Virus genome (UHGV): UHGV-0084588
Length of the DNA stretch: 64,000 nt
Direction: 5' to 3' (one strand)
Source of the DNA: a virus
In this document: positions 1 through 64,000 of the stretch, in pieces
How the letters are laid out: every line of letters begins with the position of its first letter
Position numbering within the stretch: position 1 is the stretch's first letter
Made by a program: the position numbers and the translations under genes
Notes under the pieces: model-generated
Seen by the model: only the letters and a program-made list of their open reading frames with translations
The model's database searches: none
What the model was told of the DNA's origin: nothing

Positions 1-3000
1 TTTGTCCGTCTTGCGAATAAAGGAAAACTTGACCGGAGCGTTGTTTAAGTTCACCATTAAAAGCTGTGGGTGAGAGATTAATGGCGTTACTGGCCACTTT
101 TTCCCTGAACGTCATCATTCTCGCTTCCGAACTAACGAACCTTATGACCCCGTTGGTTATAGTCGGTTTTACCTGAAAGAAGTAAAAAGCAAACTTATTT
201 ACCCCGTCAGTGTCTTTATAGATAAGACTCACTATCGCGATACAAAGCGGACCACCAGACATCGTTTGACCAAGCACCCAAAAGGACAAACTGTAGTTGT
301 TCTTTTTGGTCTTAGCTACGCTAATCCGCTCATAGGCGTTGCCGTTAGAAGCCCCAGAGAACTGGCTGGACTGAACAATATTAGTCAACTTCGCCCATTC
401 TGCCGCATCGATAGACAACCGATCACTAGCCACCGTAGTGGTACCGTAAACAACTTTACATGGTTTACTTTCAGCACCGATAAAGTAAGCCCCATCTAGT
501 AGACCTTTCGGTATGTCTGGCGTAACAACCAGCGGTATATTTGTCAATACGCCGTATTCGTTCGCTTTTTTTTCAACACGGCGGGATGTTGGTCCAAACC
601 CGCCGTATCCAGGATAACCATAAGTCGTATCTTTATCATATTCGGCTTCAATGAAATAAGCCGTTTTTTGATGTTTAAGCCATACTTTGTTTGTTCCTGG
701 GAAGAACAATGGGAAGGTCATAGACGGTTTCCACACCGAACCCACCACAGGGTTTATCCGATTTTCAAACGTAGATTGCCCCTCATACCCCGCACTCAAC
801 TTAACATAGTCCAGATAACTAACTCCTTCTGGGAGTTTCTGGTAATGGAGAGATGGTGCAAGTTGTTTTTCTGTCGAACAGCAGCAAGAATAAACCATAT
901 CACCGACACAGATTCTATTGTCGGCCATATAGCCAGAACTTCGAGTAGCCCATTTCCATTTCAGCTCTATTTTTGTTCCGTCTTTTAAGTAGCAACCTGT
1001 AGTATCGATTTTGATTGGGAAGATGTTAGTTGTCTCTAACCCAACCTCCCCGGTTAATAGGTCGAGACGATAAGCACCATTCCATGGCCCGAATGTGGTA
1101 CCTTTCGTTGAAGAAAAACCAAGACAAACGCCAGACACGCCGACGGTTAACAAGTGACCGTCCTTAACAACGGGCGTTATCCATCTTGACACCCCTCTAG
1201 TTAATTGTAAATTCACTGTCCACAACGCTTTGCCTTCCGCAGTGAAGTAGGCAAGACGCTTCGTATTCGGATTATCTACATCGAACGCGCCAGGTTCAAC
1301 CAAATCGGCACACTTACCGATTTTTCGTGTAGAGCTTAAATCAACCTGTTCAAACCGATCGGTTTTATTAAGCCGCAATAACCCAACACGGAACATAGGT
1401 TGCGGAGTATCCTTAATGTAGTCCACCAGACTATTGTTTTTCAGATCGGCCATTAGCATCGTACGCAAAACATAAACGCCATTATCGGCTATGACCACAC
1501 GATCCATGAACATATTCGGCACAAATTCCCATGTTGTTTCTGAAACAAATTCTGAGAAAGTTACCAACCTGACATCGGTATGTTTGGTGTAATCCATTGA
1601 ACCGTTCAGTTTAACTAAATAATAATTATCGTCGCTGCCCTTCGCTATAAATGCTTCGGTACCAGTAACGGTAATTTCTTTTAGTTCCACCCCCGGATAA
1701 TTCGTCTCTAACCCTTTCGGCTTATAACGGAAAGTTGTTTTGTAAATTTCACCGAGACTTTTGTCGTTTTTTAACCCAGCAACAGCGTAATAAATACCCT
1801 CAGTTCCCGGAAGGGCAGATTTAGAACTAATTAAAGCATAAAGCTTACCTTGTTGTACCCCTATAACCATCTGGAGCGCATCCATGTTTTTACCATAACC
1901 TTCGTAATTACCCATCGACAAGATCGGCAATATCGAATTGTTGGTATATTTGCTCCCGGCCGTTGTCCATGCGGGCAAGAGGGTATTCAGTTTATCAGAG
2001 ACCTTCTTAATCTCTTTTGCGAACAACCACCCTTGGCGTGATGTGACGGCTTTATCATTCGTGGTATCAATCGCATCCCACAGCTGTAAGATACCGTCCA
2101 CTGTTGCGCTACCGATCGGGACATTATCCAAATCAGCGGTAGTGTGCGTGTGTACCTTCAAACTTTTATTTTTCAGCACGTTCGCTAATGCTTTTGTTAC
2201 CGGTTTAGCGATGGGTGTGGTGTTATTCATCTTATCGATACCGAAATCGGCCTTCGTTAAGGTTAACACCATGTTGTCGCCTGTCTTAACAAACCCTTTA
2301 CCGTTAACCGTGTAGTCGTCGTCAACGTACAAGTCCAACCGGTCTTTTAATTCGGTCACAGCCTTTTGGGAAATAGCAGTGCCTAGCGCTACAGAGGTTG
2401 CGATATTCGTAATCGAAAACACCCCATAAACCGACTCGGTTGCTGTGGGAATATTCGCATTCAACGTTAGTGGGTTAGACTGCTTCGCTGTACCGTACGG
2501 TTTTACGGTGTCAGACGATTTGAAATAGGCGTTCGCTTCAAGTAACGTTACAGACGTCAGGTACATGTTCACCATTTCTGGTGTAACCAAATACACAGAG
2601 TTATAGACCGGTGCTAATACATCCTGTTCTGACCCAGAATGTACCCAAAGCGTATTCAGCCCCGCACTAAACTCAACCGCCAAACCGGATTCGTTGTTGT
2701 CTTGGTCTGCTTTAATCACTAACGGTTGTGGTGAAGTAATTAACCACTTATCACCACGGATGCTGATGATGTGTCCACCCGGTGTTTTAAACGTTAGTTC
2801 ATTACCGTTCGTGGTACCCCAACGACCGTAAACGGTACCGAGGGCTTCGCCCATTAACTGTTCAACGTCTGATTGCTCAATGCCCGCCGAACCCATCAGC
2901 GTAGCCAGTTGGTCAATTGTCAACCCAAACGCTTTTGTAGCGTCAACAGCACGTCCTAAAACCGGAAGGGCCCCAACGTCATTGGTCGTATACTGGTGAG

Positions 3001-3601
3001 CGTTAGGATTAAGGTGGTGTTGGTATAGTTCTTCATCGAAAATCTTTTTACCGTTCTCGTAAATCAGGTTAGTGACTTCGGTGAAGGCCGCATCTAACTC
3101 TGTTGAACGCTGAATGATTTTCTTGCGGATATCGTTCAACGCTTTAACGACCTCGTCCCTCAGAATCGCTTCTTCTAAGTTAGCAGGGGGGTCGATTGGT
3201 TGAATAACCGGCGCGTACGCCATTAACTCCGACCAGTCCACGTTACGTGGGTCTTTCAGGTCAGTACGAACTAAGAACTTCCCGATTTCAGATTGCGGTA
3301 CACGGTATTGACGTGCTACCCCTAAAATCTCATATTCGATTTCTGTTGCAGTAAGCAACATAAACCCGCCATAAATCTGATCTTGTTCAGCTTCTGCGAG
3401 TTCTTTAAAGTAATAGCCTAAATAGTAGTCCAACCCCTCAATCAGAGTACGACGTCCGTTAGGCGCGGTATCGTCGGCTACTGTGAGTTTTAATCCGATA
3501 CGATAAAAAGGTCCTTCAGGCGGAATGACCACGTTAAATCGGTTAGGGTACGTCGTTGTGCTTAGCGTACCGTTAAACTGCGCCGCGTCTTCTCTCGGCA
3601 T
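1..3601 (-). CDS. Large tail fiber-like / tail structural protein, C-terminus cut by window start (>=1200 aa)
   Basis: Manual reverse-strand translation from ATG at 3601..3599 (GGAG about 8 nt upstream) stays open to position 1; absent from the ORF track only because the stop lies outside the window. Contains KVHTHT motif; no enzymatic motif recognised. Confidence 0.55.
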   Translation of the reverse strand, partial: MPREDAAQFNGTLSTTTYPNRFNVVIPPEGPFYRIGLKLTVADDTAPNGRRTLIEGLDYYLGYYFKELAEAEQDQIYGGFMLLTATEIEYEILGVARQYRVPQSEIGKFLVRTDLKDPRNVDWSELMAYAPVIQPIDPPANLEEAILRDEVVKALNDIRKKIIQRSTELDAAFTEVTNLIYENGKKIFDEELYQHHLNPNAHQYTTNDVGALPVLGRAVDATKAFGLTIDQLATLMGSAGIEQSDVEQLMGEALGTVYGRWGTTNGNELTFKTPGGHIISIRGDKWLITSPQPLVIKADQDNNESGLAVEFSAGLNTLWVHSGSEQDVLAPVYNSVYLVTPEMVNMYLTSVTLLEANAYFKSSDTVKPYGTAKQSNPLTLNANIPTATESVYGVFSITNIATSVALGTAISQKAVTELKDRLDLYVDDDYTVNGKGFVKTGDNMVLTLTKADFGIDKMNNTTPIAKPVTKALANVLKNKSLKVHTHTTADLDNVPIGSATVDGILQLWDAIDTTNDKAVTSRQGWLFAKEIKKVSDKLNTLLPAWTTAGSKYTNNSILPILSMGNYEGYGKNMDALQMVIGVQQGKLYALISSKSALPGTEGIYYAVAGLKNDKSLGEIYKTTFRYKPKGLETNYPGVELKEITVTGTEAFIAKGSDDNYYLVKLNGSMDYTKHTDVRLVTFSEFVSETTWEFVPNMFMDRVVIADNGVYVLRTMLMADLKNNSLVDYIKDTPQPMFRVGLLRLNKTDRFEQVDLSSTRKIGKCADLVEPGAFDVDNPNTKRLAYFTAEGKALWTVNLQLTRGVSRWITPVVKDGHLLTVGVSGVCLGFSSTKGTTFGPWNGAYRLDLLTGEVGLETTNIFPIKIDTTGCYLKDGTKIELKWKWATRSSGYMADNRICVGDMVYSCCCSTEKQLAPSLHYQKLPEGVSYLDYVKLSAGYEGQSTFENRINPVVGSVWKPSMTFPLFFPGTNKVWLKHQKTAYFIEAEYDKDTTYGYPGYGGFGPTSRRVEKKANEYGVLTNIPLVVTPDIPKGLLDGAYFIGAESKPCKVVYGTTTVASDRLSIDAAEWAKLTNIVQSSQFSGASNGNAYERISVAKTKKNNYSLSFWVLGQTMSGGPLCIAIVSLIYKDTDGVNKFAFYFFQVKPTITNGVIRFVSSEARMMTFREKVASNAINLSPTAFNGELKQRSGQVFLYSQDGQ

Positions 3602-3634
3602 CGTAAAGACTCCTACTTTTAAATAAAATGGATA

Positions 3635-3657
3635 CCCCTCCCCATTACAGGGAGGGG
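3635..3657 (-). terminator. Intrinsic terminator downstream of the 1393-aa fiber gene
   Basis: CCCCTCCC/GGGAGGGG 8-bp stem, loop CATTACA, U-rich tract on the minus strand. Confidence 0.5.
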
Positions 3658-3695
3658 TTACCTACGGACACACAACTGCCCGCAGGCAGTCTGTC

Positions 3696-6600
3696 CTAAG
3701 TACGATCCCCTAACTGCTTCCCGTTAAGTTCTCGTTTCAGTACAGCCAGAATCCACTTCCACGCTTTACTCGTGATGTGGTACGGGTTGCGTTTCTCCAT
3801 TAAGAACTGACTTTCGCCGCTACGGAGTTCGAAACTCTGTGCATTGAGTTGATCTTGACGGACGCTTTTCTCGTCAGTGACATCTAACGAACAAGCGAAG
3901 TTAAGTTCATAACCTTCTGGATTATTGCCGGGTGGTTCTAAGACAATATAAATGTCCTGACCTACACGTAAGTCCTTTGGCGTAAGAGTAATCGCTTTAC
4001 CTGTATCAGAGGCGGTCGAAAGCGCAAAAGATACGCTATCAATAGCCGATACATACGGGTCCTTCCCGGCATCACCGATAATCACTTTACCCGGCCAGTT
4101 AGACTTCACCGTCCCGGCCACTTTTGCAACGCGATACTGCTGTTTATCAGCACCTTGTGCAAAGCGTAAAATGAGTTTATGGCGATAACGACTCGCAGCA
4201 GCTTTAGTCGTGCTCCACTCATTATTCCAGGAAGCGTTGAGTTCACCTTTCTTGGCCATCAAGGCACCACGAGACAGCTTACGGTCAAAGAACTGCGCAG
4301 GCAACTGACCGTCATGGGAAACAGCAACACTTCCCTGTCCGGTTGGCAGCGCGATGCTTTCTGTAACGCGGTATTTTTGACTAACCTCATAAGTCGCAGG
4401 GTCAATCACAGACTGACTAAAATCAACGTCTTTGGTATCAGCCAAATACCCAACGGACGAATCCAGATACGATTCGAACAACGAACGTAAGTAATGGTAC
4501 TTATCAATGTCGACGTTACTCGTAGCCGGATCAATCAGCGCGTGACTAATCGTTACACGGCATTTCGCAGACAGTTCTTTAAACGACAATCCCACACCGT
4601 CGCCAGTGAAATAATCCACTAAATCGAACGGGAATTGAATCTCCAGCTGTCGATGTTTAACTGTTGTCGTTCCGAACTGTGAGAACGTCAGTGCTAAACG
4701 TAATACCCGACTGTTTACGTTGTAACGATAGCGAATCATGCCACGAGGTGCATGGTTTGCAGAAATTTTATCTCGACCGGCACCCCAACCTATCAAGTCG
4801 AGCGTCGCCGCGTTGGTTTCCTCACCGTTGAACAACACATCCTTAAACGTTGCGGCCACTGCCGTTTCCCCAGACTCCTCCATCACTAACGGAATATCCG
4901 TAACAGCAGAATCTGAACGGGAACCAATCCCCAACTTACAGGTTTTGGTAGTTAGGTCAATGCGCAGATAGCGACGTTTAACGCTGCTACCTTGCGTTGA
5001 CGTGCATAGAACCAAATCCGGCGCAGCAGCAAGGGCTTGCGTTCCACCAACATCGTCAACATCGAACGCAAACGAGCCTTCGAATGTCGGTGCGTTGTTT
5101 TCTTTCGGGTTAAATGGTGTAAACCAACAATACGGCGTAGCACCTTCAGGTATCACAACGTATTGAAGACTCGACTTCACGTTTTGGTTGTGTGCGTAGG
5201 TATAAAGGCCGCGACTGACAAGATGGAAAACATCCCCTGTAGCGGTTGCTAACGGTTTCCTAAAGATACACGCTCTTGGTTCAGCAATAGCACGGTTTAA
5301 TAACGGCAGCCGTGGGTTATCCGTTAACGCCCAGTCAACAGCGCTGAGTCCGTGTGCCTTACGAGTGCTGATGTGCTCGCTAACTTCCGCACTTTTCCCG
5401 AAATCAAACGTGGTTTCAAACCCCACAGTTTTATTCGCGTAAGACTGACCAGGAACGATATCAACATATCCGATATAACCGCGCTCTGGGTCAACGGCAA
5501 TACTCTGAATCGGTTCAGCACGCGAATACAGAGAGCCTGTGAGCATGTTAACGTATAAATAGTGACGAACCCCTACGTGCGTTGTAACAAACTCCTGGAG
5601 AAGCTCTACGCGCGTTTCAGGACCACTGAAATAAACGGGGTAATCACCATCGTAAACTTCGAACTGTACCGCTGCGGATTTAGTCGTGTCGCTACACTCG
5701 GCTTTAACCGCCACTGTGTAATTTTCAACGTCTGCTGACGTTTCATACACCGCGACGAGTGGAGACTCGCCTGAAGCGGCCTGGATACCGTTAATGTAAA
5801 CCGTAACCTGACCACCCCCAGCAGCATAAACCCAGAGCTTCGGTTGGTATGCTTTTACACGCGTTTTTGCCAATACAGTAATAACTGACTGGTCACCCAT
5901 CTGTGTAGCAGTCTTACCTACCGGGACAGACTGGAACCCCATCAATGGCGGTTCTTCAATACCCGTCCAGTTGATCCCCGTACCGTTACTCACCTTACCC
6001 GTAGCCCAAGTCAGCTCAAGTTGGTTATTCGGTGAGAACCAGTTAAACATCGGGGTGGTTTGCAGGTCAATCGCACCGGTAACGGTACTGTCACCTTTCG
6101 TGCCGTCCAGCAAATAGAAATATTTCAAATCCTGAACGGAGATTGCCGTACCCTGGCTATTAAATCGCCAGTCTGCGCCTTTTACAGCAGCGAAATCCGT
6201 GACTGTTCCTTCTTTCGCATTTGCAATTGCCGCAGCGACCACACTTAAACGTGCCGAAAGCTCTTTTAAGATGTTCGGTACCACTGCACGGTTTTCAACC
6301 AAACCGTTCTGGTTAGTTGCATAACGACCAATACCGTAAACAGATTGAGAAGCTTTATAAATGCCTAACTCCGACCAATCGTGATGATGGCCTACATCTG
6401 CTAGACCGCTAACCGCCTTAGTTAACTCGGTTGACAACGGTTTGTCAAGGTCTGCGGTGTTATCCGCTTGCCCTAACCCCAGGTCAGCTTTCGTGATTGT
6501 CCTGGAGCCGTCATTCATTGGCTTACCGTTAATCATGGTCGTTTTAGCCACATACCCTGATAGGTCGGTCGAATAAGGTGTTAATGACGCTGGCGTTGCT

Positions 6601-7877
6601 GCAACCCCAACCGTTTCTGTACCTTTACCAGTTTTAAGCTTAACAACACCTTTTTCAGCGGTTGTCGCTTTCGTCGGGTCGATAGTACCCACGATAGGAT
6701 CGGTCCGAGAGCCTTTACCGGTGAAGCTAATCCCATTACGGCCTTCGATGTACACCTTCGAGTCATCAGGGTCACCGCCGCCGCTCCCGCCAGCATCAGG
6801 ATCTTGTTGGTATTCCATCAACGCCGTGGTAGTCAGTAACGGGTTACCATTCAGGGTGAGTTTGTTCATCCCTAAAGCATCGCCGGTTGACTCGATACGT
6901 AAGGTGTTTTTACCAGCACGCCAGTTAATGTAACGTCCTGCACCCGTTCCCTCCAGATGCCCTACCGCCAACACCACAGAACCGTTGGATTTTAACGTAA
7001 AGCCATCATTCGCAAAAATGATTTCTGACTCACCGTTTTTTGAGCGGAATTGTGCACGGTTTCCTGACACCGTACAGTTAAACACACCCCGTACTTCTGA
7101 AGAAATCCAGTGGGAGATATACGTGTCAATAACTGACTGTGGTAAACGAAACGCTTTCAGTTCATCCGTCAGTGCTTTCAACTTTAACCCGTACGCCATA
7201 AAGGTGTCGGGTGTTTTCAAGTTAACAGGATGTGCGCTAATCTGTGCAGAAGTAGTTTGGTGCGGGTTGGTTTCCGCGATGTGTGCCGGGTAGTTAAATG
7301 CTTCGATTTCTTTACCCAGAGCGGTGACTAACGCTTTAACTTCGGCTAATTTATCTTTAATTAGTTGGTTAGCGTCGTCGGTTTTCAATTCAACATCGTG
7401 GACCGCTGACGCTAAATATTTTTTGTTCAGCAAATCCGCCCAGGACGTTGCCGCAGGCGTAGCCGGGTATAACGACGGTCTGCCTTCTAATAACAGCCAA
7501 TCAGCGCTGACTGGGTTATTCAAATATTTCACCAGCTCATCGAGAATGTCAACAAACGGGTCGTAGAACGTACCACCGAGCATTTGTCCTTCAAAGGTTA
7601 CGATGCCCTTGATGGATGGGTTGATAAGGTGTACCCCACAATACACGTTGGCTGCTACCGAGTCATCCAGTTCTGTCAGTTGGTATTGCAGTTCGTAGTC
7701 CACCCCACGACTCAGTGGGGTGGTTGAACCTGGTTGTCTGACGACTAAATCTTCAAAGAACGGGCGATGGTCTAAAATCACCACCCGATCGTTGTTGTTT
7801 TCTGACCCGATGATACGCTCCTCTAAGAAGTGATTCTCGGTTTTCGTCCCCCGAGGATCGTAAGGATACGCTTTCAT
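3696..7877 (-). CDS. Tail fiber-like protein (about 1393 aa)
   Basis: Track ORF 3696..7880; the first M is TTG, ATG is at 7877 with AAGGAG upstream. Gly/Ser/Thr-rich, GGSGGGDPDD linker, HHH motif (VGHHHDW). Lies 13 nt downstream of the 1440-aa gene, so probably co-transcribed. Confidence 0.6.
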   Translation of the reverse strand: MKAYPYDPRGTKTENHFLEERIIGSENNNDRVVILDHRPFFEDLVVRQPGSTTPLSRGVDYELQYQLTELDDSVAANVYCGVHLINPSIKGIVTFEGQMLGGTFYDPFVDILDELVKYLNNPVSADWLLLEGRPSLYPATPAATSWADLLNKKYLASAVHDVELKTDDANQLIKDKLAEVKALVTALGKEIEAFNYPAHIAETNPHQTTSAQISAHPVNLKTPDTFMAYGLKLKALTDELKAFRLPQSVIDTYISHWISSEVRGVFNCTVSGNRAQFRSKNGESEIIFANDGFTLKSNGSVVLAVGHLEGTGAGRYINWRAGKNTLRIESTGDALGMNKLTLNGNPLLTTTALMEYQQDPDAGGSGGGDPDDSKVYIEGRNGISFTGKGSRTDPIVGTIDPTKATTAEKGVVKLKTGKGTETVGVAATPASLTPYSTDLSGYVAKTTMINGKPMNDGSRTITKADLGLGQADNTADLDKPLSTELTKAVSGLADVGHHHDWSELGIYKASQSVYGIGRYATNQNGLVENRAVVPNILKELSARLSVVAAAIANAKEGTVTDFAAVKGADWRFNSQGTAISVQDLKYFYLLDGTKGDSTVTGAIDLQTTPMFNWFSPNNQLELTWATGKVSNGTGINWTGIEEPPLMGFQSVPVGKTATQMGDQSVITVLAKTRVKAYQPKLWVYAAGGGQVTVYINGIQAASGESPLVAVYETSADVENYTVAVKAECSDTTKSAAVQFEVYDGDYPVYFSGPETRVELLQEFVTTHVGVRHYLYVNMLTGSLYSRAEPIQSIAVDPERGYIGYVDIVPGQSYANKTVGFETTFDFGKSAEVSEHISTRKAHGLSAVDWALTDNPRLPLLNRAIAEPRACIFRKPLATATGDVFHLVSRGLYTYAHNQNVKSSLQYVVIPEGATPYCWFTPFNPKENNAPTFEGSFAFDVDDVGGTQALAAAPDLVLCTSTQGSSVKRRYLRIDLTTKTCKLGIGSRSDSAVTDIPLVMEESGETAVAATFKDVLFNGEETNAATLDLIGWGAGRDKISANHAPRGMIRYRYNVNSRVLRLALTFSQFGTTTVKHRQLEIQFPFDLVDYFTGDGVGLSFKELSAKCRVTISHALIDPATSNVDIDKYHYLRSLFESYLDSSVGYLADTKDVDFSQSVIDPATYEVSQKYRVTESIALPTGQGSVAVSHDGQLPAQFFDRKLSRGALMAKKGELNASWNNEWSTTKAAASRYRHKLILRFAQGADKQQYRVAKVAGTVKSNWPGKVIIGDAGKDPYVSAIDSVSFALSTASDTGKAITLTPKDLRVGQDIYIVLEPPGNNPEGYELNFACSLDVTDEKSVRQDQLNAQSFELRSGESQFLMEKRNPYHITSKAWKWILAVLKRELNGKQLGDRT

Positions 7878-7890
7878 CAAAAAATTCTCC

Positions 7891-10800
7891 TTAATCGCGA
7901 ATGATTACCGCCTGCACTTTATTGTTGGTGTCGATAAACGACATTACGCGCTCCTTGTTAAGATAAGGAGGTATCGGTAACGCAGCGTAATCCGCCAGGC
8001 TGTTATTAAATTCAGTTGCCACTAACGCATTAAGCGTTTCGGGGTCTGAGCTGACACCGGCCAATTCCATGACGCGTACTCGATTTAATGAGGAATAGTT
8101 GCTAATATAGTCCAACAACGTACCGTAGACTTTATTCGCAGTTGCGCTGTCTGCTGTAGAGCGGATGTTGGCACGAACCTCATCCTCATAAAGTCCCCCT
8201 AAACCGTAGTAAATAGGGGTATACGGATCATTAACAATAGGTTCGATATTGAACCCGGTTAAACGGTCGACTAATGGGATTTTCTGCGTAGTTCCCCCTG
8301 CTGCCGTACAGCTTACGTATTTATCTGTCGTGGATAAAAACACCACGATAGTATACACAGTGCCAGCTAAAGTCAGCGATGCATTAAACGTTATTGCGTT
8401 GTTTGCACCACGGGTGTGGGTAAACGTTACGTCAGGTTGTAATGAACTCCACGGTGCAGCTGTAACACGCTTCGTTGGTGTGAAACCTACCACTACCGAT
8501 TTCCCGCTACCGAAGTTCAAACCGAACCCTGCGTAACAATATTCACCGTTACTGTCAGTTAAACGATAACCGCGAGTGATGAGTAATGACAACCGCATAA
8601 ACTCGCCGTCGGTGTTCTTCCAACAACCTAAAACAGTTTCTAACACTGTTCCGGTTTTTGCGTTGCTTTCTGTTTCCCAACTTACCCGCATTCCTGCGTT
8701 TTTGAAAGTCGGGAATAAGTTGTGAATAAAACCATGAAGGTTATCACTTACCCCTTTCGCATCGAAAACCCACTTTGATGCGAGCTGGTCGTATTTCACC
8801 CCGTCTAAGGCTCTATACTGTCCACCGACGACATAACGCCAATCTGCTTCACCACGTACTACTGCCTGGAGTCCCGAAGCCCAGCAGGGCGCACCTACCG
8901 TTAAGTTAGCTAACCCAAGCACTGCACGTGTCGTGGAGCGGTGAATATGCGCGTTATCGTCAGCAGCGTGATCTTTCAGTTCACGGAAATCGTCCAGCCG
9001 TGTGACGTTACGCATCTCTGTAACGAACACTTCAGAAAGGTCATTGACGCCGATTAATCCCACACGCGTCATGGTATCCGTTTCAGCCTGACTGTAGCTG
9101 TCGTGAATAATGTACTTCGCTTTGTTGTCAACAATATCAACAAAAATCCCCGCGTAGATTTCTGTATTCAACTTCGGAAAACGTTCACTGACGTTAATCG
9201 TCGTCAACGGCACGGTGTATGTTTCGCCACCGATAAAATACGTTGATGCTGGAAGTGTAACCAGTATTTTGTCTTTGACCGTAACATCAATTAAGTCGTT
9301 ACCAGACTTACCAAAACGTATAATGTCGAGACGTGCCTCCGAGTCAACACCCCCGACAGCACTTTCCAATTTTTCAATCTGGGTAGTCTGCGCCATTACC
9401 ACACTGCCATCGAGTGCTAAAGTCGCGTCGTCCACATCCAGACCAAATTTAATCAAGCCACGTTTCGCGGTGGTTGCGTTCCCGGTACCAAATGCGGTAA
9501 ATGGGTGGTGGTGTACTTTAGGCGAATATTTATCTAACTCCGCCTGCTGTGCTGTGGAGATCGGCAAATCGACATCGGGTGTATTCGCAACGTTACCCAA
9601 ACCAAAGGTAATTTTGTCGATAGTAACTGAGCTGGTAAGTTGCATGTCGTTAATGTACGATTTAGCTGCAACTAGTTTACCGGTAAACTCAGCGTCCAGT
9701 TTTTCAATCAATGCGGGGGTTGCTGCGAGATTTTCAGCCGTACCGAATTCGTCCGTTAACTGCCAACACGCTAACGTAGTAACGTCTTCGGCAACCGGAA
9801 GAATAAACGTTGCTACGAATGGCGATGCTTTAATCCCACTACCGGTAAGTTCCACCGTAGCTGTAGATGCACCGTAGAATAATCCCGTACCACCTGCAGT
9901 ATTGCCCGGCAAATACGGCGCTACCGTGGTGGGGTCTAAGAGCTTCTTACCACGCCACAGTAATCCTCGGTCATCGGGATATAGCACAAGCTGGTTGTCG
10001 CCCGCTTGCAACGTTACCGGGTTGTTACCCACGTTAACATCAGTAGAACCTTGGCCGATGAACTTAATGGATTTCGGGTCAACGACAAACTGGGCACCTA
10101 AACGGGTCCCGTCAACGACATCGGGCGCTTTCTTAATGGTAACCGTGTTACCTTTATTCCCCGAGCTAATAGTGACGTTGTCAGCAACATTACCGATCAA
10201 TGATTTAAAGTGGTGGCTATTCTCCAATGCTTCTAGTGCAGCGTCCATGTTAGTGAAGTTAACACGTGCACTATATGTCTTGCCGTTTATGGTAATAACG
10301 ACATCAAACACGTTCCCTGTGCGTTTCAGTTGAAAACGCAGCGTAAAATCCCCATCCGGTATTGCTGGATTAGGAGCTTGGGAAAGATACTGAACTTCCG
10401 GTGTGGGATTCGAAAAACCGTTCAGTTCCAACTTAACGCCGACTTTACCCGCAGAAATTTCACCTGTAAGCTGGATAAATTTTCCAGAGTTAGTACCAGG
10501 TTTCTGATAGAAACGTAGGCTAACCGTACCGACGGCTTCATTACCAGACGCTGTTTTACGTCCGGTAACAATAAAGTCAATATCTTGCAGGTTAGCAGGT
10601 ACCGCATTAAAAGAAGTGGTGAATCCACTCTTCGTTCCTGTGTAACGAAGCGCACCGTGATACCTGTGACCATTACTAACGTAGCTTTCGCTAAAACGAG
10701 GACTCACGTATTTCGACATTGACACCGGGTCAACTTCCGTCGTGAACGAAGTAAAACCGGGCAGCGTTCCAATAGTTCCGTTAGCCGTTTTCGTAGCTGA

Positions 10801-12213
10801 CGTGCGTAATAGTTTCTTTTGTGCTGTCAACGTCGCTTGTGTTGGATACTTAGCATTAACATAGTCCGTTAACTGCGGCTTCGTTTTTCCGTAAGCTAAT
10901 GCTGCATCCGACGCAATGCCGTTCAACTCTAACGCACGGATCGGACCCCACGTATCTGTGTGTGGGTTGTCCTTACGTGTAACGTGTTCGTGCGCAGGCG
11001 CATTACGATACAGCTGCTCAACTAACTGATGATACTTAACTATTAACTGGTAAACATCGTTATCGACGTCGGGCTCCGGCGCACCGGGTAAAGAACGAAT
11101 TTGAACATAATCGTTTTCAGCCGCATACCAGTTCAGGTTAATGTTCGTTTTAGACTTCAACCATTTGGCTACATTCGTTTTCGAATACCCTGCCGAGAAC
11201 TCATCAGGCGGCGTATCGACGTTGAATGTATAATCCATGGTCTGTTTATTTGTTTTTACTACGATTACGTAAACGCCGTTTCCGGGCTGACGGGTTACAC
11301 TAAAATCGATATCGTTTTTTAACTCATCGTCAGTTAAACCGTTGATTAAAGTATAATCGTAGTTTGTTGAACCACTGCCAATAGCGACAGTTAAGACCAG
11401 TGAGATTTTGCGCTGTTTTAGCTGTAACCGTAGAATGCTTGCACCGCCGTTGGCATAACAGAGCATCCAATCGATCTGCTCGTTCGGATTCAACTTTGTC
11501 ATGTCTGGCAGAATAGCAGGAATTCTGTGTTTCACCGACAGGGAATAGTCGTTAAAGGTTGTCGCGTTATAACTCAGGCTATAACGGTGGCGAGCTGTGT
11601 TGTAGGTGAAACCGCCTTTATTATCGTACGCGGCATACTGCTCGGAAGTGATAACCTTGCTATTAGCACGATATTCCAAATCCAGTGTGTTGCGTGCGAT
11701 TGGGTTAAGCCGACTCACGACTTCCCCTAACGAATCGCCTACCCCAGCAATGGCCTGCATTAGCTCCAGTTCACCTTTCCAATTCTCCCAATCGAACTGG
11801 ATATCGACCGGTGGAAAGTAAACGTCTCCGATAACGGTGTCCCACTGACACGCGGAAGGGTATTTACCTTTATTAAGCTCGCGCTCTGCGGTAATCTGCT
11901 CTTGGGTTGCTTCACCGCAACCAACGGCATGGTAATCTACAGTAAAGTTCGATTTGTATTTGTCATTAACAATCCAAATCATCCCGTGAATGAGATAGGC
12001 TGTGCGCAACATACCAGTCTCGTACGGGTGTGTAATAACGTAATCGTCGCCTAAGGTCAGTATTTTGCCGCCGCTCTTGACCACCAGGGATGTGGTGAAA
12101 AAAGGGGCGTGGGCAGGTACCAACATTCGGTATTTCGTACCAATGACGGCGACCGCTTCACCGGTTATTTTATTCCCCGGTTTTTTGAAGTGTGGGTCTA
12201 AGACGACAGCCAT
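7891..12213 (-). CDS. Tail fiber-like protein (1440 aa)
   Basis: Track ORF with ATG at 12213 preceded by TAGGAG; very large Thr/Gly/Asn-rich protein with VHHH motif; second of three tandem giant genes. Confidence 0.6.
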   Translation of the reverse strand: MAVVLDPHFKKPGNKITGEAVAVIGTKYRMLVPAHAPFFTTSLVVKSGGKILTLGDDYVITHPYETGMLRTAYLIHGMIWIVNDKYKSNFTVDYHAVGCGEATQEQITAERELNKGKYPSACQWDTVIGDVYFPPVDIQFDWENWKGELELMQAIAGVGDSLGEVVSRLNPIARNTLDLEYRANSKVITSEQYAAYDNKGGFTYNTARHRYSLSYNATTFNDYSLSVKHRIPAILPDMTKLNPNEQIDWMLCYANGGASILRLQLKQRKISLVLTVAIGSGSTNYDYTLINGLTDDELKNDIDFSVTRQPGNGVYVIVVKTNKQTMDYTFNVDTPPDEFSAGYSKTNVAKWLKSKTNINLNWYAAENDYVQIRSLPGAPEPDVDNDVYQLIVKYHQLVEQLYRNAPAHEHVTRKDNPHTDTWGPIRALELNGIASDAALAYGKTKPQLTDYVNAKYPTQATLTAQKKLLRTSATKTANGTIGTLPGFTSFTTEVDPVSMSKYVSPRFSESYVSNGHRYHGALRYTGTKSGFTTSFNAVPANLQDIDFIVTGRKTASGNEAVGTVSLRFYQKPGTNSGKFIQLTGEISAGKVGVKLELNGFSNPTPEVQYLSQAPNPAIPDGDFTLRFQLKRTGNVFDVVITINGKTYSARVNFTNMDAALEALENSHHFKSLIGNVADNVTISSGNKGNTVTIKKAPDVVDGTRLGAQFVVDPKSIKFIGQGSTDVNVGNNPVTLQAGDNQLVLYPDDRGLLWRGKKLLDPTTVAPYLPGNTAGGTGLFYGASTATVELTGSGIKASPFVATFILPVAEDVTTLACWQLTDEFGTAENLAATPALIEKLDAEFTGKLVAAKSYINDMQLTSSVTIDKITFGLGNVANTPDVDLPISTAQQAELDKYSPKVHHHPFTAFGTGNATTAKRGLIKFGLDVDDATLALDGSVVMAQTTQIEKLESAVGGVDSEARLDIIRFGKSGNDLIDVTVKDKILVTLPASTYFIGGETYTVPLTTINVSERFPKLNTEIYAGIFVDIVDNKAKYIIHDSYSQAETDTMTRVGLIGVNDLSEVFVTEMRNVTRLDDFRELKDHAADDNAHIHRSTTRAVLGLANLTVGAPCWASGLQAVVRGEADWRYVVGGQYRALDGVKYDQLASKWVFDAKGVSDNLHGFIHNLFPTFKNAGMRVSWETESNAKTGTVLETVLGCWKNTDGEFMRLSLLITRGYRLTDSNGEYCYAGFGLNFGSGKSVVVGFTPTKRVTAAPWSSLQPDVTFTHTRGANNAITFNASLTLAGTVYTIVVFLSTTDKYVSCTAAGGTTQKIPLVDRLTGFNIEPIVNDPYTPIYYGLGGLYEDEVRANIRSTADSATANKVYGTLLDYISNYSSLNRVRVMELAGVSSDPETLNALVATEFNNSLADYAALPIPPYLNKERVMSFIDTNNKVQAVIIRD

Positions 12214-12282
12214 TATCTACTCCTATAGTCCGTGGGCGTCGAAGTTCATACTATGACTTGAATCTATAGAGGAAAAAGAGCT

Positions 12283-13545
12283 GTGACTACTGCTTATCAA
12301 GTGCGGCCCGACAGCGCTTTTGGCTTCTCTCGAGAGTCCCGTACCTGGGGAGCCATCGATGTCACGCAACCCTTAACTACGTTGTGTTCAGACTACCACA
12401 CCTTTGAGATCGGTTTAAGTGCACTTGGTAAAGACTATACGTTAATCAGTCAATACCATCTTGCTGAACTACAAAACCGAACAGACACTTTACAAGATTG
12501 GTTAAATGAAAAGGCCGGAAACGTCATTCCCACTCTAAAAGCCGGATTGCCGAAACTGGAATTCAGTTGGGCACATTACCAATCAATTAATGCCGATGTA
12601 CCTGTCGAAACATATCTGTGTCCACCAGGGTACCACCACAGTCAAGATTTCAGCCTAGACGATGCTGATGACGTTGTCGTCGTTTGTGAGGACAAGTGGA
12701 AAGACAAATACCGTAATAGTGTGCTGTACAACATTAACGGTCAATGGGTACCGCACCAGACGGATACCGTAGGTGTGCGATTGCCTGGGGCCGGTAAAAT
12801 CGTACGGAGAGCATGTACGCCAGATATTGGCTGTATGGTTTTTGGTCAGCTAGGGAATGTTAAAACCTATCCAATCGCCAACCTTACGCTAAACAAGCTC
12901 GACACTACACGCGACTATTACTCCACGTTAATGATATCGCTGCCTGAGTCTATTACGGGGAAAACCGTGGGTTTCGTCATAGGCGGATTGTTACGTTGGT
13001 TGCCCCCGGACGGTTATTTCTCTGACCGTGCGATCATGATTTCTTTACCGAATTTTGATCTTGCACGGACCGTTCTGGAAACCCGCCGTTATTACGACTG
13101 GGATAGCATCGGTGTAGGGGATTTATCATCGCCTACCAACGTTCAACGTATTCGTAACCCTGAAACACTGAAGGCGCTTTTACTCCACGAATCCTCTTTT
13201 ATCTTTACGGTAGATAATCCGTATTTAGAAGAAGAAGTTGTGGGTGTTTCGCATAACGCCGTTTGGGGACGCTGTTACCTCAAGGACCCCAACGATCCTG
13301 ATTCTGAAAAACCATTAGGGTACTTAAATAATCGATTTGGTAAGACGGTAGGTTATTGGCCTACGTGGGAGGAAGGTGAGTGGGTATTTAACACTACCGA
13401 ATTCGACAGTCAAAACTACGTCTTTCGTGAAGCCCGGTGGTATAATCAGAAGAAGATTAACGATGCTCAAGCAATCGTTGGTCCATTCGGTCCCTGGGAA
13501 AAAGTGTATTTAGAAATGCATCGCTTTAAAGCACGAAAAAAATAA
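12283..13545 (+). CDS. Hypothetical protein (420 aa), divergent from the fiber genes
   Basis: Track ORF with GTG start, GAGGA about 10 nt upstream; ends at a bidirectional terminator; no motif recognised. Confidence 0.45.
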   Translation: MTTAYQVRPDSAFGFSRESRTWGAIDVTQPLTTLCSDYHTFEIGLSALGKDYTLISQYHLAELQNRTDTLQDWLNEKAGNVIPTLKAGLPKLEFSWAHYQSINADVPVETYLCPPGYHHSQDFSLDDADDVVVVCEDKWKDKYRNSVLYNINGQWVPHQTDTVGVRLPGAGKIVRRACTPDIGCMVFGQLGNVKTYPIANLTLNKLDTTRDYYSTLMISLPESITGKTVGFVIGGLLRWLPPDGYFSDRAIMISLPNFDLARTVLETRRYYDWDSIGVGDLSSPTNVQRIRNPETLKALLLHESSFIFTVDNPYLEEEVVGVSHNAVWGRCYLKDPNDPDSEKPLGYLNNRFGKTVGYWPTWEEGEWVFNTTEFDSQNYVFREARWYNQKKINDAQAIVGPFGPWEKVYLEMHRFKARKK

Positions 13546-13551
13546 AGTAAC

Positions 13552-13594
13552 CTCCTACCCTCTAAGAGGGTAGGAGTAGCACGTTTTTTTTTTT
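13552..13594. terminator. Bidirectional intrinsic terminator between convergent genes
   Basis: CTCCTACCCTC-TAAG-AGGGTAGGAG stem-loop with A-run upstream and T11 downstream. Confidence 0.7.
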
Positions 13595-13597
13595 CGC

Positions 13598-13825
13598 TTA
13601 GTCTTTTTTGTAGACAATCGCGTTACCGTGCAGTTTGTTGTTGCCGGAAATACCGATAACTTTGAATGCGTCGCCGCCAATTTTTTCGGCTTCAGCAGCC
13701 AGTTTACCAGTTACATGATCAACGGTATCGCCGAAAGCGCTGACGTTACCGATTTTCTTAAACTCTTCTGGAATATGCTCAGCAGAAGAGAACTCTTTAA
13801 TAGACATAACAGCTCTCCATTTCAA
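13598..13825 (-). CDS. DUF1471 (YdgH/BhsA/McbA family) domain protein, no signal peptide
   Basis: 75 aa; KKIGNVSAFGDTVDHVTGKLAAEAEKIGGDAFKVIGISGNNKLHGNAIVYK matches the BhsA-type domain (recalled E. coli BhsA: ...GTISANAG...LAQKADEMGAKSFRITSVTGPNTLHGTAVIYK). GGAG RBS before the ATG; no N-terminal hydrophobic leader. Confidence 0.6.
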   Translation of the reverse strand: MKWRAVMSIKEFSSAEHIPEEFKKIGNVSAFGDTVDHVTGKLAAEAEKIGGDAFKVIGISGNNKLHGNAIVYKKD

Positions 13826-13875
13826 AAGGTTAGTGGTCTAAGACCGACGTGTGTTACAACCGAAGCATAAGATAG

Positions 13876-13895
13876 CTCCTCCCCGTAGGGAGGAG
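13876..13895. other. GC-rich stem-loop without T-tract
   Basis: CTCCTCCC-CGTA-GGGAGGAG in the intergenic region between two minus-strand genes. Confidence 0.35.
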
Positions 13896-14013
13896 TAGAG
13901 TGCGCGAAAAAAGTGGCCTGCTTAACTAAACGATGGGTTTAAGAAAAGTGTTGATAAAAAGTTTTACCAACGTCAGGTCACAATATATAAAAACAACGTA
14001 AGAAAAAGGGGAA

Positions 14014-14979
14014 TTATTGCGGAGGTGATGTCGGGCCATGTTTACCTTGGTGAATGTGAACGCTAAAGGTAATACCAGAAATAACGGCATCTTTAACCGT
14101 AAAGACACCGACGCCTTTGCCAGTACCGCCGTATTTGAAGTTCTTAGCGATTTCCAGATTACCGGTGAACATCGCTTCATTCCCTTCTTGTTTAAAGTTC
14201 GGCGTTTTAAATGTTGTCGAACTCCCTGCTTCCGTTAACCAGGTTTGTGTTTTAAACGTAACGGATTTCGCTGCTTCCGTATTGCGAACTTCGCATTTTT
14301 CATTAATTGTTTTCGTTTCCAGGTTAATAGAACGCTTTGAATAAATGAACGCATCTTCTTTGTTGATGTTCACTTTTGAAAGCATCGCATTCTCAAAACC
14401 TAAATCGTCTTCCACCGAGTTAATGTAATACTTATTCCCTTTGTGGTCAACACACTGCCACGTGCCATTTGCATTATCAAACTGAAATAACCACGCCGCT
14501 TTCTCGCCGTTCACCATACTTGTTCTTAGCGTGATATGTTTGTCAATCGTCGAGATATTCAACACATACGCATTGGACAGGTCATCCGCCATCTGGTTTT
14601 CAGGGTCAGCAGACCACGCGTAAACCGCATCCTCTAATCGCTTAACGTTAGCGAAGTTCAGATCAATCCAAAAATAAATATCGGTTTTCCCCAAACGTAA
14701 CAAGATAACGTAATCTTCTCGTTTAACGTCAGGGGAATTAATTCGGTTGGAGTTAAACTTCCACCACTTTGCTGTTATCGTGTTACCCGTCTTAATGGTT
14801 AGGTTATCTGTTGCACCAGACGTTTCATGCGTCTTTTCAGTTGCTGAAGAAACAGATTGCACCACGGTAGGGTTAGCAAAGTTGGTTTCAATTGGTATCA
14901 CTTTTACCCGATCTGTACCACGGGGTTTGTCTTCCGCGACGATACCAATTGAGAAAAAATCAACACTGGATTTCTCCAT
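14014..14979 (-). CDS. Hypothetical protein (321 aa), possibly virion-associated
   Basis: Track ORF; Thr/Asn/Lys-rich, beta-rich-looking composition; Gly-rich C-terminus (GGTGKGVGVF); no enzymatic motif. Confidence 0.5.
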   Translation of the reverse strand: MEKSSVDFFSIGIVAEDKPRGTDRVKVIPIETNFANPTVVQSVSSATEKTHETSGATDNLTIKTGNTITAKWWKFNSNRINSPDVKREDYVILLRLGKTDIYFWIDLNFANVKRLEDAVYAWSADPENQMADDLSNAYVLNISTIDKHITLRTSMVNGEKAAWLFQFDNANGTWQCVDHKGNKYYINSVEDDLGFENAMLSKVNINKEDAFIYSKRSINLETKTINEKCEVRNTEAAKSVTFKTQTWLTEAGSSTTFKTPNFKQEGNEAMFTGNLEIAKNFKYGGTGKGVGVFTVKDAVISGITFSVHIHQGKHGPTSPPQ

Positions 14980-15008
14980 CGGGACGTTCCTTAGATCGGA
15001 ATTGAATT

Positions 15009-15030
15009 CAGATATATATTACTTAAGTGA
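15009..15030 (+). promoter_or_regulatory. Promoter-like motif CAGATATATATTACTTAAGTGA
   Basis: 21 of 22 positions identical to the motif at 19359..19380 (24-nt TTCAGATATATATTACTTA(A/G)GTGA block shared); heads a 420-bp region without ORFs. Confidence 0.4.
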
Positions 15031-15286
15031 ATAGGGACTGAAGTACCAGTTCAGTCCCTACGGACACGTTTCATTCGAAACGGATTGATTAAACCATTTG
15101 GGGAGACAGATCATGTCTACTAAAAAAAGAAAGTCTCAATGAGCTGCTCAAACGTCTTAAAGACTACACTCCATTTAGTACCTTCCGATAACAGGTACTA
15201 AAATTTTACAGTCTGCCCCTTTATTCTGCTACTCGGGATACCGGTAGGGGGTAGGGGGCATTATGTATACGGATATAAATAGCGGA

Positions 15287-15303
15287 GGTATACGTAGTAT
15301 ACC
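15287..15303. promoter_or_regulatory. Perfect 17-bp palindrome GGTATAC-GTA-GTATACC (candidate operator)
   Basis: 7-3-7 inverted repeat about 100 nt upstream of the first paralog gene; an extra GTATAC copy at 15265..15270. Confidence 0.35.
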
Positions 15304-15398
15304 GACATACTCTTCCCAGAGGAACGTAGTGACTTCCTTATTCCTCTTCTGCAATCCATAATAATAGACTCCCCTTTATTGAGATTAGCGAGTAAATC

Positions 15399-16136
15399 AT
15401 GAGAGAATTATTAGACGATATCTTTACTAACACCAGTTTAGAACTTTCTTCTACCGTTGTTAACGAACTATTAAAACAATCGCAACCTGCTAAGTTAATC
15501 GATGCTGGAACAATTAAACCTGAAGATTATCCAGACAGTGACGTTATCGACTGTATGATTGACGAATACGTGATAGGCAGTTACGCCAACCGCGTCTTCT
15601 TCGTTATTAATACCGAAACCAGTGTCATGTTAATCTATAAGTTGATCAGTGATGCCGAACTTGAAGTTGTGGCTGACCACATTCGTCTTCTTGCGAACAC
15701 GCCTACTAGTATCGATGATGTGCTTATTGGGAACGGTTGGGCTTTACCACCACTATTCTCTTACTTCCCTCTGTTTAGAAATGGGATAGGGTTACTCCGA
15801 AATGCAGAAAAGCTTCCCGATAACGTCGAGTTATCACTGCTTGGACCCGGCATCGATCTTTGTCCATTAGAAGACGAGGGCACGCTATATGGTTTGCGCA
15901 TCTATGTTTCTGTGTTAAAGGGTTACCGCGTTATTGAACTGATTGCATCCGACTTAGCAAAACAGATCCCAGATGTGGAAACGATTTCTAAAGCCACCCA
16001 CCTGGTTGAGATTAACTCAGACGATCCCTTATTGAAATATCACGAGAAAATTGATCTTCGTAAAATCGCCACGATGAGAGGGTGGAGTTGTGCTGAGATT
16101 ACGAAGGACTATCTGCTGTTAATTAAAACCGCGTAA
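15399..16136 (+). CDS. Hypothetical protein, member of tandem paralog family (C-terminal GW motif)
   Basis: 245 aa; C-terminus ...RGWSCAEITKDYLLLIKTA resembles the C-termini of the next three genes. Confidence 0.5.
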   Translation: MRELLDDIFTNTSLELSSTVVNELLKQSQPAKLIDAGTIKPEDYPDSDVIDCMIDEYVIGSYANRVFFVINTETSVMLIYKLISDAELEVVADHIRLLANTPTSIDDVLIGNGWALPPLFSYFPLFRNGIGLLRNAEKLPDNVELSLLGPGIDLCPLEDEGTLYGLRIYVSVLKGYRVIELIASDLAKQIPDVETISKATHLVEINSDDPLLKYHEKIDLRKIATMRGWSCAEITKDYLLLIKTA

Positions 16137-16166
16137 TTAAGAAAACCGAAAAAAGGAGAATATACC

Positions 16167-16721
16167 ATGTTTCAAACTGAACTGAAAAATGAAATTATCC
16201 AAACCCTTGAAAAAGGCGTAGGCGAACATTTCTTTGTCCGTCCTTATACCGTACTGACCAATACCATTATCCAGCCAGGTGCGATGATAGTAGGGGTAAG
16301 TGTACAAGCTGTAGAGGAAGCCCCGCTGCGTCGTAACATCACACGTAAAAACCATATTCCATTTAGAACGGGTTTTACAAATTACTTTCAGAGCTTACTG
16401 AAAGATAGCGTTTGGAAAACAGGCAGCTTCTTCCACGAAGGGAAGACTTCCACGCTGGTTTATAAAGAGAACACCAAGTATCTGGTTGATTTTCTCTTAG
16501 CGCGTCAATACGATTTCTTTCCTTCACCCACCGGTCTCACCCCAGACAATCCGAGTAAGCTGTTAAACCAAGACGAAGCTGAAGCACTGCGTGCACAACT
16601 GAGAAAAGAAGGTTGTGATGTCGATGACCATGAAACCTTAATCGGGGTTGCTAAAGCACACGGTTGGTATACCGTGCGTGTATTTGGGCGTCAGATGTTG
16701 TTCTTAGCTTATAACGTTTAA
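16167..16721 (+). CDS. Hypothetical protein, tandem paralog family member
   Basis: 184 aa; AAAGGAG RBS; C-terminus ...AHGWYTVRVFGRQMLFLAYNV. Confidence 0.55.
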   Translation: MFQTELKNEIIQTLEKGVGEHFFVRPYTVLTNTIIQPGAMIVGVSVQAVEEAPLRRNITRKNHIPFRTGFTNYFQSLLKDSVWKTGSFFHEGKTSTLVYKENTKYLVDFLLARQYDFFPSPTGLTPDNPSKLLNQDEAEALRAQLRKEGCDVDDHETLIGVAKAHGWYTVRVFGRQMLFLAYNV

Positions 16722-16732
16722 AGGATGGTATC

Positions 16733-17860
16733 ATGCATATCTGTCATAACGCACCGTCGCACAAACTTTATCTTGAATTGCTTTTCGAGGACTACAAGAA
16801 AGGGGTGCCGAAAATATTACTTAGCATCCCGCCTGATACGCAAACTGAATTGTTCGGTCGCGTTTTTGGTTGTACCGTTAACGCTTTGCCAGAACCAATC
16901 TGTGCGCCTGTGGATAATTGTGTTTTCGACGAACGAATTGAGGATTTTCAATTCACCTTTTACGTAAACGATTCTTTACTGTACGATAAACTCTATGTTC
17001 GTGAGTTGAAATCAAATCAGCGGTTAATGTACCGCGTCTATCCGCCCCACAGAGGGTCGATACTAGAGTATAAAATCAGACGGCTACCTTACGAGGGTGT
17101 GAATTTACTCGACCAGCAGGATATGGCTTTTCTGGAAGAACTCTGTGGATTTGAAATTGAGAAGATTCACGTAACCCAGGAAATATCCCGAAACGTACCT
17201 AGTCGTCATACCCCTTACGGTGGGTTTCCGTACGAGTTCACCGACACAGGACTAAGGCTCGTAACCGAATTTAACGACGTAATGTATTACGCAGTGTGTA
17301 TTGAACGTAAAGTAGTGGAGAAAGAAATGACAAGTACATTGAAAGAAGAATTAGCCCAATTCATTCGTGATGTTGAAGAGAAAAGCAAGAGCGATCACAT
17401 TTTCTCACAACGTTATCCTGAACTTATTGACGAAACCACCGATAGTGTCGTCGATGGTATACGCATTTTCCCAAGTGGTCTTGCAATTTACCGACTGCCT
17501 AGTGTTAATCAGCTTAAAGTCATGGAAATGCTAAAAGACGTTTTAGCAGAAGCAGGTTGGGAATATCGTTTCGATTGCAATTTCGAAGGGATGGCGTTAT
17601 TCGTTACAAAGAAAAATTATACGTTGTCAATCGATCTGCCCAAAAGTCAATATTACAGTTTCTTCCCGAAAGCGGATGACCGCACTGAAAAAGAACCTGC
17701 GATGTTACTTGATGCGGCAGAGTCCAATACGCTAATGATACATCTGCGGACGATTGATAAAGAGTTAACTACCAGTCATTTAACGACGATCGGTAAAGAT
17801 TACGGTTGGAAATCTGTCGAACCGTATGGCAGTCAGCTACTGTTTGTTGCTGACCTCTAA
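16733..17860 (+). CDS. Hypothetical protein, tandem paralog family member with internal duplication of the GW motif
   Basis: 375 aa; two copies of the motif: ...AGWEYRFDCNFEGMALFVTKK (internal) and ...YGWKSVEPYGSQLLFVADL (C-terminal). Confidence 0.55.
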   Translation: MHICHNAPSHKLYLELLFEDYKKGVPKILLSIPPDTQTELFGRVFGCTVNALPEPICAPVDNCVFDERIEDFQFTFYVNDSLLYDKLYVRELKSNQRLMYRVYPPHRGSILEYKIRRLPYEGVNLLDQQDMAFLEELCGFEIEKIHVTQEISRNVPSRHTPYGGFPYEFTDTGLRLVTEFNDVMYYAVCIERKVVEKEMTSTLKEELAQFIRDVEEKSKSDHIFSQRYPELIDETTDSVVDGIRIFPSGLAIYRLPSVNQLKVMEMLKDVLAEAGWEYRFDCNFEGMALFVTKKNYTLSIDLPKSQYYSFFPKADDRTEKEPAMLLDAAESNTLMIHLRTIDKELTTSHLTTIGKDYGWKSVEPYGSQLLFVADL

Positions 17861-17886
17861 TAAGTGAAACTACACTTTCTCTAACT

Positions 17887-17909
17887 GCCGCGCTTTAGTC
17901 GCGGCTTTT
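17887..17909 (+). terminator. Weak intrinsic terminator / attenuator
   Basis: GCCGCG-CTTTAGT-CGCGGC followed by TTTTG. Confidence 0.3.
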
Positions 17910-17928
17910 GTTAAGAAGGAAAAAAGAA

Positions 17929-18708
17929 ATGAAAATCCATTTAGACGACCTCTTTAAAACTGAACCGTACATGGTTAAAGGTTCGCTGGCTTCATTGTTG
18001 CTAGACGATAGATACCATCGAACGCTACAATTACAATCGGTAGAAACCGCGCCAACGGGAATTGAAGACGTGGGTCTTTACCAACGTATCACTCACACAC
18101 GTGGAGAATATCGTCGATATAAACCCGATACACTGACCGTTAAGCTTTGGCAAGTGGGCACAGGCAAGGTATTAAGTTATCGCGCCGTTGGTCTGTACCA
18201 CGTTGAACGTGCTTACACATGGTTAGAAGAAGTTAAAGAAATGGATTACGACCAGCTAAGCAAAAGACTTCGTGACCATAACGCCAGTTTACCGTTACGT
18301 AATTATTTCTCCACAGTTGAAAATAGTCGTTGTTTCGTTTCTCGCGAATCCATGATATTACCTGGAACTGACGTTCAGACGACGCTAAAAGACGTGGTTG
18401 TAAAGAAAGTCTTTCATGAGTCTGAACACGTTGGGTTTCGTATCTATTTAACCCACAAGAGACCATTTACCGTGATTCATGTTGTTACCGTACCCGAAGG
18501 ATCAGCAGTCTCTCGGGAACTTCCTGATGCTCGCGACCGTTGCCCTAATGAGCCGCTCTACTTAATGTCAGGAACAAAATCAACCGCGTTGATGTCTCGT
18601 TACAGCATGATAGATGTTGTTGACGCTGCTATGAAGCTAGGTTGGAAAGAAGTGCAGCAACACGGTAAACAGTTGCTGTTTATTGCCGATGTAAAACTTA
18701 ATTATTAG
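17929..18708 (+). CDS. Hypothetical protein, tandem paralog family member
   Basis: Track ORF 17908 starts at TTG; ATG at 17929 follows AAGGA; C-terminus ...LGWKEVQQHGKQLLFIADVKLNY. Confidence 0.55.
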   Translation: MKIHLDDLFKTEPYMVKGSLASLLLDDRYHRTLQLQSVETAPTGIEDVGLYQRITHTRGEYRRYKPDTLTVKLWQVGTGKVLSYRAVGLYHVERAYTWLEEVKEMDYDQLSKRLRDHNASLPLRNYFSTVENSRCFVSRESMILPGTDVQTTLKDVVVKKVFHESEHVGFRIYLTHKRPFTVIHVVTVPEGSAVSRELPDARDRCPNEPLYLMSGTKSTALMSRYSMIDVVDAAMKLGWKEVQQHGKQLLFIADVKLNY

Positions 18709-18720
18709 TGAGGTGGAACC

Positions 18721-19299
18721 GTGTACCGATTAATAGAAATGCGAAAAGACGTTTGGTTGGAAAATCTCGTCGATGGGGAGCTTGAGGGAGTTGGGCTTTC
18801 CTTACCAGAAAGGGCGGACACGGTATTAGCCTTTCTGATAAAGCGGGCAGCGAATGAACCTGTGGGGATTTTCGACGTGGATTACAAAGAACCGCGCGGA
18901 ATTCGTTTACGTAACATCTGTTGTGGTTTAGAGAACTTGACGGCAAGTCCTTTCGTAAACTACGCAAAACGTAAACTCCAGCCAGGGCAACATCTCTGGG
19001 TAGTTCTAGCGCCAGATATTCGCATTATGCGAGACGACCTGACTGCGTTTGTGCAAGCAACGAAAGTCAGTTTGTACAATCCTAATGCGGAACGTACCGA
19101 TATGCCGTTTACAATCACCTTAGAAGACGATGGAACGCAAGAGGGCATTGAGGCGATTACGGAATTAGTAAACTCTTATCCGGTTGCATCTATCGAGTTA
19201 GAAAACCCAAACCGATTACCGTTGGGGGATTTACTCGAATGGATTGAGCTGAATACTGAGTTCCTCATTAACTCCCGACAATATCGGTTCGATGTATAA
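18721..19299 (+). CDS. Hypothetical protein (192 aa)
   Basis: GTG start after GAGGTGG; followed by an intrinsic terminator; lacks the GW motif. Confidence 0.45.
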   Translation: MYRLIEMRKDVWLENLVDGELEGVGLSLPERADTVLAFLIKRAANEPVGIFDVDYKEPRGIRLRNICCGLENLTASPFVNYAKRKLQPGQHLWVVLAPDIRIMRDDLTAFVQATKVSLYNPNAERTDMPFTITLEDDGTQEGIEAITELVNSYPVASIELENPNRLPLGDLLEWIELNTEFLINSRQYRFDV

Positions 19300-19303
19300 C
19301 GTC

Positions 19304-19336
19304 GGTGGGGGTAAACCCCCACCTTTTATTTTTTGT
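19304..19336 (+). terminator. Intrinsic terminator
   Basis: GGTGGGGG-TAAA-CCCCCACC followed by TTTTATTTTTTG. Confidence 0.7.
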
Positions 19337-19358
19337 TCGTCAACATTAAAAATAATTT

Positions 19359-19380
19359 CAGATATATATTACTTAGGTGA
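19359..19380 (+). promoter_or_regulatory. Promoter-like motif CAGATATATATTACTTAGGTGA
   Basis: Directly after terminator 19304..19336 and about 50 nt upstream of the first secreted-protein gene. Confidence 0.45.
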
Positions 19381-19429
19381 GAGTTATGATTAACTCATTT
19401 ATACATTAACGCCTTAAAGGAGCAAAACA

Positions 19430-19891
19430 ATGAAATTTTTTACTTCCTTTTTAACCATCCTCTTAACGCTGGGTCTCAATACTGCACACGCAGCAATCAA
19501 TAGCTGGGAACAAATCCAGTCTCCAGACCAAGCCATCTACGAAATCGAAGACACTGAAGGCAACAGCCTCTCTATCAATTGCAGTACAGAAACCGCCAAT
19601 CGTAAATTTTACGGGCACAATGTTTGGTATTACGGAGAACCTGCAGGGGCAACAAACGCTGAGGATAACGCGCTCGATATTGTCGTAAATGGTAAAAAAT
19701 ACCGTATCCCTACCATCGACGGTAGCGACCGTTCAGAACAAGCCTGGGCGGATTTCATTAAAGCGGTCGGTGGGGCAAACCATTTTAGCTTGCTTATTAA
19801 CGATAACGTGGCAGCAGGGTTTACCGTAGAAGGCGAACGCCTTAACGAAACGTTTTTCCAGAACTGTGGACACAGCCGTCCTAACAAATAA
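19430..19891 (+). CDS. Secreted/periplasmic small protein (signal peptide)
   Basis: 153 aa; N-terminus MKFFTSFLTILLTLGLNTAHA is a classic Sec signal ending AHA; Cys present; AAAGGAG RBS; preceded by terminator plus promoter-like motif. Confidence 0.55.
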   Translation: MKFFTSFLTILLTLGLNTAHAAINSWEQIQSPDQAIYEIEDTEGNSLSINCSTETANRKFYGHNVWYYGEPAGATNAEDNALDIVVNGKKYRIPTIDGSDRSEQAWADFIKAVGGANHFSLLINDNVAAGFTVEGERLNETFFQNCGHSRPNK

Positions 19892-19913
19892 ATATTAATC
19901 TTTTTTAGAGTGC

Positions 19914-20306
19914 GTGAAAATGAATATCAGAACTATACTTTATACTATCATTATTTTCTGTGCGGTCGGAATTACTGGCACTTATGCTTTCGGTGATTCG
20001 GATGTCCGCTATTACGAACCGGCTCCTGACTCACCCATTATCAACCCGGATGAGTCCCCTACGTTAATGCGCAGTTTCGGTAAACTGCAAGTTTATCGTT
20101 TAGTGCGTGGTGAAACGTGTACGGGATTACTCATTGCTGACACCCGTGCACAAGTCTACCAACGTCTAACCGATATTGCTTGCGAACAACCGAAAGTAAT
20201 GTCAGTTAGTATCCATCCGCTATCAGTTGGTAACTATACCGCTGTGGACTTCTTTCATAACGCCGAATTAATTGGCCGTGTTACTTTAAATCGTCCTGCT
20301 GAATAA
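19914..20306 (+). CDS. Secreted or membrane-anchored small protein
   Basis: 130 aa; hydrophobic N-terminus ILYTIIIFCAVGITGTYA; GTG at 19914 or ATG at 19920. Confidence 0.5.
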   Translation: MKMNIRTILYTIIIFCAVGITGTYAFGDSDVRYYEPAPDSPIINPDESPTLMRSFGKLQVYRLVRGETCTGLLIADTRAQVYQRLTDIACEQPKVMSVSIHPLSVGNYTAVDFFHNAELIGRVTLNRPAE

Positions 20307-20324
20307 TCTAAAGGAGTAGTTGCA

Positions 20325-20810
20325 ATGAAACGTTTACATACGCTGATGTTCTTTCTGGTTTTCTTGTTTATCGGTGCCACACCAACTGTAGATGCGGCCT
20401 CCGTAGACGAATTACTTACCTGTGATGGAAACGCTTGGGAAGGTCAGCCAAATGCGTGCCCGAACATCAACGACTTGTACGATACCGATAAGTCATTTAA
20501 AGCTGTTGTTGATAAAACACTAGACCCGGTGGGACTGGATGGTATGTTCGGCTCTAAAGGTTACATGGATGGTCCTGGCGGTAACATGTATCCGGTAAAC
20601 ATCAACAACAAAATCTGGATTGAAAGTGGTGGTTGTAAAGCTAATGCTTGTGGCTGGGAATACATCGTAACGCTATACAACCCACACACCAAGAAACTCG
20701 TCGGTTATTACTACAACATCGACCCCGGTTATCTGATTTGGTTCGGTGATATCGGTGTTGCTGAATTCGCTTACCTGGTTAAGAAATACGCGGAACAATC
20801 TAAATACTAA
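20325..20810 (+). CDS. Secreted protein with Ivy-like CKxxxCG motif (possible periplasmic lysozyme-inhibitor fold)
   Basis: 161 aa; signal peptide MKRLHTLMFFLVFLFIGATPTVDA; ESGGCKANACGWEYIVT resembles the Ivy loop region (recalled E. coli Ivy: SACKPHDCGSQRIAV), but the loop His is not conserved. Confidence 0.5.
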   Translation: MKRLHTLMFFLVFLFIGATPTVDAASVDELLTCDGNAWEGQPNACPNINDLYDTDKSFKAVVDKTLDPVGLDGMFGSKGYMDGPGGNMYPVNINNKIWIESGGCKANACGWEYIVTLYNPHTKKLVGYYYNIDPGYLIWFGDIGVAEFAYLVKKYAEQSKY

Positions 20811-20821
20811 GGACTTTTATC

Positions 20822-21232
20822 ATGAAAACTATCATCAACACTCTTCTCATTGCAATTGCTATTCTGTTCTCTGTTAACGTATCAGCAAAAACAATACAGT
20901 TGCCAGACGGTATTAAGTACGTCAATAGCACCGACGATTTCTACTGTACGGAAATTGACGGTCTGTACTGCCAGGCGAAGAACCTGTTTAAATACAAAGG
21001 TAGCAGATACGTGTTCATCGTTGAGCAAGGTGGTGCCTGGTGCTACGACAGCCCAATGTCTGTACTCAACCTCGAAACGTGGAAGGCACAACGTCTTGAA
21101 TACAACGACAAACATTTGTGCTCAGGCAACAACAAACCATTCTTCAAAGTCGTAGATGGTGTACCGATGGTAGGGATATTAGACACTTCGGAAAAACCTA
21201 TCGTTGTAGCTATGGATAAACTTAAAATTTAA
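20822..21232 (+). CDS. Secreted small protein (signal peptide, 6 Cys)
   Basis: 136 aa; MKTIINTLLIAIAILFSVNVSA signal peptide. Confidence 0.5.
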   Translation: MKTIINTLLIAIAILFSVNVSAKTIQLPDGIKYVNSTDDFYCTEIDGLYCQAKNLFKYKGSRYVFIVEQGGAWCYDSPMSVLNLETWKAQRLEYNDKHLCSGNNKPFFKVVDGVPMVGILDTSEKPIVVAMDKLKI

Positions 21233-21242
21233 GGAGTAACTC

Positions 21243-21632
21243 ATGCGTCTCATCTGCGCTTTAGCATTCTTCTTCTCCCTGGGTGTAGCGGCATCTACTC
21301 AAGTTAACGATTTACTGCTAACCCCAAACAACAATACCGATTACCAGTACAATCCTCCGGGGTTTGAAGTTTGTGAAGTCGGTGAAACAATCTGCCAAGA
21401 AGTCGGCGCAGACGGGCGCTATATTCTGGTAAAAGCTGATGGTGGCACAATGTGTCCCGCAGGTTATTACTTTCTTCTCGATTCCGTTGCAAGAGAGGTT
21501 CTTCCTATCACCACGAAAACGTGCGACCCTACTGTTGTCTTAACTCTCGCTAAAAGCAAATCTCGCGACCGTTATCTGATCGTTATCGAAGAACGGGGCA
21601 AGATGGCTGGCGCTATCGAATTAGATCATTGA
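21243..21632 (+). CDS. Secreted small protein (signal peptide, Cys-rich)
   Basis: 129 aa; MRLICALAFFFSLGVAAS signal; AAGGAG RBS; followed by terminator 21643..21670. Confidence 0.5.
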   Translation: MRLICALAFFFSLGVAASTQVNDLLLTPNNNTDYQYNPPGFEVCEVGETICQEVGADGRYILVKADGGTMCPAGYYFLLDSVAREVLPITTKTCDPTVVLTLAKSKSRDRYLIVIEERGKMAGAIELDH

Positions 21633-21642
21633 GTGTAGTCTT

Positions 21643-21670
21643 GGCCCCGGAATGTCCGGGGTCCTTTTTT
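21643..21670 (+). terminator. Intrinsic terminator
   Basis: CCCCGG-AATGT-CCGGGG followed by TCCTTTTTT. Confidence 0.65.
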
Positions 21671-21700
21671 ACGACATGTTTTACCTAAAGGAGTATTAAA

Positions 21701-22177
21701 ATGCAATTATCTAACGTCTATCAAGCTGCGCAATTTCATCATGACCTGTCGGCTAAACCTGAACAAATTCGCCACAACTTAACGGTGGCCTGGAAACTGC
21801 TGCGCATCGCAGAAGCCGCACGCCTTAACGATCAGTCAACGATTATCGACACTGTGCGCACATTACATCCAGTTGACCTGGAAACAATCTGGACATTTGA
21901 TTTAACCCGAATTTATCATCGCCGTTTTAATGCGGCGGTTGACGCAATCCGGCCTTACTTTCACCACCTGCGGACAACACGCGAAAATGACACCGCGCTC
22001 GAATGGGTATTGGTACAAAGCGTATGGAGCGACTACATTTATCTCCTTTCTTTAGAGACGGGTGAATGTATCGTTGCTAACGAAGTTTTTTCAAGTAACG
22101 CAGAAATGTATCGTTCCTTCGCGACGATTAAAGGTGAAACACAGCCTATTTTATCACTCACGCACTTAGGGCTATAA
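21701..22177 (+). CDS. Hypothetical protein (158 aa)
   Basis: RBS AAAGGAGTATTAAA-ATG; flanked by terminators on both sides (monocistronic unit). Confidence 0.5.
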   Translation: MQLSNVYQAAQFHHDLSAKPEQIRHNLTVAWKLLRIAEAARLNDQSTIIDTVRTLHPVDLETIWTFDLTRIYHRRFNAAVDAIRPYFHHLRTTRENDTALEWVLVQSVWSDYIYLLSLETGECIVANEVFSSNAEMYRSFATIKGETQPILSLTHLGL

Positions 22178-22185
22178 TTAGCCCG

Positions 22186-22213
22186 GCCCCGTTTATTCGG
22201 GGCTTCTTTTTTT
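22186..22213 (+). terminator. Intrinsic terminator
   Basis: GCCCCG-TTTATT-CGGGGC followed by TTCTTTTTTT. Confidence 0.65.
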
Positions 22214-22233
22214 GATCTAAAAGGAAAGACCAG

Positions 22234-22842
22234 ATGAACGAAATTACCTTAGTTCGTTTTCTTGAAGCGATGCAAAATGCAGAGCGTTTTTCGCATACGC
22301 CTTTATTCATCGACTTAATGGAAGAGGAAGTAGAGGGCTTCCTGGCGTATCCACGCTTACGGGAGTATTTTAAACGTAAAACGCCGAATGCTTACGAAAA
22401 ATTGGTTTACGCACTTGAGAACAGTTCAACATTGTTAACGACGCCTTTCAAGGCGTTGGAGGCTTTAGACCCGGCTGGTACCACAAGTATCCCACAACGT
22501 GTTGTGTTCTACTATATCGACCACGATCGAATTAAAGCCGATGTTGTTAACTGGATCTCTGAAAACGCAGTTCCAGAAACACGCACTTTTAATCTCTGTC
22601 CTGTAGAAGAAGGGTGGAAGGTCGGCAATCACTATTCTTATCCATACCAATCCATTAAATCACCGTTTTTATACCCGGTTTATCTGGACGACGTTACGCC
22701 AGGAAATTGCATTCCGGTAACAAACCTGATCTGTGCACTGACAATGGAAGTCTTAGCCACAAAGGCGGGACAGGTTTGGGTAGAAAACGCGAAGAACATC
22801 GATTATTGGACTTCAATGGGTTATCACCCATATACCAAATAA
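22234..22842 (+). CDS. Hypothetical protein (202 aa)
   Basis: AAAGGAAAG RBS; flanked by terminators; no motif recognised. Confidence 0.5.
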   Translation: MNEITLVRFLEAMQNAERFSHTPLFIDLMEEEVEGFLAYPRLREYFKRKTPNAYEKLVYALENSSTLLTTPFKALEALDPAGTTSIPQRVVFYYIDHDRIKADVVNWISENAVPETRTFNLCPVEEGWKVGNHYSYPYQSIKSPFLYPVYLDDVTPGNCIPVTNLICALTMEVLATKAGQVWVENAKNIDYWTSMGYHPYTK

Positions 22843-22847
22843 CGTTT

Positions 22848-22890
22848 GGGAGAACCTTCGGGTTCTCCCTTCTCTGTTTTTTTTTCTTTT
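22848..22890 (+). terminator. Intrinsic terminator
   Basis: GGGAGAACC-TTCG-GGTTCTCCC followed by a long T tract. Confidence 0.7.
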
Positions 22891-22921
22891 TACACCACAC
22901 TCCGTCTTTATGGAGGTGGGT

Positions 22922-25426
22922 ATGCTAAAAGTTGAACGCATTATACTCAAAGGTTTTACGGGGATGGGATTACATGAAATTGAAACTTTCGATTTCACTA
23001 TCCAGTCTCCAACAACAATTATCCTGGGTGGGAACGGTTGCGGGAAAACCAGTCTACTGTCTGTATTCTTACCCTTAGCACCGGCTAAAACTGAATTCAG
23101 AGACGGCGGTTCTTACACGAACTACTGTTTAGTTGGTGATCAACGGTATCGATTCAAAGTTGCCCGTAAAGGTAACTCTTTGGTTTGCGATATTGAAAAT
23201 CTGACCACGGGAGCAAAGATCGTCGAGCAAGGTAATGCGAAGGTCTACAACTCCCGTGTTGAAGAAATCACGGGTATTACGAAAGAAATTAAAGAACTAT
23301 TAAATGGTGATGTTTTGTTAACCGATGCGGGAACCGAATTACGCCGTAAATGGTTTTACCGTTTAAGTACCTCTGATCTCACATACGCGTTAGGGTTTTA
23401 TCAACGTTTGCGTAAAAACCTTACCGCCTTAAATGGGGGTATTGAAATCACCAGTCGCAAGATTGCCGAATTACGGACGCGTGTTATTGAGAACGAGGAA
23501 GAACGACAACAATTAGCAACGAGATTAAAAGGTCTGGAATCGGATTTACGTGAACTGAACCGAGAAATCGAACAGTTGCCAGGATTAAATCGTGCTGTCA
23601 CGATCGAAACAATCCAAGCGTTATTAAACGGTTTGGGTCCAACCATCGACGCAATATTACAACATCGTGGTGGGTTGCCTACTGATGAACAGATACTGGT
23701 CGCCCGACAAAATGAAGCGACAGCCCGCGAAGCCGTCGTTTCTACCGAAACAGAGGTATCGATGTTGAATAAAGATTTATCGCTATTGATGGATGAGTCA
23801 ACACGACAAGACTACCTGATGCGGAATCACGAAGGTCTCAAGAATACACTGGCACGTTTACGTGAGTTACTTACCAAGTGGGACACCGAACATCTCTTTC
23901 CAGGTTTATTTAACGATAACGTTAATTTAGACCAACTTCGTGCGGCTACCGATGCGCGTGTTTGGGGACAACGGTTGGGGACAACACTGGACGCTATTCA
24001 TTCAACCGAGAAACTCAATGTTTTGGAAGAACGTCTTCTGGTGATGGATCAAAAAACCGCAGGATTACGGGATAGACTCCAGCGAGTGGAGAACGTTTTA
24101 CAGAATTTAAATCACGAGCGTAACCACTACTTAGAAACGGCAGAAGTGGATTGTCCGCAGTGTCGGTTTAAGTTTCGGCCAGGTGTTACGCGTTCTTTAC
24201 CTGAACTCGAGTCATCGATTCGTGGACAACAACAGCAGCGGACGGAACTGCAAACGCAGTTAGAGACTTTATTACGCGATCGTGTTGAATTAGAATCTGA
24301 TGTAACTTATATGCGGCAGGTTCGTGAGATTGTACTGACGTATTCAAAAGACCCTGTATTGAGCATGTTCTTTAAGCGTTTGCAAGAACGTAACGTTTTC
24401 ACAGAGTCTCGCGAGCAGTTCGGGAGTCTATGCGCAGCGTTTGACGGTGAGTTGTACTCTGCTATTGAGTACCATGAAACCCGACAACGGTTAGTGAAAG
24501 CGGAAAAAGAATGGCAGGATGCCGTGGCGGCCGTTGGTAACGTCGATGGTGCTTTACAACAAAAGATCGCCTTCCAACAGTCACGGTTAGGTAAAGCCAC
24601 AGAGATGCTCTCAATGCGTCGTAGAGAGCACGAACTGGCTAACACGACACTTACCTATCTAGTGAATGTTAAACGTGCTGTAGATGATTTCAGTGCGTTA
24701 TTCGAACGGTTAGAGAGTGATGTTAAGGTTACTTTGACAAATACGGTCGTCGAGGAGCTCTTACGAGTGCGGGAAGGGAAGCTGGATGCTTTTACAACTG
24801 CACGCGAACGTTATCGTCAGATGGAAAACGAATTGAATCAGCTCAACAGTTTGGAGCGCGAACTTACAGACTTACAAGCCCAACAGTTCAATAACAAACT
24901 GATGATTCAAGCCTTCTCGCCAGAAAAGGGTGTACTTAGAAAGTATTTTTACAACGCTATCGTTAGAATCACAGAGTTAATGACGCGTTATATCGAACAG
25001 GTCTGGACGTACCCCATGCGCGTTATGCCCTGTGATCTCACTGACGGTGATTTGGATTATACTTTTCCTGTCCAGCTAAAAACGCACCCTGAGCCTGTTC
25101 CTGACGTGCGTAAAGGGTCTAAGGCACAGCGTGCTATATTTAATCTGATGTTCAGACTGACTGCGTACAAAGCGTTGAAGTTGCATCAGTTTCCGTTGCT
25201 TTTGGATGAGCCTTCGGAAGGCATGGACGAGGAGCACCGTAATAACCTGGTCGGCTTTATTAAAACGTTAGCAAACTCGGGAGAATTTTCACAGCTGTTG
25301 GTAGTCTCCCACGAAGCCGAGGTTCATTCTAAACTTAATGAAGCATCGTACTGTGTCATCGAACCGGAAGGAGTGACATTGCCTGCGGTGTATAACGAAG
25401 GAGTAAAAATTGTTTATGCAAACTGA
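22922..25426 (+). CDS. Rad50/SbcC-like (SMC-type) ATPase
   Basis: Walker A ILGGNGCGKTSLLS near the N-terminus, long charged coiled-coil-like middle, C-terminal Walker B/D-loop LLLDEPSEGMDEEH and VVSHEAEV. ATG at 22922 after GGAGGTGGG; the track start 22910 is an alternative codon. Confidence 0.7.
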   Translation: MLKVERIILKGFTGMGLHEIETFDFTIQSPTTIILGGNGCGKTSLLSVFLPLAPAKTEFRDGGSYTNYCLVGDQRYRFKVARKGNSLVCDIENLTTGAKIVEQGNAKVYNSRVEEITGITKEIKELLNGDVLLTDAGTELRRKWFYRLSTSDLTYALGFYQRLRKNLTALNGGIEITSRKIAELRTRVIENEEERQQLATRLKGLESDLRELNREIEQLPGLNRAVTIETIQALLNGLGPTIDAILQHRGGLPTDEQILVARQNEATAREAVVSTETEVSMLNKDLSLLMDESTRQDYLMRNHEGLKNTLARLRELLTKWDTEHLFPGLFNDNVNLDQLRAATDARVWGQRLGTTLDAIHSTEKLNVLEERLLVMDQKTAGLRDRLQRVENVLQNLNHERNHYLETAEVDCPQCRFKFRPGVTRSLPELESSIRGQQQQRTELQTQLETLLRDRVELESDVTYMRQVREIVLTYSKDPVLSMFFKRLQERNVFTESREQFGSLCAAFDGELYSAIEYHETRQRLVKAEKEWQDAVAAVGNVDGALQQKIAFQQSRLGKATEMLSMRRREHELANTTLTYLVNVKRAVDDFSALFERLESDVKVTLTNTVVEELLRVREGKLDAFTTARERYRQMENELNQLNSLERELTDLQAQQFNNKLMIQAFSPEKGVLRKYFYNAIVRITELMTRYIEQVWTYPMRVMPCDLTDGDLDYTFPVQLKTHPEPVPDVRKGSKAQRAIFNLMFRLTAYKALKLHQFPLLLDEPSEGMDEEHRNNLVGFIKTLANSGEFSQLLVVSHEAEVHSKLNEASYCVIEPEGVTLPAVYNEGVKIVYAN

Positions 25427-25595
25427 TTGGTTCCGTCGTTTTATGGACGCGGCGGGGTTTGGTTTCATGTCCATTCTAGCGGTTCTTTATGTCATGTTTT
25501 GCGTGGTGATGATTTTATGGGTAGTTTCATCTTATCTGATTAAACTATCGTGGGGTTCAATTTGGCGTCAACGTGAATGCGAATGGCGGAATTAG
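25416..25595 (+). CDS. Small membrane protein (about 60 aa)
   Basis: Track ORF; one strongly hydrophobic helix (FGFMSILAVLYVMFCVVMILWVVSSYLI); overlaps the ATPase 3' end. Confidence 0.35.
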   Translation: MQTDWFRRFMDAAGFGFMSILAVLYVMFCVVMILWVVSSYLIKLSWGSIWRQRECEWRN

Positions 25596-25606
25596 GAGAA
25601 GGGAAT

Positions 25607-25696
25607 ATGGTTGAAGGGGTTCTGTTAACACTTGGTGCGATGTGGTTAATCGGTAAAGGTTTAAACTTGCTGGTTAAACAACACAGATGGGCGTTT
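25607..25696 (+). CDS. Possible 29-aa hydrophobic peptide
   Basis: AGGAGAAGGGAAT-ATG; MVEGVLLTLGAMWLIGKGLNLLVKQQMGV; below the track size cutoff; speculative. Confidence 0.2.
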
Positions 25697-25762
25697 GAAG
25701 ATTAAACGCCCAAATAATCCGGAAAATACCCTCCGGCGTGAGGGTATTACTAGGAGCAGAAA

Positions 25763-25891
25763 ATGACCTCGATAAACACTACGAATGTAGCGATATCCGC
25801 ATTATACGATGCGGAACTTTCATGGGGTGGATTAATAATCACCACGGCCATATTAGCCGCAGCGGCATTCGTCATCGCGCGTTGGTTTTAA
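25763..25891 (+). CDS. Possible 42-aa tail-anchored membrane peptide
   Basis: TAGGAGCAGAAA-ATG; MTSINTTNVAISALYDAELSWGGLIITTAILAAAAFVIARWF; preferred over the overlapping 67-aa track ORF, which lacks an RBS. Confidence 0.3.
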   Translation: MTSINTTNVAISALYDAELSWGGLIITTAILAAAAFVIARWF

Positions 25892-25916
25892 TTTTACTTT
25901 TTTGCGTCTCTAAGGT

Positions 25917-26366
25917 TTGCAAATGGAAATTTATTTGTTGAACGCATCTTCTAAAGTCGGCGAACGACAAGCTGCCGATTTACTCAAACTACACTACCGT
26001 TACTTGGACCACCAGGCTACATTACTAAAAATCAAAACGTCGGTACCGAAATTAAAAGCTCGACAACTGATCGAAGGTAACTGCATAGTTCTGGTGTATC
26101 AGGATGATGTCGCGGTAGGATACTGTAGTTATCGGAATCGTAACGGTTCACTTAAGATACGTTCGGTATACGTGCTCCCAGACTATCGTCAGCGGGGTGT
26201 AATGAAAGAGATTTTCAAAGCAATTGCCGCCGATGAAGTTTTCGGTGAAATTGTTACTGGCATGTATGCGAAATGTAAAGAAGCAAAAGAGTATTTCATC
26301 CGACGCGGTTATCAGGCGGTTTACTCACACGATCGTGAGTGGGTCGATTTTAGCAAAACATTCTAA
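25917..26366 (+). CDS. GNAT-family N-acetyltransferase (putative)
   Basis: 149 aa; motif-A-like VLPDYRQRGVMKEIFKAI in the expected position for the acetyl-CoA binding loop. Confidence 0.5.
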   Translation: MQMEIYLLNASSKVGERQAADLLKLHYRYLDHQATLLKIKTSVPKLKARQLIEGNCIVLVYQDDVAVGYCSYRNRNGSLKIRSVYVLPDYRQRGVMKEIFKAIAADEVFGEIVTGMYAKCKEAKEYFIRRGYQAVYSHDREWVDFSKTF

Positions 26367-26432
26367 AACAATAAAAGCTCTCTTGGCGTACCTCACTATG
26401 AGTGTGAGAAATTTACGTCAGGAGAGCTAATT

Positions 26433-26678
26433 ATGTTAAAATCGTACGGAGTGGGTGGTTTGGATACGAGTATTTGTTGGAAAGAATACGAACGTGCAAA
26501 AGCGTTCTTACAACATCCCAATGTAGGGACAATAGGTAAGGTCTGTTTCGGCAAACCTACGTTGACAGCTTGTATCCAAGGGGCTTTAGGAACGTTGCCA
26601 CCCGAAACACATTTCGAGCCTGAGGAGAATACGAATGTTCACAGAGAACCCATCAATTTACGGCATACCGTTGAATGA
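26433..26678 (+). CDS. Hypothetical protein (81 aa)
   Basis: CAGGAGAGCTAATT-ATG RBS. Confidence 0.4.
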   Translation: MLKSYGVGGLDTSICWKEYERAKAFLQHPNVGTIGKVCFGKPTLTACIQGALGTLPPETHFEPEENTNVHREPINLRHTVE

Positions 26679-27003
26679 AATTGACATTCTACAAATTTGT
26701 TATCAGTGCGACGACTTTGGTAACACGCAGGTAACAGAGCTAGTTAAGCTTTTAGGTTACTTACCTGAAATCGAGCTACCTTTTGTTAAACCCAGCTTGG
26801 TTCGTCGTGCATCGTGTCGCGAAGCTTATTTGTTGTGGAAACACAATATTTCAGTAGAGAAGGTCTGGGACCGCATGAACGATCATCAGTTCCGTGAACA
26901 GGTTGTGCACACGCTCAATTTGGCACTGACTATGCAACGGCTGGGCTTACAACACGAAGGTTTAGAAGCGGCGGTCAAACAATGGATTACAAAAAATCGC
27001 TAA
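26635..27003 (+). CDS. Hypothetical protein (122 aa)
   Basis: GGAGAATACGA-ATG RBS; overlaps the upstream gene by 44 nt. Confidence 0.45.
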   Translation: MFTENPSIYGIPLNEIDILQICYQCDDFGNTQVTELVKLLGYLPEIELPFVKPSLVRRASCREAYLLWKHNISVEKVWDRMNDHQFREQVVHTLNLALTMQRLGLQHEGLEAAVKQWITKNR

Positions 27004-27090
27004 TGGGTAAAACATATATCGCTATACTTGTCGAGCTATCAATCGGCGGTACACGTTTTAATACTACACATCAACTACGGCCGATTCGTT

Positions 27091-27588
27091 ATGTTAACGG
27101 TACGTAAAGAATCTGAAATTGGTAACGATCTTTTTAATGCGCCCGAAGACTATAAAGTCGTTACCATTAACTGTGTAGGAGCAATGGGTCGCGGTATTGC
27201 GCTGGCGTGCCGTGAACGCTACCCCAACCTTTATCAAGATTACCGTAAGCGGTGTCGCGAAGACGAAATTAAGATTGGAAGTGTTTACGTTTACCCTGAT
27301 GAAAAGTGCATCTTGCTCCCCACGAAAACACATTGGCGTTTAAAGTCCCAGGTTTCTTATGTTACTGCGGGCATTACCGCATTAGCAGATTGTATTGAAG
27401 AACTGGATACCAGCGTTGCTATCCCTCCACTGGGAATGGCAAATGGGTGGTTAGATTCCTGGGAAAGACAAGAAATCTTCTTGTGGCTTTACAAAAAACT
27501 TGAACCGAGGAGGCAACGCTACACGTTATACTTACCCGATAAGCTGTACCGAGAAGCAGAGTCATTAATTCCAAACTCTTTTAAATAG
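27091..27588 (+). CDS. Macro domain protein, TARG1/OARD1/DarG-like (putative ADP-ribose hydrolase)
   Basis: VVTINCVGAMGRGIALACRERYP ... LPTKTHWRLK ... VAIPPLGMANGWLDSWE aligns by eye with recalled TARG1 segments ([22 protein letters not shown] ... KKRASHKPT ... LSMPRIGCGLDRLQWE). Track start 27028 is TTG; first ATG is 27091. Confidence 0.6.
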   Translation: MLTVRKESEIGNDLFNAPEDYKVVTINCVGAMGRGIALACRERYPNLYQDYRKRCREDEIKIGSVYVYPDEKCILLPTKTHWRLKSQVSYVTAGITALADCIEELDTSVAIPPLGMANGWLDSWERQEIFLWLYKKLEPRRQRYTLYLPDKLYREAESLIPNSFK

Positions 27589-27604
27589 ATATTATCATTA
27601 GGGC
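27586..27604 (+). promoter_or_regulatory. Promoter-like motif ATAGATATTATCATTAGGG
   Basis: AGATATTATC core shared with 37068 and 46181; immediately after the macro gene stop, upstream of the SLT gene. Confidence 0.35.
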
Positions 27605-27688
27605 ACACAACAAAGGAGTATTAGCTGTCCGCGCCGTCATTTCGTCTTACGGAATACGGAAATGTATAAATCCAACTGGAGAAACAAA

Positions 27689-28387
27689 ATGTTTCGTATC
27701 TTCTTTCTTTTACTGGTAACACTTTTCGCGTTTAACGCACAGGCGTCAACGTCAACGCCGCAAACTAAACATCAGCGTGAATTTACACAAATCCAACATC
27801 GGTTCGAAAAGGTCAGTCCGTTAATTGTGGAAATCTCACGAAAGCAAGGCGTTGATCCTAAGCTGATGATTACGCTGATTTATCGCGAATCGCGTTTTGA
27901 TCCCAAGGCTTACAACAAAAGCACACGAGCGCACAGCCTAGTACAGATGCTTCCAAGTACCAAGCGCAATCTGCTAAAGCTTTATGGAAAAGAATTAGGT
28001 CTTAGTCAGAACGCTGATTTGTATAATCCGCGTAACGCTGTTTTGCTGGCTACCGCGTATGTTAAACATCTTGAGAAGGGGTTAACCAAACGACTCAAAC
28101 GCAAGCCCACCATGGCTGAAGTTGCGTTAGCTTACCACTGGGGTGAAAGTGGCGCTCACACGCGAATCAAAAGCAAATCTCGAGCAGCACAACGAGAAAT
28201 GGCAGGCTTTATGAAAGACGCCGCGTTCTATAGCGCGAAAATCGATGTGCCTGTTGTTGTGGGCTCGGCCCCACGTCAGCTTGCGTTTGCGAAGAAAACA
28301 CCACGTCAGATTCAATTGGCGGAAGTTAGTAAAATTTGGGATACGATAAACACGAGTTTTCCAATCAATAGAGGAGTTACCCTTTGA
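27689..28387 (+). CDS. Secreted lytic transglycosylase (SLT domain), candidate endolysin
   Basis: Signal peptide MFRIFFLLLVTLFAFNAQA; SLT catalytic region LIYRESRFDPKAYNKSTRAHSLVQMLPST (E-S ... S ... A ... LxQ pattern). Alternative upstream ATG at 27662. Confidence 0.6.
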   Translation: MFRIFFLLLVTLFAFNAQASTSTPQTKHQREFTQIQHRFEKVSPLIVEISRKQGVDPKLMITLIYRESRFDPKAYNKSTRAHSLVQMLPSTKRNLLKLYGKELGLSQNADLYNPRNAVLLATAYVKHLEKGLTKRLKRKPTMAEVALAYHWGESGAHTRIKSKSRAAQREMAGFMKDAAFYSAKIDVPVVVGSAPRQLAFAKKTPRQIQLAEVSKIWDTINTSFPINRGVTL

Positions 28388-28893
28388 GCATCGTTGTAAC
28401 CGATTGGTATAAAGGCATTACAAAAGCCGCACAACTAACCGCGAAAGATATTTACGGTATCGTCCGAAGCAGCATCGAAGACGAGATTAAATCGGATGAA
28501 GAATTCGCAGAGAAACACGAATTTTACGATGCTTTACCTACAGCATTCGGTGATGACGAAGAAGAAGGTTTAGAGTTTGACTGGAATGTCAACCTTGCCT
28601 TGCTGTGGATTTGTGGTTTACGTCCAACGGTAAAAGAAACCGAAGAAGGGAAAGTCTTGCTTTGGAATTTTACCGGACAGTATAACCGTAGCCTAGTCTT
28701 TAAACAGGCGTATATGGACGCTACTGTAGAACTTCAGAAACTGCTACTTGGCGAAAACACATACTGCCAGCGTAGTTTTCTAACGATTCTGGAAAAACTT
28801 GTGTTAACACACAAAGTCTGGCGTAAAGAAGACGCCCCAGAGCACATGTTCATTTTAGAGTACGCTGTCATTCCAAATCAGCCGTTCTTCTAA
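28384..28893 (+). CDS. Hypothetical protein (169 aa)
   Basis: Track ORF with TTG start overlapping the SLT gene stop; acidic; terminator follows. Confidence 0.4.
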   Translation: MSIVVTDWYKGITKAAQLTAKDIYGIVRSSIEDEIKSDEEFAEKHEFYDALPTAFGDDEEEGLEFDWNVNLALLWICGLRPTVKETEEGKVLLWNFTGQYNRSLVFKQAYMDATVELQKLLLGENTYCQRSFLTILEKLVLTHKVWRKEDAPEHMFILEYAVIPNQPFF

Positions 28894-28897
28894 TCTC

Positions 28898-28938
28898 TAC
28901 CCCTTACCCTTTACGGAGTAAGGGGTAATTTTATTTTC
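28898..28938 (+). terminator. Intrinsic terminator
   Basis: TACCCCTTAC ... GTAAGGGGTA 10-bp stem followed by ATTTTATTTTC. Confidence 0.6.
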
Positions 28939-28959
28939 ATTCCCTAAAGGAACAGAGAT

Positions 28960-29439
28960 ATGATAAAATTCATTTGGCGTTACCCAACACGTTTTTGGTT
29001 TGTGGTGCTTGAACTGTGTATGGTTCTTGTAGCGGTTACTTTTATCGATGCACCTGCCTCACAGTTGACCATTTTCTGTCTTTTCGTGGCAGTTCCTGTA
29101 TGGGTTATTGCGAAGGCTATTAAGTTCGCCATGGTGAGTTGGGCGAATTATACGTGTCCGTATAAACCTAGACAAATCATGAACTGGTTAATGTTTATTG
29201 AAGAACGTTTACCGGCGCAACGTAAATTACTGGGCTGGTCGTCAATGTTAGATATTGCGCTAGAAACCAATGCAAAGTTCCCCGGCGCGAAAAACCCGTA
29301 TTTGCTGTTGGCGGTAATTGTTGCGCAACAAAAACTGGTAGGCGATCGTTGGTTGCCAGAAGAAGCGAAAGCGTATATCCGTAAACATCCAAAAGCTTTT
29401 TACTCGGTAGGTCAATGGCGTAACTTACCACTATTTTAA
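28960..29439 (+). CDS. Membrane protein with two N-terminal TM helices (holin-like topology, unproven)
   Basis: 159 aa; FWFVVLELCMVLVAVTFI and IFCLFVAVPVWVIAKAI hydrophobic segments; sits downstream of the SLT gene. Confidence 0.45.
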   Translation: MIKFIWRYPTRFWFVVLELCMVLVAVTFIDAPASQLTIFCLFVAVPVWVIAKAIKFAMVSWANYTCPYKPRQIMNWLMFIEERLPAQRKLLGWSSMLDIALETNAKFPGAKNPYLLLAVIVAQQKLVGDRWLPEEAKAYIRKHPKAFYSVGQWRNLPLF

Positions 29440-29492
29440 CTTTTTACATAACCCTTAGTTGATTTGAACAAACCTAAAAGAGGACTATTAAA

Positions 29493-30425
29493 ATGACTTT
29501 TCCATCTGAAGTAATTTACGAACTGGCTAACACTCTACGTCGTCGTTATAGCTACCATATGCTGCAAACCAGCGTAGGTCCAACCGCTGCTTTTCTGCGT
29601 AACCATTTCCTAGGCAGCAATCAGTCTTCAATTACGCAGGAAACGATTTTCTCTATCGATCGTACCACCGATATTCTTCCGATTGACTGTGCAATTGCGG
29701 TTCAAAATGGGGATACGTTCAACTTCGCCATGGGAATGCGCCATACAACCGTTACTGTTGACCCAAGCGTGGGGATCGAACATTCTTTCATGCGTAATCC
29801 GTATCCACTGTCGGATAACTGGTTCGTTGTTGTAGAACAAGGCGTGAATAAGTACGAAGTTGTTGCGGCGCACGACGAATCTTTCTTTGGTTTGGGGGAG
29901 ATTTCACGTCCCCTGGAAATTGCTCTCGAACTTCGACAGGGTAATATCGGATTAAATGGGGGTGTTGTCTACTTCATCCTGAGCAACTGGGCGCATGTGA
30001 GCCACGTCCTGAGAAAAGCTGACGCAACGTTCCATGCAACAAAAGTAAGTTACTTCTCCGCTGAGAATAAAGTTCAAGACGAAGAAGAAACAGTACCTGG
30101 CACAGAAGTCGCCGTTTGTGAAAACTACGACGATCTGAAATCTGTACTCGTTAAGCGTGATGTTTTCGAATCGTTAAACCTGGATTTCCCTGGTGACGAA
30201 AATGAAATATCCGTAGCTGATCTGGTAGAAGCATTGTGTCAGAAAGACCAAGCTAACGAAATTAGCGACGAAGAAGCGGAACTCTTCCAAGTTCAACAAC
30301 TCGTCAGCAAGGTTATCGGTGGCCAGGAAATCGTTGACACCCTTATGGCTTTACCGCCGAAGAAACGTACTCAAAAGTACATTCGTGAACTGGTTCTTGA
30401 CAAGCTGGGCCAAACCAAAAAATAA
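29493..30425 (+). CDS. Hypothetical protein (310 aa), paralog of 30487..31035
   Basis: Shares MxFPSE N-terminus and the VYFI(L/F)..W..V motif with the next gene; acidic C-terminal tail; same AGGAGTATTAAA-ATG type initiation region. Confidence 0.5.
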   Translation: MTFPSEVIYELANTLRRRYSYHMLQTSVGPTAAFLRNHFLGSNQSSITQETIFSIDRTTDILPIDCAIAVQNGDTFNFAMGMRHTTVTVDPSVGIEHSFMRNPYPLSDNWFVVVEQGVNKYEVVAAHDESFFGLGEISRPLEIALELRQGNIGLNGGVVYFILSNWAHVSHVLRKADATFHATKVSYFSAENKVQDEEETVPGTEVAVCENYDDLKSVLVKRDVFESLNLDFPGDENEISVADLVEALCQKDQANEISDEEAELFQVQQLVSKVIGGQEIVDTLMALPPKKRTQKYIRELVLDKLGQTKK

Positions 30426-30433
30426 TCTAAGAC

Positions 30434-30466
30434 CCCTACTCCTCCGGGAGTAGGGTTAATTCTTTT
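30434..30466 (+). terminator. Intrinsic terminator (CCCTACTCC family)
   Basis: CCCTACTCC-TCCG-GGAGTAGGG followed by TTAATTCTTTTT. Confidence 0.7.
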
Positions 30467-30486
30467 TCCATCTTAGGAGTATTAAA

Positions 30487-31035
30487 ATGTTTCCATCGTC
30501 TGAATATTTAACTCATCTGGCTTACGGTATTCGCCGTGGTTCTGTTTTCCGCACACGTTTAAAGGATATAAATTTCCTGGCTAATTTCTTATATAACCAT
30601 TTTGGTGATGGAACTAACGTTTACAAAAAGATCACCTCAACACAACTTTATTCCCTTATAGCGGCGTCTGAAATCGTACCTACAGATATTTGGCGATTCA
30701 AACGTTATAACGGAGATATTACAATCAGTTTTCTTGATCATTCCCCTATTACCGTTGAAATCGCCGATCGTATTGACATTAATAGTGAAATGTCTGGTTG
30801 GAAGATTCTGTTTGATTGTGGCAATCGTTATGCGGTACTTGGCTCCTCTGATGAACGTGACTTCCCATTCGACAGGCCCTACTATTACCTTAGCGAAGAT
30901 GATTTCCCGGATAAAGAATCCAATATCTATTTAAACGGGGATACCGTTTACTTCATTTTTCGTACTTGGAACGACGTTGCTGCTATGATTGCTCAAGGCG
31001 TCATCGATTACCGTAAGCTAGAAGTCGACATTTAA
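30487..31035 (+). CDS. Hypothetical protein (182 aa), paralog of 29493..30425
   Basis: MFPSSEY... and DTVYFIFRTWNDVAAMI resemble the upstream gene; flanked by CCCTACTCC-type terminators. Confidence 0.5.
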   Translation: MFPSSEYLTHLAYGIRRGSVFRTRLKDINFLANFLYNHFGDGTNVYKKITSTQLYSLIAASEIVPTDIWRFKRYNGDITISFLDHSPITVEIADRIDINSEMSGWKILFDCGNRYAVLGSSDERDFPFDRPYYYLSEDDFPDKESNIYLNGDTVYFIFRTWNDVAAMIAQGVIDYRKLEVDI

Positions 31036-31045
31036 AATAAAAGCT

Positions 31046-31078
31046 ACCCTACTCCTTCTGGAGTAGGGTAATCTTTTT
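31046..31078. terminator. Bidirectional intrinsic terminator (CCCTACTCC family)
   Basis: TACCCTACTCC-TTCT-GGAGTAGGGTA with A-run upstream and T-run downstream, between convergent genes. Confidence 0.7.
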
Positions 31079-31700
31079 AGTTAACTAACCCGTTAGCTTT
31101 AAGAATCTCTAACATTTGGTTGTTTAACTCTTTTAATTTTTTGTTTTCTTCTGTCAACGCAGCAACTTTCTCGCCTAACGGAATAGACTCACGAATTTTA
31201 TTTTTTCGTGCCGCTTCCATCTGCAAGTGTTGTTCCTCCGTTACCTTCCCCTCATACTCGAGAGTTGTAATTTCAACTTTCGGTTCAATCCCCAGAGTAT
31301 GCGTGAGAATATCTGAAACGTCTTTTGTTATAGACGACACTTTCACGTAATCCGGTACTAGTGCCAAATCTACCACTAACACATTTCGTTGATACGTGAT
31401 CCCGGATAAACCTGGGTACGATTCCAGGTAGGTGTCAGGTATGTATACAACTTGACCATCACGAGATTTAAATGTCAAAATCGACGCACTAACATTCGCA
31501 TCTGCTAAATATTCTTCACGCCCTAGCCCTGCTGGCTGGTAATACGAATTATAAACGTCGATATTCTGACGTACTAAATCTGGGAAGGTACGCGATGCCT
31601 CTACCGTATAAATGACTGTCTCGGCTAAAGTAAATGGTGTTTTTACTTTAAACAGACCCGTGGTGTTGACTGGTACCTGTAGTGGTAAACGCGTAGCCAT
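31077..31700 (-). CDS. Hypothetical protein (207 aa) with C-terminal coiled coil
   Basis: Track ORF; C-terminus EEQHLQMEAARKNKIRESIPLGEKVAALTEENKKLKELNNQMLEILKANG. Confidence 0.5.
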   Translation of the reverse strand: MATRLPLQVPVNTTGLFKVKTPFTLAETVIYTVEASRTFPDLVRQNIDVYNSYYQPAGLGREEYLADANVSASILTFKSRDGQVVYIPDTYLESYPGLSGITYQRNVLVVDLALVPDYVKVSSITKDVSDILTHTLGIEPKVEITTLEYEGKVTEEQHLQMEAARKNKIRESIPLGEKVAALTEENKKLKELNNQMLEILKANGLVN

Positions 31701-31703
31701 TCA

Positions 31704-33077
31704 TTACTCCTCGTCTAACTCGCTGTACCATTTCGCTTTCCGAGACAGGATTCGATATTCCACATTATCGTACTCAAATACCCAGAAATAGTTATCGGGG
31801 TCTGCCTCATCGACCAGTTTTACAATGTCTAAGCTGGTTTGATACGGGTGGTATTCTTCCGCAGCAATAAGTGCCTGGAAGAATAACGCCAACCATTCGG
31901 TCGTTGTTTTCGACATACGTGCAATATCAGGGTTAGTCGTCGCAATTAACGCATAATCCGGGATAGTTTCGTGTAAGGTCGCTTTCCGCGTATCATTTTC
32001 CGGCCCACTGATTACAACACAGTTTAATGATTTATAAACGGTTGGTAAGTCAGTTACATCTGTCGTAGGCTTACTGATCGTTTTAGTATTTCTTTCTGCT
32101 ACCGTCAGGTCTGCCCATTCTCCAAACCGACTGATAGCTTTGACCCAGAAATCATATGGAAGGATAGGGGAATAAAGCGCCGCTACGTCTTCCTCATTAG
32201 GTATTCCACGAATTTTCCATCCAGGAACAATTGTAAATTTCGTGGTAGTGAAAATTTCAGGAAATACCTTTACCCCGACGGGGACAGTAAAGCTAGAATT
32301 AGCGAGAATATGTTCACGCAACGCTTGCTTTATTTTCGTTGGGTTTTTTCCCGCACGGCCGTAAATAATAACCGACATTGGGACAACTAGGGTGGACTCG
32401 TAGTTTTCTTGATCGTGCCAAGTATAGTAGTTGGTTTGGATAGCGGTGTAAGGAAATCCTGCCATTAACTCATTGATTTTCTTATGGTGTTCGGTAAGGT
32501 TAAACCCTTCCATCGCCTTTTCAACGACTGACTTGGTCGACAAAAATGTGTCGATTGGTGAAATCGGCATCTGCACTTCGATTTCGAATCCTGTGTAATC
32601 TTGATCGAAGTCTTCATCCGAGAACCAAACAATGATCTGATTATCTACATCAGTGTCATCTTGTACTTGATCTGCTGTTGCTTCATATTTCCAGCTCACC
32701 CAGCGTGGGAACCAATTACTGTTCGTCTGAATCATCGCACCGGACTGAACGCCAGAAATGGTTGATTGGAATTGGCCTAGTAATAGGCGCTGGAATTCAA
32801 GTTCGTCATTTCTCAGATTCCCCAAGATGGCTTGCTGGTAAATCCATTGAGAAACGGTTAGAATATGATCAGAAAACTCGGCTGGCACAACAACCGTCTG
32901 TTTTTCTCGTTTAGACGTAAAAGTCACCAATTGTACTTGCAAATTGGTTTTAGTAAACGTCTGTTTACTCTTCGCGTACGAGAGTGTCAAATCCGACAGC
33001 TCGCCCACCGGAGCGGTGACGCCGTCCTGATTGTCAAACAGTGCCGGTATCTGAATAAAACCTTGTAAGTCTAACAT
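31704..33077 (-). CDS. Hypothetical protein (457 aa)
   Basis: Track ORF, tightly coupled (3-nt gap) to the downstream 207-aa gene; no motif recognised. Confidence 0.5.
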   Translation of the reverse strand: MLDLQGFIQIPALFDNQDGVTAPVGELSDLTLSYAKSKQTFTKTNLQVQLVTFTSKREKQTVVVPAEFSDHILTVSQWIYQQAILGNLRNDELEFQRLLLGQFQSTISGVQSGAMIQTNSNWFPRWVSWKYEATADQVQDDTDVDNQIIVWFSDEDFDQDYTGFEIEVQMPISPIDTFLSTKSVVEKAMEGFNLTEHHKKINELMAGFPYTAIQTNYYTWHDQENYESTLVVPMSVIIYGRAGKNPTKIKQALREHILANSSFTVPVGVKVFPEIFTTTKFTIVPGWKIRGIPNEEDVAALYSPILPYDFWVKAISRFGEWADLTVAERNTKTISKPTTDVTDLPTVYKSLNCVVISGPENDTRKATLHETIPDYALIATTNPDIARMSKTTTEWLALFFQALIAAEEYHPYQTSLDIVKLVDEADPDNYFWVFEYDNVEYRILSRKAKWYSELDEE

Positions 33078-33102
33078 AATTAAAAATACTCCGAGGTGAG
33101 CA

Positions 33103-33606
33103 ATGGGTTCATTTTTTAAAGTGCTTCCGTTCTTCCTTCAGATGTTAATGGAAGCATTTAAACCAGGAGAAGGAGAAAACGTATCAAGAGCAAGCAAGAT
33201 AATGACTCTAATCATCACGATCTTGTTGTCGTATTCTGGCTTCGTCTCCTACGCCTATGTACAACAGTTTCACGCGCTCGTTGCAGTGCAGTCTCATGAC
33301 ACTTATATGTCGCAGTCTTACCAAGAGATGAAACAAGATCGAGATAAACTAAAAGAAGATAATGGGAAGTTATACGACAGACTCTTCGTTTGCCTCGGCC
33401 AGAAACCGCCATATGAAAGCACGTTTAATTCATCGAAAGCGAGCGGTACGACGAAGGATCTGTCCTCGGCAAAACCAGAAACTCCTGTTAATCCGGCTTC
33501 AACACCAGAACAACGTAAAGAGGCTTCGGCGAGACCTGTTGGTAATTTAAACGCGAACAGTTTTCGACAGGAGATCATAAAGACGCTATCGTCTTCTAAG
33601 GAGTGA
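33103..33606 (+). CDS. Membrane-anchored protein with one TM helix and charged coiled-coil-like region
   Basis: 167 aa; TM IMTLIITILLSYSGFVSYAYV followed by QEMKQDRDKLKEDNGKLYDRL; GAGGTG RBS. Confidence 0.45.
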   Translation: MGSFFKVLPFFLQMLMEAFKPGEGENVSRASKIMTLIITILLSYSGFVSYAYVQQFHALVAVQSHDTYMSQSYQEMKQDRDKLKEDNGKLYDRLFVCLGQKPPYESTFNSSKASGTTKDLSSAKPETPVNPASTPEQRKEASARPVGNLNANSFRQEIIKTLSSSKE

Positions 33607-33609
33607 TTG

Positions 33610-34065
33610 ATGAAAATGCTATTATTCATCATGGTAGTGTTCGTGGGGTTGGTGAGTAATAGCTACGGTGACGAAGTTGAACGTCCAGCTTATAGGCCAC
33701 TGGAGCTTCCTCCTGAACCACCAATAATGGTGAATTGGAAAATTGACAAGAATGCAATGCGTGAGTATGTTGCAGATGTCAACACCTATGCTTATTACGT
33801 TTATGTCTACACACGAAATTTAAACCAGCAAGCCGCTAAACGTGGCTGGAGTCCACCAATGTTGGCTCCACTTTGTGAACGCTATGAGTTACCGAAATTA
33901 CACGTTGTACCTGAGCGCTTGTCTCTTGATGAGGGTTCTTTAACAGCCCAAGAGATTAGCCGTGATTTATCGCGTAAACTCAATAATTTGTTGTGGAATT
34001 ACCGTTCCGACCGTCAGGCACTGCTCGATTCGTATAACCAATACTTGACATCGTGTTTGTACTGA
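33610..34065 (+). CDS. Secreted protein (signal peptide, no lipobox)
   Basis: ATG at 33610 after AAGGAG (track start 33607 is TTG); MKMLLFIMVVFVGLVSNSYG signal; PPEPP motif; terminator follows. Confidence 0.45.
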   Translation: MKMLLFIMVVFVGLVSNSYGDEVERPAYRPLELPPEPPIMVNWKIDKNAMREYVADVNTYAYYVYVYTRNLNQQAAKRGWSPPMLAPLCERYELPKLHVVPERLSLDEGSLTAQEISRDLSRKLNNLLWNYRSDRQALLDSYNQYLTSCLY

Positions 34066-34069
34066 CACT

Positions 34070-34111
34070 CCCTCCTGTACCCTTCGTGGTACAGGAGGGT
34101 CTTTCTTTTTA
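34070..34111 (+). terminator. Intrinsic terminator
   Basis: CCCTCCTGTACC-CTTCGT-GGTACAGGAGGG followed by TCTTTCTTTTT. Confidence 0.7.
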
Positions 34112-34154
34112 ACGTTTACGACTATTTTAATGTAGACTAACAGGAGAATTCAAC

Positions 34155-34889
34155 ATGACCTACCCAAAAATTATCACCCCGTACACACCGACGTTGGTTA
34201 TTGGTGCCGATGTAGAAACCAAATCGTTACGCCCCGATGCTTATCTGTTGAGTGCAGGATTAGTGGCGTTTGACGTCCCTACCTTGAAAATGGTTGGTTC
34301 CTCATACATCCGTATCGATCCTAACGATCCTAAAGCAAAAGCTATTTTCCACGAAGACCCACAAACGGTTGGATGGTGGGAAGGTAAAGGCGAACCTGAA
34401 TACGCACCGTCTCGTGAAGCCTATGCGGAAGCATGGGGTGGAACAACAGCATTGCCTGATGCTCTGTGGGCGATGCAAAAATGGCTCGGGGAGATCACCG
34501 CAAAACATGAGTTTGTTATTACCATGCGCGGTCCCGACTTCGATGCGCCGATTTTCATGAACGCTTTCGCACAGTGCGATATTCCGCCAGGGAAGTTCCG
34601 TAAATTTAGTGCGCTGGATAGCGATCGCACCGCAGAGCGTTTAGCCTTTGCGTTTGGTTTCGAACCCGACTTAACGGTAGAGCAAGTTTATTGGACGCGC
34701 GGTAAGCCCGCTTTTGAGCACCACGCAATGTGGGATGCAGCAAAAGAAGCCTACACCACGGCACGTATTTATCACCTCGCTTTGGTCACCCGCCAATACG
34801 GGTTTGAACGCGCCAAAGCCTGTCACGAAGAACTGAAAACTGGCGAGTATGTTGCGCCGCAGATTCGTGATCAATTAACCAGGGATTAA
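34155..34889 (+). CDS. DEDDh-type 3'-5' exonuclease (DnaQ/RNase T-like)
   Basis: 244 aa; ExoI-like VIGADVETKS (D-x-E), ExoIII-like EHHAMWDAAKEAY (H-x-A-x-x-D). Confidence 0.6.
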   Translation: MTYPKIITPYTPTLVIGADVETKSLRPDAYLLSAGLVAFDVPTLKMVGSSYIRIDPNDPKAKAIFHEDPQTVGWWEGKGEPEYAPSREAYAEAWGGTTALPDALWAMQKWLGEITAKHEFVITMRGPDFDAPIFMNAFAQCDIPPGKFRKFSALDSDRTAERLAFAFGFEPDLTVEQVYWTRGKPAFEHHAMWDAAKEAYTTARIYHLALVTRQYGFERAKACHEELKTGEYVAPQIRDQLTRD

Positions 34890-34891
34890 GA

Positions 34892-36412
34892 ATGAAGAAC
34901 GTTGATGTTGCAGTAATTTACACGGACGGTAGCCATTTGACCTCCCCGCTCGGTACAGGGGCGGGGATTCATGGATACTTATTTAATCGTGAAGCGATTG
35001 AGGATGGTCGGGTTTACCGCCATCCCACTATTCCAGAGGGGATTACGACGTCAGGATACCGCCAGATAAACAAGGATGAAAAACTTCCGCCTTTACCAGA
35101 AACCGTGGAGTTTATTGACGGCGTTGTTCCTGTACCAAAAATGTCACACTCCGACGTTGCAGAACTCGTGGCTTTCCTGACCGTCTTCGAACACGCCCCC
35201 TTCGTTGCCAAAAACTACGTTATCTATATCGACGCATCTTACGTTGTCAACACGTATAACGACTGGATCGATGGTTGGGCAGCACGTGGTTGGCGTCGTG
35301 CGGACGGTACACCTATTGCGAATCTGGAATTAATCCAACGGATGTGGGAGGTTAAACATCGCTTAAAGAAAGAAGGGAAAGGTGTTCGTGTCCTTAAAAT
35401 TAAAGGCCACTCTGGACGTTATGGAAACGAACGCGCAGACGAGTTAGCGCGGAAAGGCTCAATTATCTCTGCCCGAGGGGAGGGGTTAGACTATACACCG
35501 TATTGGTCAAAAGACGAGCTGCCTGAGGAAGAACAGCAACCGGAAGTTGTTGGTGAGGGTGTCAATTTGTCCGCTTTCCCCGATATCTGTGTTACGAAGT
35601 TCTGTTACCCGATGGTGAACGAACCCCATCCCACTGTTACAGTTAACGGTAATAAACTTTATTACATGTTCGGTGGAAACCACGCAAAACAGAAGGACGA
35701 TATCGTCTTCGTTGGTAAGTACATTCCAGATGCACAATTCTGCGTAATGTTTACCAAAGAACCGTGGGATAACGTATACGAGTTGGTAAATACCCATTCT
35801 GCGAAAGCGTGGGAAGGGGTGCCCCGTTTACGTCAATTTGATCCTATCGCCGTTGTTTTTAACTTATTCGTAAAGCGTAAGAAGTTCGCAGAAGCCGCTG
35901 CTAACGGCATTCCTATCGATCGGATGCATTTTAGCGAAGACAAAAACCTGTGGATGTTTGAAGATCTTTCGATTACACGAATTCTTCGTCCTGCGCTATT
36001 ATCTTATCGTTGTATTGCGATTCGTGATGAGCTTGCAGGTTGGTTACGCGATGCCATGGAAGGGAAAAACTCAGTAGTGTTGAATGACATTACTGACGTA
36101 CTTTACGATGAGAAAGGTAAGCCGAAGAAAGACATTTATCGTAACGTAGATAAAGGTTTTGACGTAACCATCCAGATCCCTGGTAGTAAAAACAAGGTTA
36201 AAGCTATCCTTACTCGAGGTATCGACATACCGACGCGTACGGAAATCAACCGTATCAAAGAACCGGAAGGGCGGTTCTACGTGGCTGTACGTCGTCCAGA
36301 ACGGCAGTATATCGAATACGCGTTGGTTTATATCGGGGAAAAATATCATGGTTTGTGGTGCGGCTATTATTCAAACAAACGAATATTGACGGATAAGGAG
36401 CTTGAATGCTGA
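34892..36412 (+). CDS. RNase HI domain protein with about 300-aa C-terminal extension
   Basis: VAVIYTDGSHL..., IDASYVVNTYNDWIDGWAARGWRRADGTPIANLELIQRMW, KIKGHSGRYGNERADELARKG match the RNase HI catalytic motifs (recalled E. coli: TDGSCLGNPGPGG ... KGHAGHPENERCDELAR). Confidence 0.8.
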   Translation: MKNVDVAVIYTDGSHLTSPLGTGAGIHGYLFNREAIEDGRVYRHPTIPEGITTSGYRQINKDEKLPPLPETVEFIDGVVPVPKMSHSDVAELVAFLTVFEHAPFVAKNYVIYIDASYVVNTYNDWIDGWAARGWRRADGTPIANLELIQRMWEVKHRLKKEGKGVRVLKIKGHSGRYGNERADELARKGSIISARGEGLDYTPYWSKDELPEEEQQPEVVGEGVNLSAFPDICVTKFCYPMVNEPHPTVTVNGNKLYYMFGGNHAKQKDDIVFVGKYIPDAQFCVMFTKEPWDNVYELVNTHSAKAWEGVPRLRQFDPIAVVFNLFVKRKKFAEAAANGIPIDRMHFSEDKNLWMFEDLSITRILRPALLSYRCIAIRDELAGWLRDAMEGKNSVVLNDITDVLYDEKGKPKKDIYRNVDKGFDVTIQIPGSKNKVKAILTRGIDIPTRTEINRIKEPEGRFYVAVRRPERQYIEYALVYIGEKYHGLWCGYYSNKRILTDKELEC

Positions 36413-37074
36413 TCGTTTATAGTGAGGTCTTGTCAAAAGCCCCTCGGTTTTTACAAACTCACTTTATGTATAACGCACGGCAGTATTGGGGCTTTAAAGC
36501 CCCTTACTCCGAAGATTGGGAAGTTGTGGAAAAGTTAGCATTTGTGTTTTCTCTTTCGTTGTTGTGGGAGATCATTGCACTATACAACGCGGGTTGTGAT
36601 ATCCCTGAGAACGGCTTTTTCCAACAACACCTATTCCAAAAATTCACAGCATCGATAGAAAATCATGAAGTACGCAAGGAGTGTATCGGCTACGCAGAGC
36701 ATTCTGAAGAATTGAGAAAGATTTCCAAATTAGTTATCACGCGGGCATGGGCTGAATTCGAAACTTACCCCGAAAAAATAATTTGGTTTAATCGTGAACA
36801 GTTTATTAAAGAGGCAGTCAGTCAACATCCCGTTCGATTAATCGTGTTAAAGCCGTCCGATCTTGCCTTACGCCGTGTCTATTCGTTTCCAGAGGAAATC
36901 ATTTTTTCCGCAGGAACAGCAGATTATGGTATTTTTAAGCAAGGTGATTCTTGGATTCTTCCGCACGACTTAGACCAGTATTTGCTCAATAGCGATCAAA
37001 TACATTCGGGTTATGACTCACAGGTGAAGGAGTTTACAGTCGATCCTTTTTTCGCTAAAAATATTCTTAGATAG
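36406..37074 (+). CDS. Hypothetical protein (222 aa)
   Basis: Track ORF; start overlaps the RNase H stop (ATGCTGA). Confidence 0.4.
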   Translation: MLIVYSEVLSKAPRFLQTHFMYNARQYWGFKAPYSEDWEVVEKLAFVFSLSLLWEIIALYNAGCDIPENGFFQQHLFQKFTASIENHEVRKECIGYAEHSEELRKISKLVITRAWAEFETYPEKIIWFNREQFIKEAVSQHPVRLIVLKPSDLALRRVYSFPEEIIFSAGTADYGIFKQGDSWILPHDLDQYLLNSDQIHSGYDSQVKEFTVDPFFAKNILR

Positions 37075-37088
37075 ATATTATCCAGGTG
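37068..37088 (+). promoter_or_regulatory. Promoter-like motif TAGATAGATATTATCCAGGTG
   Basis: AGATATTATC core; about 40 nt upstream of the ATG at 37111. Confidence 0.35.
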
Positions 37089-37110
37089 TAACACCATTGG
37101 AGTTATTAAA

Positions 37111-37848
37111 ATGCTAAAAGTTTATGTCCCTCAATTACAACGTATCAATCCCTCGTTGTTCGAGGGAATCTTTTATAAAATTTGGCCACAATACTTCAAT
37201 GAACATTTGAAGGACCCGAAGTGGTCAACCGCACAAGGAGAATTCTTTTATACCGCACAGACTGCCTGCACAAACGTCTTTACTCGTTTCATCGCTGAGG
37301 TTATTGACGCTGTCAATACCAACCGAAACTTTGACCTTCGTGACGTCGTAATAGATCTCTCTGGGATCTTCGATAACTACGATTGCGATGATGCTGTGTT
37401 CGAACATTTCTCTTCTGAAGATGTCTGGGAGGCCGTTTATCAATGGCTAGAATACTACGTAAACCTTCTGCTCTCTCCAGAGATGTTAGAAAATTTCAAT
37501 AAAGCACTCTTTCCCATTTATATCGACTTAATGAACGTTAAGCGGACAAAGAACCTCGTTGGTTTCTGGTTTTCGACCTACGATGCTGAAAGCAGATTGT
37601 GGGAAAAAGAAATGATTGCTTTTGGTATCGAGCGCGGCGATTACGATGAATTATATCGAGGGTATTGGCCCTTCGATCGTCACGAAAACGGCTATTGCGG
37701 CAATCCGTACTTGTGGTCTTTTTATTTCTGTAATCAGACCGGTGTTATTTATCTTGAAGACACTGGTGTGCAAATTCCTAACGGTGCTGATGTAACATAC
37801 TGCCAGTTACGTAAAGACCGAGACGACATCATTTATCAGGGCTATTAA
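37111..37848 (+). CDS. Hypothetical protein (245 aa)
   Basis: TGGAGTTATTAAA-ATG; preceded by promoter-like AGATATTATC motif. Confidence 0.45.
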   Translation: MLKVYVPQLQRINPSLFEGIFYKIWPQYFNEHLKDPKWSTAQGEFFYTAQTACTNVFTRFIAEVIDAVNTNRNFDLRDVVIDLSGIFDNYDCDDAVFEHFSSEDVWEAVYQWLEYYVNLLLSPEMLENFNKALFPIYIDLMNVKRTKNLVGFWFSTYDAESRLWEKEMIAFGIERGDYDELYRGYWPFDRHENGYCGNPYLWSFYFCNQTGVIYLEDTGVQIPNGADVTYCQLRKDRDDIIYQGY

Positions 37849-37849
37849 C

Positions 37850-38392
37850 ATGAAAATACTTATCGATTTCTCACTCAGCGAGTCACGGGACAAATTAAAC
37901 AAGGTGTTAAGTGAAATGCGTAGTCGTGTTGCGTTTGAATTACACGATGCAATAGCAGTGCATGAGAACAAGATTTCTGAAGAACACGATGGTGCTGATA
38001 TTACTATCCTGGATTCAGAAGAGATGGTGAATAACCTCGTTGAGCAGTTAGTGATAAAAATCAGTTCGGCCATGACATACCCGCATTTAGTGCAGGTAAC
38101 TGATCCCGATACCGATATTCGCCTGATTCTTGAGAAAGCCTTTCTACATGCCGCGCATTACTTACAGAATAATGCTCCAGATACCCTCGACGAAGTGTAC
38201 GTCGCAATATTGCAGCGCCAATCTTCAACGACGGATATAATAGACACAACATGTTGGAGCGATATTCTTACCAACGAAACGATGTCCCGTATCCGGGATA
38301 TTTTCCTTGAGACACTCGGGTTAGTTGAGAAAATCTGTCATGCTGAGCTCATCTACCTATCGTCAAAATACGGACAACCTAAAGGAGTATAA
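37850..38392 (+). CDS. Hypothetical protein (180 aa)
   Basis: Track ORF, start 2 nt after the upstream stop. Confidence 0.45.
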   Translation: MKILIDFSLSESRDKLNKVLSEMRSRVAFELHDAIAVHENKISEEHDGADITILDSEEMVNNLVEQLVIKISSAMTYPHLVQVTDPDTDIRLILEKAFLHAAHYLQNNAPDTLDEVYVAILQRQSSTTDIIDTTCWSDILTNETMSRIRDIFLETLGLVEKICHAELIYLSSKYGQPKGV

Positions 38393-38394
38393 CC

Positions 38395-38919
38395 GTGGAT
38401 ATTTTAATTCAGCTTCGTAAGAAAACAACCATTGCCACGCCGATAGCGTTAGAGGAGAAAATCTCTGGCGCGGTTGCACGCAAGCTCTGTGGTGCCCACG
38501 GCTTTAGCGACCATCAGGAGCGGGTCGTTACTGCCGCCACATTACACAACTTACGACACACAGTTCATTACTGTTTAGTTGACAACGTCACCATCACTCT
38601 TGATGATAACGTAAAGGTCGACCAACTGCGACGCGAAATTGTCCACAAGATCGAGTCTTACAATAGACGTTTCGATCGGGCGTGTGCGCGTTTAACTGAT
38701 GACGAGGCTCTACGAAAACGTTTGAAACTTGAAATTGAGTATGCGGCGCAACGTTACGGGATTGGCGGTACCGAACCGTGTCTGACTGAACAAGAAATCA
38801 CGTTAGCAATCGAGGTTTATACCACTCTCTGCTGCGTCATCCTAAAAGAGACCAACCACGAAATTACAAAAGCGTTGTTAAACACCGCAGACAAACTCTC
38901 CCCAATTTTAGGACAATAA
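38395..38919 (+). CDS. Hypothetical protein (174 aa)
   Basis: GTG start after AAAGGAGTATAACC. Confidence 0.45.
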   Translation: MDILIQLRKKTTIATPIALEEKISGAVARKLCGAHGFSDHQERVVTAATLHNLRHTVHYCLVDNVTITLDDNVKVDQLRREIVHKIESYNRRFDRACARLTDDEALRKRLKLEIEYAAQRYGIGGTEPCLTEQEITLAIEVYTTLCCVILKETNHEITKALLNTADKLSPILGQ

Positions 38920-38920
38920 A

Positions 38921-39406
38921 ATGAACGTAAATGCAATTATCAATCTCTCTAATAGCGACATTGTCCACGAGTTTCTGAACCACTGCGATCGCACAGAACA
39001 GTCTATCCGTAACTTGTTAGCTCCGAAAACAGTGGATGCCATTTGGATAGCTTCACAGGCAGCGGGCGTTATCGTTGCAAGATATCGCGCGACATTGCTA
39101 ATGAATCTGGACAATTTCTTCGATCAGCCAGGGCTTATTACATGGACTTCTATCGGGCGTCGGTTTTACGACATCCGTATCGAAACCCTACGCTCGATAA
39201 TTAATGGCTGGCACAACGGGTATATGCCTGACGTAACAGTACCCTACACTGCTCCCGAATGGCGACGCTTTTATAGTCAGATATGGAGTAATGAAAGCGT
39301 TTATCATGAAATAGTGGCACTTATCAGTGCCGACCAAAGCCAACTTGCATACCAGCTATGGGAGTGGCTAAAAGCTAATTATCCTGATTACGTCAAAATC
39401 GACTAA
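38921..39406 (+). CDS. Hypothetical protein (161 aa)
   Basis: Track ORF; terminator 39412..39445 follows. Confidence 0.45.
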   Translation: MNVNAIINLSNSDIVHEFLNHCDRTEQSIRNLLAPKTVDAIWIASQAAGVIVARYRATLLMNLDNFFDQPGLITWTSIGRRFYDIRIETLRSIINGWHNGYMPDVTVPYTAPEWRRFYSQIWSNESVYHEIVALISADQSQLAYQLWEWLKANYPDYVKID

Positions 39407-39411
39407 CACCC

Positions 39412-39445
39412 ACCCTAGCTTCGGCTAGGGTAACTTTATTTTTAA
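39412..39445 (+). terminator. Intrinsic terminator
   Basis: ACCCTAGC-TTCG-GCTAGGGT followed by AACTTTATTTTT. Confidence 0.65.
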
Positions 39446-39465
39446 CCATTTTAGGAGAATATGCC

Positions 39466-40392
39466 ATGTATTTGTACAAAAGTAAAAAAGTAAAAGGTAT
39501 TAAAGACTGCCTTAGACAAATGGGGAGTCAGCATCTAGAAAATGTCATGGAAGAAAATCAAACAAAAGAAAATCCCGTCTCGAAGTGGATAAAAAAGAAT
39601 CGTAAGCATTTAACTAATGCCTTTATACCCTACGACGCTGAGTTAGGCCTCAAAGATCCCCGTTCTCTTCACGCTCAAACATTGGCAATTGGATGGCTAT
39701 ACGGTGGTGCTTCCTTAATATCCGATCGAGCACTTAGAGAACTTGTTTTCGAGACTGAGATGCCCAGTAAATTCCCTGAAGAGTGGTTAGACTTTATACC
39801 TACTTGGACTGTAGCAATCGATGTAGGTAAAGAAGATGAGACTTTCTTTCTCGGTTATCGAAAAAATAGGAATAGAAGGTTTATTATAATCGCTACAAAT
39901 ACTGATTACGGGTTAACAGAAGGCGTTACCACGATCGCCACCTGCTCGTTAGAGATATGTAGTGTTGGAAACGGGCTTGTTGAAATCGATTATACGACTG
40001 GCGTACAGACCGAACAAGAGAAGACGTTATGGTTATCACTGGCTAAGACCGCCATATCGTTGATATTTCTCTGTACGCTAATCCCGCCTAATCTCAGAGG
40101 GTCTTTCAATGACATTAAGTTCAAAGAAATCAAAAAGAATGGTAGCATAAGTCACGAAATCAAACCTCGTGAACGTGACGTTAAAATAGACATCACGCCA
40201 GGACAAGTGAAATATCTAAAGGGATTTAACACCGACTTGAAAACCATGGAAGGTATCAAACACGCCAAGGCTGCACATATTCGTCGCGCACACTGGCGCA
40301 GATATTGGGTCGGTCCAAGAGATGGGGAAAGGAAGAGAAAACTTTACTGGATTCCGCCTACATTTGTCCGTGGCTACGTACCCCACAATTAA
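39466..40392 (+). CDS. Hypothetical protein (308 aa), paralog pair with basic Trp-rich C-terminal motif
   Basis: C-terminus AAHIRRAHWRRYWVGPRDGERKRKLYWIPPTFVRGY; internal GWLYGGASLISDRALREL; AGGAGAAT RBS. Confidence 0.5.
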   Translation: MYLYKSKKVKGIKDCLRQMGSQHLENVMEENQTKENPVSKWIKKNRKHLTNAFIPYDAELGLKDPRSLHAQTLAIGWLYGGASLISDRALRELVFETEMPSKFPEEWLDFIPTWTVAIDVGKEDETFFLGYRKNRNRRFIIIATNTDYGLTEGVTTIATCSLEICSVGNGLVEIDYTTGVQTEQEKTLWLSLAKTAISLIFLCTLIPPNLRGSFNDIKFKEIKKNGSISHEIKPRERDVKIDITPGQVKYLKGFNTDLKTMEGIKHAKAAHIRRAHWRRYWVGPRDGERKRKLYWIPPTFVRGYVPHN

Positions 40393-40417
40393 GCTAAAAG
40401 TGTTTAGGAGCATTAAA

Positions 40418-41317
40418 ATGATAGCGAATAATAGACTTTACGGGAAAGCGCTAAGACGCATGAGCGAACAGATAGAAAAAGCGCACCAAACAATTCACGG
40501 ATTAGACCAGTGCCGTTTTATTCGGTTCATTAACGAGCATAAACGACAAATACCCGTAACGTTTATGCCAGTTAAAGATCCGACTTATCGAGAGTATGGT
40601 GTTACAGAACAGATTCCTAGACTGATTAAACAGTCCCTGGGTCTAGGGTGGCAATACGCTGCTGTTGAAATCATCTCGGATGAAGAACTGATGGCGCTCT
40701 TAGCAAAAACTGAGAGACTAAAAAATATCCCGTACTTCTGGATAGAAACCATCCCTTCATTTACTTTCTCGGTTACCGTAAATCTCGACGAAAGCCCAAT
40801 CACGTTATTTATCGGAAGACGTCTTTACGAAGGCGAAGAAGTTCTCTTTGTGATGTCATGCGAAGAACGTGAAGAATCGGTATACATGGAGTTTGAGATT
40901 TACAAAATCGATAAAAGCGAAGATGATTTCGTCGAGCTAAAACCGCTCCTTACTTCGGTTAAAGAGAATCAACGACTACTCGACGCCGTCTACATCGGGC
41001 TATATCTTTCGTCACGAATTAAACGTACTGAACGTGAGAAGAAAGAATTTCGTGGAAGAACGATTCGTTATGTTCCTGATACAGAGATTCGCCCACGTAG
41101 TGAAGCAGTCGTTTTAGACGTAAGTCCGGTACAATGGGAAGATATAGAGCAGCAACGCAAGGAAGGACACGAGGTTTGTTTGGCAATTTATTGCGCAGCA
41201 CATATCCGTCGTGCTCATTGGAAGCGTGTATGGTGTGGTAAAATGTCAGAAATGCGCTGGCGCGAATGGCGATGGATAGCGCCAAGCTACATCTCTGGAT
41301 TTTATCGTGGGAAATAA
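40418..41317 (+). CDS. Hypothetical protein (about 300 aa), paralog of 39466..40392
   Basis: ATG at 40418 after TTAGGAGCATTAAA (track start 40322 lies inside the upstream gene); C-terminus AAHIRRAHWKRVWCGKMSEMRWREWRWIAPSYISGF; internal GWQYAAVEIISDEELMAL. Confidence 0.5.
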   Translation: MIANNRLYGKALRRMSEQIEKAHQTIHGLDQCRFIRFINEHKRQIPVTFMPVKDPTYREYGVTEQIPRLIKQSLGLGWQYAAVEIISDEELMALLAKTERLKNIPYFWIETIPSFTFSVTVNLDESPITLFIGRRLYEGEEVLFVMSCEEREESVYMEFEIYKIDKSEDDFVELKPLLTSVKENQRLLDAVYIGLYLSSRIKRTEREKKEFRGRTIRYVPDTEIRPRSEAVVLDVSPVQWEDIEQQRKEGHEVCLAIYCAAHIRRAHWKRVWCGKMSEMRWREWRWIAPSYISGFYRGK

Positions 41318-41323
41318 ATAGTT

Positions 41324-41362
41324 TACCCCTAGACCGTGTGGTCTAGGGGTAGCTTTACTTTT
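41324..41362. terminator. Bidirectional intrinsic terminator
   Basis: ACCCCTAGACC-GTGTG-GGTCTAGGGGT followed by a long T tract, between convergent genes. Confidence 0.7.
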
Positions 41363-42118
41363 TTATTTTTTGTTTGCCTTAAGCGCTTTTAAGCGTTCGG
41401 CAGTAACGTTCAGGCATTCGATTAATTCGTTAACCTGTTTCATGAACAAACCAAACAGCTCCACCCAATCGGAAGCAAAATCTAACATCATCGTCAGTTC
41501 TTTTGCTACATTCGGATGAATGTTTTGTTCGGACAAGATTTCTGACGTAGTGCGAATAGACTCGATTGACTTGTCGATGTTTGTCCGTAGACGTTTTGTG
41601 ATTTCAACGTTCAGTGCCTTAGCGCGATTGAACGCAACATCAATTTCGGACGCGCTGTGATACGTCTTCTCAATTGGTCGCTGGTCGATAACGTTGTTAG
41701 TGTACGATTTCGCTAACAAGTTAACCAGATCTTTCGGGTTAACGTTACGTAAAGGTATATTAACATTTTTGTAACGGAAACCAATCGGTAATGACAGTAC
41801 ACCCACATCATGTGTAAGGGCCGAAAGTTGTTTATCGACCGGCAACAGAATACCCGTATAAATGTTTTGCAGTGAACTCCATACGGATTCTAAGCGGTTC
41901 AAATGATCCATCACGTAGGTATTAAACCCAGGTGGAACGATAACCAACATTCCCGCAAAGTGAAGGAATTTTTCTTGTTGCATCCACTTGGAAACGTCCG
42001 ACATCTCGTCATAAGTGGTTAATGCAATCTCTTGTTGAGGGCCACTAAAGCCTTTCGGTAAGATTGCAGACGCTTTAGCGGCGAAGCTAGATAACGCTGC
42101 AAGTGGATTTACATTCAT
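41363..42118 (-). CDS. Hypothetical protein (251 aa)
   Basis: Isolated minus-strand gene ending at a bidirectional terminator. Confidence 0.5.
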   Translation of the reverse strand: MNVNPLAALSSFAAKASAILPKGFSGPQQEIALTTYDEMSDVSKWMQQEKFLHFAGMLVIVPPGFNTYVMDHLNRLESVWSSLQNIYTGILLPVDKQLSALTHDVGVLSLPIGFRYKNVNIPLRNVNPKDLVNLLAKSYTNNVIDQRPIEKTYHSASEIDVAFNRAKALNVEITKRLRTNIDKSIESIRTTSEILSEQNIHPNVAKELTMMLDFASDWVELFGLFMKQVNELIECLNVTAERLKALKANKK

Positions 42119-42216
42119 TCTAAAACCTCGGATTATAAGTCAGGGTTACATAGTAAAGTCTTTTTACAGTTCACCCAAACCTTATGACCGAGACAATTCC
42201 ATAAAGGTAAAGCTCG

Positions 42217-42516
42217 ATGAAAATCAAATTACTGACTCGAAACACCACACCGCGTTTAGAACCGGAAATTTATCTGACCCCAGTTAAAAAAGGTCAGAAC
42301 GGTAAACCTATTCAAGTTGGAAAAGTCTTGAGCGTAACGTCGTGCCCGAGCGGTAAACGTGTTATGGAACTGGAAATTGACGAGCGTAACAAACGCCGTT
42401 TCGAGTCTATTGAAAACCCTTATCCTGAAAATGTGGAAGAAGTTACTGAGTGGGTAGAGACCTACTTTGAATTCTGGCACAACCGCCGTCTCCTTCTTCC
42501 GACCAAGAATCGTTAA
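42217..42516 (+). CDS. Hypothetical protein (99 aa)
   Basis: Track ORF; basic/acidic mixed small protein. Confidence 0.4.
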   Translation: MKIKLLTRNTTPRLEPEIYLTPVKKGQNGKPIQVGKVLSVTSCPSGKRVMELEIDERNKRRFESIENPYPENVEEVTEWVETYFEFWHNRRLLLPTKNR

Positions 42517-42531
42517 TTATCGGAGCGCTAA

Positions 42532-44028
42532 ATGGCAGGCCCAACTAAACAAGTTATCGGTGAAGTAATTCGTCCACGTTTTAACGTTTACACCATCATG
42601 GATCATGCCTTAGGTAACTACGAAAAAGGTGAAGATGGTTTGTACTACCTTAACGGTGGTTTTGCCCACATCATGGGTTTCGCAGGTCGCGGTAACACTT
42701 TTAAATCCACCTTGTTAGATTTCTGTATTTTCCAAATCCTGCAACGTTATAAAGCAGAGTGGGGTTCTAAGTACGATACAGAAGTGTCAGCCGCCCTCGA
42801 TCGTTTAGAAACTGGGTACATCTCTGCCATGAACGCTAACGGTATCGACGACGGAACGTCCGTACTGGAGCTTATCCACGAAGGTCGATATAACCTGGTC
42901 GGTTCTGACGTAATGCCTGGGGAACAGTATTACAGTGATTATATTCGCGATGAAGTTGAAAAACGCTTCAAGCAGTATATGTCTGGTAAAACCCGCGTAA
43001 CGCCGTTCCCCGATCCGGTTCGTCGTAAGTTAAAAGAAATCCTGGACCCCTGGCTTTATTCTATCGATTCCCTGTCAGAGTGGCATTCCAGTTCGCTGGA
43101 AGACAAACACGCAAAAACGGATATTGGGGATTCTGATCAGAACATCCTCAACGCCCACGATGCCCTGCAAAAGTCGAACATGATGAGCCGCTGGCCGTCT
43201 GCGTTTGCACGCGGTGGTTTTTACATGGGCTTCGTGGCACAGATGGCCGATGACTCTGGGAAAGCGATGGCAGGTGGCCGTCAGGCACAAAAAGCAAATG
43301 CGAAAATTCTTGACGATGCCAACGACGATTTAAAATTCGCAGGTATTCCTCGCCGTCAGCTTAGCTTTTTAACAAACTCTTTTATCGTCGCGACGAAATC
43401 AGGGGAACTGAAGAAAGACCAGAGCTATAACGCGCAGACGGGTGTTAACGAAGAACTTTATCCGACGTCACGCTCTAAGGCGATGAATGCTTCGGTAAAC
43501 GACTTGAAGATTATCACCTTTACTCAGTATCGTGCGAAGGGTGGTCACACTGGTGTGAAATTCCAGATGATCTTCTCTCAGGAAATGGGTCTGTTATATC
43601 ACCTGAGCCTGTGGCACTATTTAAGCGACACACTGAAGAAGTCAGACTTTGGTTTCACGTCAAGCGGTAGTGGCGGCTCCATCAAAGAACTGGACATTCT
43701 ACCTGGTGTGAAATTCCAACGCACGACAATCCGTGATATGATTTCTGATAACGCACGCTTACGTCGCGCTTTAGAAATCACGGCGGCAATCGCGTATATG
43801 CAAAACAACTACCATCGTCTTGAAATGAAGTATCATCTCAGCATGGGTGAGATTTACAAACTGATTGACGAGAAGTGGGACTGGAATGAAATTCTGGACA
43901 ACACGGTAGAATACTGGATGTTTAAAGACCAGGAAACCAAAGGCGGTAAACGCACACTGACTGCACGTACTATTCTGGGTATGGCTGTCGATGGACTAGA
44001 ACCGAAGTTCCTGACGAAAAAGAAATAA
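42532..44028 (+). CDS. Hypothetical protein (498 aa)
   Basis: Track ORF; imperfect P-loop-like GFAGRGNTFKST; function not assignable. Confidence 0.5.
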   Translation: MAGPTKQVIGEVIRPRFNVYTIMDHALGNYEKGEDGLYYLNGGFAHIMGFAGRGNTFKSTLLDFCIFQILQRYKAEWGSKYDTEVSAALDRLETGYISAMNANGIDDGTSVLELIHEGRYNLVGSDVMPGEQYYSDYIRDEVEKRFKQYMSGKTRVTPFPDPVRRKLKEILDPWLYSIDSLSEWHSSSLEDKHAKTDIGDSDQNILNAHDALQKSNMMSRWPSAFARGGFYMGFVAQMADDSGKAMAGGRQAQKANAKILDDANDDLKFAGIPRRQLSFLTNSFIVATKSGELKKDQSYNAQTGVNEELYPTSRSKAMNASVNDLKIITFTQYRAKGGHTGVKFQMIFSQEMGLLYHLSLWHYLSDTLKKSDFGFTSSGSGGSIKELDILPGVKFQRTTIRDMISDNARLRRALEITAAIAYMQNNYHRLEMKYHLSMGEIYKLIDEKWDWNEILDNTVEYWMFKDQETKGGKRTLTARTILGMAVDGLEPKFLTKKK

Positions 44029-44034
44029 ATGGGC

Positions 44035-44056
44035 TCGGGTAGGGATTACCCTACCC
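44035..44056 (+). other. Stem-loop CGGGTAGGG-ATTA-CCCTACCCG without T-tract, just upstream of an RBS
   Basis: Same GTAGGG/CCCTAC palindrome type as the terminators, but followed directly by AAGGAG and ATG at 44073. Confidence 0.35.
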
Positions 44057-44072
44057 GACCTAAGGAGTCATC

Positions 44073-44372
44073 ATGCGTTATCAAACGGAGATTGTGGAAC
44101 GCTTAAGTGAAGGATTGGCAAGTGTTAATTTAGAAACAGCGGCCGAATTTCGTGAAGCCTTCACTCTTCCGTTTCCCGATCTGGAATCCTTTTGTTTAAA
44201 GGTCGCTGAGTATTACTCGAATCTATTAGTACGTTACGGGTATGCGCCAGTACGTTCCGAACTTCCTGAAAACACGGAAGCTATCAGCTACTGGATTGAC
44301 CTGCTTGAAGCAGAAACGTTATCCAATCTACGTAAGGCGGTAGACAATGAAACTCGAACCAGCGCGGCGTAA
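44073..44372 (+). CDS. Hypothetical acidic protein (99 aa)
   Basis: AAGGAGTCATC-ATG; preceded by GGGTAGGG/CCCTACCC hairpin. Confidence 0.4.
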   Translation: MRYQTEIVERLSEGLASVNLETAAEFREAFTLPFPDLESFCLKVAEYYSNLLVRYGYAPVRSELPENTEAISYWIDLLEAETLSNLRKAVDNETRTSAA

Positions 44373-45015
44373 GAAGGCGGAAGCCTACGCCTTACAAATC
44401 TTAAAGTTGGTAGACCCTTCTGGCATTAATGCCGAAGCCGCGAAGAAAGCCTTCGCACGAATGACCGACGAACAGTTTAACCGACTTCGTAACGGTTTAC
44501 CTATTTACAACCCGGTGGGAAGTAAAGTCGAAATTGACCACCTGCGCAATATCGAGGTGTGCAAAATCCTAGGGGTAAACCTGGAGCAACGGTTGTGGCT
44601 AACAGAACCAAAAACAGGTGTTTATCACCGTACTCGTTACCCTCACTTGGTCTTACGCTTGCCTGTCCGTCGTCAGACGCAGATGCAAGAAAAGAAAATG
44701 GCGGTTGCGAAGAACGACAAAGTTCGCGATAAACTCTCCGGTCAAGTTGTCGGTCCTTCCAAAGCATCCGGGGTCTCCTTCCCAGAAGCATACATCATGT
44801 ATTCCGATGGTCACGACTGGACACTGAAAGAGTTCTTGTGGGCGCGTGGTGGTAACGACGCACTACAACGTGCTTTCTATCAGTCGCTGCGCCAAACCGG
44901 TAAAGGACGTATCGATTTGCCTGGAGCGGAGCGAACGAGTTCTAAAGCAACACGGACGTGGTCAGCGTACCTCAAAGCGATGCATATCGGTAACAACATA
45001 GGCCATCCGTCATGA
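44347..45015 (+). CDS. Hypothetical protein (222 aa)
   Basis: Track ORF overlapping the upstream gene by 26 nt. Confidence 0.45.
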   Translation: MKLEPARRKKAEAYALQILKLVDPSGINAEAAKKAFARMTDEQFNRLRNGLPIYNPVGSKVEIDHLRNIEVCKILGVNLEQRLWLTEPKTGVYHRTRYPHLVLRLPVRRQTQMQEKKMAVAKNDKVRDKLSGQVVGPSKASGVSFPEAYIMYSDGHDWTLKEFLWARGGNDALQRAFYQSLRQTGKGRIDLPGAERTSSKATRTWSAYLKAMHIGNNIGHPS

Positions 45016-45734
45016 GATTATCTCGACGTTTCTTAATCGATATTGATACGCTATTTGATACGCGTTTAGGTTGGGTAAAAGCCATTAAGCCTGAAAGCTT
45101 AGCCTTACTAGACTACGATGTTTATCGGCGTCGCTATACAGAAGCATGGGCGGGTGTACTCGGGTTTGAAAAATGGGATGAAGAGTGGCGGAAGCGGGAT
45201 AAGCGCGCATTGATTAATGCGCAGCCTACTGAATTATTGGCAACGATGAAAAACGAATTCGAGTGTATGATGCTTGAAATCGAAATGCATTCGCCAATTG
45301 AAAAACCTACTCTGACCATCAATACATGGCCTTATACGGATTTAACAGGCGAAGAACTTCAAGCCTTTTTGAATCTGTTTCGGATGTATTACAATAACGT
45401 ACAAGTCGAATTGGTGTCTTGGTCGTTAGAAGACCTCACACCGGGGAGATTATCATTGGCGTGGGATTGCTGGATAATGTACGATTGGTTCGAGTGGATT
45501 AAGCTTAACGCTTCGCACTTGAAAAAACCGATTCCAAGCTTTACCATCACACACCCTGCCATGCTCACACCAGAATTGACCGGCGTGTTGGTTGAACAAA
45601 TCAAACAAGACGGCGTTAACCCGTTTAAGGAACATATCCGGTTTATGGCAGAGTGGGTCGGTGTCGACCCACGGGATGCTGCTTTATTTAGTCTTGCTCG
45701 TCCTGTTCAGGACGTGCAAACGCCGCCATCATAA
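45012..45734 (+). CDS. Hypothetical protein (240 aa)
   Basis: Track ORF; ATGA overlap with the upstream gene; 3' end overlaps the convergent acidic-protein gene. Confidence 0.45.
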   Translation: MRLSRRFLIDIDTLFDTRLGWVKAIKPESLALLDYDVYRRRYTEAWAGVLGFEKWDEEWRKRDKRALINAQPTELLATMKNEFECMMLEIEMHSPIEKPTLTINTWPYTDLTGEELQAFLNLFRMYYNNVQVELVSWSLEDLTPGRLSLAWDCWIMYDWFEWIKLNASHLKKPIPSFTITHPAMLTPELTGVLVEQIKQDGVNPFKEHIRFMAEWVGVDPRDAALFSLARPVQDVQTPPS

Positions 45735-46152
45735 TGGACTTAACATCGATTTGTTCACCTACTGGTGCCAGCTCCCCTTCTGTTACCTCAACATTGGGAA
45801 TAGCAGGAACGGGGGGCTGGTAGCCCTGGGTTTCTTCGATTTCCTCATCATGACGTCGTATTTTGATATTACCACGTTGCATGAGGATGCTATTAAGTGC
45901 ATTCGCCAAATCTTGGTTAGCTTCGCTGTTTTTCTGTGCAGCGGCGACACGACGTTTGGAAATGATTTGTTTATCAACGTCGTTAAGCAAAGACCCTAGA
46001 CGGTCTACCGTTTTCAAGTCTTTGTGTGCTTGTGGATCGTCTAAGATGAGGTTCACAATCCGTACACGGGCTTGTTGCGTTTGGCGGAGAAGCGATTCTT
46101 CGTCGTCCACATCTCCATCAAACGCCTGATATTTCACTTCTTCGTCAGCCAT
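45688..46152 (-). CDS. Highly acidic protein (154 aa)
   Basis: GAGGT RBS before the ATG; termini MADEEVKYQAFDGDVDDEE... and ...ARPEQDEQD; Asp/Glu-rich throughout. Confidence 0.45.
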   Translation of the reverse strand: MADEEVKYQAFDGDVDDEESLLRQTQQARVRIVNLILDDPQAHKDLKTVDRLGSLLNDVDKQIISKRRVAAAQKNSEANQDLANALNSILMQRGNIKIRRHDEEIEETQGYQPPVPAIPNVEVTEGELAPVGEQIDVKSIMMAAFARPEQDEQD

Positions 46153-46180
46153 TCTTACTACCTCAATTTCAAAAAGAAGT

Positions 46181-46203
46181 CAGACAGATATTATCTACGT
46201 GAG
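46181..46203 (+). promoter_or_regulatory. Promoter-like motif CAGACAGATATTATCTACGTGAG
   Basis: AGATATTATC core in a divergent intergenic region, about 30 nt upstream of the ATG at 46224. Confidence 0.35.
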
Positions 46204-46223
46204 ACATTCTTTAGGAGTGAATT

Positions 46224-46772
46224 ATGTTAACAGGAATAATAACTCGTTTTAAACAACGGTTAGAGAATAATCGTTTAAAAGCCCTCAGAGAGTCTCTGAA
46301 GCAGGAGTTCCATAAGAACACCCACAACCCCTATGTCAGAGTCTTTACCGGCTTACAATTGCTTACGTTGCCTTTAAACATAAATGAAGAACCCTTTCGC
46401 CCCAGCCTTCGTGGCTTCCTCGAATTGCGTGTTAATAACATTGATCTTGTTTATCAACGTTTAGCATTTCTCATTAACGAATACCAACGAGCAATTAACA
46501 GGAGTTCAATTGAATGGCTACCATTGCCCGATGCTTTAAATAAACGAAACGACTTGGCAGAATACCGATGGCTAGACACTTATTTTGGGACGTCCAGTCC
46601 TGAGGTTGCCGCTTATAAATTGGGTAAATTACTCGCGCTAATTCAACCCTATGAATCGGCGTTCCTTAAACCGGAGTCCGACGAAGACAAAGCGTTGGTA
46701 AACCAAACAGCGCATTTATTCCGGGAGTTGGAAACACTGATCGAACACTACCTTTTAGAACGCCCTATTTAA
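46224..46772 (+). CDS. Hypothetical protein (182 aa)
   Basis: TTAGGAGTGAATT-ATG; preceded by promoter-like motif. Confidence 0.45.
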   Translation: MLTGIITRFKQRLENNRLKALRESLKQEFHKNTHNPYVRVFTGLQLLTLPLNINEEPFRPSLRGFLELRVNNIDLVYQRLAFLINEYQRAINRSSIEWLPLPDALNKRNDLAEYRWLDTYFGTSSPEVAAYKLGKLLALIQPYESAFLKPESDEDKALVNQTAHLFRELETLIEHYLLERPI

Positions 46773-46805
46773 CAAACCAGTAACCCCTTGTAACAAGGTG
46801 ATGTG

Positions 46806-47648
46806 ATGGATAGCAAAAAAGTAAGTGTGGTCGTGGACGCTGAAGACGAACGTGCTGGCGGACCACTTCAAACGCTTTATTGGAATTATAAAGAATTGAT
46901 CGGATGGAAGCCTTCGGATTACAAACTCGCCGTCGCCAAACATATTCTGTCTCCAGAATTTAAAACACGTTCAAAAGCAACGATGGACGATCGAATACAA
47001 CGTATCTCCACGAAGCTGAGTTCAGGTAACATCCCTGCACTACCTGTCGATCTTACCTGGCGAGGTTTTACAGAAGGGTTGGTGATTACCGGAGTGGAAA
47101 CACTGCGGATTTGTGTAACCACTTACCGAGGACACTTCAAAACAAAAACCGTATCTGAAGTTACCACACGCGTGCGTGAAGATCTCGCTCGGGATTTGTT
47201 CGAAGATAACGACGAACGACCTAAGGAGTCTGCAACGGCGCAACTGAACCGTTATTTCCAGAACTGTGGTGAGACCGCAAAGATGATGGTACATCCGTTA
47301 TCTCGGTTAACTTGGACTATCTTCGCAAACATGAAAATGAATGCGGATTGGTGGTACCGTCTTTCCACAAACTTCGTTAACGATCCTGCTAACTGTGAGC
47401 AGACGCCGTCGAAACGAAATGATTTGCGGCACAATATGCAGCACAATCTAAGGTTAAAAAAGAAGTTTTCCTGGAAATGGTTTATGAGGGTACTCAAGGC
47501 AATTGATGTTCGTAGCTTCGAAATCCTTTTGACTTTAAGGCGTCAGAAAGACAATAAGATCTACGAAGTTCAGGTCACGGTAAACCTTGACGAATACCAA
47601 ATTGGAGACCAGAATGAAAATCGACCAAATAACCAGTCAGATAAATAA
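46806..47648 (+). CDS. Hypothetical protein (about 280 aa)
   Basis: ATG at 46806 after AAGGTG; track start 46803 is GTG. Confidence 0.45.
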   Translation: MDSKKVSVVVDAEDERAGGPLQTLYWNYKELIGWKPSDYKLAVAKHILSPEFKTRSKATMDDRIQRISTKLSSGNIPALPVDLTWRGFTEGLVITGVETLRICVTTYRGHFKTKTVSEVTTRVREDLARDLFEDNDERPKESATAQLNRYFQNCGETAKMMVHPLSRLTWTIFANMKMNADWWYRLSTNFVNDPANCEQTPSKRNDLRHNMQHNLRLKKKFSWKWFMRVLKAIDVRSFEILLTLRRQKDNKIYEVQVTVNLDEYQIGDQNENRPNNQSDK

Positions 47649-48888
47649 AGGTCAGTCGGCAATCGATAATTCCGTTAATACGGCAAAGAGCGCCGCAAAC
47701 CGCGTACAAACAACGGTGGAGAATGCGGAGCGTGGTATTAAGAACACGGTCGATAGCGTCAGCCGACTATCAGACCGCGCTGGTGAAACTTTCAACAAAT
47801 TCATTAGCGGCGGCAACGAACTGACCAGCAAAATTGGTAACCTTTTTGGCGGTAGCGATACCGCCAGTGTTGGAGGTAGTAAGACTGCGGGGAGTTCGGC
47901 CTCCGGTGTATCGCCGGGACAAAAGGTTCCCGGTTTTGCATCTAACACCAAAGAAACGCTTCCTGTCCTCGACCCACAAAAGCGTGACGTTTCTGAACCC
48001 TTTAAGAAAAAGGATGAAGATGGCCTAAAAGCGCTAGACTACCTAAGTCCAGGTGGGATGGGGAAGCTGTTAGGTAAAGGGTGGGATAGTATCGGCAGCT
48101 TAACCGACTCCGTTTTATCCGGTATCGGTACTGACTTTAACTCGGTGAAAAAACGTCTCGAAGGGACGATGAACATTGCTGGGCAACTGGCTAAACTCCC
48201 CTCGGAAGTTAGTCAAGAAGTCAACGGGTTTATGTCTGAAGTCAACAGTATGCGTTATCAAATCACCTCGATCGTTGATGACGTACAACATACTTTCGAC
48301 AGCTACAAAGACTTAGACGACTTCTTAGCCATCGATAACCTGATTAACAGCTTTAAAGGCAGCGACAGTTTCTCCACGTTAGACATTAATACCTCTTCAG
48401 CACTGATTTATGGCCTATCTACCAAACTGAACAGTTATGGTTTACCGGCTAAAATCGAACCGATGCTTCAAGCGATTACCGACACACAAGCAAAAGAGGT
48501 ACTGTACGGCGAGTTGATGATTCAGGCGGCAGCGACAGGTAATCTGGATTCAACGGAATACTATCTGGATAAACTCCAACCAGGACAAGGAACCCAGATC
48601 GCAACCACCGTTATCCAAAACCTCATGGCTAACCTTCGGGTTGAACCTGGTGTCAGTTTCAAAACGTATGGTACTCGCCTATTAACGTTATTTAAAGGAT
48701 TAGATGCAAAGTGGGACAAAGCGAAGAACATCACGCCGGAGATGACTGAACTTAAACTTTACACCTACGCGGGCGTAAATGCGATTCAGGCACTACTGAC
48801 CACTGAGAAACGTAATTACGTGATTGCTGCAGGCAGTGTAAGTTACCAGTCTACCGACAAAATCGTGGAAGACTATTTTGCAATTTAA
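47614..48888 (+). CDS. Hypothetical protein with Gly/Ser-rich linker (about 424 aa)
   Basis: ATG at 47614 after GGAG; polar N-terminus then GGSDTASVGGSKTAGSSASG linker. Confidence 0.45.
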   Translation: MKIDQITSQINKGQSAIDNSVNTAKSAANRVQTTVENAERGIKNTVDSVSRLSDRAGETFNKFISGGNELTSKIGNLFGGSDTASVGGSKTAGSSASGVSPGQKVPGFASNTKETLPVLDPQKRDVSEPFKKKDEDGLKALDYLSPGGMGKLLGKGWDSIGSLTDSVLSGIGTDFNSVKKRLEGTMNIAGQLAKLPSEVSQEVNGFMSEVNSMRYQITSIVDDVQHTFDSYKDLDDFLAIDNLINSFKGSDSFSTLDINTSSALIYGLSTKLNSYGLPAKIEPMLQAITDTQAKEVLYGELMIQAAATGNLDSTEYYLDKLQPGQGTQIATTVIQNLMANLRVEPGVSFKTYGTRLLTLFKGLDAKWDKAKNITPEMTELKLYTYAGVNAIQALLTTEKRNYVIAAGSVSYQSTDKIVEDYFAI

Positions 48889-48898
48889 GAGGCCGGTT

Positions 48899-49720
48899 AT
48901 GTCCGAACCACAATTACTGCGTTCCGTATTAAAGAAGATCAAAAGTCAGAGCGAAGACAATCAAGCATTGGCTTTAACGCTGGGTTATCAGCCTGGCCGA
49001 AATAATCCTAATACATACGTTAGCGCGTCGAACATTGTGCTTACTCCTGATGAGCGCTTTGTTTATGTCCTATACCTTCGTCGTTTAGGCTACGTTTGTG
49101 CGTTACCCGAAAAACTCCCTTTTACCGACGGTATTAACCATCTTAATCTTTACTCTAACGGTCGTACTACCGTAGGGAAAATGATCAGTAACTTCTACGC
49201 GCAACCTGACGGTGCTAAATTCGACACAATTCACGGTCAGTTTTTAACGTTGGAAGGTTACTATCATTATTTAAGGATCGTAGACTATCTGTTCTACAAG
49301 GGTTACGGAATAAACGCGTTGGGTCGTTTGGAAACTGAATATCCAGACATTCGTTTATTACGAACCCTGACTGGGGCCGAATGTATACAACGCGGTCGGC
49401 GATTAAAGGCGAGTATCTACGGTGGCACGGATTATCGACCTGGCGAGTTTAGCAATTACGCGAACGGTGCATTTCAAAACGCATTACTGCGTAAGCTCCG
49501 ACTCTTGAAGTTTGACGGAAGTTGCTTAGGTAATGTGTTATCGTACTGCCATTCGATGGGACTACCGTTCTTGCATTACTACGTTATGAACGGTCGGGTT
49601 ATTACACCACCCCATTCAGAATGGCTTCCTAATCTGGTGGTTTCTATTGTAGAAAACATCGACTTTAACGACACAACGTTCGACATTACGAGCGTCAGTG
49701 AAAGTATGGGATTAATCTAA
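48899..49720 (+). CDS. Hypothetical protein (about 273 aa)
   Basis: ATG at 48899 after AAGAGG; track start 48878 is TTG. Confidence 0.45.
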   Translation: MSEPQLLRSVLKKIKSQSEDNQALALTLGYQPGRNNPNTYVSASNIVLTPDERFVYVLYLRRLGYVCALPEKLPFTDGINHLNLYSNGRTTVGKMISNFYAQPDGAKFDTIHGQFLTLEGYYHYLRIVDYLFYKGYGINALGRLETEYPDIRLLRTLTGAECIQRGRRLKASIYGGTDYRPGEFSNYANGAFQNALLRKLRLLKFDGSCLGNVLSYCHSMGLPFLHYYVMNGRVITPPHSEWLPNLVVSIVENIDFNDTTFDITSVSESMGLI

Positions 49721-50379
49721 TGGGATTATTCGATACCCTTGCGCAATTGGAAAAAGCGCAGGAAGAAGAGGTTATTCGCGTTGCAGGCGAATCCATTAAA
49801 CGTGAAGTGGAAAAGGAATATTGCGTTTGGGTAAAACCCACGCAAGCGGGATGGGATTGGCTACACGCACAGTCCACTAAGATGTTCATGGACATTCTCA
49901 TGCCGATAGAAGGTGGGCGTCGTCGTATCCGTATTAAAGAAGAAGGTACAGCACAGCTAACGCTTAAGCGTAAATTCCTGGACGGAAAGGTTGAAGAGAA
50001 TTCGGATATCGGTATTAGTTCTGCACTCTCTTTTTACAAGGACGGTTATTTGGCTCACCTGGTGAAACGTATCCACTTAGAACCTGGCGAATTAGCCGAT
50101 AAAGGCGCTAAGCATTGGGATATTGATATTTTCACTATCACCACCGGTCACCCTGCAATTGAAGTTTCGGCTGACTTTAACGATCTCCTCACCGAGATGC
50201 GTAGTAGTACCAGCGTCGGTGACTGGGTGAAAGTTGAACTGGAAGTCGAGCGTTACGAGATTGCGGATGTGCTGTCTGTAATTCCGTTTGAGTTTGACGG
50301 CCACATTCCGGCTACACCGAAAGATCCTGAAGATCAAGAATATCTTCGCGATTACTGGGATTCAGTTACCCGTATGTAA
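49720..50379 (+). CDS. Hypothetical protein (219 aa)
   Basis: Track ORF, start coupled to the upstream stop; terminator follows. Confidence 0.45.
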   Translation: MGLFDTLAQLEKAQEEEVIRVAGESIKREVEKEYCVWVKPTQAGWDWLHAQSTKMFMDILMPIEGGRRRIRIKEEGTAQLTLKRKFLDGKVEENSDIGISSALSFYKDGYLAHLVKRIHLEPGELADKGAKHWDIDIFTITTGHPAIEVSADFNDLLTEMRSSTSVGDWVKVELEVERYEIADVLSVIPFEFDGHIPATPKDPEDQEYLRDYWDSVTRM

Positions 50380-50384
50380 TACCT

Positions 50385-50425
50385 ACCCTACTCCTAGACA
50401 GGAGTAGGGTATTTTCATTTTTTAC
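50385..50425 (+). terminator. Intrinsic terminator (CCCTACTCC family)
   Basis: ACCCTACTCC-TAGACA-GGAGTAGGGT followed by ATTTTCATTTTTT. Confidence 0.7.
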
Positions 50426-50443
50426 CCTAAAGGAGAAATTACC

Positions 50444-50797
50444 ATGCAAGCTCAGTTTTTTAATACACCCAACGGATTCGGTTTTAGATTCCCTGAATCT
50501 GTTATTGAAGTACCCCTCACACGCGGGGTGCTATTAAAACTACGCACCGTTCTTGCCAGCTTCTCAGGAAAGACTGTGGATATTCGCGTATGGTCAGGCT
50601 CGGGAAGTCCTGGTGGTGTTTTGTTTGTCGATTACAATTGGATTAAAAGAACAGGTTTTCCGCTTGTACGAAAAGTTGAAGCTGTACACGGATTATCCTT
50701 CCACAGTCTACTAGGGGATTTATCGTTTCCTGAAACCGGCGATTATTCTTCTCCTGCGGATGACGAATACCAAATTCATCTTGTTTTGTTGAAATGA
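50444..50797 (+). CDS. Hypothetical protein (117 aa)
   Basis: AAAGGAGAAATTACC-ATG. Confidence 0.4.
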   Translation: MQAQFFNTPNGFGFRFPESVIEVPLTRGVLLKLRTVLASFSGKTVDIRVWSGSGSPGGVLFVDYNWIKRTGFPLVRKVEAVHGLSFHSLLGDLSFPETGDYSSPADDEYQIHLVLLK

Positions 50798-50857
50798 TTT
50801 TTACAGTTGGGAACAGACTTATGTCTCCCAAGACAGCGTTTAAGCGGAGAAACAATT

Positions 50858-51433
50858 ATGCGTGGATATATTCTCGATCTTGCAATTTCTGTAGAAGAAC
50901 TTGTGGAAAAACTCGGCGGTACCGGTCGCGGACTTCATGAGAAGACCAAAAGCATAGCCTATCTTCTCGAACCAAAATACGAACGGAAACTCCACATGAT
51001 TGCTTCCGTTCGCAACAAAGCCTCTCACAGGAGAATTCTTCCCGATCGCATAGACGTCTATGAACAAGCTGTGGAAGAAACGAGGCTCTATTTAGAAGAG
51101 CTGATCAGAAAAATTGAAGAACGGAAACGTCGATATGAAGCGGAAATAAATTCGGCGGAAATAAATACTCGCTATCTAACACGTGAAGAGGCGTGGAGAA
51201 GACTAGCAGACGAGATCAGACGCCATGATAATGATGTGGCGCGTATGGAGGAGTATGCCAGGACAACGGGTATAGACCCGGCTACTACGAAAGAGAAGAA
51301 GAATACAGGCCCGTCTACTACGGAAGAGAAGAAATGGTCTGATTTGACTGTAGTAGAAAAGATAGGTTGGGGTGCCGGTATTGCAATCATGGGAGCTGCG
51401 GTTGCGTACCTTAAAATAAAGTCTCGTGACTAA
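50858..51433 (+). CDS. Tail-anchored membrane protein (about 191 aa)
   Basis: ATG at 50858 after GGAGAA; C-terminal TM GWGAGIAIMGAAVAYL; charged coiled-coil-like middle. Confidence 0.4.
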   Translation: MRGYILDLAISVEELVEKLGGTGRGLHEKTKSIAYLLEPKYERKLHMIASVRNKASHRRILPDRIDVYEQAVEETRLYLEELIRKIEERKRRYEAEINSAEINTRYLTREEAWRRLADEIRRHDNDVARMEEYARTTGIDPATTKEKKNTGPSTTEEKKWSDLTVVEKIGWGAGIAIMGAAVAYLKIKSRD

Positions 51434-51447
51434 ATCGGGTATCGGAA

Positions 51448-51993
51448 ATGAAACAAATACAGTTAACTGATCACGTTAATGCGTTTAAACACTTTCTGGA
51501 TAACGCGGGTATAAAACCCGGCGAACAGACAGACGCATGGACTGCACGTGTTTATGGAAGTATTGGCAAAGTCTGTGAATCCACGACAACACACGACGGG
51601 TTGTTTGTTGCTAAAGCAGTGGGCATCGCCTTGTGGGATATTGCTGCTCTAGTTTACGTGATGAATAACGGGGATTTACGTCCCCTTGAAAAATCGCTAC
51701 ACCGACTACTAGCCATTAAGAAATGGAAAAACGAACATCCTGAGTCAATCGCGGTTACGTTGATGCCAGAAGCGGTACTTGCTATCAAAGCGGTACGAAG
51801 TTGTACCGCTCGCGCACAAATGGAGCGGCGTCTACATCTCGCGACGCTCTTTTATCAATTGGCCAGAATTGTAAAGATGAACGGCCTAATCTTCGACCGG
51901 GTTCTACAGAACGGACGTATAAGTTGGACAGAAGAACTAAGTAGTTCTCCGTTCTATACAAAACTAAAACTTAAAGACATTTTGAAGGGTTAA
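51448..51993 (+). CDS. Hypothetical protein (181 aa)
   Basis: Track ORF. Confidence 0.4.
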   Translation: MKQIQLTDHVNAFKHFLDNAGIKPGEQTDAWTARVYGSIGKVCESTTTHDGLFVAKAVGIALWDIAALVYVMNNGDLRPLEKSLHRLLAIKKWKNEHPESIAVTLMPEAVLAIKAVRSCTARAQMERRLHLATLFYQLARIVKMNGLIFDRVLQNGRISWTEELSSSPFYTKLKLKDILKG

Positions 51994-51994
51994 C

Positions 51995-52303
51995 ATGGAA
52001 AACTATTCGGGTTGGGCAATTTCGCAGTGCATTGGCTATTCTTTACGTTCTTTAGTGCGTACACTTTATAACAAAAACTCAGGCGAAACTATTACACCAC
52101 AGCTACTGGGCAAATTGGAAGTTGAAGTTAACCACAAATTAAAACAGTTACTCGACAGCCACGTAAGAACAATGCGTTGGGAGTTCTTGCTACGCGGTAA
52201 GAAGCCAACAATTACCGTTGTAGCAGAAGGCAGTGAAATCGTACTGCAGTCCAACGCAGACCTATTTGAAATTTTAACTGAACTCGAAAAGGACAAAATC
52301 TGA
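51995..52303 (+). CDS. Hypothetical protein (102 aa)
   Basis: Track ORF; stop overlaps the thyA start (TGATG). Confidence 0.4.
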
Positions 52304-53337
52304 TGAAACAGTATTTAGCGTTAATGCAAGACATTCTGGATAACGGTGTTGTTAAGAAAGACCGCACAGGTGTAGGGACACTTTCTGTATTCGGCCGTCA
52401 ACTACGTTTTGACCTGAAAGAAGGTTTCCCATTAGTCACTACGAAAAAGGTTCACCTGAAAAGTATCATTCATGAACTGTTGTGGTTCTTAAACGGTGAC
52501 ACTAACGTGAAGTACCTGCAAGAGAACGGGGTAAAAATCTGGAATGCATGGAGTGATGAAGAGGGGAACTTAGGGCCAGTTTATGGTAAACAATGGCGCG
52601 AATGGCGCGACTGTAAAGTTGTGGAGTGCCATGACGTAAGACGTACACAACAACTGATGCAGCGGGGTTACAAGTATATTGGGAATATGAAGGAAGATGG
52701 TACGACGTATTTGGTTTATGAAAAACCACATGACCAGATCAGCAAAGTTATCCAACAACTTCGTGAAGACCCTGACTCCCGCCGTATTATCGTTAGCGCC
52801 TGGAATGTAGGTGACCTGGACGATATGGCACTTAATCCATGCCACAACTATTTCCAATTCTACACAACAGAAATGACGTTGCTTGAACGACTGGATTGGT
52901 ACGAAGCAAATGAACCGGAAAAATTTGCGAACGCGCCACTTATTAATCACGAAGATATTGATGATGAAGAACGACTTCATGAAACTTTAGATCGTGAAGG
53001 TATCCCTCGTCGTAAGCTTTCATGTTTTTACATGATGCGCAGCAACGATGTCGCATTAGGAAAACCGTTCAACATCGCGTCATACGCTCTGTTAACTCAT
53101 ATGGTTGCCCAACAAGTGAATATGGTTCCCGATGAGTTAGTTTATAGTGGGGTCGATGTGCATTTATATCTGAACCACATCGATCAAATAAAACTCCAGT
53201 TGACTCGTGAGCCGTACCCGTTACCTAAATTGGTTATTAAACGTAAACCCGAATCTATCTTCGACTACAAATACGAGGACTTTGAAGTAGTCGGTTACCA
53301 ATCACACCCACACATCGCCATGCCTGTCGCGGTGTAA
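52303..53337 (+). CDS. thyA: Thymidylate synthase (ThyA-type) with two insertions
   Basis: MKQYL..MQ..LD.G...[93 protein letters not shown] match recalled E. coli ThyA almost residue for residue; catalytic Cys in PCH retained. Confidence 0.9.
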
Positions 53338-53366
53338 ACTACCACTTAACTAAAAGGAATGATAAA

Positions 53367-53813
53367 ATGTCTAAAACTCATGTTGACTATAACATCGTAG
53401 TAGAAGAATTATCAAAAGGTTTAACCGATCTGGATTCTAAAGATAATCCGTTTACTGATCGTTATGGTCCCAATGCCTTATCTGAATTTCGTACTATCCG
53501 CTACGGTACAGGCAGGCAGACAGGACTTACAGACTTCGGTGTCGAGTTAGCTAAGAACCATAAAGGGAAGGTGTTATTCGTTAACCCAAAAGGGTTCTTA
53601 GAGGACGATGTGCTATTCCGTTTGGGTCTCGAAGACTTGCCTGAGAATATCACGCAAATCATTGGTTATCAGATGGGTACAGAAAAAGAAAAATACAGTC
53701 TTGTCATTGTAGACGACGCTGGGGTTTTCTTTAGCATGTTCCGTTACATGAAGTTTTTCCGCTTACTAGCAAACTCAGTAACTAAAGACGTCGTAATACA
53801 TTTAATGGGTTAG
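53367..53813 (+). CDS. Hypothetical protein (148 aa)
   Basis: AAAAGGAATGATAAA-ATG. Confidence 0.4.
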   Translation: MSKTHVDYNIVVEELSKGLTDLDSKDNPFTDRYGPNALSEFRTIRYGTGRQTGLTDFGVELAKNHKGKVLFVNPKGFLEDDVLFRLGLEDLPENITQIIGYQMGTEKEKYSLVIVDDAGVFFSMFRYMKFFRLLANSVTKDVVIHLMG

Positions 53814-53832
53814 TTGGCGATAAGGAAAAATT

Positions 53833-54006
53833 ATGTTGGGCGATGTTCTTAATTTCACAATATCGTATTTCGAGCCGAAGAAGTTCCGTACTTTTAACAC
53901 ACGTTATTGTAAAGGGCCGAAAAAAGGGCGTAAACGTTTCCAAGTAATCCAACTTGATTATTCCAAGTTCCTTGAAGCTAACCCATTCGAGAAGGAGGAA
54001 CAATGA
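53833..54006 (+). CDS. Possible small basic protein (57 aa)
   Basis: TAAGGAAAAATT-ATG; Lys/Arg-rich; below the track cutoff. Confidence 0.25.
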   Translation: MLGDVLNFTISYFEPKKFRTFNTRYCKGPKKGRKRFQVIQLDYSKFLEANPFEKEEQ

Positions 54007-54185
54007 AGAAGCCATATTTTCATAACCTCAGATTCTTTACAGGTACTCTATATTTTATTGGCTACAACCGCGTACGTAAGGGACCTGGTAAATCGAAAGT
54101 ACGCACTGTGCAGTATAAAAAGGCAATGACAGCGTCAGTTCCATTACGGATGGGCCTGCTTCTGTCTCACATCCGCCATCGTTAA
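54003..54185 (+). CDS. Small basic protein (60 aa)
   Basis: Strong RBS GAGAAGGAGGAACA-ATG; ATGA overlap with the upstream small ORF. Confidence 0.3.
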   Translation: MKKPYFHNLRFFTGTLYFIGYNRVRKGPGKSKVRTVQYKKAMTASVPLRMGLLLSHIRHR

Positions 54186-54227
54186 ATCAAAACTGCTAAC
54201 ACCTTTGTAAGAAATTTGGGAACTAAA

Positions 54228-54371
54228 ATGACTGAAGAAGTTAAAGTAGAAACCGTTAAAGAAACTGATGAATTTGCAATCCCTGGCTTAGACCCGGAAG
54301 CGACCGTAGAGAAGGGAGCCGACCCGACCACGGAAGACGATAACTGCTCAGGCGGGGCTTGCAAAATTTAA
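54228..54371 (+). CDS. Possible 47-aa acidic peptide ending CSGGACKI
   Basis: GGGAACTAAA-ATG; MTEEVKVETVKETDEFAIPGLDPEATVEKGADPTTEDDNCSGGACKI; followed directly by terminator 54379..54418; preferred over the antisense 60-aa track ORF. Confidence 0.3.
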   Translation: MTEEVKVETVKETDEFAIPGLDPEATVEKGADPTTEDDNCSGGACKI

Positions 54372-54378
54372 CAGTTCC

Positions 54379-54418
54379 TGGGGTGCTTATGTAGCACCCC
54401 TAATCCTTATTCTTTTTT
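54379..54418 (+). terminator. Intrinsic terminator
   Basis: GGGGTGCT-TATGT-AGCACCCC followed by a T-rich tract. Confidence 0.65.
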
Positions 54419-54441
54419 TGTTTAAACTAATGGAGTTTAAA

Positions 54442-55275
54442 ATGGGCGAACGTTTTGACATCAACACTATTTACAACATCGTAGTTAATCCTGGTCAGCA
54501 CCTGGAAGAAGTTAACGCGCAACTGCGCGCTCTGAATGAGAATTCAGTACAGTTCGACGCTATTTACACAATTGGTGTAAACCCTAGTACCAACCGTATT
54601 CGTGTAGAAGGTAAACGCCACACCGGTAATCAAGAACTGGATATTGAAACGATTGTAGCGCCTATTAAGCTTACCGATGCCGTTTATAACGGTACGGTAA
54701 TGCATACAGAATCTGTTCTAGTTTGCACGATCGCAAAATGTGTAAAACTCGTTAAAGGTTGGTCTAAAGAACGTGGTATCCTTGACAACGGTAAAGTGGA
54801 AACACAAATCACGAAGTTCTTTGAAGAGTTTGGTGAAATCGCAACAGGTATCAGTAAAAACAAACCTGAACTGATCATGGATGGTATTGGTGATGCGTTG
54901 GTGGTTCTGGTAAACATCATCGAATTAGGGGATGCGTATTCTGGTCACCTTACAGTGGCAGAAGACTGCATCGAGTCTGGTCTACGCTTAAACGTGGAAG
55001 ATGTAGCTGAAGTTGAAGAAAATTTAAACAACGCTGGATACCCACATCAACAATACCTTCGCGCTATTGAAAGTTTTGCCACAACCTTTATGGAAGGTAA
55101 AGATCATGGTTTCGATTTCGTTAGCCTGGGTTTAGCCCATCTTGCTCGTATCGCCTTGTATTATAAACTGGATATTCGTCATTGCTTCTCTTTAGCCTGG
55201 CATGAAATCAAAGACCGTAAAGGCTATCTGAACGCCGACGGCATCTTTGTAAAAGAAGCAGACTTGGCGAAATAA
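54442..55275 (+). CDS. MazG-like NTP pyrophosphohydrolase (putative), with N-terminal extension
   Basis: EEFGEIATGI...DGIGDALVVLVNIIELGD resembles the MazG EExxE...EExGD metal-binding helix pair; ATG at 54442 after GGAG. Confidence 0.45.
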   Translation: MGERFDINTIYNIVVNPGQHLEEVNAQLRALNENSVQFDAIYTIGVNPSTNRIRVEGKRHTGNQELDIETIVAPIKLTDAVYNGTVMHTESVLVCTIAKCVKLVKGWSKERGILDNGKVETQITKFFEEFGEIATGISKNKPELIMDGIGDALVVLVNIIELGDAYSGHLTVAEDCIESGLRLNVEDVAEVEENLNNAGYPHQQYLRAIESFATTFMEGKDHGFDFVSLGLAHLARIALYYKLDIRHCFSLAWHEIKDRKGYLNADGIFVKEADLAK

Positions 55276-55284
55276 ACAAAAGCA

Positions 55285-55330
55285 CCTACCTCCGAAAGGA
55301 GGTAGGTTAACTTTCTTATTTTTTTCTTTT
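55285..55330. terminator. Bidirectional intrinsic terminator
   Basis: CCTACCTCC-GAAA-GGAGGTAGG followed by a long T tract, between convergent genes. Confidence 0.7.
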
Positions 55331-55331
55331 T

Positions 55332-55895
55332 TTAAGCGCCTGGAACAATCCCAGAAGAGATATACGTTAAACCGTCAAGTTCGGTGACTTTAATCAACTT
55401 CGAAATATCCTTACCGTCGGACGGCAGCTCTGTTAAGTACACCTCCAGCCGACCTGTCCACGCCAAAGATCTCCCATTCATGATAATGATGGTTTTATCT
55501 CTGCTGTCCGGTGCAGCTGTTGGGTTCTCAACTTCGTCGTCGGTAATCTGTAAATTGTACTTGGTGCGAAAAAGCTGTAGTACCTCAGATACCGTAGCCG
55601 CACTAACACCCGCAACAGAAACTACAAAGTCACCTAAGAGGTGCTCTAGATCCAATCGACGATAAATAACATCGATTTTACCAAACGTTTTCTGTTCAAT
55701 AATTCCCTGGACGCTAAGTTGGGTATTTAATCGCGTAAATTGAGTTTCTGGTGTTTCTACCGCAGGAATATGTGACGGTGTGCCAAAATTCAACTTATCG
55801 ATTGTAATACCTTTCTCTACCAAACCAGGATTCTTTTTTACTAATAACTCATAAACCAGTTGTTTTCCTGATTTACCTAATAGCGTATTAGCCAT
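55332..55895 (-). CDS. Hypothetical protein (187 aa), probably virion-associated
   Basis: Track ORF directly downstream of the two large minus-strand genes. Confidence 0.5.
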   Translation of the reverse strand: MANTLLGKSGKQLVYELLVKKNPGLVEKGITIDKLNFGTPSHIPAVETPETQFTRLNTQLSVQGIIEQKTFGKIDVIYRRLDLEHLLGDFVVSVAGVSAATVSEVLQLFRTKYNLQITDDEVENPTAAPDSRDKTIIIMNGRSLAWTGRLEVYLTELPSDGKDISKLIKVTELDGLTYISSGIVPGA

Positions 55896-55911
55896 TATTT
55901 CCTCTCAAACA

Positions 55912-58083
55912 TTAACGTGCTTGCGGCAAGAAGATGTTCGCGATCTGGCGTGCTGGAAGCACATCAAACGCAGAGTTGATAAAGCTGCCTTGTGACCATG
56001 CAGATGCCCAGTTCTGTGCCCAAATGCTTCCTTGGATCTTAGCACGCTCTATACCGTTCGTACGCTCGTACAACGTCGCTGCACCCAAACACGCCATAAA
56101 CTCACTGAATTTATTATCGTCGTCCCAAACACCGGTGTCTGTAACGATGGGCATATACATCACACGGGACAAATCGCGGATGGTAACATTGATATCACAA
56201 GACAGTGGAACAGAATCGCCTGGCCGCCAACCTAAACCACCAACACCGAATTGTAAAGACAAAGACGTTACGATAGCATTACGGAACGAGAATCGGCCTT
56301 GTGAGTAACATTCCAAATAAAACGGATGAGTGAATGATTGTTTACCCGTCGCAATTGGACATACCGCGGCGATCCAAAAGGACAGCGGCACTAGAATTTC
56401 CTGGAAGATATCCAGGTCACTTCCCGACCACGCACGTAAAGGTATTGTCAAGTTAATATCGTCACCCGAGGCATCCGAACTGTCCCACACCTCTGGGAAG
56501 TCGATGACGGATGAGTTATATAACGACATAATCCCCGTTAAATGAAGCGTATCTGCTAACCCACGCATTACGGACTTAAAGCCTGTAATTAATGAATCGA
56601 CCGCGTTGAAGCCGGTTTGCCCGCCAGACAAGTTTACTTCAAGTTGACGAGCTTTTGCCGTCATTGAGTTAACTGTACTAGAAATCTCCGGCTCTTTTGT
56701 GGAGTTAGAGAACGAACGAGAGACGGTGTCCTTCCCATCGATTCTCCAGGTCACCCACTGAGAACCGTTGTAGATTTCGGACAGCGCCTGTGCTTTAATC
56801 CCTTCAATCTGTTCGCCAACCACTTTAACAAAGTCGCCGAAGAACGTCTCCATGGTCGATTCTTTGCCTTTATCCGCCCAGGACTGTATCGTATTCTGTT
56901 GTCCCTCGGTGAGGTTACTCGCATCGGCATTTTCCAAATCCTCATTCATTTTGTTTTGGATTTCTGCCGCCTGCGCCTCTAGGTCGCTTGCCGTTCCCCC
57001 AGTTTGTAACCCTGAACTAAACGCATCGAGAACCCCTTTCTCCAGTTCATCAACGCTGTTAATATCTTTACCCGACGCGTCTTTCGCCGCATAACCACCG
57101 CGTTCGGATGCGGCTAACCGTTCCATGTCTTGCAAAGAAACTTCGTAATTTCTCACATCGTCAGAATACGAAGCTGCGCCATATGTGCTATCCAAATAGA
57201 AATTTCGTATCCGCTCGGCGAGATCATCGTCACTTGAGGACTGCTTACGAAGCTCTTTTAAACGTTGATTCTGATAGTTCGCCAAAGTTTGATAACGGTT
57301 GATCATCTTAAAGACATCGAATTCACCGTCTTTTTTCCAAACCTCCGGCAACGCTTCAAACGCATCGTCGCGCGCTTTTTTGTTTCCTTTTCCATCGCCG
57401 TCTTGACTAACCTGGAAGGTACCTAAGATACCCGTAGGAACCAAACGACGATAAACAAGTTGCGTATTCAAGATGTTCTGTACAGCACGCAAATACAGAT
57501 GCATCGTCGGTTTAACGTAATAATAACGCGACGTTTGTTTATTCAACGCTGCCGCGAGAATGCGTGGAGTAATTAAAATTACCGCAAAAGCGACAGTACC
57601 CACCGTTGCCCATATCGCTGCCGCGCCGATATAACTTGCTATCGTACGGATCATTCCCGGATAGTCACCCGTACGCGCTAAATATGCTAAGTTGGAATCG
57701 TACATATTCGCAAAGAACGCGGCCATGCCCAGATATTTCGGCTTTCCGAAACGGCAATGTACGTAAAACGAATTTTGGTTAATACTTTCGTAATAATACG
57801 TCCCTAAGCGATAAGAAGCGGTTGGCATACCGTTAGCCAACGCCTTTTTCTCCGCCTCACGATTACCGGGTCGTGCAAATGCCCCAGTTGATGGGGGGTC
57901 TGCAAACCACGTAAACTGCGGAGGGCTATTAATCGCTTTACTACCGCCCATGGTCGTATCTTCAAAAGACATCATACCGTTAGAGTAGCGTCGCAAGGCC
58001 AGAAAACGTTCATCTCGGCCTTCCAACTCTCCCTTAAATAGATTTCTGACCCAGCTTGAGTCGTTAGCTGATCTAGCGTCCAC
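55912..58083 (-). CDS. Hypothetical protein (723 aa) with internal hydrophobic segments
   Basis: Track ORF; TM-like stretch IASYIGAAAIWATVGTVAFAVILITPRILAAAL; downstream of the giant SLT protein gene. Confidence 0.5.
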   Translation of the reverse strand: MDARSANDSSWVRNLFKGELEGRDERFLALRRYSNGMMSFEDTTMGGSKAINSPPQFTWFADPPSTGAFARPGNREAEKKALANGMPTASYRLGTYYYESINQNSFYVHCRFGKPKYLGMAAFFANMYDSNLAYLARTGDYPGMIRTIASYIGAAAIWATVGTVAFAVILITPRILAAALNKQTSRYYYVKPTMHLYLRAVQNILNTQLVYRRLVPTGILGTFQVSQDGDGKGNKKARDDAFEALPEVWKKDGEFDVFKMINRYQTLANYQNQRLKELRKQSSSDDDLAERIRNFYLDSTYGAASYSDDVRNYEVSLQDMERLAASERGGYAAKDASGKDINSVDELEKGVLDAFSSGLQTGGTASDLEAQAAEIQNKMNEDLENADASNLTEGQQNTIQSWADKGKESTMETFFGDFVKVVGEQIEGIKAQALSEIYNGSQWVTWRIDGKDTVSRSFSNSTKEPEISSTVNSMTAKARQLEVNLSGGQTGFNAVDSLITGFKSVMRGLADTLHLTGIMSLYNSSVIDFPEVWDSSDASGDDINLTIPLRAWSGSDLDIFQEILVPLSFWIAAVCPIATGKQSFTHPFYLECYSQGRFSFRNAIVTSLSLQFGVGGLGWRPGDSVPLSCDINVTIRDLSRVMYMPIVTDTGVWDDDNKFSEFMACLGAATLYERTNGIERAKIQGSIWAQNWASAWSQGSFINSAFDVLPARQIANIFLPQAR

Positions 58084-58090
58084 GTTTTAC

Positions 58091-58124
58091 CTCTAAAAAA
58101 AACGGGGGTAGTTTCCTACCCCCT
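58091..58124 (-). terminator. Intrinsic terminator downstream of the giant SLT protein gene
   Basis: GGGGGTAG-TTTC-CTACCCCC with U8 on the minus strand. Confidence 0.65.
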
Positions 58125-58131
58125 GTTGTTA

Positions 58132-61100
58132 TTACGCCGATTTACGACTAACGTCGAGTTGTGGCGCTGGTTGGGTTATTGACACGTTACGTGACGCCGA
58201 ACCCGGAGCGGTTGACGCAGGGTTAGCCGGTCCGTTTTGCATAGCCTGTGGTCGCTGACGAAGAATTGTTACAATCTCTTTCAGGTAGCCCGCAGACTCT
58301 TTTGCAACCGCCAGCTGCTGTACGCTGATCGGATCACCGCTGTTCACTGTAGAGCCGGTCTGTGCATCGGACGTTACTGTTGGTGCAGGGCGGACTGATT
58401 TCTCCATCTGCTGTCTAGCACCTTCTTTTACTTTAGCAACATCCTCTTCGGCCAGGCCGTCAGCACGAGCGTTTTGACCCACCGTATCTACAACAACTGA
58501 CGCATCACTCGGTGTAACGTCGCCGCCAGGGCTCGGCACAGCCGGACCACCGCCCGTCGCAGCTTTAATGTCATCGGCCCCCATTGCACCTTTATCTGCT
58601 AAGGCTGCATCACGATTCGCCTCGTTCGCAGCTGGCAGGTTATCTGCCGGGCCTGTGATAGACGGATCGTTAGCAGCGCCCGCAGCGATGGCTGGGGATG
58701 ACGGCATTGGCGTTACGCCTGTCGTCAAGTCTTTCACCGATGCCTGATTAGCCGCAATTGCGTTTGTTCCTACTGCACCAATCTTACCACCCATGATGTT
58801 GAGCACTTCATCCAAACTACGCAATTTTCCATTCTTGTAGAAAATTGTGCTGTTTGCCGCGATTTGATCGGCCGATGCACCACGCGATGACGGACCGTTC
58901 GGATCACGCTTCCATTCTTGCAGGAATTTCTTACCGCCACCTTGTCCTAAGAAGTGGTAGAGGTAAACTGCTGCACCAGGAGGATCGATGCCACCTAAAT
59001 CCTTTCTGGCTTTCTCGATATTGTCACGAATATGGCGGACACCAAGCAGAGTATTCGCCCACGGGTCATACTGGTCGGTTTGCGGGATACCGTAACGTCT
59101 AGCGTAAGCTTTCATCTGCGCACCCCAGGTATCGTTGATGAACTGGAACAAGCCAGCCGCAGAACTTCCTTTAGCTTTGATGCCGTATCTAAGTCCTGAT
59201 TCTGCTTGTGCCATTCCCAGAGCTAACGCTGGGGGAACACCCATCATCTTCGCTACATCTGTAATCAGTGCCGCAACCGCATTCAGGTTAGGCTTCAATC
59301 CGTCGCCCAACGTTGAAATTGGATACTTAGCCGCTAACGTTTTATAATCACCGTCTTGCATCTCGCCAAGCTTCACACCGAAGTTACCGGTACTAAACGC
59401 GGCGTAATTCTTAGCTCCCATCTGACCATAAGCACCAGCCAAATCGTTTGGCGTGCCGTAATTCCCACCGTCATTCGCTGCCGGTTGAAGCAGATCGCGA
59501 TAAGAGGAGGAAGTATTCATCTGTTGCCGAGGTGGTTGGTCCTTCTCGTCATCGGTCAAGAACATCTGAGTCGCACGATCTTTTCGCTGCCAGTTCACAC
59601 GGAAACCAGCAGAAGGCGTAGCACGCAGCGTTTTACGTACTGCCAAATCAGCTTCCTTAGACAGTTCTTTCAGATTCTCTAACTCCGTCGCAACTGAACC
59701 AGCGTCAGTGTTAGCATCACCCCCTAACGGGTTAAACGGTACCTCCCACACCGATTGGCGAATACCCCCTTTCAGGTTGTATGCACCACGCATCATCAGT
59801 GCGATTTCATACAAGAACCCGCCTGTAACGCGTAGGTCCATCGGATCGGCAGCAGGGACATAACGTTTCACTCCAACCACGTACGTCATGAAGACAGGTA
59901 AGAAGCGGTTATAGAACCAGTTCTTGTACCGATCTTCTTTTGGCCCACCAATAGCGTCAGGTGCAATCACCGCAATCGCACGTTTCCAGTCTCCTTTATA
60001 CGTACAACTTTTCACATCAGTGTCTTGCAACACTTGACGTTCTAGGAGCGTATAGAGGTTACGGGTTGTTTGAGTAATGCTCACAGCACCATAAGCTTTC
60101 AACCTTACAGATTCCAAATCACGGAGATCGGTTTCTTTAGGTAAGCTTCTCCAGTCAACTTGAACCTGAACTTGTTCGGTGCCGTCTTCCCAACCTTCAA
60201 CCTTTGCAACCTCTTTGTTGCGTTCCGCATCCGCTTGAGCCAACGCTTGGGACGATTCCGCCACAGAAGCAACTTTGTGTCCTTCGGCCACGCCGCCTGT
60301 AGCATTAACATCCTTACGTTTTTCATCACGACGCATGTTAATCGAACGAAGCACGCGTTCTTGTGCTTCAACGACTTCTTCACCTGACAAAAACTCGGCC
60401 GGGGTAAACGTTACGAAATCCCACGCTTTAGAGAACCAACCTTGGTTAACCTTGCGGGGGTCTTCTAATGCACGGAATGCAGGTGCGTCTTTCGACATCT
60501 TCATTTTGTTAAAGATGTTCAACATGTCTGCTTTCGACACTTTCGCTGGATTACCGACGTCAGCTAACGCGATATCGTTATCCATCGATTTCAGTGCCGT
60601 AATCCAACGTAAGTAAATAGGCACAAAACGTTGTAGCATAAACGCACTAAACGCCAGCATTTCGCCTTTGTCTTCTACGTTAGTACCAAACCCTTCGGCC
60701 AGTTTCTTCACGTCGTCACCGGACAAACCACGCAGCTGCGCTTGACCGTTCTCTGTATAAGAGATATACGGTTTCAAGTTGTCTTCTAAATAACGTGCTT
60801 TTGCACCGTCGTCGGAAGACCATTCATCGTGGTCTCTAAAACCGTACTGCGCCAATCGCATGTTATCCAGATACTGGGCATTTACACGGGTTGCAGTTTT
60901 ATACGCAAACCAAGACAGCGCAGCGCCTGCAGCGACCAAGCCAATAATCGGCCAGCCAACCGCAGTTACCACTGCAGATGCCGCTGTCGCGACAGCACTC
61001 ACCGCAGGGACAGCCAAACGGGTCACAGCAAACTTACCAACGTTCCACAACGCTTTGCCTGCAAATCCAACCGGCTTGAAGATTCCCCATTTTGCAACTT

Positions 61101-64000
61101 TACCTAAGATTGAACCCACTGTGCCCAAAATACTCACAATCGGTCCTACCAACGGCAGTCCTTTAAGGAAATCCATTACCCCACGTTTACCACCTTTCTT
61201 CTCAGCCTCTTTCTTAGCCTTTTCCTCTTCCTTAGAACGACGACGGCGTCGGAAGAACTGGAAGTAATCGCGTTTTTCATCACTGGCAGGCGGCTTATTG
61301 CGTTGGCCGAACTTACTGAACATAGTTCTTAACAAACCATCCGAAGCACCTGCTTTTTCCGCAGAATCACGCATGGTGTTAAACCATGACATTTCCTGAA
61401 GATTAACCATTCGGTTCAGGCGTTCCAGTAAAGCTGACCCAACGCTACGGGCTTTCTGTTTCCCTTTATTAATCACACGACCAGCGCTATCCATTACGGT
61501 GTCTAAGTCTTCTTTTGCCGCATCGACGATACGTGTTTTAGACACCTTGCCTCTTGCGTAGATGTGTTGACGGTAAAACTCAGCAACATCGTCATCGCGT
61601 CCTGCTAAACGACTCTCCATTCGATAACGTGTGCCAATATCGAAACGTGGATCACGGAAAGTATCGACCATATCGCTTGCACGACCACGGAAACGATCAA
61701 ACCAACCACGTGCGGCACCGCCCCAACGAGAAAGACGATCGCCTACCGCACCGCGATAACGGGACATTCTGTCACGCATCCGACCACGCCAATCCCGGAA
61801 CCCCTGAAAATGTTCACGGAACCCTTCACGTATGTCTTTAGCACGTTGGAATAATCCTTTAACTGAGCTGGCTCCCGTATTCCGTTCCATCTGTTCTGTC
61901 CAGGTATCATCTTCTGGTTCACCTGGCAATCTCCGGTTAAGGAGTTTGTAGATACGGATTAAGATGTGGTTAGTTTTACGGCCGTTCGACCATGAGAACA
62001 CACTAAACCCACCACCAGAACCCCCTTCCTTACGGTTCTGCCACCAACGTGTCAGAGGGTTATCAGAAGCCAACTCTTTGAGCTTCTCAAACCCGCGTTT
62101 TGCATTGTTCCACAAACGTGCTGGCATTCCCGTTACACGGGAAATCATGCTTTGTAAACGGGTTTTCTCTGCGCCCTCTGGAACCTCATTTAACCACTCA
62201 CGTGCTTTCTCGAACAACGAAGCCGCTTTAGGTGAAATGAAGCCTAAAAGTTTCTTCGGTAAAGTCACAGCTTTGTTTACCGCCGTTCCTGCTTTCCCAG
62301 AAATGTACTGGAAAAGCGCTTGAACTTTACCGCCTTTGTAGAATCGCAGTTTACCTGCGGCAGCCAAATCAGCAGCAGATAAGATTAAATTACCCGCTTC
62401 ATCGACAATATCACGTCCCAGTTTAATATCGTCGAGGGTTTTAAGTTGAATCAGCTTCTCAGTTTTCGGGTCAGCCTGGTAATATTCCCCAGCTTCTAAA
62501 CGACTTCCTTGTAATACGACGTTGCCACGTTCATCGTAAATATCACGAACACCTAAAACGCCTTTACCGAAAGCTACAGCAGAATTCCAACCTGTCGATA
62601 GAGTACCTGTTACTAACCCTTTCAGTCGGCTAAATACACCGGGTCCTTCGGAGGAGCCGCCTGAGAATTTCCCACGGATAAAACCACCTAAAGCCTGCAG
62701 ACGATCTTTCCCACGTAGGAACAGATTCTTACCAAAACGCCCTACACCTGAACCGGTATCCCAAAGCACCCCAGCCCAACGGCGTAACAAGCCTGTCTCG
62801 CCTAGCACAATACGTTTGCGTTTACGACGACGTTTACGACCCGAGTCACTCGAACTTTCAGTTTCGTCACCGTCATCACGACTACCGCCTAAACTGGCTA
62901 GGAGAATACCTTCCTCATCCATGTTCTTAACGTGTTTGAGGATATCTTGCACTGTGCTAGATTCGGGCTGTTTACGTACAGCATCAATCAAACGGTCGAA
63001 TTGCTGTTCCAACCCGGCGTTCGTATCTGGACGACTGCTTAATAGTTCAACAAAGTTAGTGGATTTCTCTCCATAAAGTACCGCAGCGAGTTGACGTGCG
63101 CTTAAACCGCGACCACGACCACCTTTTCCACCGCCACGCACATTGGACAGTTCTTTGTCTTCAAAGCTCGGCTCTGCACCTGCACCCATCCGACGCAAGT
63201 AATCACCCAGCGCAGAACCGTTTTGCAATTTACGCTGAATCTCTTGCTCACGGGTTAACGAACGTCCAGAGCGGGTCTTACCCATCGACAGGTCATTAAA
63301 TAACGTATAGGGATCGTTAATGTCCTTATCGACCTCGAAAATGTCTTTCTTCGCATCGTATTTAAAAATACCGGAATCACGAAGTGCATTCTCGCCGTAA
63401 ATCACAGACGCAGCATCAACAGTGTCCTGACGTGCGCGAATCGTTGACTGGATAGCGGCGATTTTGTTTGAAATCGCGTTGCTCAATTCATGGTGTCCAC
63501 CAACCAGTTCCGCAGAACGGGCTTCTAAAACACCCTGAATCGCTTCCACAGCGTTTGCGTTCATGTACCGATACATGTGCATCGGGTCTTTCAATAAAGA
63601 CCCTACATCGAACGCTTTCCCTTCCGAGGCACGGGATTCGATGTAGTCTGCTAACGCCTGACGTGTTTTCCGATCGAGCGTTTTATCTTTATCGATAAAG
63701 TCGACTGTATCGTTGATGTAAGTCTGTAAACGTTTACGCTGATCGTCATTAGCAACCGCTTTACGAACACGATTACCAATAACTTTACGATCCACCATAC
63801 CGCGTGTGGTCAGGTCATAAACCTGATCGTGGTGTTCACCATATCCACGACGAATAGATTTGTTAATCTCGGACAGTAACGTCGGAATAACTTCAGTGAT
63901 GCTGAGGTAAGCTTTACGATCGAATTTCGCCGCCGCAGAAAGAGATTCCGCAGAGCGATCGTCTAATGCTAACGTTTCGCGACGTAGCGGGTTAACCAAT
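58132..64000 (-). CDS. Giant virion-associated protein with TM segments and lytic transglycosylase (SLT) domain, N-terminus beyond window (>=1955 aa)
   Basis: Frame stays open to the window end (the track M is a TTG codon). Hydrophobic block LPLVGPIVSILGTVGSILG...AVSAVATAASAVVTAVGWPIIGLVAAGAALSWF; SLT motif MGVPPALALGMAQAESGLRYGIKAKGSSAAGLFQF near the C-terminus; Arg/Gly-rich repeats. Confidence 0.65.
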   Translation of the reverse strand, partial: LVNPLRRETLALDDRSAESLSAAAKFDRKAYLSITEVIPTLLSEINKSIRRGYGEHHDQVYDLTTRGMVDRKVIGNRVRKAVANDDQRKRLQTYINDTVDFIDKDKTLDRKTRQALADYIESRASEGKAFDVGSLLKDPMHMYRYMNANAVEAIQGVLEARSAELVGGHHELSNAISNKIAAIQSTIRARQDTVDAASVIYGENALRDSGIFKYDAKKDIFEVDKDINDPYTLFNDLSMGKTRSGRSLTREQEIQRKLQNGSALGDYLRRMGAGAEPSFEDKELSNVRGGGKGGRGRGLSARQLAAVLYGEKSTNFVELLSSRPDTNAGLEQQFDRLIDAVRKQPESSTVQDILKHVKNMDEEGILLASLGGSRDDGDETESSSDSGRKRRRKRKRIVLGETGLLRRWAGVLWDTGSGVGRFGKNLFLRGKDRLQALGGFIRGKFSGGSSEGPGVFSRLKGLVTGTLSTGWNSAVAFGKGVLGVRDIYDERGNVVLQGSRLEAGEYYQADPKTEKLIQLKTLDDIKLGRDIVDEAGNLILSAADLAAAGKLRFYKGGKVQALFQYISGKAGTAVNKAVTLPKKLLGFISPKAASLFEKAREWLNEVPEGAEKTRLQSMISRVTGMPARLWNNAKRGFEKLKELASDNPLTRWWQNRKEGGSGGGFSVFSWSNGRKTNHILIRIYKLLNRRLPGEPEDDTWTEQMERNTGASSVKGLFQRAKDIREGFREHFQGFRDWRGRMRDRMSRYRGAVGDRLSRWGGAARGWFDRFRGRASDMVDTFRDPRFDIGTRYRMESRLAGRDDDVAEFYRQHIYARGKVSKTRIVDAAKEDLDTVMDSAGRVINKGKQKARSVGSALLERLNRMVNLQEMSWFNTMRDSAEKAGASDGLLRTMFSKFGQRNKPPASDEKRDYFQFFRRRRRSKEEEKAKKEAEKKGGKRGVMDFLKGLPLVGPIVSILGTVGSILGKVAKWGIFKPVGFAGKALWNVGKFAVTRLAVPAVSAVATAASAVVTAVGWPIIGLVAAGAALSWFAYKTATRVNAQYLDNMRLAQYGFRDHDEWSSDDGAKARYLEDNLKPYISYTENGQAQLRGLSGDDVKKLAEGFGTNVEDKGEMLAFSAFMLQRFVPIYLRWITALKSMDNDIALADVGNPAKVSKADMLNIFNKMKMSKDAPAFRALEDPRKVNQGWFSKAWDFVTFTPAEFLSGEEVVEAQERVLRSINMRRDEKRKDVNATGGVAEGHKVASVAESSQALAQADAERNKEVAKVEGWEDGTEQVQVQVDWRSLPKETDLRDLESVRLKAYGAVSITQTTRNLYTLLERQVLQDTDVKSCTYKGDWKRAIAVIAPDAIGGPKEDRYKNWFYNRFLPVFMTYVVGVKRYVPAADPMDLRVTGGFLYEIALMMRGAYNLKGGIRQSVWEVPFNPLGGDANTDAGSVATELENLKELSKEADLAVRKTLRATPSAGFRVNWQRKDRATQMFLTDDEKDQPPRQQMNTSSSYRDLLQPAANDGGNYGTPNDLAGAYGQMGAKNYAAFSTGNFGVKLGEMQDGDYKTLAAKYPISTLGDGLKPNLNAVAALITDVAKMMGVPPALALGMAQAESGLRYGIKAKGSSAAGLFQFINDTWGAQMKAYARRYGIPQTDQYDPWANTLLGVRHIRDNIEKARKDLGGIDPPGAAVYLYHFLGQGGGKKFLQEWKRDPNGPSSRGASADQIAANSTIFYKNGKLRSLDEVLNIMGGKIGAVGTNAIAANQASVKDLTTGVTPMPSSPAIAAGAANDPSITGPADNLPAANEANRDAALADKGAMGADDIKAATGGGPAVPSPGGDVTPSDASVVVDTVGQNARADGLAEEDVAKVKEGARQQMEKSVRPAPTVTSDAQTGSTVNSGDPISVQQLAVAKESAGYLKEIVTILRQRPQAMQNGPANPASTAPGSASRNVSITQPAPQLDVSRKSA

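Follow-up and report, generated by a model that had tools for sequence, protein, structure and literature searches.

The DNA analysed here (the window, 64,000 nt of the UHGV virus genome UHGV-0084588) is about a quarter of the ~225-kb genome of an undescribed, phiKZ-like jumbo phage of the Chimalliviridae that resembles SPN3US and Asesino. The locus under study consists of a gene for an SbcC/Rad50-type ABC ATPase and three small ORFs that follow it on the same strand (sORFs A, B, and D), with one hairpin upstream and another among the small ORFs. The features are as follows:

22848..22869, plus strand: terminator-like GC-rich hairpin with a T-rich tail (pattern scan)
22922..25426, plus strand: SbcC/Rad50-type ABC ATPase gene, 834 aa, orthologue of SPN3US gp186 and phiKZ orf165
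23027..23050, plus strand: Walker A (P-loop) GGNGCGKT, residues 36-43 (translation, alignment)
24152..24163, plus strand: CxxC zinc-hook motif CPQC, residues 411-414, mid-protein between two helical arms
25115..25132, plus strand: ABC signature-motif position, degenerate GSKAQR (alignment)
25196..25228, plus strand: Walker B and D-loop LLLDEPSEGMD, residues 759-769 (translation, alignment)
25301..25315, plus strand: H-loop (switch) VVSHE, residues 794-798 (translation, alignment)
25410..25595, plus strand: sORF A, single-pass membrane protein, 61 aa (TTG at 25410) or 59 aa (ATG at 25416)
25607..25705, plus strand: sORF B, 32-aa hydrophobic/amphipathic peptide, its AGGAG overlapping the sORF A stop codon
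25718..25755, plus strand: hairpin with a 9-bp core stem and no T-tract after it, between sORFs B and D
25763..25891, plus strand: sORF D, 42 aa, C-terminal transmembrane helix ending in RWF, AGGAG 6 nt upstream

The open frame around the SbcC gene spans 22910..25426 (plus strand) and the start codon is the ATG at 22922, which is preceded by GGAGG at a distance of 5 nt and gives the MLKVERI that opens the protein in all relatives; the 834-aa gene proposed at 22922-25426 from the sequence alone is thus borne out. The hairpin at 22848..22869 lies in the gap that separates SbcC from the upstream gene (22234-22842), and transcription of the preceding unit probably ends there. The hairpin at 25718..25755 is weak and statistically unremarkable (-16 kcal/mol, z = -1.8). 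Further downstream, the ORFs at 28384-28893 and 28960-29439 (membrane-protein candidate) had no match in Pfam. At the nucleotide level, megablast with the locus as query had no match among GenBank phages, PLSDB plasmids, or complete E. coli genomes; by this measure the phage has no close sequenced isolate, and comparisons were made at the protein level.

The ATPase and its SbcD partner

The sequence-only reading had placed the 834-aa protein among the Rad50/SbcC/gp46-type ATPases, and the database and fold searches agree with it: the protein matched PHROG_77 ('SbcC-like') at 7.2e-90, Rad50 entries were the best matches in a PDB sequence search, Rad50 was the best NCBIfam model (5.8e-10, but far under the curated cut-off of that model), and Foldseek with the AF2 model returned Chaetomium thermophilum Rad50 (7zr1, 2.8e-16) as its top match. 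The Pfam SMC_N match was below threshold (33.8 bits vs a cut-off of 40). The N-terminal Walker A and the C-terminal Walker B/D-loop are borne out by translation and alignments, and the long helical middle is predicted by the AF2 model. By its motifs the protein has a split ABC ATPase head, with Walker A in the N-terminal part and Walker B, D-loop, and H-loop in the C-terminal part. The Walker A consensus G-x-N-G-x-G-K-[ST] is kept in 16 homologues down to 22% identity, as are the Walker B/D-loop and H-loop motifs; Walker B D762 and E763 as well as H-loop S796 and H797 are invariant among 22 database homologues. The signature position reads GSKAQ in the window and in the SPN3US clade, within which S733 and Q736 are invariant, and the canonical CSGGE is found in distant Vibrio and Aeromonas phage homologues.

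Two long helical stretches of the coiled-coil type, ~154-405 and 426-664 (~250 residues each), form the arms in the AF2 model (mean pLDDT 81) and return to the head. The apex between them (residues 406-425, ~20 residues) is non-helical, holds the CxxC motif, and is modelled with no hinge domain. The domain check for a zinc hook suggested in the sequence-only reading was carried out and gave CPQC at 411-414; C411 and C414 are invariant in 16 chimallivirus homologues (22% to 99% identity) and also in the 22 database homologues. The apex is thus a putative zinc hook of the CxxC type and not a globular SMC hinge.

The same reading had found no gene for a phosphoesterase partner in the window, which holds for the whole 64 kb: neither tblastn with an SPN3US-type SbcD (lowest E 1.4) nor the SbcD family HMM (--max, all six-frame window ORFs of 50 aa or more, lowest E 0.9) found one, and Pfam detected no Metallophos domain in the genes at 12.9-35.4 kb or in 20 further window ORFs. 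Failure to see a partner in 64 kb out of a 225-kb phiKZ-like genome is no evidence that it is absent; functionally linked genes are routinely scattered in phiKZ-like phages. The contig IMGVR_UViG_3300029126_000001 (225 kb), whose SbcC locus shares 94.9% nucleotide identity with the window over 8.5 kb, carries an SbcC gene at 53.7 kb (protein 99% identical to that of the window) and an intact SbcD/Mre11 homologue at 143.1 kb, ~87 kb from SbcC. A second contig (SbcC 87%, SbcD 93%) likewise carries both genes. By tblastn, SbcC matched 290 jumbo-phage records, the top one being Asesino (70.9%), always as a single-copy gene (290 places in 290 records); SbcD also matched 290 phage records, with near-identical host-genus counts.

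Pfam on the SPN3US-type SbcD alone gave Metallophos at E = 0.032, below the cut-off. A family profile of 26 sequences, run against PDB and PHROGs, settled the homology, with matches to Thermotoga maritima Mre11 (3qg5, 3.2e-11, along almost the whole length), E. coli SbcD, and PHROG_100 (2.3e-59). The metal-binding motifs of the phosphoesterases are kept: D-x-H, G-D, S-H-D, H180 (M-H-G in P0121), and H-x-H show little or no variation among the 26 sequences, and motif III has Ser in place of the Asn of Mre11. Based on the contig 94.9% identical over 8.5 kb and on the family-wide co-occurrence, we conclude that the phage very probably encodes an SbcD/Mre11 partner in the same genome. Of the two alternatives left by the sequence-only reading, a nuclease encoded elsewhere is therefore the correct one, and an ATPase at work in a different context is unsupported. 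SbcC and SbcD are co-conserved over 290 phiKZ-like phage genomes. A co-conserved Mre11/SbcD gene elsewhere in the genome had been named there as a finding that would count against the unusual reading, and this is what the near-identical contig and the equal record counts present. The other finding named there, a lack of expression of the small peptides, sits poorly with the purifying selection and conservation that they show.

Adjacency of the two genes is typical of the SbcC/SbcD family and is not a defining feature of it. The canonical sbcDC or gene 46-47 operon organisation is not found here (~87 kb apart in the nearest genome), and SbcC and SbcD lie far apart in every genome with both positions listed: at ~80-150 kb in SPN3US, phiEaH2, Phobos, Noxifer, SL2, and RisingSun, and at 179 kb (SbcC) and 33 kb (SbcD) in the annotation of SPLA5c. 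T4 and E. coli, from which the expectation of adjacency was drawn, are no guide to phiKZ-related phages, and the split has been in print since Thomas et al. (2016, J Virol, PMC5105663) described gp186 (SbcC) of Salmonella phage SPN3US as "drastically separated" from gp27 (SbcD). The scattering mirrors the general genome shuffling of phiKZ-related phages, and the separation does not point to a new function; since it is already published for this phage group (PMC5105663), the finding is real but ordinary.

Small membrane ORFs downstream of SbcC

sORF A overlaps the SbcC stop codon by 17 nt (TTG start) or 11 nt (ATG start) and has a ribosome-binding site, GGAG, at 25400-25403. Its maximum 17-residue Kyte-Doolittle hydropathy is 2.95, and its dN/dS is ~0.25 against a relative with 87% SbcC identity. 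A phmmer search found phiEaH2 (3.6e-8), Asesino (7e-4), and SPN3US (1e-3), phrog_16515 was matched at 2.6e-4, and a gene call is present on the source contig; by position and sequence sORF A is the homologue of SPN3US gp187 and Asesino gp208. Measured from the SbcC stop, the start of sORF A falls between -16 and +4 nt in 13 of 13 SPN3US-like loci, namely the window, SPLA5c, Asesino (with the annotated gp208 start), and ten IMG/VR contigs; the corresponding start in Phobos is at -7 nt. sORF A is probably translationally coupled to SbcC.

Of the three, sORF B has the widest conservation, with homologues in 12 of 12 related loci at E<=0.1 (11 of 12 at E<0.01). It matches phrog_13448 at 8.7e-9, has a gene call on the source contig and a dN/dS of 0.28-0.38, and reaches a maximum hydropathy of ~1.5 (1.47, scored on the longer 42-aa ORF 25577-25705). 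With the 32-aa peptide, a very short query, tblastn gave only Erskinevirus matches with weak E-values. sORF D has a maximum 17-residue Kyte-Doolittle hydropathy of 2.45, and its pN is 0.23 vs a pS of 0.74-0.77. Homologues were detected in the 87% relatives (2e-16) and in SPN3US/SPLA5c (1e-3, an unannotated ORF, L002 8967-9098); sORF D has neither a gene call on the source contig nor an annotation in SPN3US-type records.

None of the three has a match in Pfam, and all three carry Shine-Dalgarno motifs at a spacing of 5-8 nt. On the strength of these sites, purifying selection, and homologues in related genera, we regard them as genuine genes for predicted small membrane proteins, restricted to the SPN3US-like clade. 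The sequence-only reading was right in placing three small hydrophobic ORFs directly downstream of the ATPase gene. Its sizes of about 60 aa and 42 aa stand (61 or 59 aa for sORF A), and the ~29 aa given for the remaining one should be 32 aa; its statement that two have good ribosome-binding sites is true as far as it goes, AGGAG-type sites being present on all three. The peptides evolve much faster than the ATPase (57-67% aa identity vs 87% for SbcC in one genome pair), and their number differs between genera. No same-strand small transmembrane ORF was found 3' of SbcC in eight distant relatives (phiKZ-like SL2, Goslar, Noxifer, Ea35-70, RSL2, a Vibrio phage, pAEv1810, and RisingSun), and two of the distant relatives have nothing between SbcC and the lytic transglycosylase gene, where the clade carries the small ORFs. 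The small proteins are therefore unlikely to be obligatory SbcCD partners.

Related phages and other SbcC-like systems

The closest isolates are the Erskinevirus phages Asesino (gp207, an Erwinia phage) and phiEaH2, in which the protein is annotated as 'putative SMC domain-containing protein' (70-71% aa identity, syntenic neighbourhood); host and genus differ from those of the phage studied here. Asesino has A, B, a two-TM ORF, and a GWF peptide as its small ORFs and no D-type ORF. SPN3US gp186 is 58% identical over its full length (836 vs 834 aa) and has the CPQC and the other motifs in common with the window protein; its SbcD gene is likewise far from SbcC. Both loci have a small transmembrane ORF that begins at or just before the end of SbcC, and downstream of it further small ORFs, an acetyltransferase gene, a macro-domain gene, and a transglycosylase gene. 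The window, in contrast, lacks the two-TM ORF of ~70-86 aa (Asesino gp209 type) and the '...ALTQGWF' peptide of SPN3US and Asesino, and it comes from another species and probably another genus than SPN3US (no GenBank phage megablast match). In SPN3US, amber mutants of gp186 are lethal, i.e., SbcC is essential, and the next gene encodes the 63-aa transmembrane protein gp187 (PMC5105663).

At a greater distance, the phiKZ orf165 protein as found in phiKZ-like SL2 is ~24% identical over the full length with an invariant CxxC hook, and the SL2 SbcC gene lies ~110 kb from SbcD. SL2 differs in having no same-strand small transmembrane ORFs downstream, and a divergent baseplate gene upstream instead. 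phiKZ orf165 is a Chimalliviridae core gene that is affected by antisense knockdown and is free of transposon insertions, so that both screens mark it as needed (PMC12571901, PMC12676376). T4 gp46/gp47 and E. coli SbcCD share the predicted ABC head, coiled coil, zinc hook, and Mre11-type phosphoesterase partner; their two genes are neighbours or share an operon, in contrast to the tens of kb between them here. [quoted passage not shown] The T4 pair, too, is accompanied by small ORFs (46.1, 46.2, and 47.1, as cited in PMC5105663). By its position beside SbcC and its transmembrane character sORF A is a candidate counterpart of the T4 gp47.1 membrane protein, but its absence from distant chimalliviruses speaks against an obligatory role.

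Function of the locus

Taken as a whole, it is highly probable that the ORF is the SbcC of the phage's own SbcCD, with a distant partner gene, and that the small ORFs encode clade-specific membrane proteins. SbcC and SbcD presumably work as a complex with ATP-dependent cleavage of DNA ends and hairpins, by analogy with the family. From the family and the published genetics, two SbcC molecules would dimerise via the zinc hook and the ATP-engaged heads and bind an SbcD dimer, ATP would drive the clamping and cutting of DNA ends and hairpins, and the cutting would feed recombination-dependent replication and repair of the phage genome. The presumed site is a phage nucleus such as is formed by Asesino, for which it was shown experimentally, and by SPN3US (PMC13282480). 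The small proteins, encoded co-oriented and tightly packed with SbcC, may have an accessory role at the host inner membrane, one that SbcCD chemistry would not require. The window supplies the SbcC orthologue of an undescribed and widespread enterobacterial jumbo phage, the value of which is mainly for annotation, and it extends the split SbcC/SbcD together with the downstream small membrane ORFs to this lineage.

One alternative, which we consider unlikely, is that SbcCD has dedicated partners in the small membrane proteins, or at least in sORF A, by which it is tethered or regulated at a membrane. T4 gp47.1 was proposed as an anchor of gp46/gp47, and Thomas et al. (2016, PMC5105663) raised an analogous role for SPN3US gp187; the start of sORF A at the SbcC stop in the 13 loci fits translational coupling, and the small ORFs are conserved under purifying selection. 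Against such partners, the eight distant relatives keep SbcC and SbcD without the peptides, which are thus unneeded in the family; the peptides also vary in number between genera and diverge faster than SbcC, and a lipid anchor would make little sense where DNA replicates in a protein-shelled nucleus (PMC13282480).

The two to five fast-evolving membrane proteins encoded between SbcC and the lytic transglycosylase might also form a functional module of their own, with sORF A coupled to SbcC, although we give this rather little credence. Such a module would link DNA-end processing to a membrane compartment, e.g., the early-infection lipid vesicle around the injected chimallivirus genome, or would time lysis.

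Very improbable is an ATPase that works without an Mre11-type nuclease, be it an SMC-like DNA organiser, a Lamassu-like LmuB sensor, or an anti-defence decoy. The PADLOC LmuB model matches the protein over its full length (1.5e-18), Foldseek also returns Smc5/6, condensin, LmuB, MukB, and JetC, the signature motif is degenerate, and the SbcC and SbcD genes are never adjacent. Rad50 nevertheless tops both the sequence and the fold searches, with the SMC matches ranked below it; the apex has an invariant CxxC hook rather than the globular hinge of SMC, MukB, or condensin; and single-copy SbcC co-occurs with a single SbcD-type nuclease in the 290 records. Lamassu itself derives from Rad50/Mre11 machinery (PMC12663957), and similarity of SbcC to LmuB is therefore expected. 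Beside SbcC there is no LmuA- or LmuC-like gene and no nuclease match, the neighbours being phage genes, so that the LmuA/LmuC-adjacent defence locus of Lamassu is absent here. A Lamassu- or defence-type ATPase was rejected on gene context, the zinc hook, and SbcD co-conservation; the gene is a phage core gene (PMC12571901, PMC12676376).

Scarcely credible is a reading of sORFs A, B, and D as non-genic frames left open by chance between genes: they are very short, Pfam does not match them, and sORF D lacks a gene call and an SPN3US-type annotation, but each has its Shine-Dalgarno motif, the frames are kept with pN far below pS against a relative near synonymous saturation, and homologues occur in other genera, with PHROG families for sORFs A and B.

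The SbcC gene and its protein

The open frame found by ORF scan of the window spans 22910-25426 on the + strand. Within it the start of SbcC (the Rad50/SbcC-type ATPase) was assigned to the ATG at 22922, and the length to 834 aa, because GGAGG is located 5 nt upstream and the relatives all begin with MLKVERI. A terminator-like hairpin precedes the gene and suggests a separate transcription unit starting with SbcC and the small ORFs that follow it.

Features of the SbcC gene (motifs from translation)
22848-22869: strong terminator-like hairpin immediately upstream of the SbcC ribosome-binding site; the stem has 9 bp, 6 of them GC, and a T-rich tail follows it
22922-25426, + strand: SbcC, 834 aa
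23027-23050, + strand: Walker A, GGNGCGKT
24152-24163, + strand: CPQC (CxxC), C411 and C414
25115-25132, + strand: signature-like GSKAQR, SbcC residues 732-737
25196-25228, + strand: Walker B/D-loop, LLLDEPSEGMD
25301-25315, + strand: H-loop, VVSHE

The gene bounds, the motifs, the match to PHROG_77 'SbcC-like' (7.2e-90) and the Rad50 matches agree with the 834-aa Rad50/SbcC-type ATPase that the sequence-only reading had placed at 22922-25426. Among NCBIfam models and PDB sequences the best matches are to Rad50, with scores under the curated cut-offs; Pfam SMC_N scored 33.8 bits (cut-off 40). In an alignment of 16 homologues from chimalliviruses, i.e., phiKZ-related jumbo phages that form a phage nucleus (22-99% identity), Walker A, Walker B/D-loop and H-loop are kept and the central C-x-x-C is invariant. 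C411 and C414 are invariant in 22 database homologues as well, and the zinc-hook motif, which had been left to be checked, is present. In the window and the whole SPN3US-like clade the ABC signature motif has the degenerate form GSKAQ, and the Vibrio and Aeromonas phage homologues have the canonical CSGGE; the degenerate form may affect ATP-driven head engagement.

The AlphaFold2 model of SbcC (mean pLDDT 81) consists of a beta-rich N-terminal lobe, two helical arms (~154-405 and 426-664) and a C-terminal lobe, with the CxxC located at the non-helical apex. In Foldseek searches against the PDB, C. thermophilum Rad50 (7zr1) was the top match (2.8e-16), followed by Smc5/6, condensin, Lamassu LmuB, MukB and JetC. 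We place SbcC in the Rad50/SbcC family rather than among the hinge-bearing SMC proteins because of the zinc hook and a co-conserved Mre11-type gene (see below). PADLOC also reported a match to LmuB, which is expected since LmuB is a Rad50-derived defence ATPase; a Lamassu system was rejected, as no LmuA or LmuC neighbour is present.

Phage affiliation and the SbcD partner

No nucleotide-level match for the window locus was found among GenBank phages. At the protein level SbcC matches 290 jumbo-phage records, the best relatives being those of Erwinia phages Asesino, Stratton and phiEaH2 (70-71%), followed by the SPN3US group (58%) and the phiKZ-like phages (22-25%). The exact SbcC protein is encoded on a 220,786-bp human-metagenome contig (ENA ERZ28659250 scaffold_21), of which the window is 128,001-192,000. 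Based on this contig and the protein relatives, the window represents approximately one quarter of a ~225-kb genome of an SPN3US/Asesino-like member of the phiKZ-related phages. Both Asesino and SPN3US have been demonstrated to form a phage nucleus (PMC13282480).

The absence of a phosphoesterase gene from the window, pointed out in the sequence-only reading, held in every search for SbcD, the Mre11-type nuclease partner. The best E value was 1.4 in tblastn with the SPN3US-type SbcD and 0.9 when a family HMM built from 26 homologues was run unfiltered on all six-frame window ORFs of at least 50 aa, and no calcineurin-like phosphoesterase was seen in Pfam matches for the genes at 12.9-35.4 kb or in Pfam scans of 20 further window ORFs.

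The nuclease is very probably encoded elsewhere in the genome of this phage, as it is in its relatives. In the SPN3US-group relative SPLA5c (Pharokka annotation) an 'SbcD-like subunit' is found at 33,135-34,283 and the SbcC-like gene at 178,935-181,445. On the 225,000-bp IMG/VR contig UViG_3300029126_000001, whose SbcC locus is 94.9% identical in nucleotide sequence to the window over 8.5 kb, an SbcC 99% identical in amino acids to that of the window lies at 53.7-56.2 kb and an SbcD 99% identical to P0121 (a member of the SbcD cluster) at 143.1-144.2 kb. A second contig (87% SbcC and 93% SbcD identity) also carries both genes. The distance between the two genes is roughly 80-150 kb in every phage for which both positions are given (SPN3US, phiEaH2, Phobos, Wellington, Noxifer, SL2, PhiPizzaParty, RisingSun and others).

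The two genes are also co-conserved. The SPLA5c SbcD detected 290 phage records in tblastn, the same count as SbcC, with almost identical host genera (counts for the two genes: Pseudomonas 81/81, Erwinia 62/62, Salmonella 24/25, Vibrio 23/22, Serratia 21/21, Aeromonas 19/19, Klebsiella 16/16 and Ralstonia 13/13). Of the two alternatives offered earlier, a nuclease encoded elsewhere is therefore borne out and an ATPase working in a different context is not; the genomes of phiKZ-related phages are known for this split of SbcC and SbcD.

Judged by its sequence, this SbcD family truly belongs with Mre11/SbcD. A profile of the family matches Mre11 of T. maritima (3qg5, 3.2e-11, over nearly the whole length) and of P. 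furiosus, as well as E. coli SbcD and PHROG_100 (2.3e-59). Across 26 sequences the metal-binding motifs D-x-H, G-D, S-H-D, H180 (M-H-G in P0121) and H-x-H show no or almost no variation. Motif III reads G-T-P-S-H-D in all 26 members, with Ser for the Asn of Mre11 G-N-H-D, and motif V of P0121 is H-H-D-H. About 2 kb upstream of SbcD, some genome variants have two pieces of 499 and 83 aa where others have one gene of 535 aa; in further variants part of the 535-aa gene is replaced by a gene with faint NUMOD1/I-HmuI-like matches (a homing-endonuclease-like signature). This variation looks like mobile-element polymorphism.

Small membrane ORFs downstream of SbcC

Three small hydrophobic ORFs, referred to as sORF A, B and D, directly follow SbcC.

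Small ORFs after SbcC
25410 (TTG) or 25416 (ATG) to 25595, + strand: sORF A, 61 or 59 aa, overlapping the SbcC stop codon
25607-25705, + strand: sORF B, 32 aa
25763-25891, + strand: sORF D, 42 aa

Their standing as genes is supported by Shine-Dalgarno sequences, homologues and substitution patterns. An AGGAG-type sequence lies 5-8 nt upstream of each, and hydropathy predicts a transmembrane helix in sORFs A and D; the helix predicted for B is weaker and amphipathic. By phmmer, sORF A matches phiEaH2 (3.6e-8), Asesino (7e-4) and SPN3US (1e-3); sORF B matches 12/12 related loci (E<=0.1, and E<0.01 for 11); and sORF D matches its counterparts in the relatives with 87% SbcC identity (2e-16) and an unannotated SPN3US ORF (1e-3). 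Compared with the relative of 87% SbcC identity, pN is 0.21-0.26 and pS 0.46-0.77 (dN/dS ~0.08-0.38); with pN well under pS, the small ORFs are coding and constrained. They evolve much faster than SbcC, at 57-67% amino acid identity versus 87%.

All ten related IMG/VR loci, Asesino and SPLA5c have a small hydrophobic ORF after SbcC, starting -16 to +4 nt from the SbcC stop (with the annotated start of Asesino gp208) and followed by a B-type peptide. The complement differs by genus: Asesino and SPN3US additionally encode a two-TM protein and an '...ALTQGWF' peptide, both lacking in the window. Among the more distant chimalliviruses examined, only Phobos (46% identity) has such an ORF; no same-strand small transmembrane ORF follows SbcC in the other eight, namely phiKZ-like phage SL2, Goslar, Noxifer, Ea35-70, RSL2, a Vibrio phage, pAEv1810 and RisingSun. 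This absence argues for an insertion of the SPN3US-like clade rather than a universal SbcCD accessory. In pAEv1810 and RisingSun an SLT lytic transglycosylase gene directly follows SbcC, whereas that of the window (27662-28387) is 2.2 kb downstream, separated by the small ORFs, a GNAT acetyltransferase gene (25917-26366), two ORFs matching no family and a macro-domain gene (to 27588); the SPN3US-like clade shares this insertion. The window SLT protein has an N-terminal hydrophobic signal-like segment.

Precedents, proposed function and distribution

Every element of the finding is already described for orthologues, and the window adds a new species-level orthologue. Thomas et al. 2016 (J Virol, PMC5105663) identified SPN3US gp186 as the SbcC subunit, essential by amber mutants, with an inter-head region that exceeds that of T4 gp46 by ~300 residues, and gp27 as the SbcD subunit; they also noted that the two genes lie far apart. 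The core-genome SbcC-like gene orf165 of phiKZ is affected by antisense knockdown (PMC12571901) and is without transposon insertions (PMC12676376). By analogy to the Mre11-Rad50 family and to SPN3US and T4 genetics, SbcC dimers joined via the hook and ATP-engaged heads would bind an SbcD dimer, and the complex would serve the recombination-dependent replication and the repair of the phage genome by processing DNA ends and hairpins, probably inside the phage nucleus.

SbcC and the small membrane proteins are probably expressed together. In SPN3US, gp187 (63 aa, predicted transmembrane domain) is located directly downstream of gp186 and was likened to T4 gp47.1, a suggested membrane anchor of gp46/47 (PMC5105663). 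That the small proteins serve as a dedicated SbcCD anchor is nevertheless improbable in our estimate, given their restriction to one clade; an unrelated inner-membrane role (envelope- or lysis-related, or exclusion-type) seems more likely.

The SbcC and SbcD clusters contain 285 and 248 members, respectively. They come from a large number of public runs, among them NCBI assemblies of isolates given as Salmonella enterica (several serovars), E. coli and Shigella flexneri. The members sit on 220-228 kb contigs, i.e., of phage genome size, which suggests a carrier state or pseudolysogeny, or else recurrent co-culture contamination, of a common uncultured enterobacterial chimallivirus. The locus was found neither in PLSDB nor in the complete E. 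coli genomes of RefSeq. In several of the GenBank records of Salmonella phages SPFM1, 6, 9, 12, 15 and 20, the SbcC and SbcD entries align over only 6-25% of the query despite high HMM scores; the gene models of these assemblies may be frameshifted or garbled. The thymidylate synthase at 52303-53337 is 344 aa long and matches the Pfam profile of 266 positions end to end (6.7e-111), implying a putative insertion of ~80 residues.

Follow-up and report, generated by a model that had tools for sequence, protein, structure and literature searches.

The locus studied here raises the question of what a single small macrodomain protein does for a phage. A sequence-only reading of the DNA had placed the protein in the TARG1/OARD1/DarG class of macro domains and proposed that it counters a host defence based on ADP-ribosylation. 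Such a protein could remove ADP-ribose from DNA, from proteins or from RNA, could process small metabolites, or could bind its ligand only. We analyzed the locus within a 64,000-nucleotide stretch of the virus genome UHGV-0084588, and the window refers to this whole stretch.

The open reading frame was confirmed. Its 165-codon frame runs on the + strand from the ATG at 27091 to the TAA at 27586-27588, as expected from the protein of roughly 165 amino acids reported before. An alternative longer frame starts with a TTG at 27028. The annotated orthologs of the phages SPN3US and Asesino start at the position equivalent to ATG 27091. The same 165-aa product was called independently on the 220,786-bp metagenomic scaffold ERZ28659250. 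The GC content of the gene (0.438, compared with a window mean of 0.451, sd 0.03) gave no sign of recent acquisition. Scanning of positions 25400-28500 for sigma-70 promoters returned 5 promoter-like sites where 5.9 were expected, with phage-specific promoters lying outside the scan, and no terminator was found after the macrodomain gene in the same region. The gene, its motifs and its annotated neighbors are listed in Table 1.

Table 1 Features of the macrodomain gene and its surroundings, in window coordinates.
Feature	Position	Strand	Basis
SMC/Rad50-like ATPase	22910..25426	+	Pfam SMC_N 3.2e-8, PADLOC LmuB 8.8e-19; synteny
GNAT acetyltransferase, upstream	25917..26366	+	Pfam Acetyltransf_1 7.5e-8; synteny
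adfM-like gene, stand-alone DarG2-type macrodomain, 165 aa	27091..27588 (stop codon included)	+	profiles, fold, synteny
ADP-ribose-binding loop 1, N27-CVGAMGRGI-A37	27169..27201	+	alignment A2
Catalytic strand, P77-T-K79-T-H-W82	27319..27336	+	alignments
Phosphate-binding loop 2, P112-PLGMANGW-L121	27424..27453	+	alignment A2
C-terminal tail, aa 147-165, YLPDKLYREAESLIPNSFK	27529..27585	+	alignment A2
SLT lytic transglycosylase, downstream	27662..28387	+	Pfam SLT 4.6e-15; synteny

Family and fold of the protein

Profile searches revealed a match to the Pfam Macro family (PF01661) at 26.8 bits, above the 22-bit cutoff. The PADLOC model of DarG matched at 1.8e-37 (profile positions 7-151 of 329), and the sole NCBIfam match was antitoxin_DarG, at 2.7e-36 and 125.5 bits (profile positions 7-154 of 338). 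These DarG models cover residues 12-155 of the protein. When the single sequence was searched against the PDB, the macrodomain of Mycobacterium tuberculosis DarG (5m3i, 2.8e-26) and that of Thermus aquaticus DarG (5m31/5m3e, 3e-21) ranked highest, and a DarT-DarG fusion from Thermosipho ranked third. A family profile based on the 37 homologs of alignment A1 recovered the same proteins, with MtbDarG at 8.5e-45, TaqDarG at 2.1e-40 and the Thermosipho fusion at 3.6e-27. The next family after DarG was human TARG1, at 2.4e-7.

The AlphaFold2 model built on alignment A1 had a pLDDT of 93.3 and a pTM of 0.90. Foldseek comparison of this model with the PDB placed TaqDarG at the top (5m3e; E 3.6e-13, target TM 0.86, rmsd 1.8 Å over 157 columns), and the order of matches was TaqDarG and MtbDarG, then the DarTG fusion, then TARG1 (4j5q; E 3.1e-7, TM 0.79). 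TARG1 and the alphavirus macrodomains trailed DarG by about six orders of magnitude. An HMM search and a structural comparison with TARG1 and DarG were among the checks that the earlier reading had suggested, and both agreed with its assignment of a macro domain, with DarG as the best fit. The matches to macrodomains far exceed what chance would give, and the protein is a DarG2-type macrodomain.

Direct comparison with known proteins narrowed the class further. The macrodomains of DarG2 from T. aquaticus, M. tuberculosis and EPEC (5M31, 5M3E, 5M3I) superimpose on the model with TM scores of 0.84-0.86 and rmsd values of 1.8-2.2 Å. They are 34-39% identical to the window protein, which has the equivalents of N22, K80 and W83 as well as the phosphate loop. 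TARG1/OARD1 is in the same subclass of macrodomains, with its catalytic Lys (TARG1 K84) in the same position, but its identity to the window protein is only 18-19%, and TARG1 A90 is replaced by W82. The second catalytic residue of TARG1, D125, aligns with the invariant G119, likewise in DarG, so we regard the protein as DarG-like and not TARG1-like. Within the broad class proposed from sequence, the protein is of the DarG2 type and not of the TARG1 type. A classification as TARG1 homolog was rejected, given the Gly at the D125 position and a profile match of 2.4e-7 compared with 8.5e-45 for DarG.

Active-site residues and clade-specific features

We aligned the window protein with TaqDarG, PhiKZ AdfM and other macrodomains (alignment A2) and compared the residues that line the pocket. 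All three motifs quoted in the sequence-only reading, N27...A37, LPT-K79-THWRLK and P112...L121, were recovered. N27 aligns with N22 of TaqDarG and with N23 of PhiKZ AdfM. K79, encoded by codon 27325-27327 within LPT-K79-THWRLK, aligns with TaqDarG K80, PhiKZ AdfM K78 and the catalytic Lys of TARG1 ('ITKK'), and W82 aligns with TaqDarG W83. Loop 2 matches the TaqDarG segment G117-A-G-N-G-G122. According to Jankevicius et al. (PMC5179494), K80A abolishes the activity of TaqDarG, N22A comes second in the damage that it does, and W83 may stack on the modified thymine. They also describe the closing of loop 117-122 on ADPr and the equivalence of K80 with the TARG1 Lys.

Further TaqDarG positions that are kept in the window protein are T20 (T25), T79 (T78), H82 (H81), G117 (G115), N120 (N118) and G121 (G119). 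K29 is changed conservatively to R34, and G119 of TaqDarG is replaced by A117, an Ala that is also found in the active PhiKZ enzyme. Q34 is not conserved (A39), and G122 corresponds to W120, a clade-specific Trp. Among the 37 homologs, residues G30, M32, G33, G35 and A37 of loop 1, T78 and K79, and P112, P113, L114, G115 and G119 of loop 2 do not vary, and no fewer than 90% have N27. In the enteric-phage clade, W120 is found in 90% or more of the members. One database variant that is 98% identical to the window protein carries N27Y.

The protein ends in a tail (aa 147-165) that is common to the SPN3US and Asesino orthologs and is missing in PhiKZ AdfM and in the bacterial DarG macrodomains (alignment A2). 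In this region, the AlphaFold2 model has a strand at residues 143-148 and a helix at 150-157, and pLDDT falls to 66 at the last residues.

Orphan status, genomic context and phage lineage

The DarG models matched over only the first ~150 of their 329-338 positions, with NCBIfam positions 155-338 unmatched. The NCBIfam score is half of the 250-bit equivalog cutoff, and the protein ends at residue 165. Because the match is confined to the N-terminal macro half, we conclude that the C-terminal DarT-binding domain is absent, whereas full-length DarG2 (~330-340 aa) has this domain. We searched for a toxin using DarT2 of P. aeruginosa 505, with the query sequence taken from the methods of PMC13309987. 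In the whole window, tblastn with this query returned noise only (best E 8.2). Pfam and PADLOC searches found no DarT, ART or NADAR in 20 neighboring or lineage-specific ORFs, and no DarT, DUF4433 or ART match among the neighbors between 22234 and 31035. The protein also differs from DarG2 in being phage-encoded, with no adjacent darT, instead of belonging to a bacterial TA operon. These searches of the window and of the scanned ORFs agree with the lack of a DarT partner noted previously, and the protein is best described as an orphan eraser since it has neither a DarT-binding domain nor a DarT nearby. Filing it as a bona fide DarG antitoxin was rejected on the same two grounds.

The GNAT, SMC-like ATPase and SLT genes form the genomic context of the macrodomain gene, and the remaining adjoining ORFs encode small hypothetical proteins. 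The SMC_N match of the ATPase is below the Pfam cutoff but spans residues 8-812, and the protein is 71% identical to Asesino gp207. The GNAT has counterparts in Asesino gp212 and SPN3US gp075, and the SLT gene in Asesino gp218. SPN3US and Asesino share the local gene order of the window, which runs from the SMC-like ATPase through small ORFs, the GNAT and hypotheticals to the macrodomain and SLT genes. Beyond the SLT gene, the order also continues in both phages with two reverse-strand virion genes, an exoribonuclease and a ribonuclease. The sequence-only reading had described an accessory block beside a GNAT and a Rad50-like ATPase. Both neighbors are indeed there, but the block is not a free-floating island, as its position is syntenic with Asesino and SPN3US.

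The window is collinear with SPN3US and with Asesino, in the latter case with gp189-gp261 over ~60 kb, where conserved genes are typically 45-85% identical at the amino acid level. UvsX is 80% identical to its Asesino counterpart. Asesino gp240, which is an 'RNA polymerase beta subunit' by record annotation only, shares 85.5% identity with the ORF at 44347-45015, and this ORF had no Pfam match. Megablast of positions 25400-29500 against 50,697 phage records found nothing, so the phage was placed via protein-level searches only. At the protein level, homologs of the macrodomain were found in 280 phage records. The best came from SPN3US-like Salmonella jumbo phages (~66% identity), followed by Erwinia jumbo phages. 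Among the latter, Asesino gp217 (YP_009290835.1) is 61.6% identical over 96% of the length and occupies the same genomic position. Metagenomes and Salmonella enterica assemblies contain near-identical proteins, encoded on contigs of 221-227 kb. A possible host, Salmonella or E. coli, is suggested solely by the assemblies that contain near-identical proteins.

Asesino is an experimentally verified nucleus-forming phage with gp039 as its ChmA (PMC11724907). The gp039 gene lies outside the span covered by the window. A search with Asesino ChmA revealed a 58%-identical cluster on 222-225-kb contigs. A closer relative is NZ_CP173450.1, a 221,873-bp circular 'plasmid' deposited under E. coli strain 98232. 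It has the GNAT-macro-SLT block with the lineage-specific downstream ORFs at 75.9% nucleotide identity, and its macrodomain protein is 75% identical to that of the window. The same record carries a chimallin gene whose product is 58% identical to Asesino ChmA. From the synteny with Asesino and the presence of both genes on NZ_CP173450.1, we strongly infer that the phage of the window is a chimallivirus, with its chimallin gene expected outside the window.

Proposed function and alternative explanations

AdfM (anti-DarT factor macro) was named by Morgan et al. (Cell Rep 2026; PMC13309987) for a family of chimallivirus macrodomains that includes PhiKZ gp104, PhiPA3 gp108, Goslar gp83 and Asesino gp217, with homologs in about half of chimalliviruses. 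Purified PhiKZ gp104 strips DarT2-placed ADP-ribose from a TNTC-containing ssDNA oligonucleotide, an activity lowered by N23A, and gp104 rescues DarT2 toxicity in E. coli (PMC13309987). Among AdfM proteins, catalysis is demonstrated only for PhiKZ gp104 (PMC13309987). PhiKZ and PhiPA3 deleted for AdfM lose 3-6 logs of titre on DarTG2-expressing hosts, and the loss is accompanied by ADP-ribosylated phage DNA and by replication and packaging defects (PMC13309987). When fused to GFP, AdfM of PhiKZ, PhiPA3 and Asesino is found in the phage nucleus, and the import of these proteins is PicA-dependent, with surface residues as determinants and no known motif (PMC13309987).

Judged by its sequence, the window protein is an ortholog of AdfM. 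It is 38% identical to PhiKZ gp104 (E 1e-29) and, like AdfM, is a stand-alone DarG2-type macrodomain of ~160-165 aa in which the catalytic Asn and Lys are kept. It differs from the biochemically tested PhiKZ protein in W120 and the C-terminal tail of about 15 residues, both of which it has in common with Asesino and SPN3US, and in its origin from an uncultivated phage. We consider it very probable that the gene encodes the AdfM of this phage, an orphan DarG2-type macrodomain of nucleus-forming jumbo phages that erases DarT2 marks. The counter-defence role proposed from sequence gains support from this orthology, by analogy with the anti-DarTG2 role demonstrated for PhiKZ and PhiPA3. We infer enzymatic activity, DarTG2 protection and nuclear localisation of the window protein from its characterised AdfM relatives.

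Our analyses suggest the following mechanism. Once the host DarTG2 is triggered, DarT2 would move ADP-ribose from NAD+ to thymidines in the TNTC motifs of phage ssDNA, and this modification would impair phage DNA replication and packaging. Thymidine ADP-ribosylation by DarT2 is established for DarTG2 systems, including that of enteropathogenic E. coli (PMC11825919, PMC13309987). The window shows no depletion of TNTC (2243 observed and 2175 expected). ADP-ribosyl-thymidine is predicted to bind in the pocket that loops N27-A37 and G115-G119 form in the macrodomain. K79, helped by N27, would then cut the bond between ribose and thymine and release unmodified DNA, as the kept residues and the PhiKZ enzyme suggest. 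Because the C-terminal DarT-binding domain of DarG is missing, the protein would act purely as a catalytic eraser and not as a stoichiometric toxin binder. The macrodomain of DarG alone suffices as antitoxin (Jankevicius et al., PMC5179494). The protein is probably imported into the phage nucleus, the site of the phage DNA, as are the Asesino, PhiKZ and PhiPA3 orthologs, and it most likely works there because the phage is probably of the nucleus-forming kind, a setting that the sequence-only reading did not foresee.

We weighed this function against other activities known for macrodomains. The protein could be a housekeeping ADP-ribose-1''-phosphate phosphatase or O-acetyl-ADP-ribose deacetylase of the MacroD/YmdB/Poa1p type, processing small ADP-ribose metabolites such as those that arise in RNA repair. 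Names in databases point this way, as orthologs in GenBank are labelled 'Appr-1-p processing protein' and the protein matches PHROG_335, labelled 'phosphatase'; these labels are, however, inherited generic macrodomain names and not tests. An Appr-1''-pase structure (6lft) gives weak matches limited to the first ~60 residues (E 0.019 with the single sequence, 2.3e-6 with the profile), but the profile favors DarG over 6lft by ~40 orders of magnitude, and apart from these partial N-terminal matches, neither NCBIfam nor the PDB gave a whole-domain match to MacroD, YmdB or an Appr-1''-p phosphatase. With DarG as the only NCBIfam match, the catalytic Lys of the DarG/TARG1 class in place, an ortholog (PhiKZ gp104) that acts on DNA-linked ADPr, and no Tpt1/KptA or RNA ligase seen among the genes adjoining the macrodomain gene, we regard a housekeeping function as exceedingly improbable. 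A TARG1-like protein de-ADP-ribosylase, removing Glu/Asp marks placed on phage or host proteins by a host ART defence or a phage ART, would be consistent with the fold and catalytic Lys in common with TARG1, and a 2022 survey found ARTs in about 40% of jumbo phages, with macrodomains in 56% (PMC9503650). The Gly at the D125 position, the lower identity to TARG1 (18-19%) than to DarG (35-39%) and the lack of an ART among the ORFs scanned nevertheless make it very unlikely, and DarG2 macrodomains, the closest relatives of AdfM, counteract only DNA ADP-ribosylation (PMC13309987).

The substrate could also be ADP-ribosylated uracil in RNA, in which case the enzyme would protect phage transcripts instead of DNA; we give this a very small probability. 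To our knowledge, no bacterial defence uses a U-directed RNA ART. TaqDarG, SCO6735 and TARG1 do strip ADP-ribose from ssRNA uracil in vitro, but TaqDarG handles U-ADPr with notably lower efficiency than T-ADPr, from which the authors infer DNA specificity (PMC13036486). The phenotype of AdfM loss, with ADP-ribosylated phage DNA and defects in replication and packaging, argues for DNA as well (PMC13309987). A macrodomain without catalytic activity, which would do no more than bind ADP-ribose or a nucleotide signal and so serve as a reader or sponge, might be suspected from the change of G to W at position 120 in the ligand-closing loop, the replacement of Q34 by Ala and the N27Y variant. However, A117 is also present in the active PhiKZ AdfM, and K79, N27, T78, G115, N118 and G119 are retained and invariant or nearly so across the 37 homologs. 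This pattern speaks for selection on catalysis and leaves almost no probability for a dead reader.

Within the favored reading, an AdfM that erases DarT2 marks from phage DNA, it is unlikely that the enteric-phage branch (window protein, SPN3US, Asesino) differs functionally from the PhiKZ enzyme. If it does, W120 and the clade tail could broaden or shift the substrates, to U-ADPr RNA, dU, other base adducts or adducts made by DarT variants. The tail could instead serve as a recognition surface for nuclear import by the PicA of this clade.

The concept of an orphan antitoxin eraser in phages was shown earlier with the NADAR protein AdfN, which acts against DarTG1 (PMC11825919). AdfN, from a T4-like phage, resembles the window protein in being an orphan phage copy of an antitoxin eraser domain that undoes DNA ADP-ribosylation; it differs in its NADAR fold, its guanine target and the DarTG1 subtype (PMC11825919). 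The biology of the locus at 27091-27588 is already known and was published by Morgan et al. 2026 (PMC13309987). The locus exemplifies how a phage can take over the eraser half of a bacterial toxin-antitoxin defence as an anti-defence enzyme; in nucleus-forming phages, such a gene also shows that the protein shell shields the DNA incompletely. It adds no new principle, since capture and incomplete shielding were both established by Morgan et al. 2026. What it does extend is the distribution of AdfM, to an uncultivated ~221-kb metagenomic phage and, in assemblies of Salmonella and E. coli, to relatives of this phage. Knowing this wider distribution helps annotation because database entries for such proteins still read 'hypothetical', 'phosphatase' or 'Appr-1-p processing'. 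It is also of use when therapeutic jumbo phages are selected for enteric hosts with DarTG2. What novelty remains is found in the features specific to the clade and in the lineage's presence in clinical enterobacterial assemblies, where it appears, curiously, as 'plasmids' or contigs.

Relatives deposited as plasmid or bacterial contigs

A relative of the window phage is NZ_CP173450.1, which was deposited as the circular 'plasmid' p98232-contig_4 (221,873 bp) of an E. coli strain isolated from urine in Egypt. This sequence carries a chimallin gene (98.1% nucleotide identity to L008, the sequence against which it was compared) and a GNAT-macro-SLT block (L009, 213387-221873) with 75.9% nucleotide identity to the window (compare 25900-31035). 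Its macro gene is annotated as 'hypothetical protein'. The E. coli 'plasmid' is a jumbo chimallivirus genome and kin to the window phage. Contigs of 220-227 kb encoding the same proteins were found in many Salmonella enterica assemblies. Finding such genomes in bacterial assemblies points to a carrier state, to pseudolysogeny, or to phage contamination of the cultures.

Active-site variant and enteric-phage features of the macro protein

P0001, the representative of a 90% cluster of macro homologs, derives from a 1,371-bp ENA contig and is 98% identical to the window protein. It has the substitution N27Y at the active-site Asn (window codon 27169-27171). Mutation of the equivalent Asn lowers activity, as reported for N22A in the T. 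aquaticus DarG macrodomain (PMC5179494) and N23A in PhiKZ AdfM (PMC13309987). The Tyr in P0001 may mark a naturally occurring inactive form of the protein, or it may stem from an assembly error.

Alignment revealed that the enteric-phage orthologs (window, SPN3US and Asesino) share GMANGW in phosphate-binding loop 2 (W120, window 27448-27450), where DarG and PhiKZ AdfM have GxxNGG. The same three orthologs end with a conserved C-terminal YLPxxLxxEAxxxIPNxxK (window 27529-27585), a tail that DarG and PhiKZ AdfM lack. Like DarG, the window protein has His-Trp at this site (H81-W82), whereas the SPN3US and Asesino orthologs have H-F.

Duplicated, lineage-specific and other genes of the window

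Several window genes have counterparts in the collinear jumbo phages Asesino and SPN3US, and others are lineage-specific: tblastn against the syntenic regions of these two phages gave no match for them.

Selected ORFs of the window and their matches
Feature	Position	Strand	Match
Giant virion structural protein, 1394 aa	3696-7880	-	Asesino gp189
Giant virion structural protein, 1440 aa	7891-12213	-	Asesino gp190
Lineage-specific ORF	15399-17860
Lineage-specific ORF	19430-19891
Lineage-specific ORF	20325-20810
SMC/Rad50-like ATPase, 838 aa	22910-25426	+	Asesino gp207 (71%), SPN3US gp080 (58%)
Lineage-specific ORF	28960-29439
Lineage-specific ORF	30487-31035
Lineage-specific ORF	38395-39406
gp235-like ORF	39466-40392	+	Asesino gp235 (28% identity)
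gp235-like ORF, slightly overlapping the preceding	40322-41317	+	Asesino gp235 (25% identity)
Predicted RNA polymerase beta subunit	44347-45015	+	Asesino gp240, so annotated (85.5% identity)
Lineage-specific ORF	50444-51433
Lineage-specific ORF	51995-52303
Thymidylate synthase	52303-53337	+	Pfam (6.7e-111)
MazG-like pyrophosphohydrolase homolog	54418-55275	+	Asesino homolog (41% identity)

Among the eight lineage-specific ORFs, those scanned with Pfam and PADLOC matched no family. At least 28960-31035 is also present in NZ_CP173450.1. Within this stretch, ORFs 29493-30425 and 30487-31035 have similar N-termini and may be paralogs. A tandem duplication in the window lineage is suggested for the gp235-like gene, because two adjoining ORFs both match what is one gene in Asesino. 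The adjacent giant virion proteins belong to the same PHROG families (8078, 7557, 7449 and 2163) and are therefore paralogs.

The top PADLOC match of the ATPase was LmuB, the Lamassu SMC protein (8.8e-19, residues 5-807), which may reflect just generic SMC similarity. A Pfam search of the predicted RNA polymerase beta subunit at E<=0.001 gave no match. Such a negative result is typical for this phage family, whose split RNA polymerase subunits have diverged strongly. Downstream, the thymidylate synthase and MazG-like genes lie in a nucleotide-metabolism block.

Follow-up and report, generated by a model that had tools for sequence, protein, structure and literature searches.

Organization of the locus

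The stretch of DNA analysed here, referred to below as the window, comprises 64,000 nucleotides of the virus genome UHGV-0084588 and carries, as the original prediction had described, two tightly spaced genes on the plus strand, one for a DEDDh exonuclease and one for a 506-aa protein with an N-terminal RNase HI domain (Table 1). The same two ORFs were called independently on a scaffold, from a metagenome, that encodes an identical 506-aa protein. The distance from the exonuclease stop codon to the ATG of the RNase H gene is 2 nt, which corrects the 3 nt given previously, and the two genes are probably co-transcribed and translationally coupled. The terminator-like hairpin just 5′ of the exonuclease gene is probably where one transcription unit gives way to the next. 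At the other end of the pair, the ATG of the downstream ORF, preceded by a Shine-Dalgarno sequence (AAGGAG), overlaps the stop of the RNase H gene by 7 nt, and because of this overlap and the ribosome-binding signal the downstream ORF is probably translationally coupled to the RNase H gene.

On the minus strand, and thus divergently transcribed, lies the gene for a virion structural protein orthologous to ΦKZ gp157. Its product aligns with ΦKZ157 over 460 aa at 27% identity (BLASTP, E 5e-48), and the gene anchors synteny with the ΦKZ154-157 block. No orthology between the small flanking ORFs and ΦKZ154, 156 or 156.1 was detected by BLASTP, and their correspondence is positional only. A tRNA scan of the window returned none.

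Table 1. Features in and around the exonuclease-RNase H gene pair, with positions in the window
Feature	Coordinates	Strand	Remarks
Virion structural protein, ΦKZ gp157 orthologue	31704..33077	-	phrog_3293, E 2e-172
Terminator-like hairpin	34070..34099	+	12-bp stem with 8 G-C pairs, then a T run
DEDDh 3'-5' exonuclease, Rv2179c-like family	34155..34889	+	244 aa; clade-specific accessory gene
RNase H protein gene, ΦKZ155/Nlp2 orthologue	34892..36412	+	506 aa
RNase HI domain, N-terminal	34892..35500	+	aa 1 to ~200
Linker	35501..35560	+	~aa 204-223; acidic, poorly conserved, predicted disordered; contains DELPEEEQQPEVVGEG
C-terminal domain (CTD), family-specific	35561..36412	+	~aa 224-506; predicted two-lobed α/β fold
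Downstream ORF	36406..37074	+	222 aa; phrog_9472

The RNase HI domain

Judged from its sequence, the N-terminal domain of the 506-aa protein is a type 1 RNase H, by the family-model score together with the DEDD carboxylates and the histidine of the mobile loop. The Pfam model RNase_H (PF00075) matches residues 81-190 with an E-value of 1.2e-20 and a score of 74.6 bits (gathering threshold, 25.8), and the alignment with E. coli RNase HI obtained by phmmer (E 1e-11) includes the basic protrusion. Residues D12, E91, D114, D183 and H173 align to D10, E48, D70, D134 and H124, respectively, of the E. coli enzyme; among 40 homologues of the 506-aa protein, no variation occurs at E91, D114, H173 or D183, and at least 90% retain D12. 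The Pfam match and the conserved catalytic residues confirm the RNase HI call that had been made earlier. In addition, the AlphaFold2 (AF2) model has a pLDDT above 90 over most of the domain, and the top Foldseek match for the domain is E. coli RNase HI (E 2e-9).

Cellular RNase HI, such as E. coli RnhA and the catalytic domain of human RNase H1, shares with this domain its overall fold, a DEDD+H active site and a basic protrusion. The cellular enzyme is a single domain of ~155 aa, however, whereas the 506-aa protein adds a family-specific insertion of ~50 aa (aa 30-80), located between β-strands of the RNase HI domain, and a CTD of 280 aa. Its scores with the NCBIfam RNase HI equivalog models, 64-68 bits, are far under the cut-offs of 160-170.

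Orthology with ΦKZ155, a core protein of nucleus-forming phages

The 506-aa protein is almost certainly the orthologue of ΦKZ gp155 (ΦKZ155, also called Nlp2; gp176 in ΦPA3), a core protein of the nucleus-forming jumbo phages (Chimalliviridae). This assignment is based on full-length alignments and a conserved genomic position. Residues 1-504 align to residues 2-496 of the 496 in PHROG 3265 (E 1e-168), residues 5-494 align with residues 3-476 of ΦKZ155 in BLASTP (E 2e-32), and the CTD profile matches ΦKZ155 at an E-value of 1.6e-29. Full-length homologues, with at least 80% coverage, are present in 173 jumbo-phage genome records. Moreover, the gene has kept its place beside the divergent gp157 orthologue and among orthologues of the SbcC-like protein (165), UvsX/Nlp1 (152) and RNAP β (149). 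In ΦKZ, the genes for chimallin and Imp1 lie ~100 kb from gp155, and their counterparts in the present virus are probably outside the window.

The two proteins share the domain order of RNase HI, linker and a CTD of ~280 aa, with a total of 482 aa in ΦKZ gp155 and 506 aa here; their genomic neighbourhoods match and their catalytic residues are conserved, D102 of ΦKZ being equivalent to D114. They are only 25% identical, however, and differ in several respects: the acidic linker is longer in the 506-aa protein, the CTD motifs GNHAK and KRKKF occur in the enterobacterial clade only and not in ΦKZ gp155, and the DEDDh exonuclease gene found directly upstream here has no equivalent in ΦKZ. Much closer relatives are the proteins annotated as ‘putative ribonuclease H’ in Erwinia phage Asesino (gp226) and in phages of the Salmonella phage SPN3US type, which are 57-67% identical to the 506-aa protein and are encoded in an identical gene order, that is, a gp157-like gene on the minus strand, two small ORFs, exonuclease, RNase H and the downstream ORFs. 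These phages are different species, and a megablast search of 50,697 phage records gave no DNA match.

The fusion of RNase HI to the CTD is therefore not new, but an already known core gene of the Chimalliviridae with a published phenotype. Two outcomes that would have spoken against the original prediction can now be judged separately. The extension is not a separate ORF created by a frameshift, a possibility that was ruled out by an uninterrupted ORF in 28 independent viral contigs, 173 phage genomes and the independent scaffold; rather, it is a folded, conserved domain in the same reading frame. The other outcome, that the fusion might be a common and characterised one, has largely turned out to be the case.

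In recent work on ΦKZ, published in 2025, ΦKZ155 was shown to act as a gate for genome amplification in nucleus-forming phages, in a nuclease-independent manner. When ΦKZ155 is knocked down, nucleus maturation and amplification of the genome are blocked and no nucleus is visible; in vitro, the protein has RNase H activity, and although this activity is lost in the D102N mutant, the mutant still complements, which indicates an essential role without RNase H catalysis; in infected cells, the protein resides in the phage nucleus and forms a peripheral punctum (PMC12571901). Import of Nlp2 depends on Imp1 and selects particular Imp1 mutations (bioRxiv 10.1101/2024.03.27.586873). According to PMC7824862, ΦKZ-type phages have no classical clamp and no primase of the DnaG or AEP type, yet always keep this RNase H1. 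What the D102N result rules out as the essential function is catalysis, not the binding of hybrids by the RNase H domain.

The C-terminal domain

No assignment for the C-terminal two-thirds of ΦKZ155 was found in the literature searched. Residues ~200-506 of the 506-aa protein have no Pfam match, the best being NA-iREase1 (E 0.17) and Spindlin (E 0.41), both noise, and the CTD has no NCBIfam or PDB-sequence match; these searches were run with one sequence of the domain, with a profile and with individual members of the family. The earlier remark that the extension carries no recognised motif is thus correct for Pfam, but it does not hold for PHROG 3265, in which the extension is included in the end-to-end match. 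The CTD profile finds 1,051 protein clusters, and among the matches listed the domain is nearly always located behind an RNase H domain. In 194 diverse members, the conserved polar residues are D270, K276, D280, D399, T401, D445 and R449. Averaged over the family, the five CTD helices have net charges of -1.9, -0.6, +0.3, -0.9 and +1.7, and the median pI of the CTD is 6.1.

When the whole model was submitted to Foldseek, RNase HI entries dominated and nothing was returned for the CTD; the CTD was therefore modelled alone before the searches described below. The AF2 model of the CTD alone has a pLDDT of 88 and a pTM of 0.84. In the linker, residues 209-219 have a pLDDT below 50, and the length of this region varies in the homologue alignment. 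The CTD is thus confidently predicted to be an independent fold, set off from the RNase HI domain by a disordered linker.

Being a typical orthologue of a core gene that is already described, the 506-aa protein adds little on its own. The contribution of the present analysis lies instead in the domain boundaries and in the recognition of a large CTD family (~1,000 clusters), almost always behind RNase H among the matches examined; in seven family-conserved CTD residues, which are targets for the existing knockdown/complementation assay; and in one structural lead that can be falsified, namely a clamp-like fold, in phages reported to be without clamp and primase.

Proposed role of the 506-aa protein

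The function proposed here is transferred from an orthologue at 25% identity, and the account as a whole, which combines ΦKZ155 orthology, nuclear import, a scaffolding CTD and an accessory exonuclease, is considered fairly probable. By analogy with the experiments on ΦKZ, the 506-aa protein would be made in the cytoplasm, imported into the phage nucleus via Imp1/PicA and needed when the young nucleus begins to amplify the phage genome. The RNase HI domain, in view of its catalytic residues and of the in vitro activity of ΦKZ155, would cut the RNA of RNA-DNA hybrids, for example primers or R-loops. The essential, catalysis-independent activity would most likely reside in the conserved CTD, which may tether the RNase H domain to the replication machinery as a DNA- or replisome-binding scaffold, perhaps as a divergent relative of the clamp fold. 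For the scaffold function of the CTD, taken by itself, the chances are considered about even. The link to replication that had been suggested originally is supported by the experiments on the ΦKZ orthologue (PMC12571901).

The clamp-like lead comes from structural comparison. The sole structural theme that recurs for the CTD, in two independent libraries, is that of the DNA sliding clamps and processivity factors, represented by archaeal PCNA, 9-1-1, phage β-clamp and herpesvirus PF-8/ORF59. In the PDB list, the top seven entries are archaeal PCNA, with 9-1-1 subunits and KSHV PF-8 lower down; in the viral list, the best match from outside the family is a phage β-clamp (probability 0.60, TM 0.31), with gammaherpesvirus processivity factors and giant-virus PCNA further down. 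The clamp alignments cover the whole CTD, the sizes are comparable (~260 aa), and both have a two-lobed α/β make-up. In clamps, two or three domains repeat, each made of two β-α-β-β-β units; the order of secondary-structure elements in the CTD model is partly compatible with such repeats, especially in residues 369-498.

None of the matches in the PDB reached an E-value of 1e-3 or better. The best, 3ifv_C, has an E-value of 8e-3, a probability of 0.44, TM-scores of 0.22/0.26 and an RMSD of 14.6 Å, and the clamp matches overall, with probabilities of at most 0.6, TM-scores of 0.22-0.31 and RMSD values of about 12-14.6 Å, are not significant and fall short of the benchmark for a clamp-fold superposition, a TM-score above 0.5 and a Foldseek probability near 1. 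The CTD is not counted as a member of the clamp family, but as clamp-fold proteins lead the PDB list and recur among the viral matches, the resemblance is kept as a lead. Comparison by hhalign of the 194-sequence CTD alignment with a PCNA alignment, a low-diversity and metazoan-only set, was also not significant; one half of the CTD compared with the other gave P = 0.14, and the control, the N domain of PCNA against its C domain, failed as well (P = 0.82), which leaves this comparison without the power to decide. Clamps have positively charged helices facing the DNA, whereas those of the CTD are not basic, and the family has conserved acidic residues. The conserved acidic and basic residues taken together are more suggestive of an active or binding site, and the single peripheral punctum differs from the distribution of a clamp spread along DNA. 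It is regarded as rather unlikely that the CTD represents a sliding-clamp or processivity-factor module that has diverged very far. If true, it would account both for an essential role in genome amplification with a dead nuclease and for the absence of a recognisable clamp.

The CTD might instead serve mainly in import and anchoring, presenting a surface recognised by Imp1/PicA and holding the protein where import takes place on the nuclear shell; its essential role would then lie in the maturation of the shell or import site, or in passing the genome on from the early vesicle, and not at the replisome. The selection of specific Imp1 mutations by Nlp2 import and the lack of a visible nucleus after knockdown both point in this direction. 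Such a role is nonetheless unlikely, as import of nvRNAP and nucleus-dependent transcription go on without ΦKZ155, other cargoes (Nlp1, Nlp3 and Nlp4) need no such domain, and a domain of 280 aa with conserved charged residues, found nearly always on a nucleic-acid enzyme, suggests more than an address label; moreover, the GFP fusion was expressed ectopically.

It could also be postulated that the CTD is a second, unrecognised metal-dependent enzyme with the essential function, such as a primase-like protein, a nucleotidyl-transferase or a nuclease. The conservation of D270, D280, D399 and D445 together with K276, T401 and R449 in the 194 diverse members would suit an active site of this kind. 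ΦKZ-type phages reportedly have neither DnaG-type nor AEP primases (PMC7824862), and the halt of genome amplification in the absence of ΦKZ155 would also be in keeping with such an enzyme. On the other hand, none of the Foldseek matches has the fold of a primase, polymerase, Toprim domain or nuclease, and the CTD gives no Pfam or PDB-sequence signal, so that an enzymatic CTD is deemed improbable. A primase, Toprim or AEP domain, which was considered on account of the conserved aspartates, found no structural support and is retained only as a low-probability rival to the scaffold.

The upstream DEDDh exonuclease

The 244-aa protein is a DEDDh exonuclease by family score and motifs. It matches the Pfam family PF16473 (Rv2179c-like 3'-5' exoribonuclease) at an E-value of 4.7e-12 and 46.4 bits, above the cut-off of 27, and phrog_255 ‘exonuclease’ at an E-value of 8.5e-45. 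The residues of motifs Exo I (D19-x-E21), Exo II (D130) and Exo III (H189-x4-D194) are at least 90% conserved among 14 exonuclease homologues. The PF16473 match and these residues agree with the earlier call of a DnaQ-like/DEDDh exonuclease. The Rv2179c-like exoribonucleases have the same DEDDh motif residues, while the exonuclease described here stands in a phage-specific context; no solved structure is similar to it in sequence.

The exonuclease gene lies directly 5′ of the RNase H gene in all 17 close loci and in none of the 11 distant loci that carry the CTD, and among the loci compared it is restricted to the clade of the SPN3US/Erskinevirus type. An exonuclease HMM scan of ΦKZ, covering 275 of 280 kb, revealed no relative (best E 0.9), and with this empty scan the idea of a relocated core gene or a stand-alone proofreader of ΦKZ-type phages was set aside. 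ΦKZ gp65 (‘nuclease’), a candidate counterpart, turned out to be SbcD-like.

The original prediction had joined the exonuclease and the RNase H into a module for primer removal or hybrid processing, with the extension directed at RNA-DNA hybrids of host defence. The 2-nt gap within what is apparently one transcription unit, and an adjacency that still holds in a Vibrio phage whose exonuclease is 33% identical, are in keeping with a joint role; such a module is very improbable, however, since most lineages with the fusion, ΦKZ included, are without the exonuclease, one lineage has an exonuclease copy without three of the five catalytic residues, and ΦKZ can do without RNase H catalysis. The pairing is thus not obligate, and primer removal cannot explain everything because the catalytically dead D102N protein complements; nor was there any sign in favour of host-defence hybrids, and searches made without PADLOC gave no signal of defence or anti-defence.

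Within the account preferred here, in which the CTD acts as a scaffold, the exonuclease would be an addition of one clade that trims 3′ ends, either of RNA remnants or of DNA, and an accessory rather than an obligatory partner of the RNase H protein. The long-standing database label ‘endodeoxyribonuclease’ for this neighbouring gene in Asesino/SPN3US-type phages is not supported and is corrected here to DEDDh exonuclease.

Identity of the RNase H protein and its source phage

The source genome is that of a jumbo phage of the nucleus-forming kind (ΦKZ-like, Chimalliviridae), and the 506-aa RNase H protein is almost certainly the orthologue of ΦKZ155 (gp155, Nlp2), because PHROG 3265 covers it end to end (E 1e-168), its residues 5-494 align with ΦKZ gp155 (E 2e-32), and its genomic position is conserved. 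A divergently transcribed neighbour is the ΦKZ157 orthologue (E 5e-48), and SbcC-like, baseplate, UvsX/Nlp1-like and RNAP β genes lie in the window in the same order as around ΦKZ146-165. The best phage matches of the protein are Erwinia phage Asesino gp226 (66.5%), Escherichia phage EC001 and the SPN3US group, and ΦKZ-type Pseudomonas phages give full-length matches at ~25%. Since no DNA-level match to the window was found among the phage collection records, the phage is taken to be a new species. The 506-aa protein thus adds one more member to a family that is already known and has recently been characterised, so that the novelty claimed for the fusion of RNase H to a C-terminal extension falls by the yardstick set in the original prediction itself, 'a common characterised fusion'.

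An identical protein, with gene order kept, is encoded by a metagenome scaffold of 220,786 bp (ENA ERZ28659250, ZHAN15-1_SAMEA2737849_METAG-scaffold_21), on which an independent gene call gives the same ORFs, confirming that both the exonuclease and the RNase H ORF are real as delimited. A 97% identical copy is carried by an IMG/VR contig of 225,000 bp (IMGVR_UViG_3300029126_000001), and the top match of the homologue search, P0001, is a 97%-identical cluster representative standing for 229 member sequences. With identical and 97% identical copies in metagenomes, the source is thus an uncultured jumbo phage that has been repeatedly seen. Among the other homologues, Salmonella phage SPFM records (P0052, P0054, P0055, P0057, P0088-P0093) have high HMM scores with BLAST coverage of just 4-27%, and in several SPFM genome records the exonuclease and RNase H genes both appear fragmented or frameshifted, probably reflecting error-rich assemblies rather than real variation.

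Features of the window
Feature	Position	Strand	Basis or note
1,394-aa ORF	3696-7880		
1,440-aa ORF	7891-12213	-	
ΦKZ157 orthologue	31704-33077		divergently transcribed
Terminator-like hairpin, strong	34070-34099		12-bp stem then T run; ahead of exonuclease gene
DEDDh exonuclease, 244 aa	34155-34889	+	ORF call
Exonuclease stop codon TAA	34887-34889	+	sequence
RNase H protein, 506 aa	34892-36412	+	ORF call
ATG of next ORF	36406	+	
Last ORF before second hairpin	38921-39406	+	
Next comparable terminator-like hairpin	39412-39431		
Tandem paralogue	39466-40392		phrog_6160
Tandem paralogue	40322-41317		phrog_6160
1,955-aa ORF	58132-63999	-	

RNase H domain and C-terminal domain

The identification of an RNase HI is borne out by the match of aa 81-190 to Pfam RNase_H (74.6 bits), by an alignment to E. 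coli RNase HI spanning the basic protrusion and catalytic residues, which show little or no variation among 40 homologues (D12, E91, D114, H173, D183), and by E. coli RNase HI being the top Foldseek match of the full AlphaFold model (E 2e-9). The model is also confident over residues 30-80, an insertion of ~50 aa specific to this family.

For the C-terminal domain (CTD, about aa 224-506), a single sequence, a profile and the individual family members were each run against Pfam, NCBIfam and PDB sequences and none gave a match, in agreement with the description of an extension lacking any recognised motif. AlphaFold2 modelling indicates that it is a real domain: pLDDT is 90.6 and pTM 0.57 for the full protein, in which an acidic linker (209-219) is disordered, and 88 and 0.84 for the CTD on its own. 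An exhaustive profile search (E <= 1e-3) detected it in 1,051 clusters defined at 50% identity. Almost all of the best 150 matches are ~500-aa proteins with the CTD in the same place, and when ten length outliers were scanned against Pfam, the long ones had extra N-terminal GIY-YIG/I-TevI or Macro domains and three of the five short ones were truncated inside the RNase H domain. Because of this placement and these outlier architectures, the RNase H-CTD fusion is judged, from sequence comparison, to be ancient and essentially obligatory. The extra domains (P0110, P0157, P0220, P0136) comprise a GIY-YIG nuclease with an I-TevI-type DNA-binding domain, or Macro in one case, and could reflect inserted homing endonucleases, fused gene calls or architectures that are truly new. 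The polar CTD residues conserved among 194 members are D269/D270, G275-K276, D280, D399-I400-T401, Y405, D445 and R449.

Fold of the C-terminal domain

No PDB entry matched the CTD model at E <= 1e-3 in Foldseek. All top seven PDB matches are archaeal PCNA (best 3ifv_C: E 8e-3, probability 0.44, TM 0.22-0.26), and 9-1-1 subunits and KSHV PF-8 follow further down, each alignment extending over ~300 columns. Among predicted viral structures, the first ten ranks are taken by family members, nine of them with TM 0.62-0.88, and the leading match outside the family belongs to a phage β-clamp (E 0.019, probability 0.60, TM 0.31). Further down, mixed with unrelated and uncharacterised proteins, come a giant-virus PCNA and processivity factors of three gammaherpesvirus entries. 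Rank 10 is the 233-aa BFVD entry I1VX43 (E 1e-9; TM 0.53 relative to its own length), which may represent a CTD that stands alone or one that is truncated.

That both libraries return a single class of fold is notable, but each score taken by itself is weak, with RMSDs of 12-14 Å. Profile-profile comparison of the CTD with PCNA was not significant (probability 1%). The CTD halves gave P = 0.019 and 0.06 against PCNA (reversed controls 0.19-0.39), a test without power because PCNA's own two domains fail it (P = 0.82). The CTD helices lack a basic character and the family retains several acidic residues, contrary to what is expected of a DNA sliding clamp. The CTD was therefore not filed as a clamp; a sliding-clamp-like fold, though unlikely, is kept as the most interesting reading of the domain.

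Exonuclease, its pairing with RNase H, and a probable transcription unit

The DEDDh/DnaQ-like assignment of the upstream protein proved correct, because it matches Pfam PF16473 (Rv2179c-like 3'-5' exoribonuclease; E 4.7e-12, exceeding the gathering score) and PHROG 255 'exonuclease', and D19-x-E21, D130 and H189-x4-D194 are kept among 14 homologues. The label 'putative endodeoxyribonuclease' on its database homologues finds no support in the domain and motif evidence.

Of 71 viral contigs retrieved with an RNase H alignment, 28 have the CTD. The exonuclease lies directly upstream in 17/17 CTD loci at >= 46% identity and within 5 kb in 0/11 distant ones (<= 26% identity). The adjacency extends to a Vibrio phage whose exonuclease is 33% identical. 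By tblastn, the exonuclease was found in only 65 phage records and the full-length RNase H protein in 173, and a search of ΦKZ by HMM, covering 275 of its 280 kb, revealed no relative (best E 0.9). In one lineage (P0075, ORF 4207-4998 of IMGVR_UViG_3300011741_000001), the gene is in place with three of five catalytic residues lost: D19, E21 and D130 are gone (VAKT, FH there), and H189, D194 and the place immediately 5' of the RNase H gene are retained, making it probably a catalytically dead copy. Judged by these distributions, one clade has added the exonuclease to a block that is otherwise conserved, so the pairing does not define the system, and the proposal that the two proteins form a module did not hold in the distant loci or the ΦKZ sequence scanned.

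The exonuclease stop and the RNase H ATG are 2 nt apart; the RNase H stop overlaps the next ORF's ATG, which has AAGGAG just 5' of it, by 7 nt. Two strong hairpins bracket seven tightly packed plus-strand ORFs, namely the exonuclease and RNase H genes and five small ORFs after them, and from the sequence these appear to be transcribed together. Co-transcription of gp155 with gp154, gp156 and gp156.1 has been reported in ΦKZ. Just downstream of the unit are two slightly overlapping tandem paralogues of unknown function. Three very large ORFs elsewhere in the window probably encode components of the jumbo phage's virion or RNA polymerase; two have called TTG starts, and the longest ends one base before the window does.

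Proposed role

When ΦKZ155 is knocked down, no visible, mature nucleus forms and the phage genome is not amplified, although ChmA supply is not short and nucleus-dependent transcription goes on (PMC12571901). In vitro, the protein cuts RNA-DNA hybrids, and its D102N variant (D114 here) lacks activity yet complements fully, so that its function has been described as essential and nuclease-independent (PMC12571901). Nlp2 enters the nucleus via Imp1/PicA (bioRxiv 10.1101/2024.03.27.586873). ΦKZ-type phages all retain RNase H1, lack a classical sliding clamp and DnaG-type and AEP primases, and have a PolB without a fused proofreading exonuclease (Iyer et al., PMC7824862).

By analogy with this orthologue, the 506-aa protein would be imported through Imp1, possess RNase H activity, and play an essential, catalysis-independent part at the onset of genome amplification. 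The essential role probably resides in the CTD, which may act as a DNA- or replisome-binding scaffold. That the CTD is instead an import and anchoring module appears quite improbable, and that it is an unrecognised enzyme equally so; the defence-related reading first offered is very improbable. What was originally observed stands, and its interpretation is supported in part. What still makes the protein interesting is its unassigned CTD, whose boundaries, family size and conserved residues are given here along with a single falsifiable lead on its structure. Under the scaffold reading, the RNase HI domain would travel with the CTD, clearing RNA primers or R-loops, and the co-expressed DEDDh exonuclease may be an accessory in this clade that trims 3' ends.

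Follow-up and report, generated by a model that had tools for sequence, protein, structure and literature searches.

Two adjacent genes, here called A and B, within a 64,000-nucleotide stretch of the virus genome UHGV-0084588 (hereafter the window) raise the question of what a phage might do with a pair of proteins that share a short GW-x-Y...ISD segment and a strikingly basic and aromatic C-terminal block. A preliminary description of the sequence took them to be paralogs of a family that it did not recognize, with a C-terminal tail resembling a nucleic-acid- or membrane-binding module. The phage itself is a relative of Salmonella phage SPN3US, a nucleus-forming jumbo phage of the Chimalliviridae, the family within which both Seoulvirus and Erskinevirus fall. 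Its UvsX-like protein is 81% identical to that of SPN3US, and further genes of the window are of kinds usual in the Chimalliviridae. The host is probably an Enterobacter (Enterobacteriaceae), as judged from one related genome, L009, a 222-kb circular replicon that was deposited as an Enterobacter ludwigii plasmid and shares synteny with the window. The pair is surrounded by conserved genes of replication and recombination, and, with the exception of nucleases and the recombinase, no named function was matched for the genes neighboring the pair in the window.

The two open reading frames are adjacent on the plus strand, just where the preliminary description had placed them, and the features of the locus are collected in Table 1. 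The longest open reading frame for B begins at 40322 and would share 71 nt with A; this start probably comes from the way in which open reading frames are listed. The ATG at 40418 is taken as the start of B because an AGGAG sequence precedes it, because the related contigs have corresponding starts, and because the protein read from this position matches the database protein P0004 (299 aa) from end to end with 100% identity. Terminators flank the pair, and a search for terminator-like sites on the genes' own strand between A and B found none; A and B thus look like one small cassette. In the Escherichia phage EC001 and the Erwinia phage Asesino, a hairpin with a different stem sequence is found at the equivalent place upstream. 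A scan for sigma-70 promoters returned fewer sites than were found in shuffled controls. SPN3US-like phages have their own RNA polymerases, and for this reason no promoter is claimed here.

Table 1. Positions of genes, signals, and motifs at the A/B locus (numbering of the window).
Feature	Position	Strand	Remark
RNase H-like gene	34892-36412		conserved replication/recombination gene
Terminator-like hairpin ACCCTAGC-TTCG-GCTAGGGT, followed by a T-run	39412-39431	+	ends the upstream gene, ahead of the cassette
AGGAG, ribosome-binding site of gene A	39454-39458	+	direct reading of the sequence
Gene A, AcrVA2/FinQ-family protein (308 aa, pI 9.5)	39466-40392	+	
GWLYGGASLISD, N-terminal conserved segment of A (aa 76-87)	39691-39726	+	W77 and D87 align with AcrVA2 W79 and D89
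Approximate recombination breakpoint within A (~aa 223)	40135		variable N-terminal/middle part before, conserved C-terminal third after
AAHIRRAHWRRYWVGPRDGERKRKLYWIPP, putative C-terminal effector block of A (aa 269-298)	40270-40359	+	H271, R273, and H276 align with AcrVA2 H286, R288, and H291
AGGAG, ribosome-binding site of gene B	40405-40409	+	
Gene B, AcrVA2/FinQ-family protein, second and more divergent (299 aa, pI 8.2)	40418-41317	+	
GWQYAAVEIISD, conserved segment of B (aa 77-88)	40646-40681	+	W78 and D88 align with AcrVA2 W79 and D89
AAHIRRAHWKRVWCGKMSEMRWREWRWIAP, putative C-terminal effector block of B (aa 260-289)	41195-41284	+	H262, R264, and H267 align with AcrVA2 H286, R288, and H291
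Bidirectional terminator hairpin, 13-bp stem	41323-41352		between B and the convergent gene 41363-42118 (-)
UvsX-like gene	42532-44028		conserved replication/recombination gene

Chance cannot explain the resemblance between A and B, which spans their whole length and not the tail alone: BLASTP aligned the two proteins at E = 2e-20, with 278 aligned columns and an identity of 24%. Identity amounts to 46% in the last ~40 residues, compared with 13–28% elsewhere, and the nine residues AAHIRRAHW are the same in both. Both of the shared elements noticed at the outset—that is, the GW-x-Y...ISD segment and the C-terminal block, which reads AAHIRRAHW(R/K)R.W.G...W..WI.P—were found in each protein. In a neighbor-joining tree, A, B, and the single-copy genes of related phages form one jumbo-phage clade (98% bootstrap), with B as its first, basal branch (66% support) and with A and B as direct sisters in 24% of the bootstrap replicates. 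The view of the two genes as paralogs therefore holds in the broad sense that both belong to one jumbo-phage subclade, though they are not each other's closest relatives. A recent tandem duplication is rejected on the 24% identity and the 24% sister support, and the tree pattern points instead to an old duplication or to exchange inside this phage group.

Profile searches supplied the family name that had been missing: A and B can be placed securely, on their sequences, among the AcrVA2/FinQ proteins (PF26125, "AcrVA2-like") as diverged members. When used as a single sequence against the PDB, A gave one weak match, of its C-terminal 39 residues to AcrVA2 (7ci1, E = 3.7e-4), and the same kind of search (phmmer) with B gave none. 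With a profile of 44 full-length members, seeded from A and B, the PDB search returned AcrVA2 (7ci1_A) at E = 1.1e-39, with profile positions 33–304 aligned to positions 22–318 of the chain. Furthermore, an independent profile, from which all jumbo-phage sequences were excluded and in which the AcrVA2 sequence was included, matched A at E = 5e-28 and B at E = 3e-15, and the seeded family profile matched FinQ of the IncI1 plasmid pEK204 at E = 1.3e-45.

Database labels and broader searches were consulted as well. Precomputed PF26125 labels are carried by P0004, the protein identical to B, by P0001, which is 90% identical to A, and by both genes of the metagenomic contigs L003, L006, and L007; PHROG 6160, whose function is not assigned, matches A at 9e-38 and B at 2e-18. 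Scans of A, B, and close homologs against Pfam-A and NCBIfam gave no match, and the copy of Pfam-A that was used evidently lacked PF26125, since it returned nothing relevant for any of the 44 family members. When a profile built from A, B, and four close homologs was run exhaustively against 1.84 billion representative proteins, 643 matches at E <= 1e-3 were obtained, mostly of 300–400 aa; a word-indexed homolog search recovered merely 2–6 proteins per query, the profile query included.

Structure prediction, also proposed in the preliminary description, was run on A and gave an AcrVA2-type fold. In the AlphaFold model based on the 44-sequence alignment (pLDDT 83, pTM 0.83), a helical N-terminal domain is followed by a middle domain of mixed alpha/beta type and by a small C-terminal domain of four strands, the last of which agrees with a published description of an AcrVA2-like protein; an earlier model from a 6-sequence alignment (pLDDT 56) was too poor to use. 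The whole-chain TM-score between the model and AcrVA2 is 0.50, indicating that the domain arrangement differs between the two. The C-terminal block of A is modeled as the small domain of four short beta strands, and B, by homology, is expected to share the fold modeled for A. A fold search of BFVD returned 11 significant viral matches, the named ones being "uncharacterized" except for one "putative mycothiosynthase."

The functional weight of the two shared segments is best judged from AcrVA2, in which residues conserved across orthologs have been mutated. The substitutions H286A, R288A, and H291A abolished down-regulation of both the mRNA and the protein of Cas12a, with binding of Cas12a being kept, and W79A and D89A lowered the activity moderately (Marino et al., bioRxiv 10.1101/2022.11.29.518452). 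All five of the residues with an effect on mutagenesis are kept in both A and B. In terms of aligned positions, the GW-x-Y...ISD segment is the W79/D89 patch of the family, and AAHIRRAHW is its H-x-R-x-x-H patch. Across a family set aligned with hmmalign (156 sequences, of which ~153 were aligned at the motif columns), the equivalents of A H271, R273, H276, and G283 are 99–100% conserved, those of W281 and W295 98–99%, and that of W77 91%, and the Lys/Arg positions around the invariant C-terminal residues vary. The motif is thus widely retained in relatives, and the C-terminal block is the most conserved and functionally important part of the two proteins.

Whether this block acts simply as a basic, aromatic tail that binds nucleic acid or membrane, as first proposed, can be weighed on the same evidence. 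The last 45 residues are indeed very basic and aromatic (pI 11.6 in A and 10.6 in B, with 10–12 Lys plus Arg and 7–9 Trp/Tyr/Phe), and the need for the module in mRNA loss by AcrVA2 makes contact with RNA or the ribosome plausible. However, the pattern of invariant His, Arg, His, Trp, and Gly residues amid varying Lys/Arg resembles a site of catalysis or recognition more than a mere need for positive charge, and the block is modeled as part of a folded domain. Moreover, a hydrophobic helix is absent and nothing points to membrane binding, and no published report describes RNA binding or cleavage by AcrVA2. A generic tail is therefore quite unlikely, and the block is not a loosely built one; the invariant residues, the variable Lys/Arg, and the folded beta domain argue for a specific effector site, for which direct binding or cleavage of nucleic acid is possible.

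The slot occupied by A and B differs among related phages, the distribution of which had likewise been named as a check. In SPN3US, it is reduced to 62 bp between gp213 and gp214, with no copy of the gene; EC001 and Asesino have one copy, with JN03 and Lh1B giving matches at the corresponding position; and two copies are present in the window, in L003, L006, and L007, and in L009. This range from zero to two copies marks the locus as an accessory hot-spot and the pair as an accessory cassette. With respect to the single copy of EC001, A is 31% and B 27% identical, versus 72–83% for the neighboring genes, and by this measure the locus evolves much faster than its neighbors. The dN/dS values of 0.08–0.25 for A and B indicate purifying selection on both, from which it follows that both genes are functional. 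The location of A and B among conserved replication and recombination genes could suggest that they are core structural or replication proteins without any role in conflict. This idea is highly improbable, given the absence of the gene from SPN3US, its variable copy number, and a divergence far above that of the neighboring genes.

More detailed comparison of the two-copy lineages revealed a mosaic. Between lineages, the middle domain (aa 101–215) is the most variable part, with 48–54% identity, compared with 91–98% in the C-terminal third of A. Upstream of ~40135, L006 and L007 match the window at 81–94% of nucleotides; from ~40135 on, B included, both match L003 at 95–100%, and dS calculated by region agrees with a breakpoint near this position. 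Copy by copy, A of L006 is 91% identical to A of the window, and B of L006 is 63% identical to B of the window and 99% identical to B of L003. The locus thus presents, in a natural setting, two diverged neighboring copies and a swap of the variable part onto a constant C-terminal module, as would be expected of a modular reader/effector design. The position of the breakpoint at a domain boundary could, however, have a simpler cause, namely homologous recombination initiated where the DNA is best conserved.

The same mosaic bears on the idea that A and B act only together, as a heterodimer. The two genes are adjacent and co-oriented, with no terminator-like site on their own strand between them, and both are present in five of five two-copy genomes, as such an obligate pair would have it. 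Against this, the two genes have alleles that assort independently of each other, as seen in L006, which argues against tight co-evolution and against an obligate A–B complex; single-copy phages exist; and AcrVA2 and FinQ each act as single genes. Joint action as a heterodimer is accordingly unlikely.

What, then, might each protein do? The reading favored here, with moderate confidence, is that A and B are AcrVA2/FinQ members in a terminator-bracketed accessory cassette, each most likely being a target-specific, translation-coupled mRNA silencer. By analogy with AcrVA2, the variable N-terminal and middle domains would recognize a short peptide in one target protein during its exit from the ribosome, and the invariant H-x-R-x-x-H-W...W-G...W..P module would then trigger loss of the mRNA of that target. 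The site of action would be cytoplasmic and linked to the ribosome. A host defense protein or one encoded by a rival mobile element is the probable kind of target; A and B probably have different targets, as suggested by the low similarity of the two proteins in the recognition part, and Cas12a is probably not among them.

Several observations bear on the last point. AcrVA2 binds Cas12a at the N-terminal LSKT peptide or at residues 620–636, the latter contact being dispensable in vivo, and most members of the AcrVA2 family occur in settings that lack Cas12a (Marino et al., bioRxiv 10.1101/2022.11.29.518452). Among the AcrVA2 residues that contact positions 620–636, E98 is kept in A and B, but D129 and D195 have no aligned counterpart. 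Cas12a is not known to be common among the Enterobacteriaceae, and enterobacteria rarely carry it. The occurrence of the family mostly without Cas12a, the absence of two of the three contacts, and the rarity of Cas12a in enterobacteria together make Cas12a an unlikely target.

It is for much the same reasons improbable that A and B are strict anti-CRISPRs, blocking production of Cas12a or of another host Cas effector. Full-length homology and a common fold with AcrVA2, a proven Cas12a inhibitor, speak for such a role, as does the report of huge phages with AcrVA2-clustering proteins that "may function as Acrs." However, in addition to the missing D129 and D195 and the scarcity of Cas12a both around family members and in Enterobacteriaceae, the N-terminal and middle domains are less than 20% identical to those of AcrVA2. 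Furthermore, the phage nucleus of the Chimalliviridae is a shield against DNA-targeting CRISPR, so that protection from such systems is already in place.

A target outside CRISPR is also envisaged in a FinQ-like role, in which A and B would lower the mRNA of a key operon of a rival conjugative plasmid or co-infecting phage, perhaps at transcription rather than through translation-coupled decay. FinQ lowers the mRNA of F-plasmid transfer genes, the match between the family profile and FinQ is strong, FinQ-bearing IncI plasmids are common in the host range (~500 plasmid records), and one homolog from an Erwinia jumbo phage is already annotated as "putative protein FinQ." A lytic jumbo phage, however, has little obvious reason to block conjugation. 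Moreover, the activity of FinQ may itself be of the AcrVA2 type with another target and thus not a true alternative. On balance, a FinQ-like role of this kind is unlikely.

A broader and more tentative idea can be entertained, namely that nucleus-forming jumbo phages of enterobacteria carry a small set of rapidly diversifying, "programmable" readers of nascent chains, in which a constant mRNA-destroying module is re-aimed at other host or rival proteins by divergence and recombinational swapping, with A and B directed at two different targets other than Cas12a. Re-aiming by a swapped N-terminal/middle part finds support in the breakpoint at ~aa 223 of A, and this extended idea is possible rather than probable. 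Were it true, no system would be more tractable than this phage group, which has relatives infecting E. coli, Salmonella, and Erwinia, for a search for the non-CRISPR targets of the family and for the decay mechanism; E. coli and Salmonella, the hosts of close relatives, are easy organisms for target hunting. At the least, "hypothetical protein" can be replaced by a concrete, testable annotation for a whole group of Chimalliviridae.

Among the closest known systems are PHROG 6160 and the homologs of A and B in other Chimalliviridae, namely EC001 gp211, Asesino gp235, and those of ChrisDB, pEa_SNUABM_4/8, and the Salmonella phage SaP7, which are 25–32% identical to A and annotated as hypothetical. 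They are single-copy, unlike the two copies in the lineage of the window. In EC001 and Asesino, the slot is syntenic with that of A and B, flanked by the small genes that follow RNase H and by the convergent 251-aa gene. Relative to the sampled non-jumbo members, the jumbo-phage proteins form their own clade (98% bootstrap), in a tree that does not include FinQ itself.

FinQ, which is found on IncI plasmids such as pEK204 and R621a and carries this C-terminal block as RPHIRRGHWHTYWTG...WLPP, has in common with A and B both the family and the broad host group, Enterobacteriaceae, and has been reported to lower the mRNA of genes of a rival element. It is, however, plasmid-borne and single-copy and inhibits F-plasmid conjugation, whereas A and B are a phage-encoded pair.

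AcrVA2 (PDB 7CI1/7CI2) is an anti-CRISPR from a Moraxella bovoculi prophage with 16–17% identity to A and B; unlike it, A and B are a tandem pair in a lytic, nucleus-forming jumbo phage with a host range probably without Cas12a. It is the sole protein of a bacterial system so far reported to destroy a specific mRNA after recognition of the nascent polypeptide, and roughly 1,800 of its relatives are not tied to Cas12a. The presence of the family on "megaphages" and its link to FinQ were published previously, as were the family itself and its motif, so that A and B are members of an already known family. What the present locus adds is modest: a tandem arrangement, a slot holding zero, one, or two copies, and a mosaic at a domain boundary.

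The number of AcrVA2-like genes in the corresponding slot differs among SPN3US, Escherichia phage EC001, and the window, and each AcrVA2-like cassette is preceded on its 5′ side by a terminator-like hairpin, the stem sequence of which varies by lineage (see table). The small genes directly 5′ of the AcrVA2-like pair in the window (38395-39406 and 36406-37074) are likewise highly variable. Neither 38395-38919 nor 38921-39406 matched any Pfam or PHROG entry, and a counterpart of these two genes is absent from both EC001 and Erwinia phage Asesino; a metagenomic contig with two AcrVA2-like copies carries, at the place of 38395-38919, a different sequence with 44-53% nucleotide identity. The whole of the 36.4-41.3 kb region behaves as a variable accessory region, flanked by conserved RNase H-like and UvsX-like genes. 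Two nuclease genes (34155-36412) are located approximately 3 kb 5′ of the AcrVA2-like pair.

Locations of the AcrVA2-like slots, neighboring and paired genes, and named family members
Feature	Location	Strand	Remarks
Giant ORF, 1394 aa	window 3696-7880	-	adjacent to the next
Giant ORF, 1440 aa	window 7891-12213	-
Rv2179c-like 3′-5′ exoribonuclease gene	window 34155-34889
RNase H-family gene, 506 aa	window 34892-36412		directly after the exoribonuclease gene
AcrVA2-like slot, window	39407-41362		2 genes
AcrVA2-like slot, EC001 (same species as SPN3US)	L001 4749-5793		1 gene
AcrVA2-like slot, SPN3US	L008 6220-6283		0 genes; gp213-gp214 gap of 62 bp
Family member named "putative mycothiosynthase"	RisingSun, MF459646.1, 128869-129135
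Family member named "putative protein FinQ"	Special G, KU886222.1, 190036-190248

For gene B, the downstream member of the pair, the longest ORF begins at an ATG inside gene A (extension 40322-40417; 71-nt overlap), and this start has neither a ribosome-binding site nor homologue support; the 40322 start is likely an ORF-listing artefact. Elsewhere in the window, the giant ORFs look like a further tandem paralogue pair, with both matching one common set of virion-structural PHROGs (8078, 7557, 7449, and 2163).

Gene-for-gene synteny with the window was observed in NZ_CP134650.1 (27517-40434), a 222-kb circular replicon filed under Enterobacter ludwigii 51A:C (gull cloaca) with the name "plasmid unnamed1." This replicon is evidently an SPN3US-like jumbo phage genome deposited under a plasmid label, and its record suggests that the host of this phage group is Enterobacter.

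Records from other Erwinia jumbo phages disagree on the name of AcrVA2/FinQ family members: nearly all members not named in the table are labeled "hypothetical protein," and the RisingSun name is probably a mis-annotation. For finQ of the IncI1 plasmid pEK204 (L010 1000-1779), RefSeq gives a 259-aa FinQ starting at a non-canonical ATT, and the frame is open further upstream, up to an ATG (MEMSQLKQ...). Because a start at this ATG would extend the protein N-terminally by a region that includes the conserved Trp segment of the AcrVA2/FinQ family, the RefSeq FinQ start has probably been placed too far downstream.
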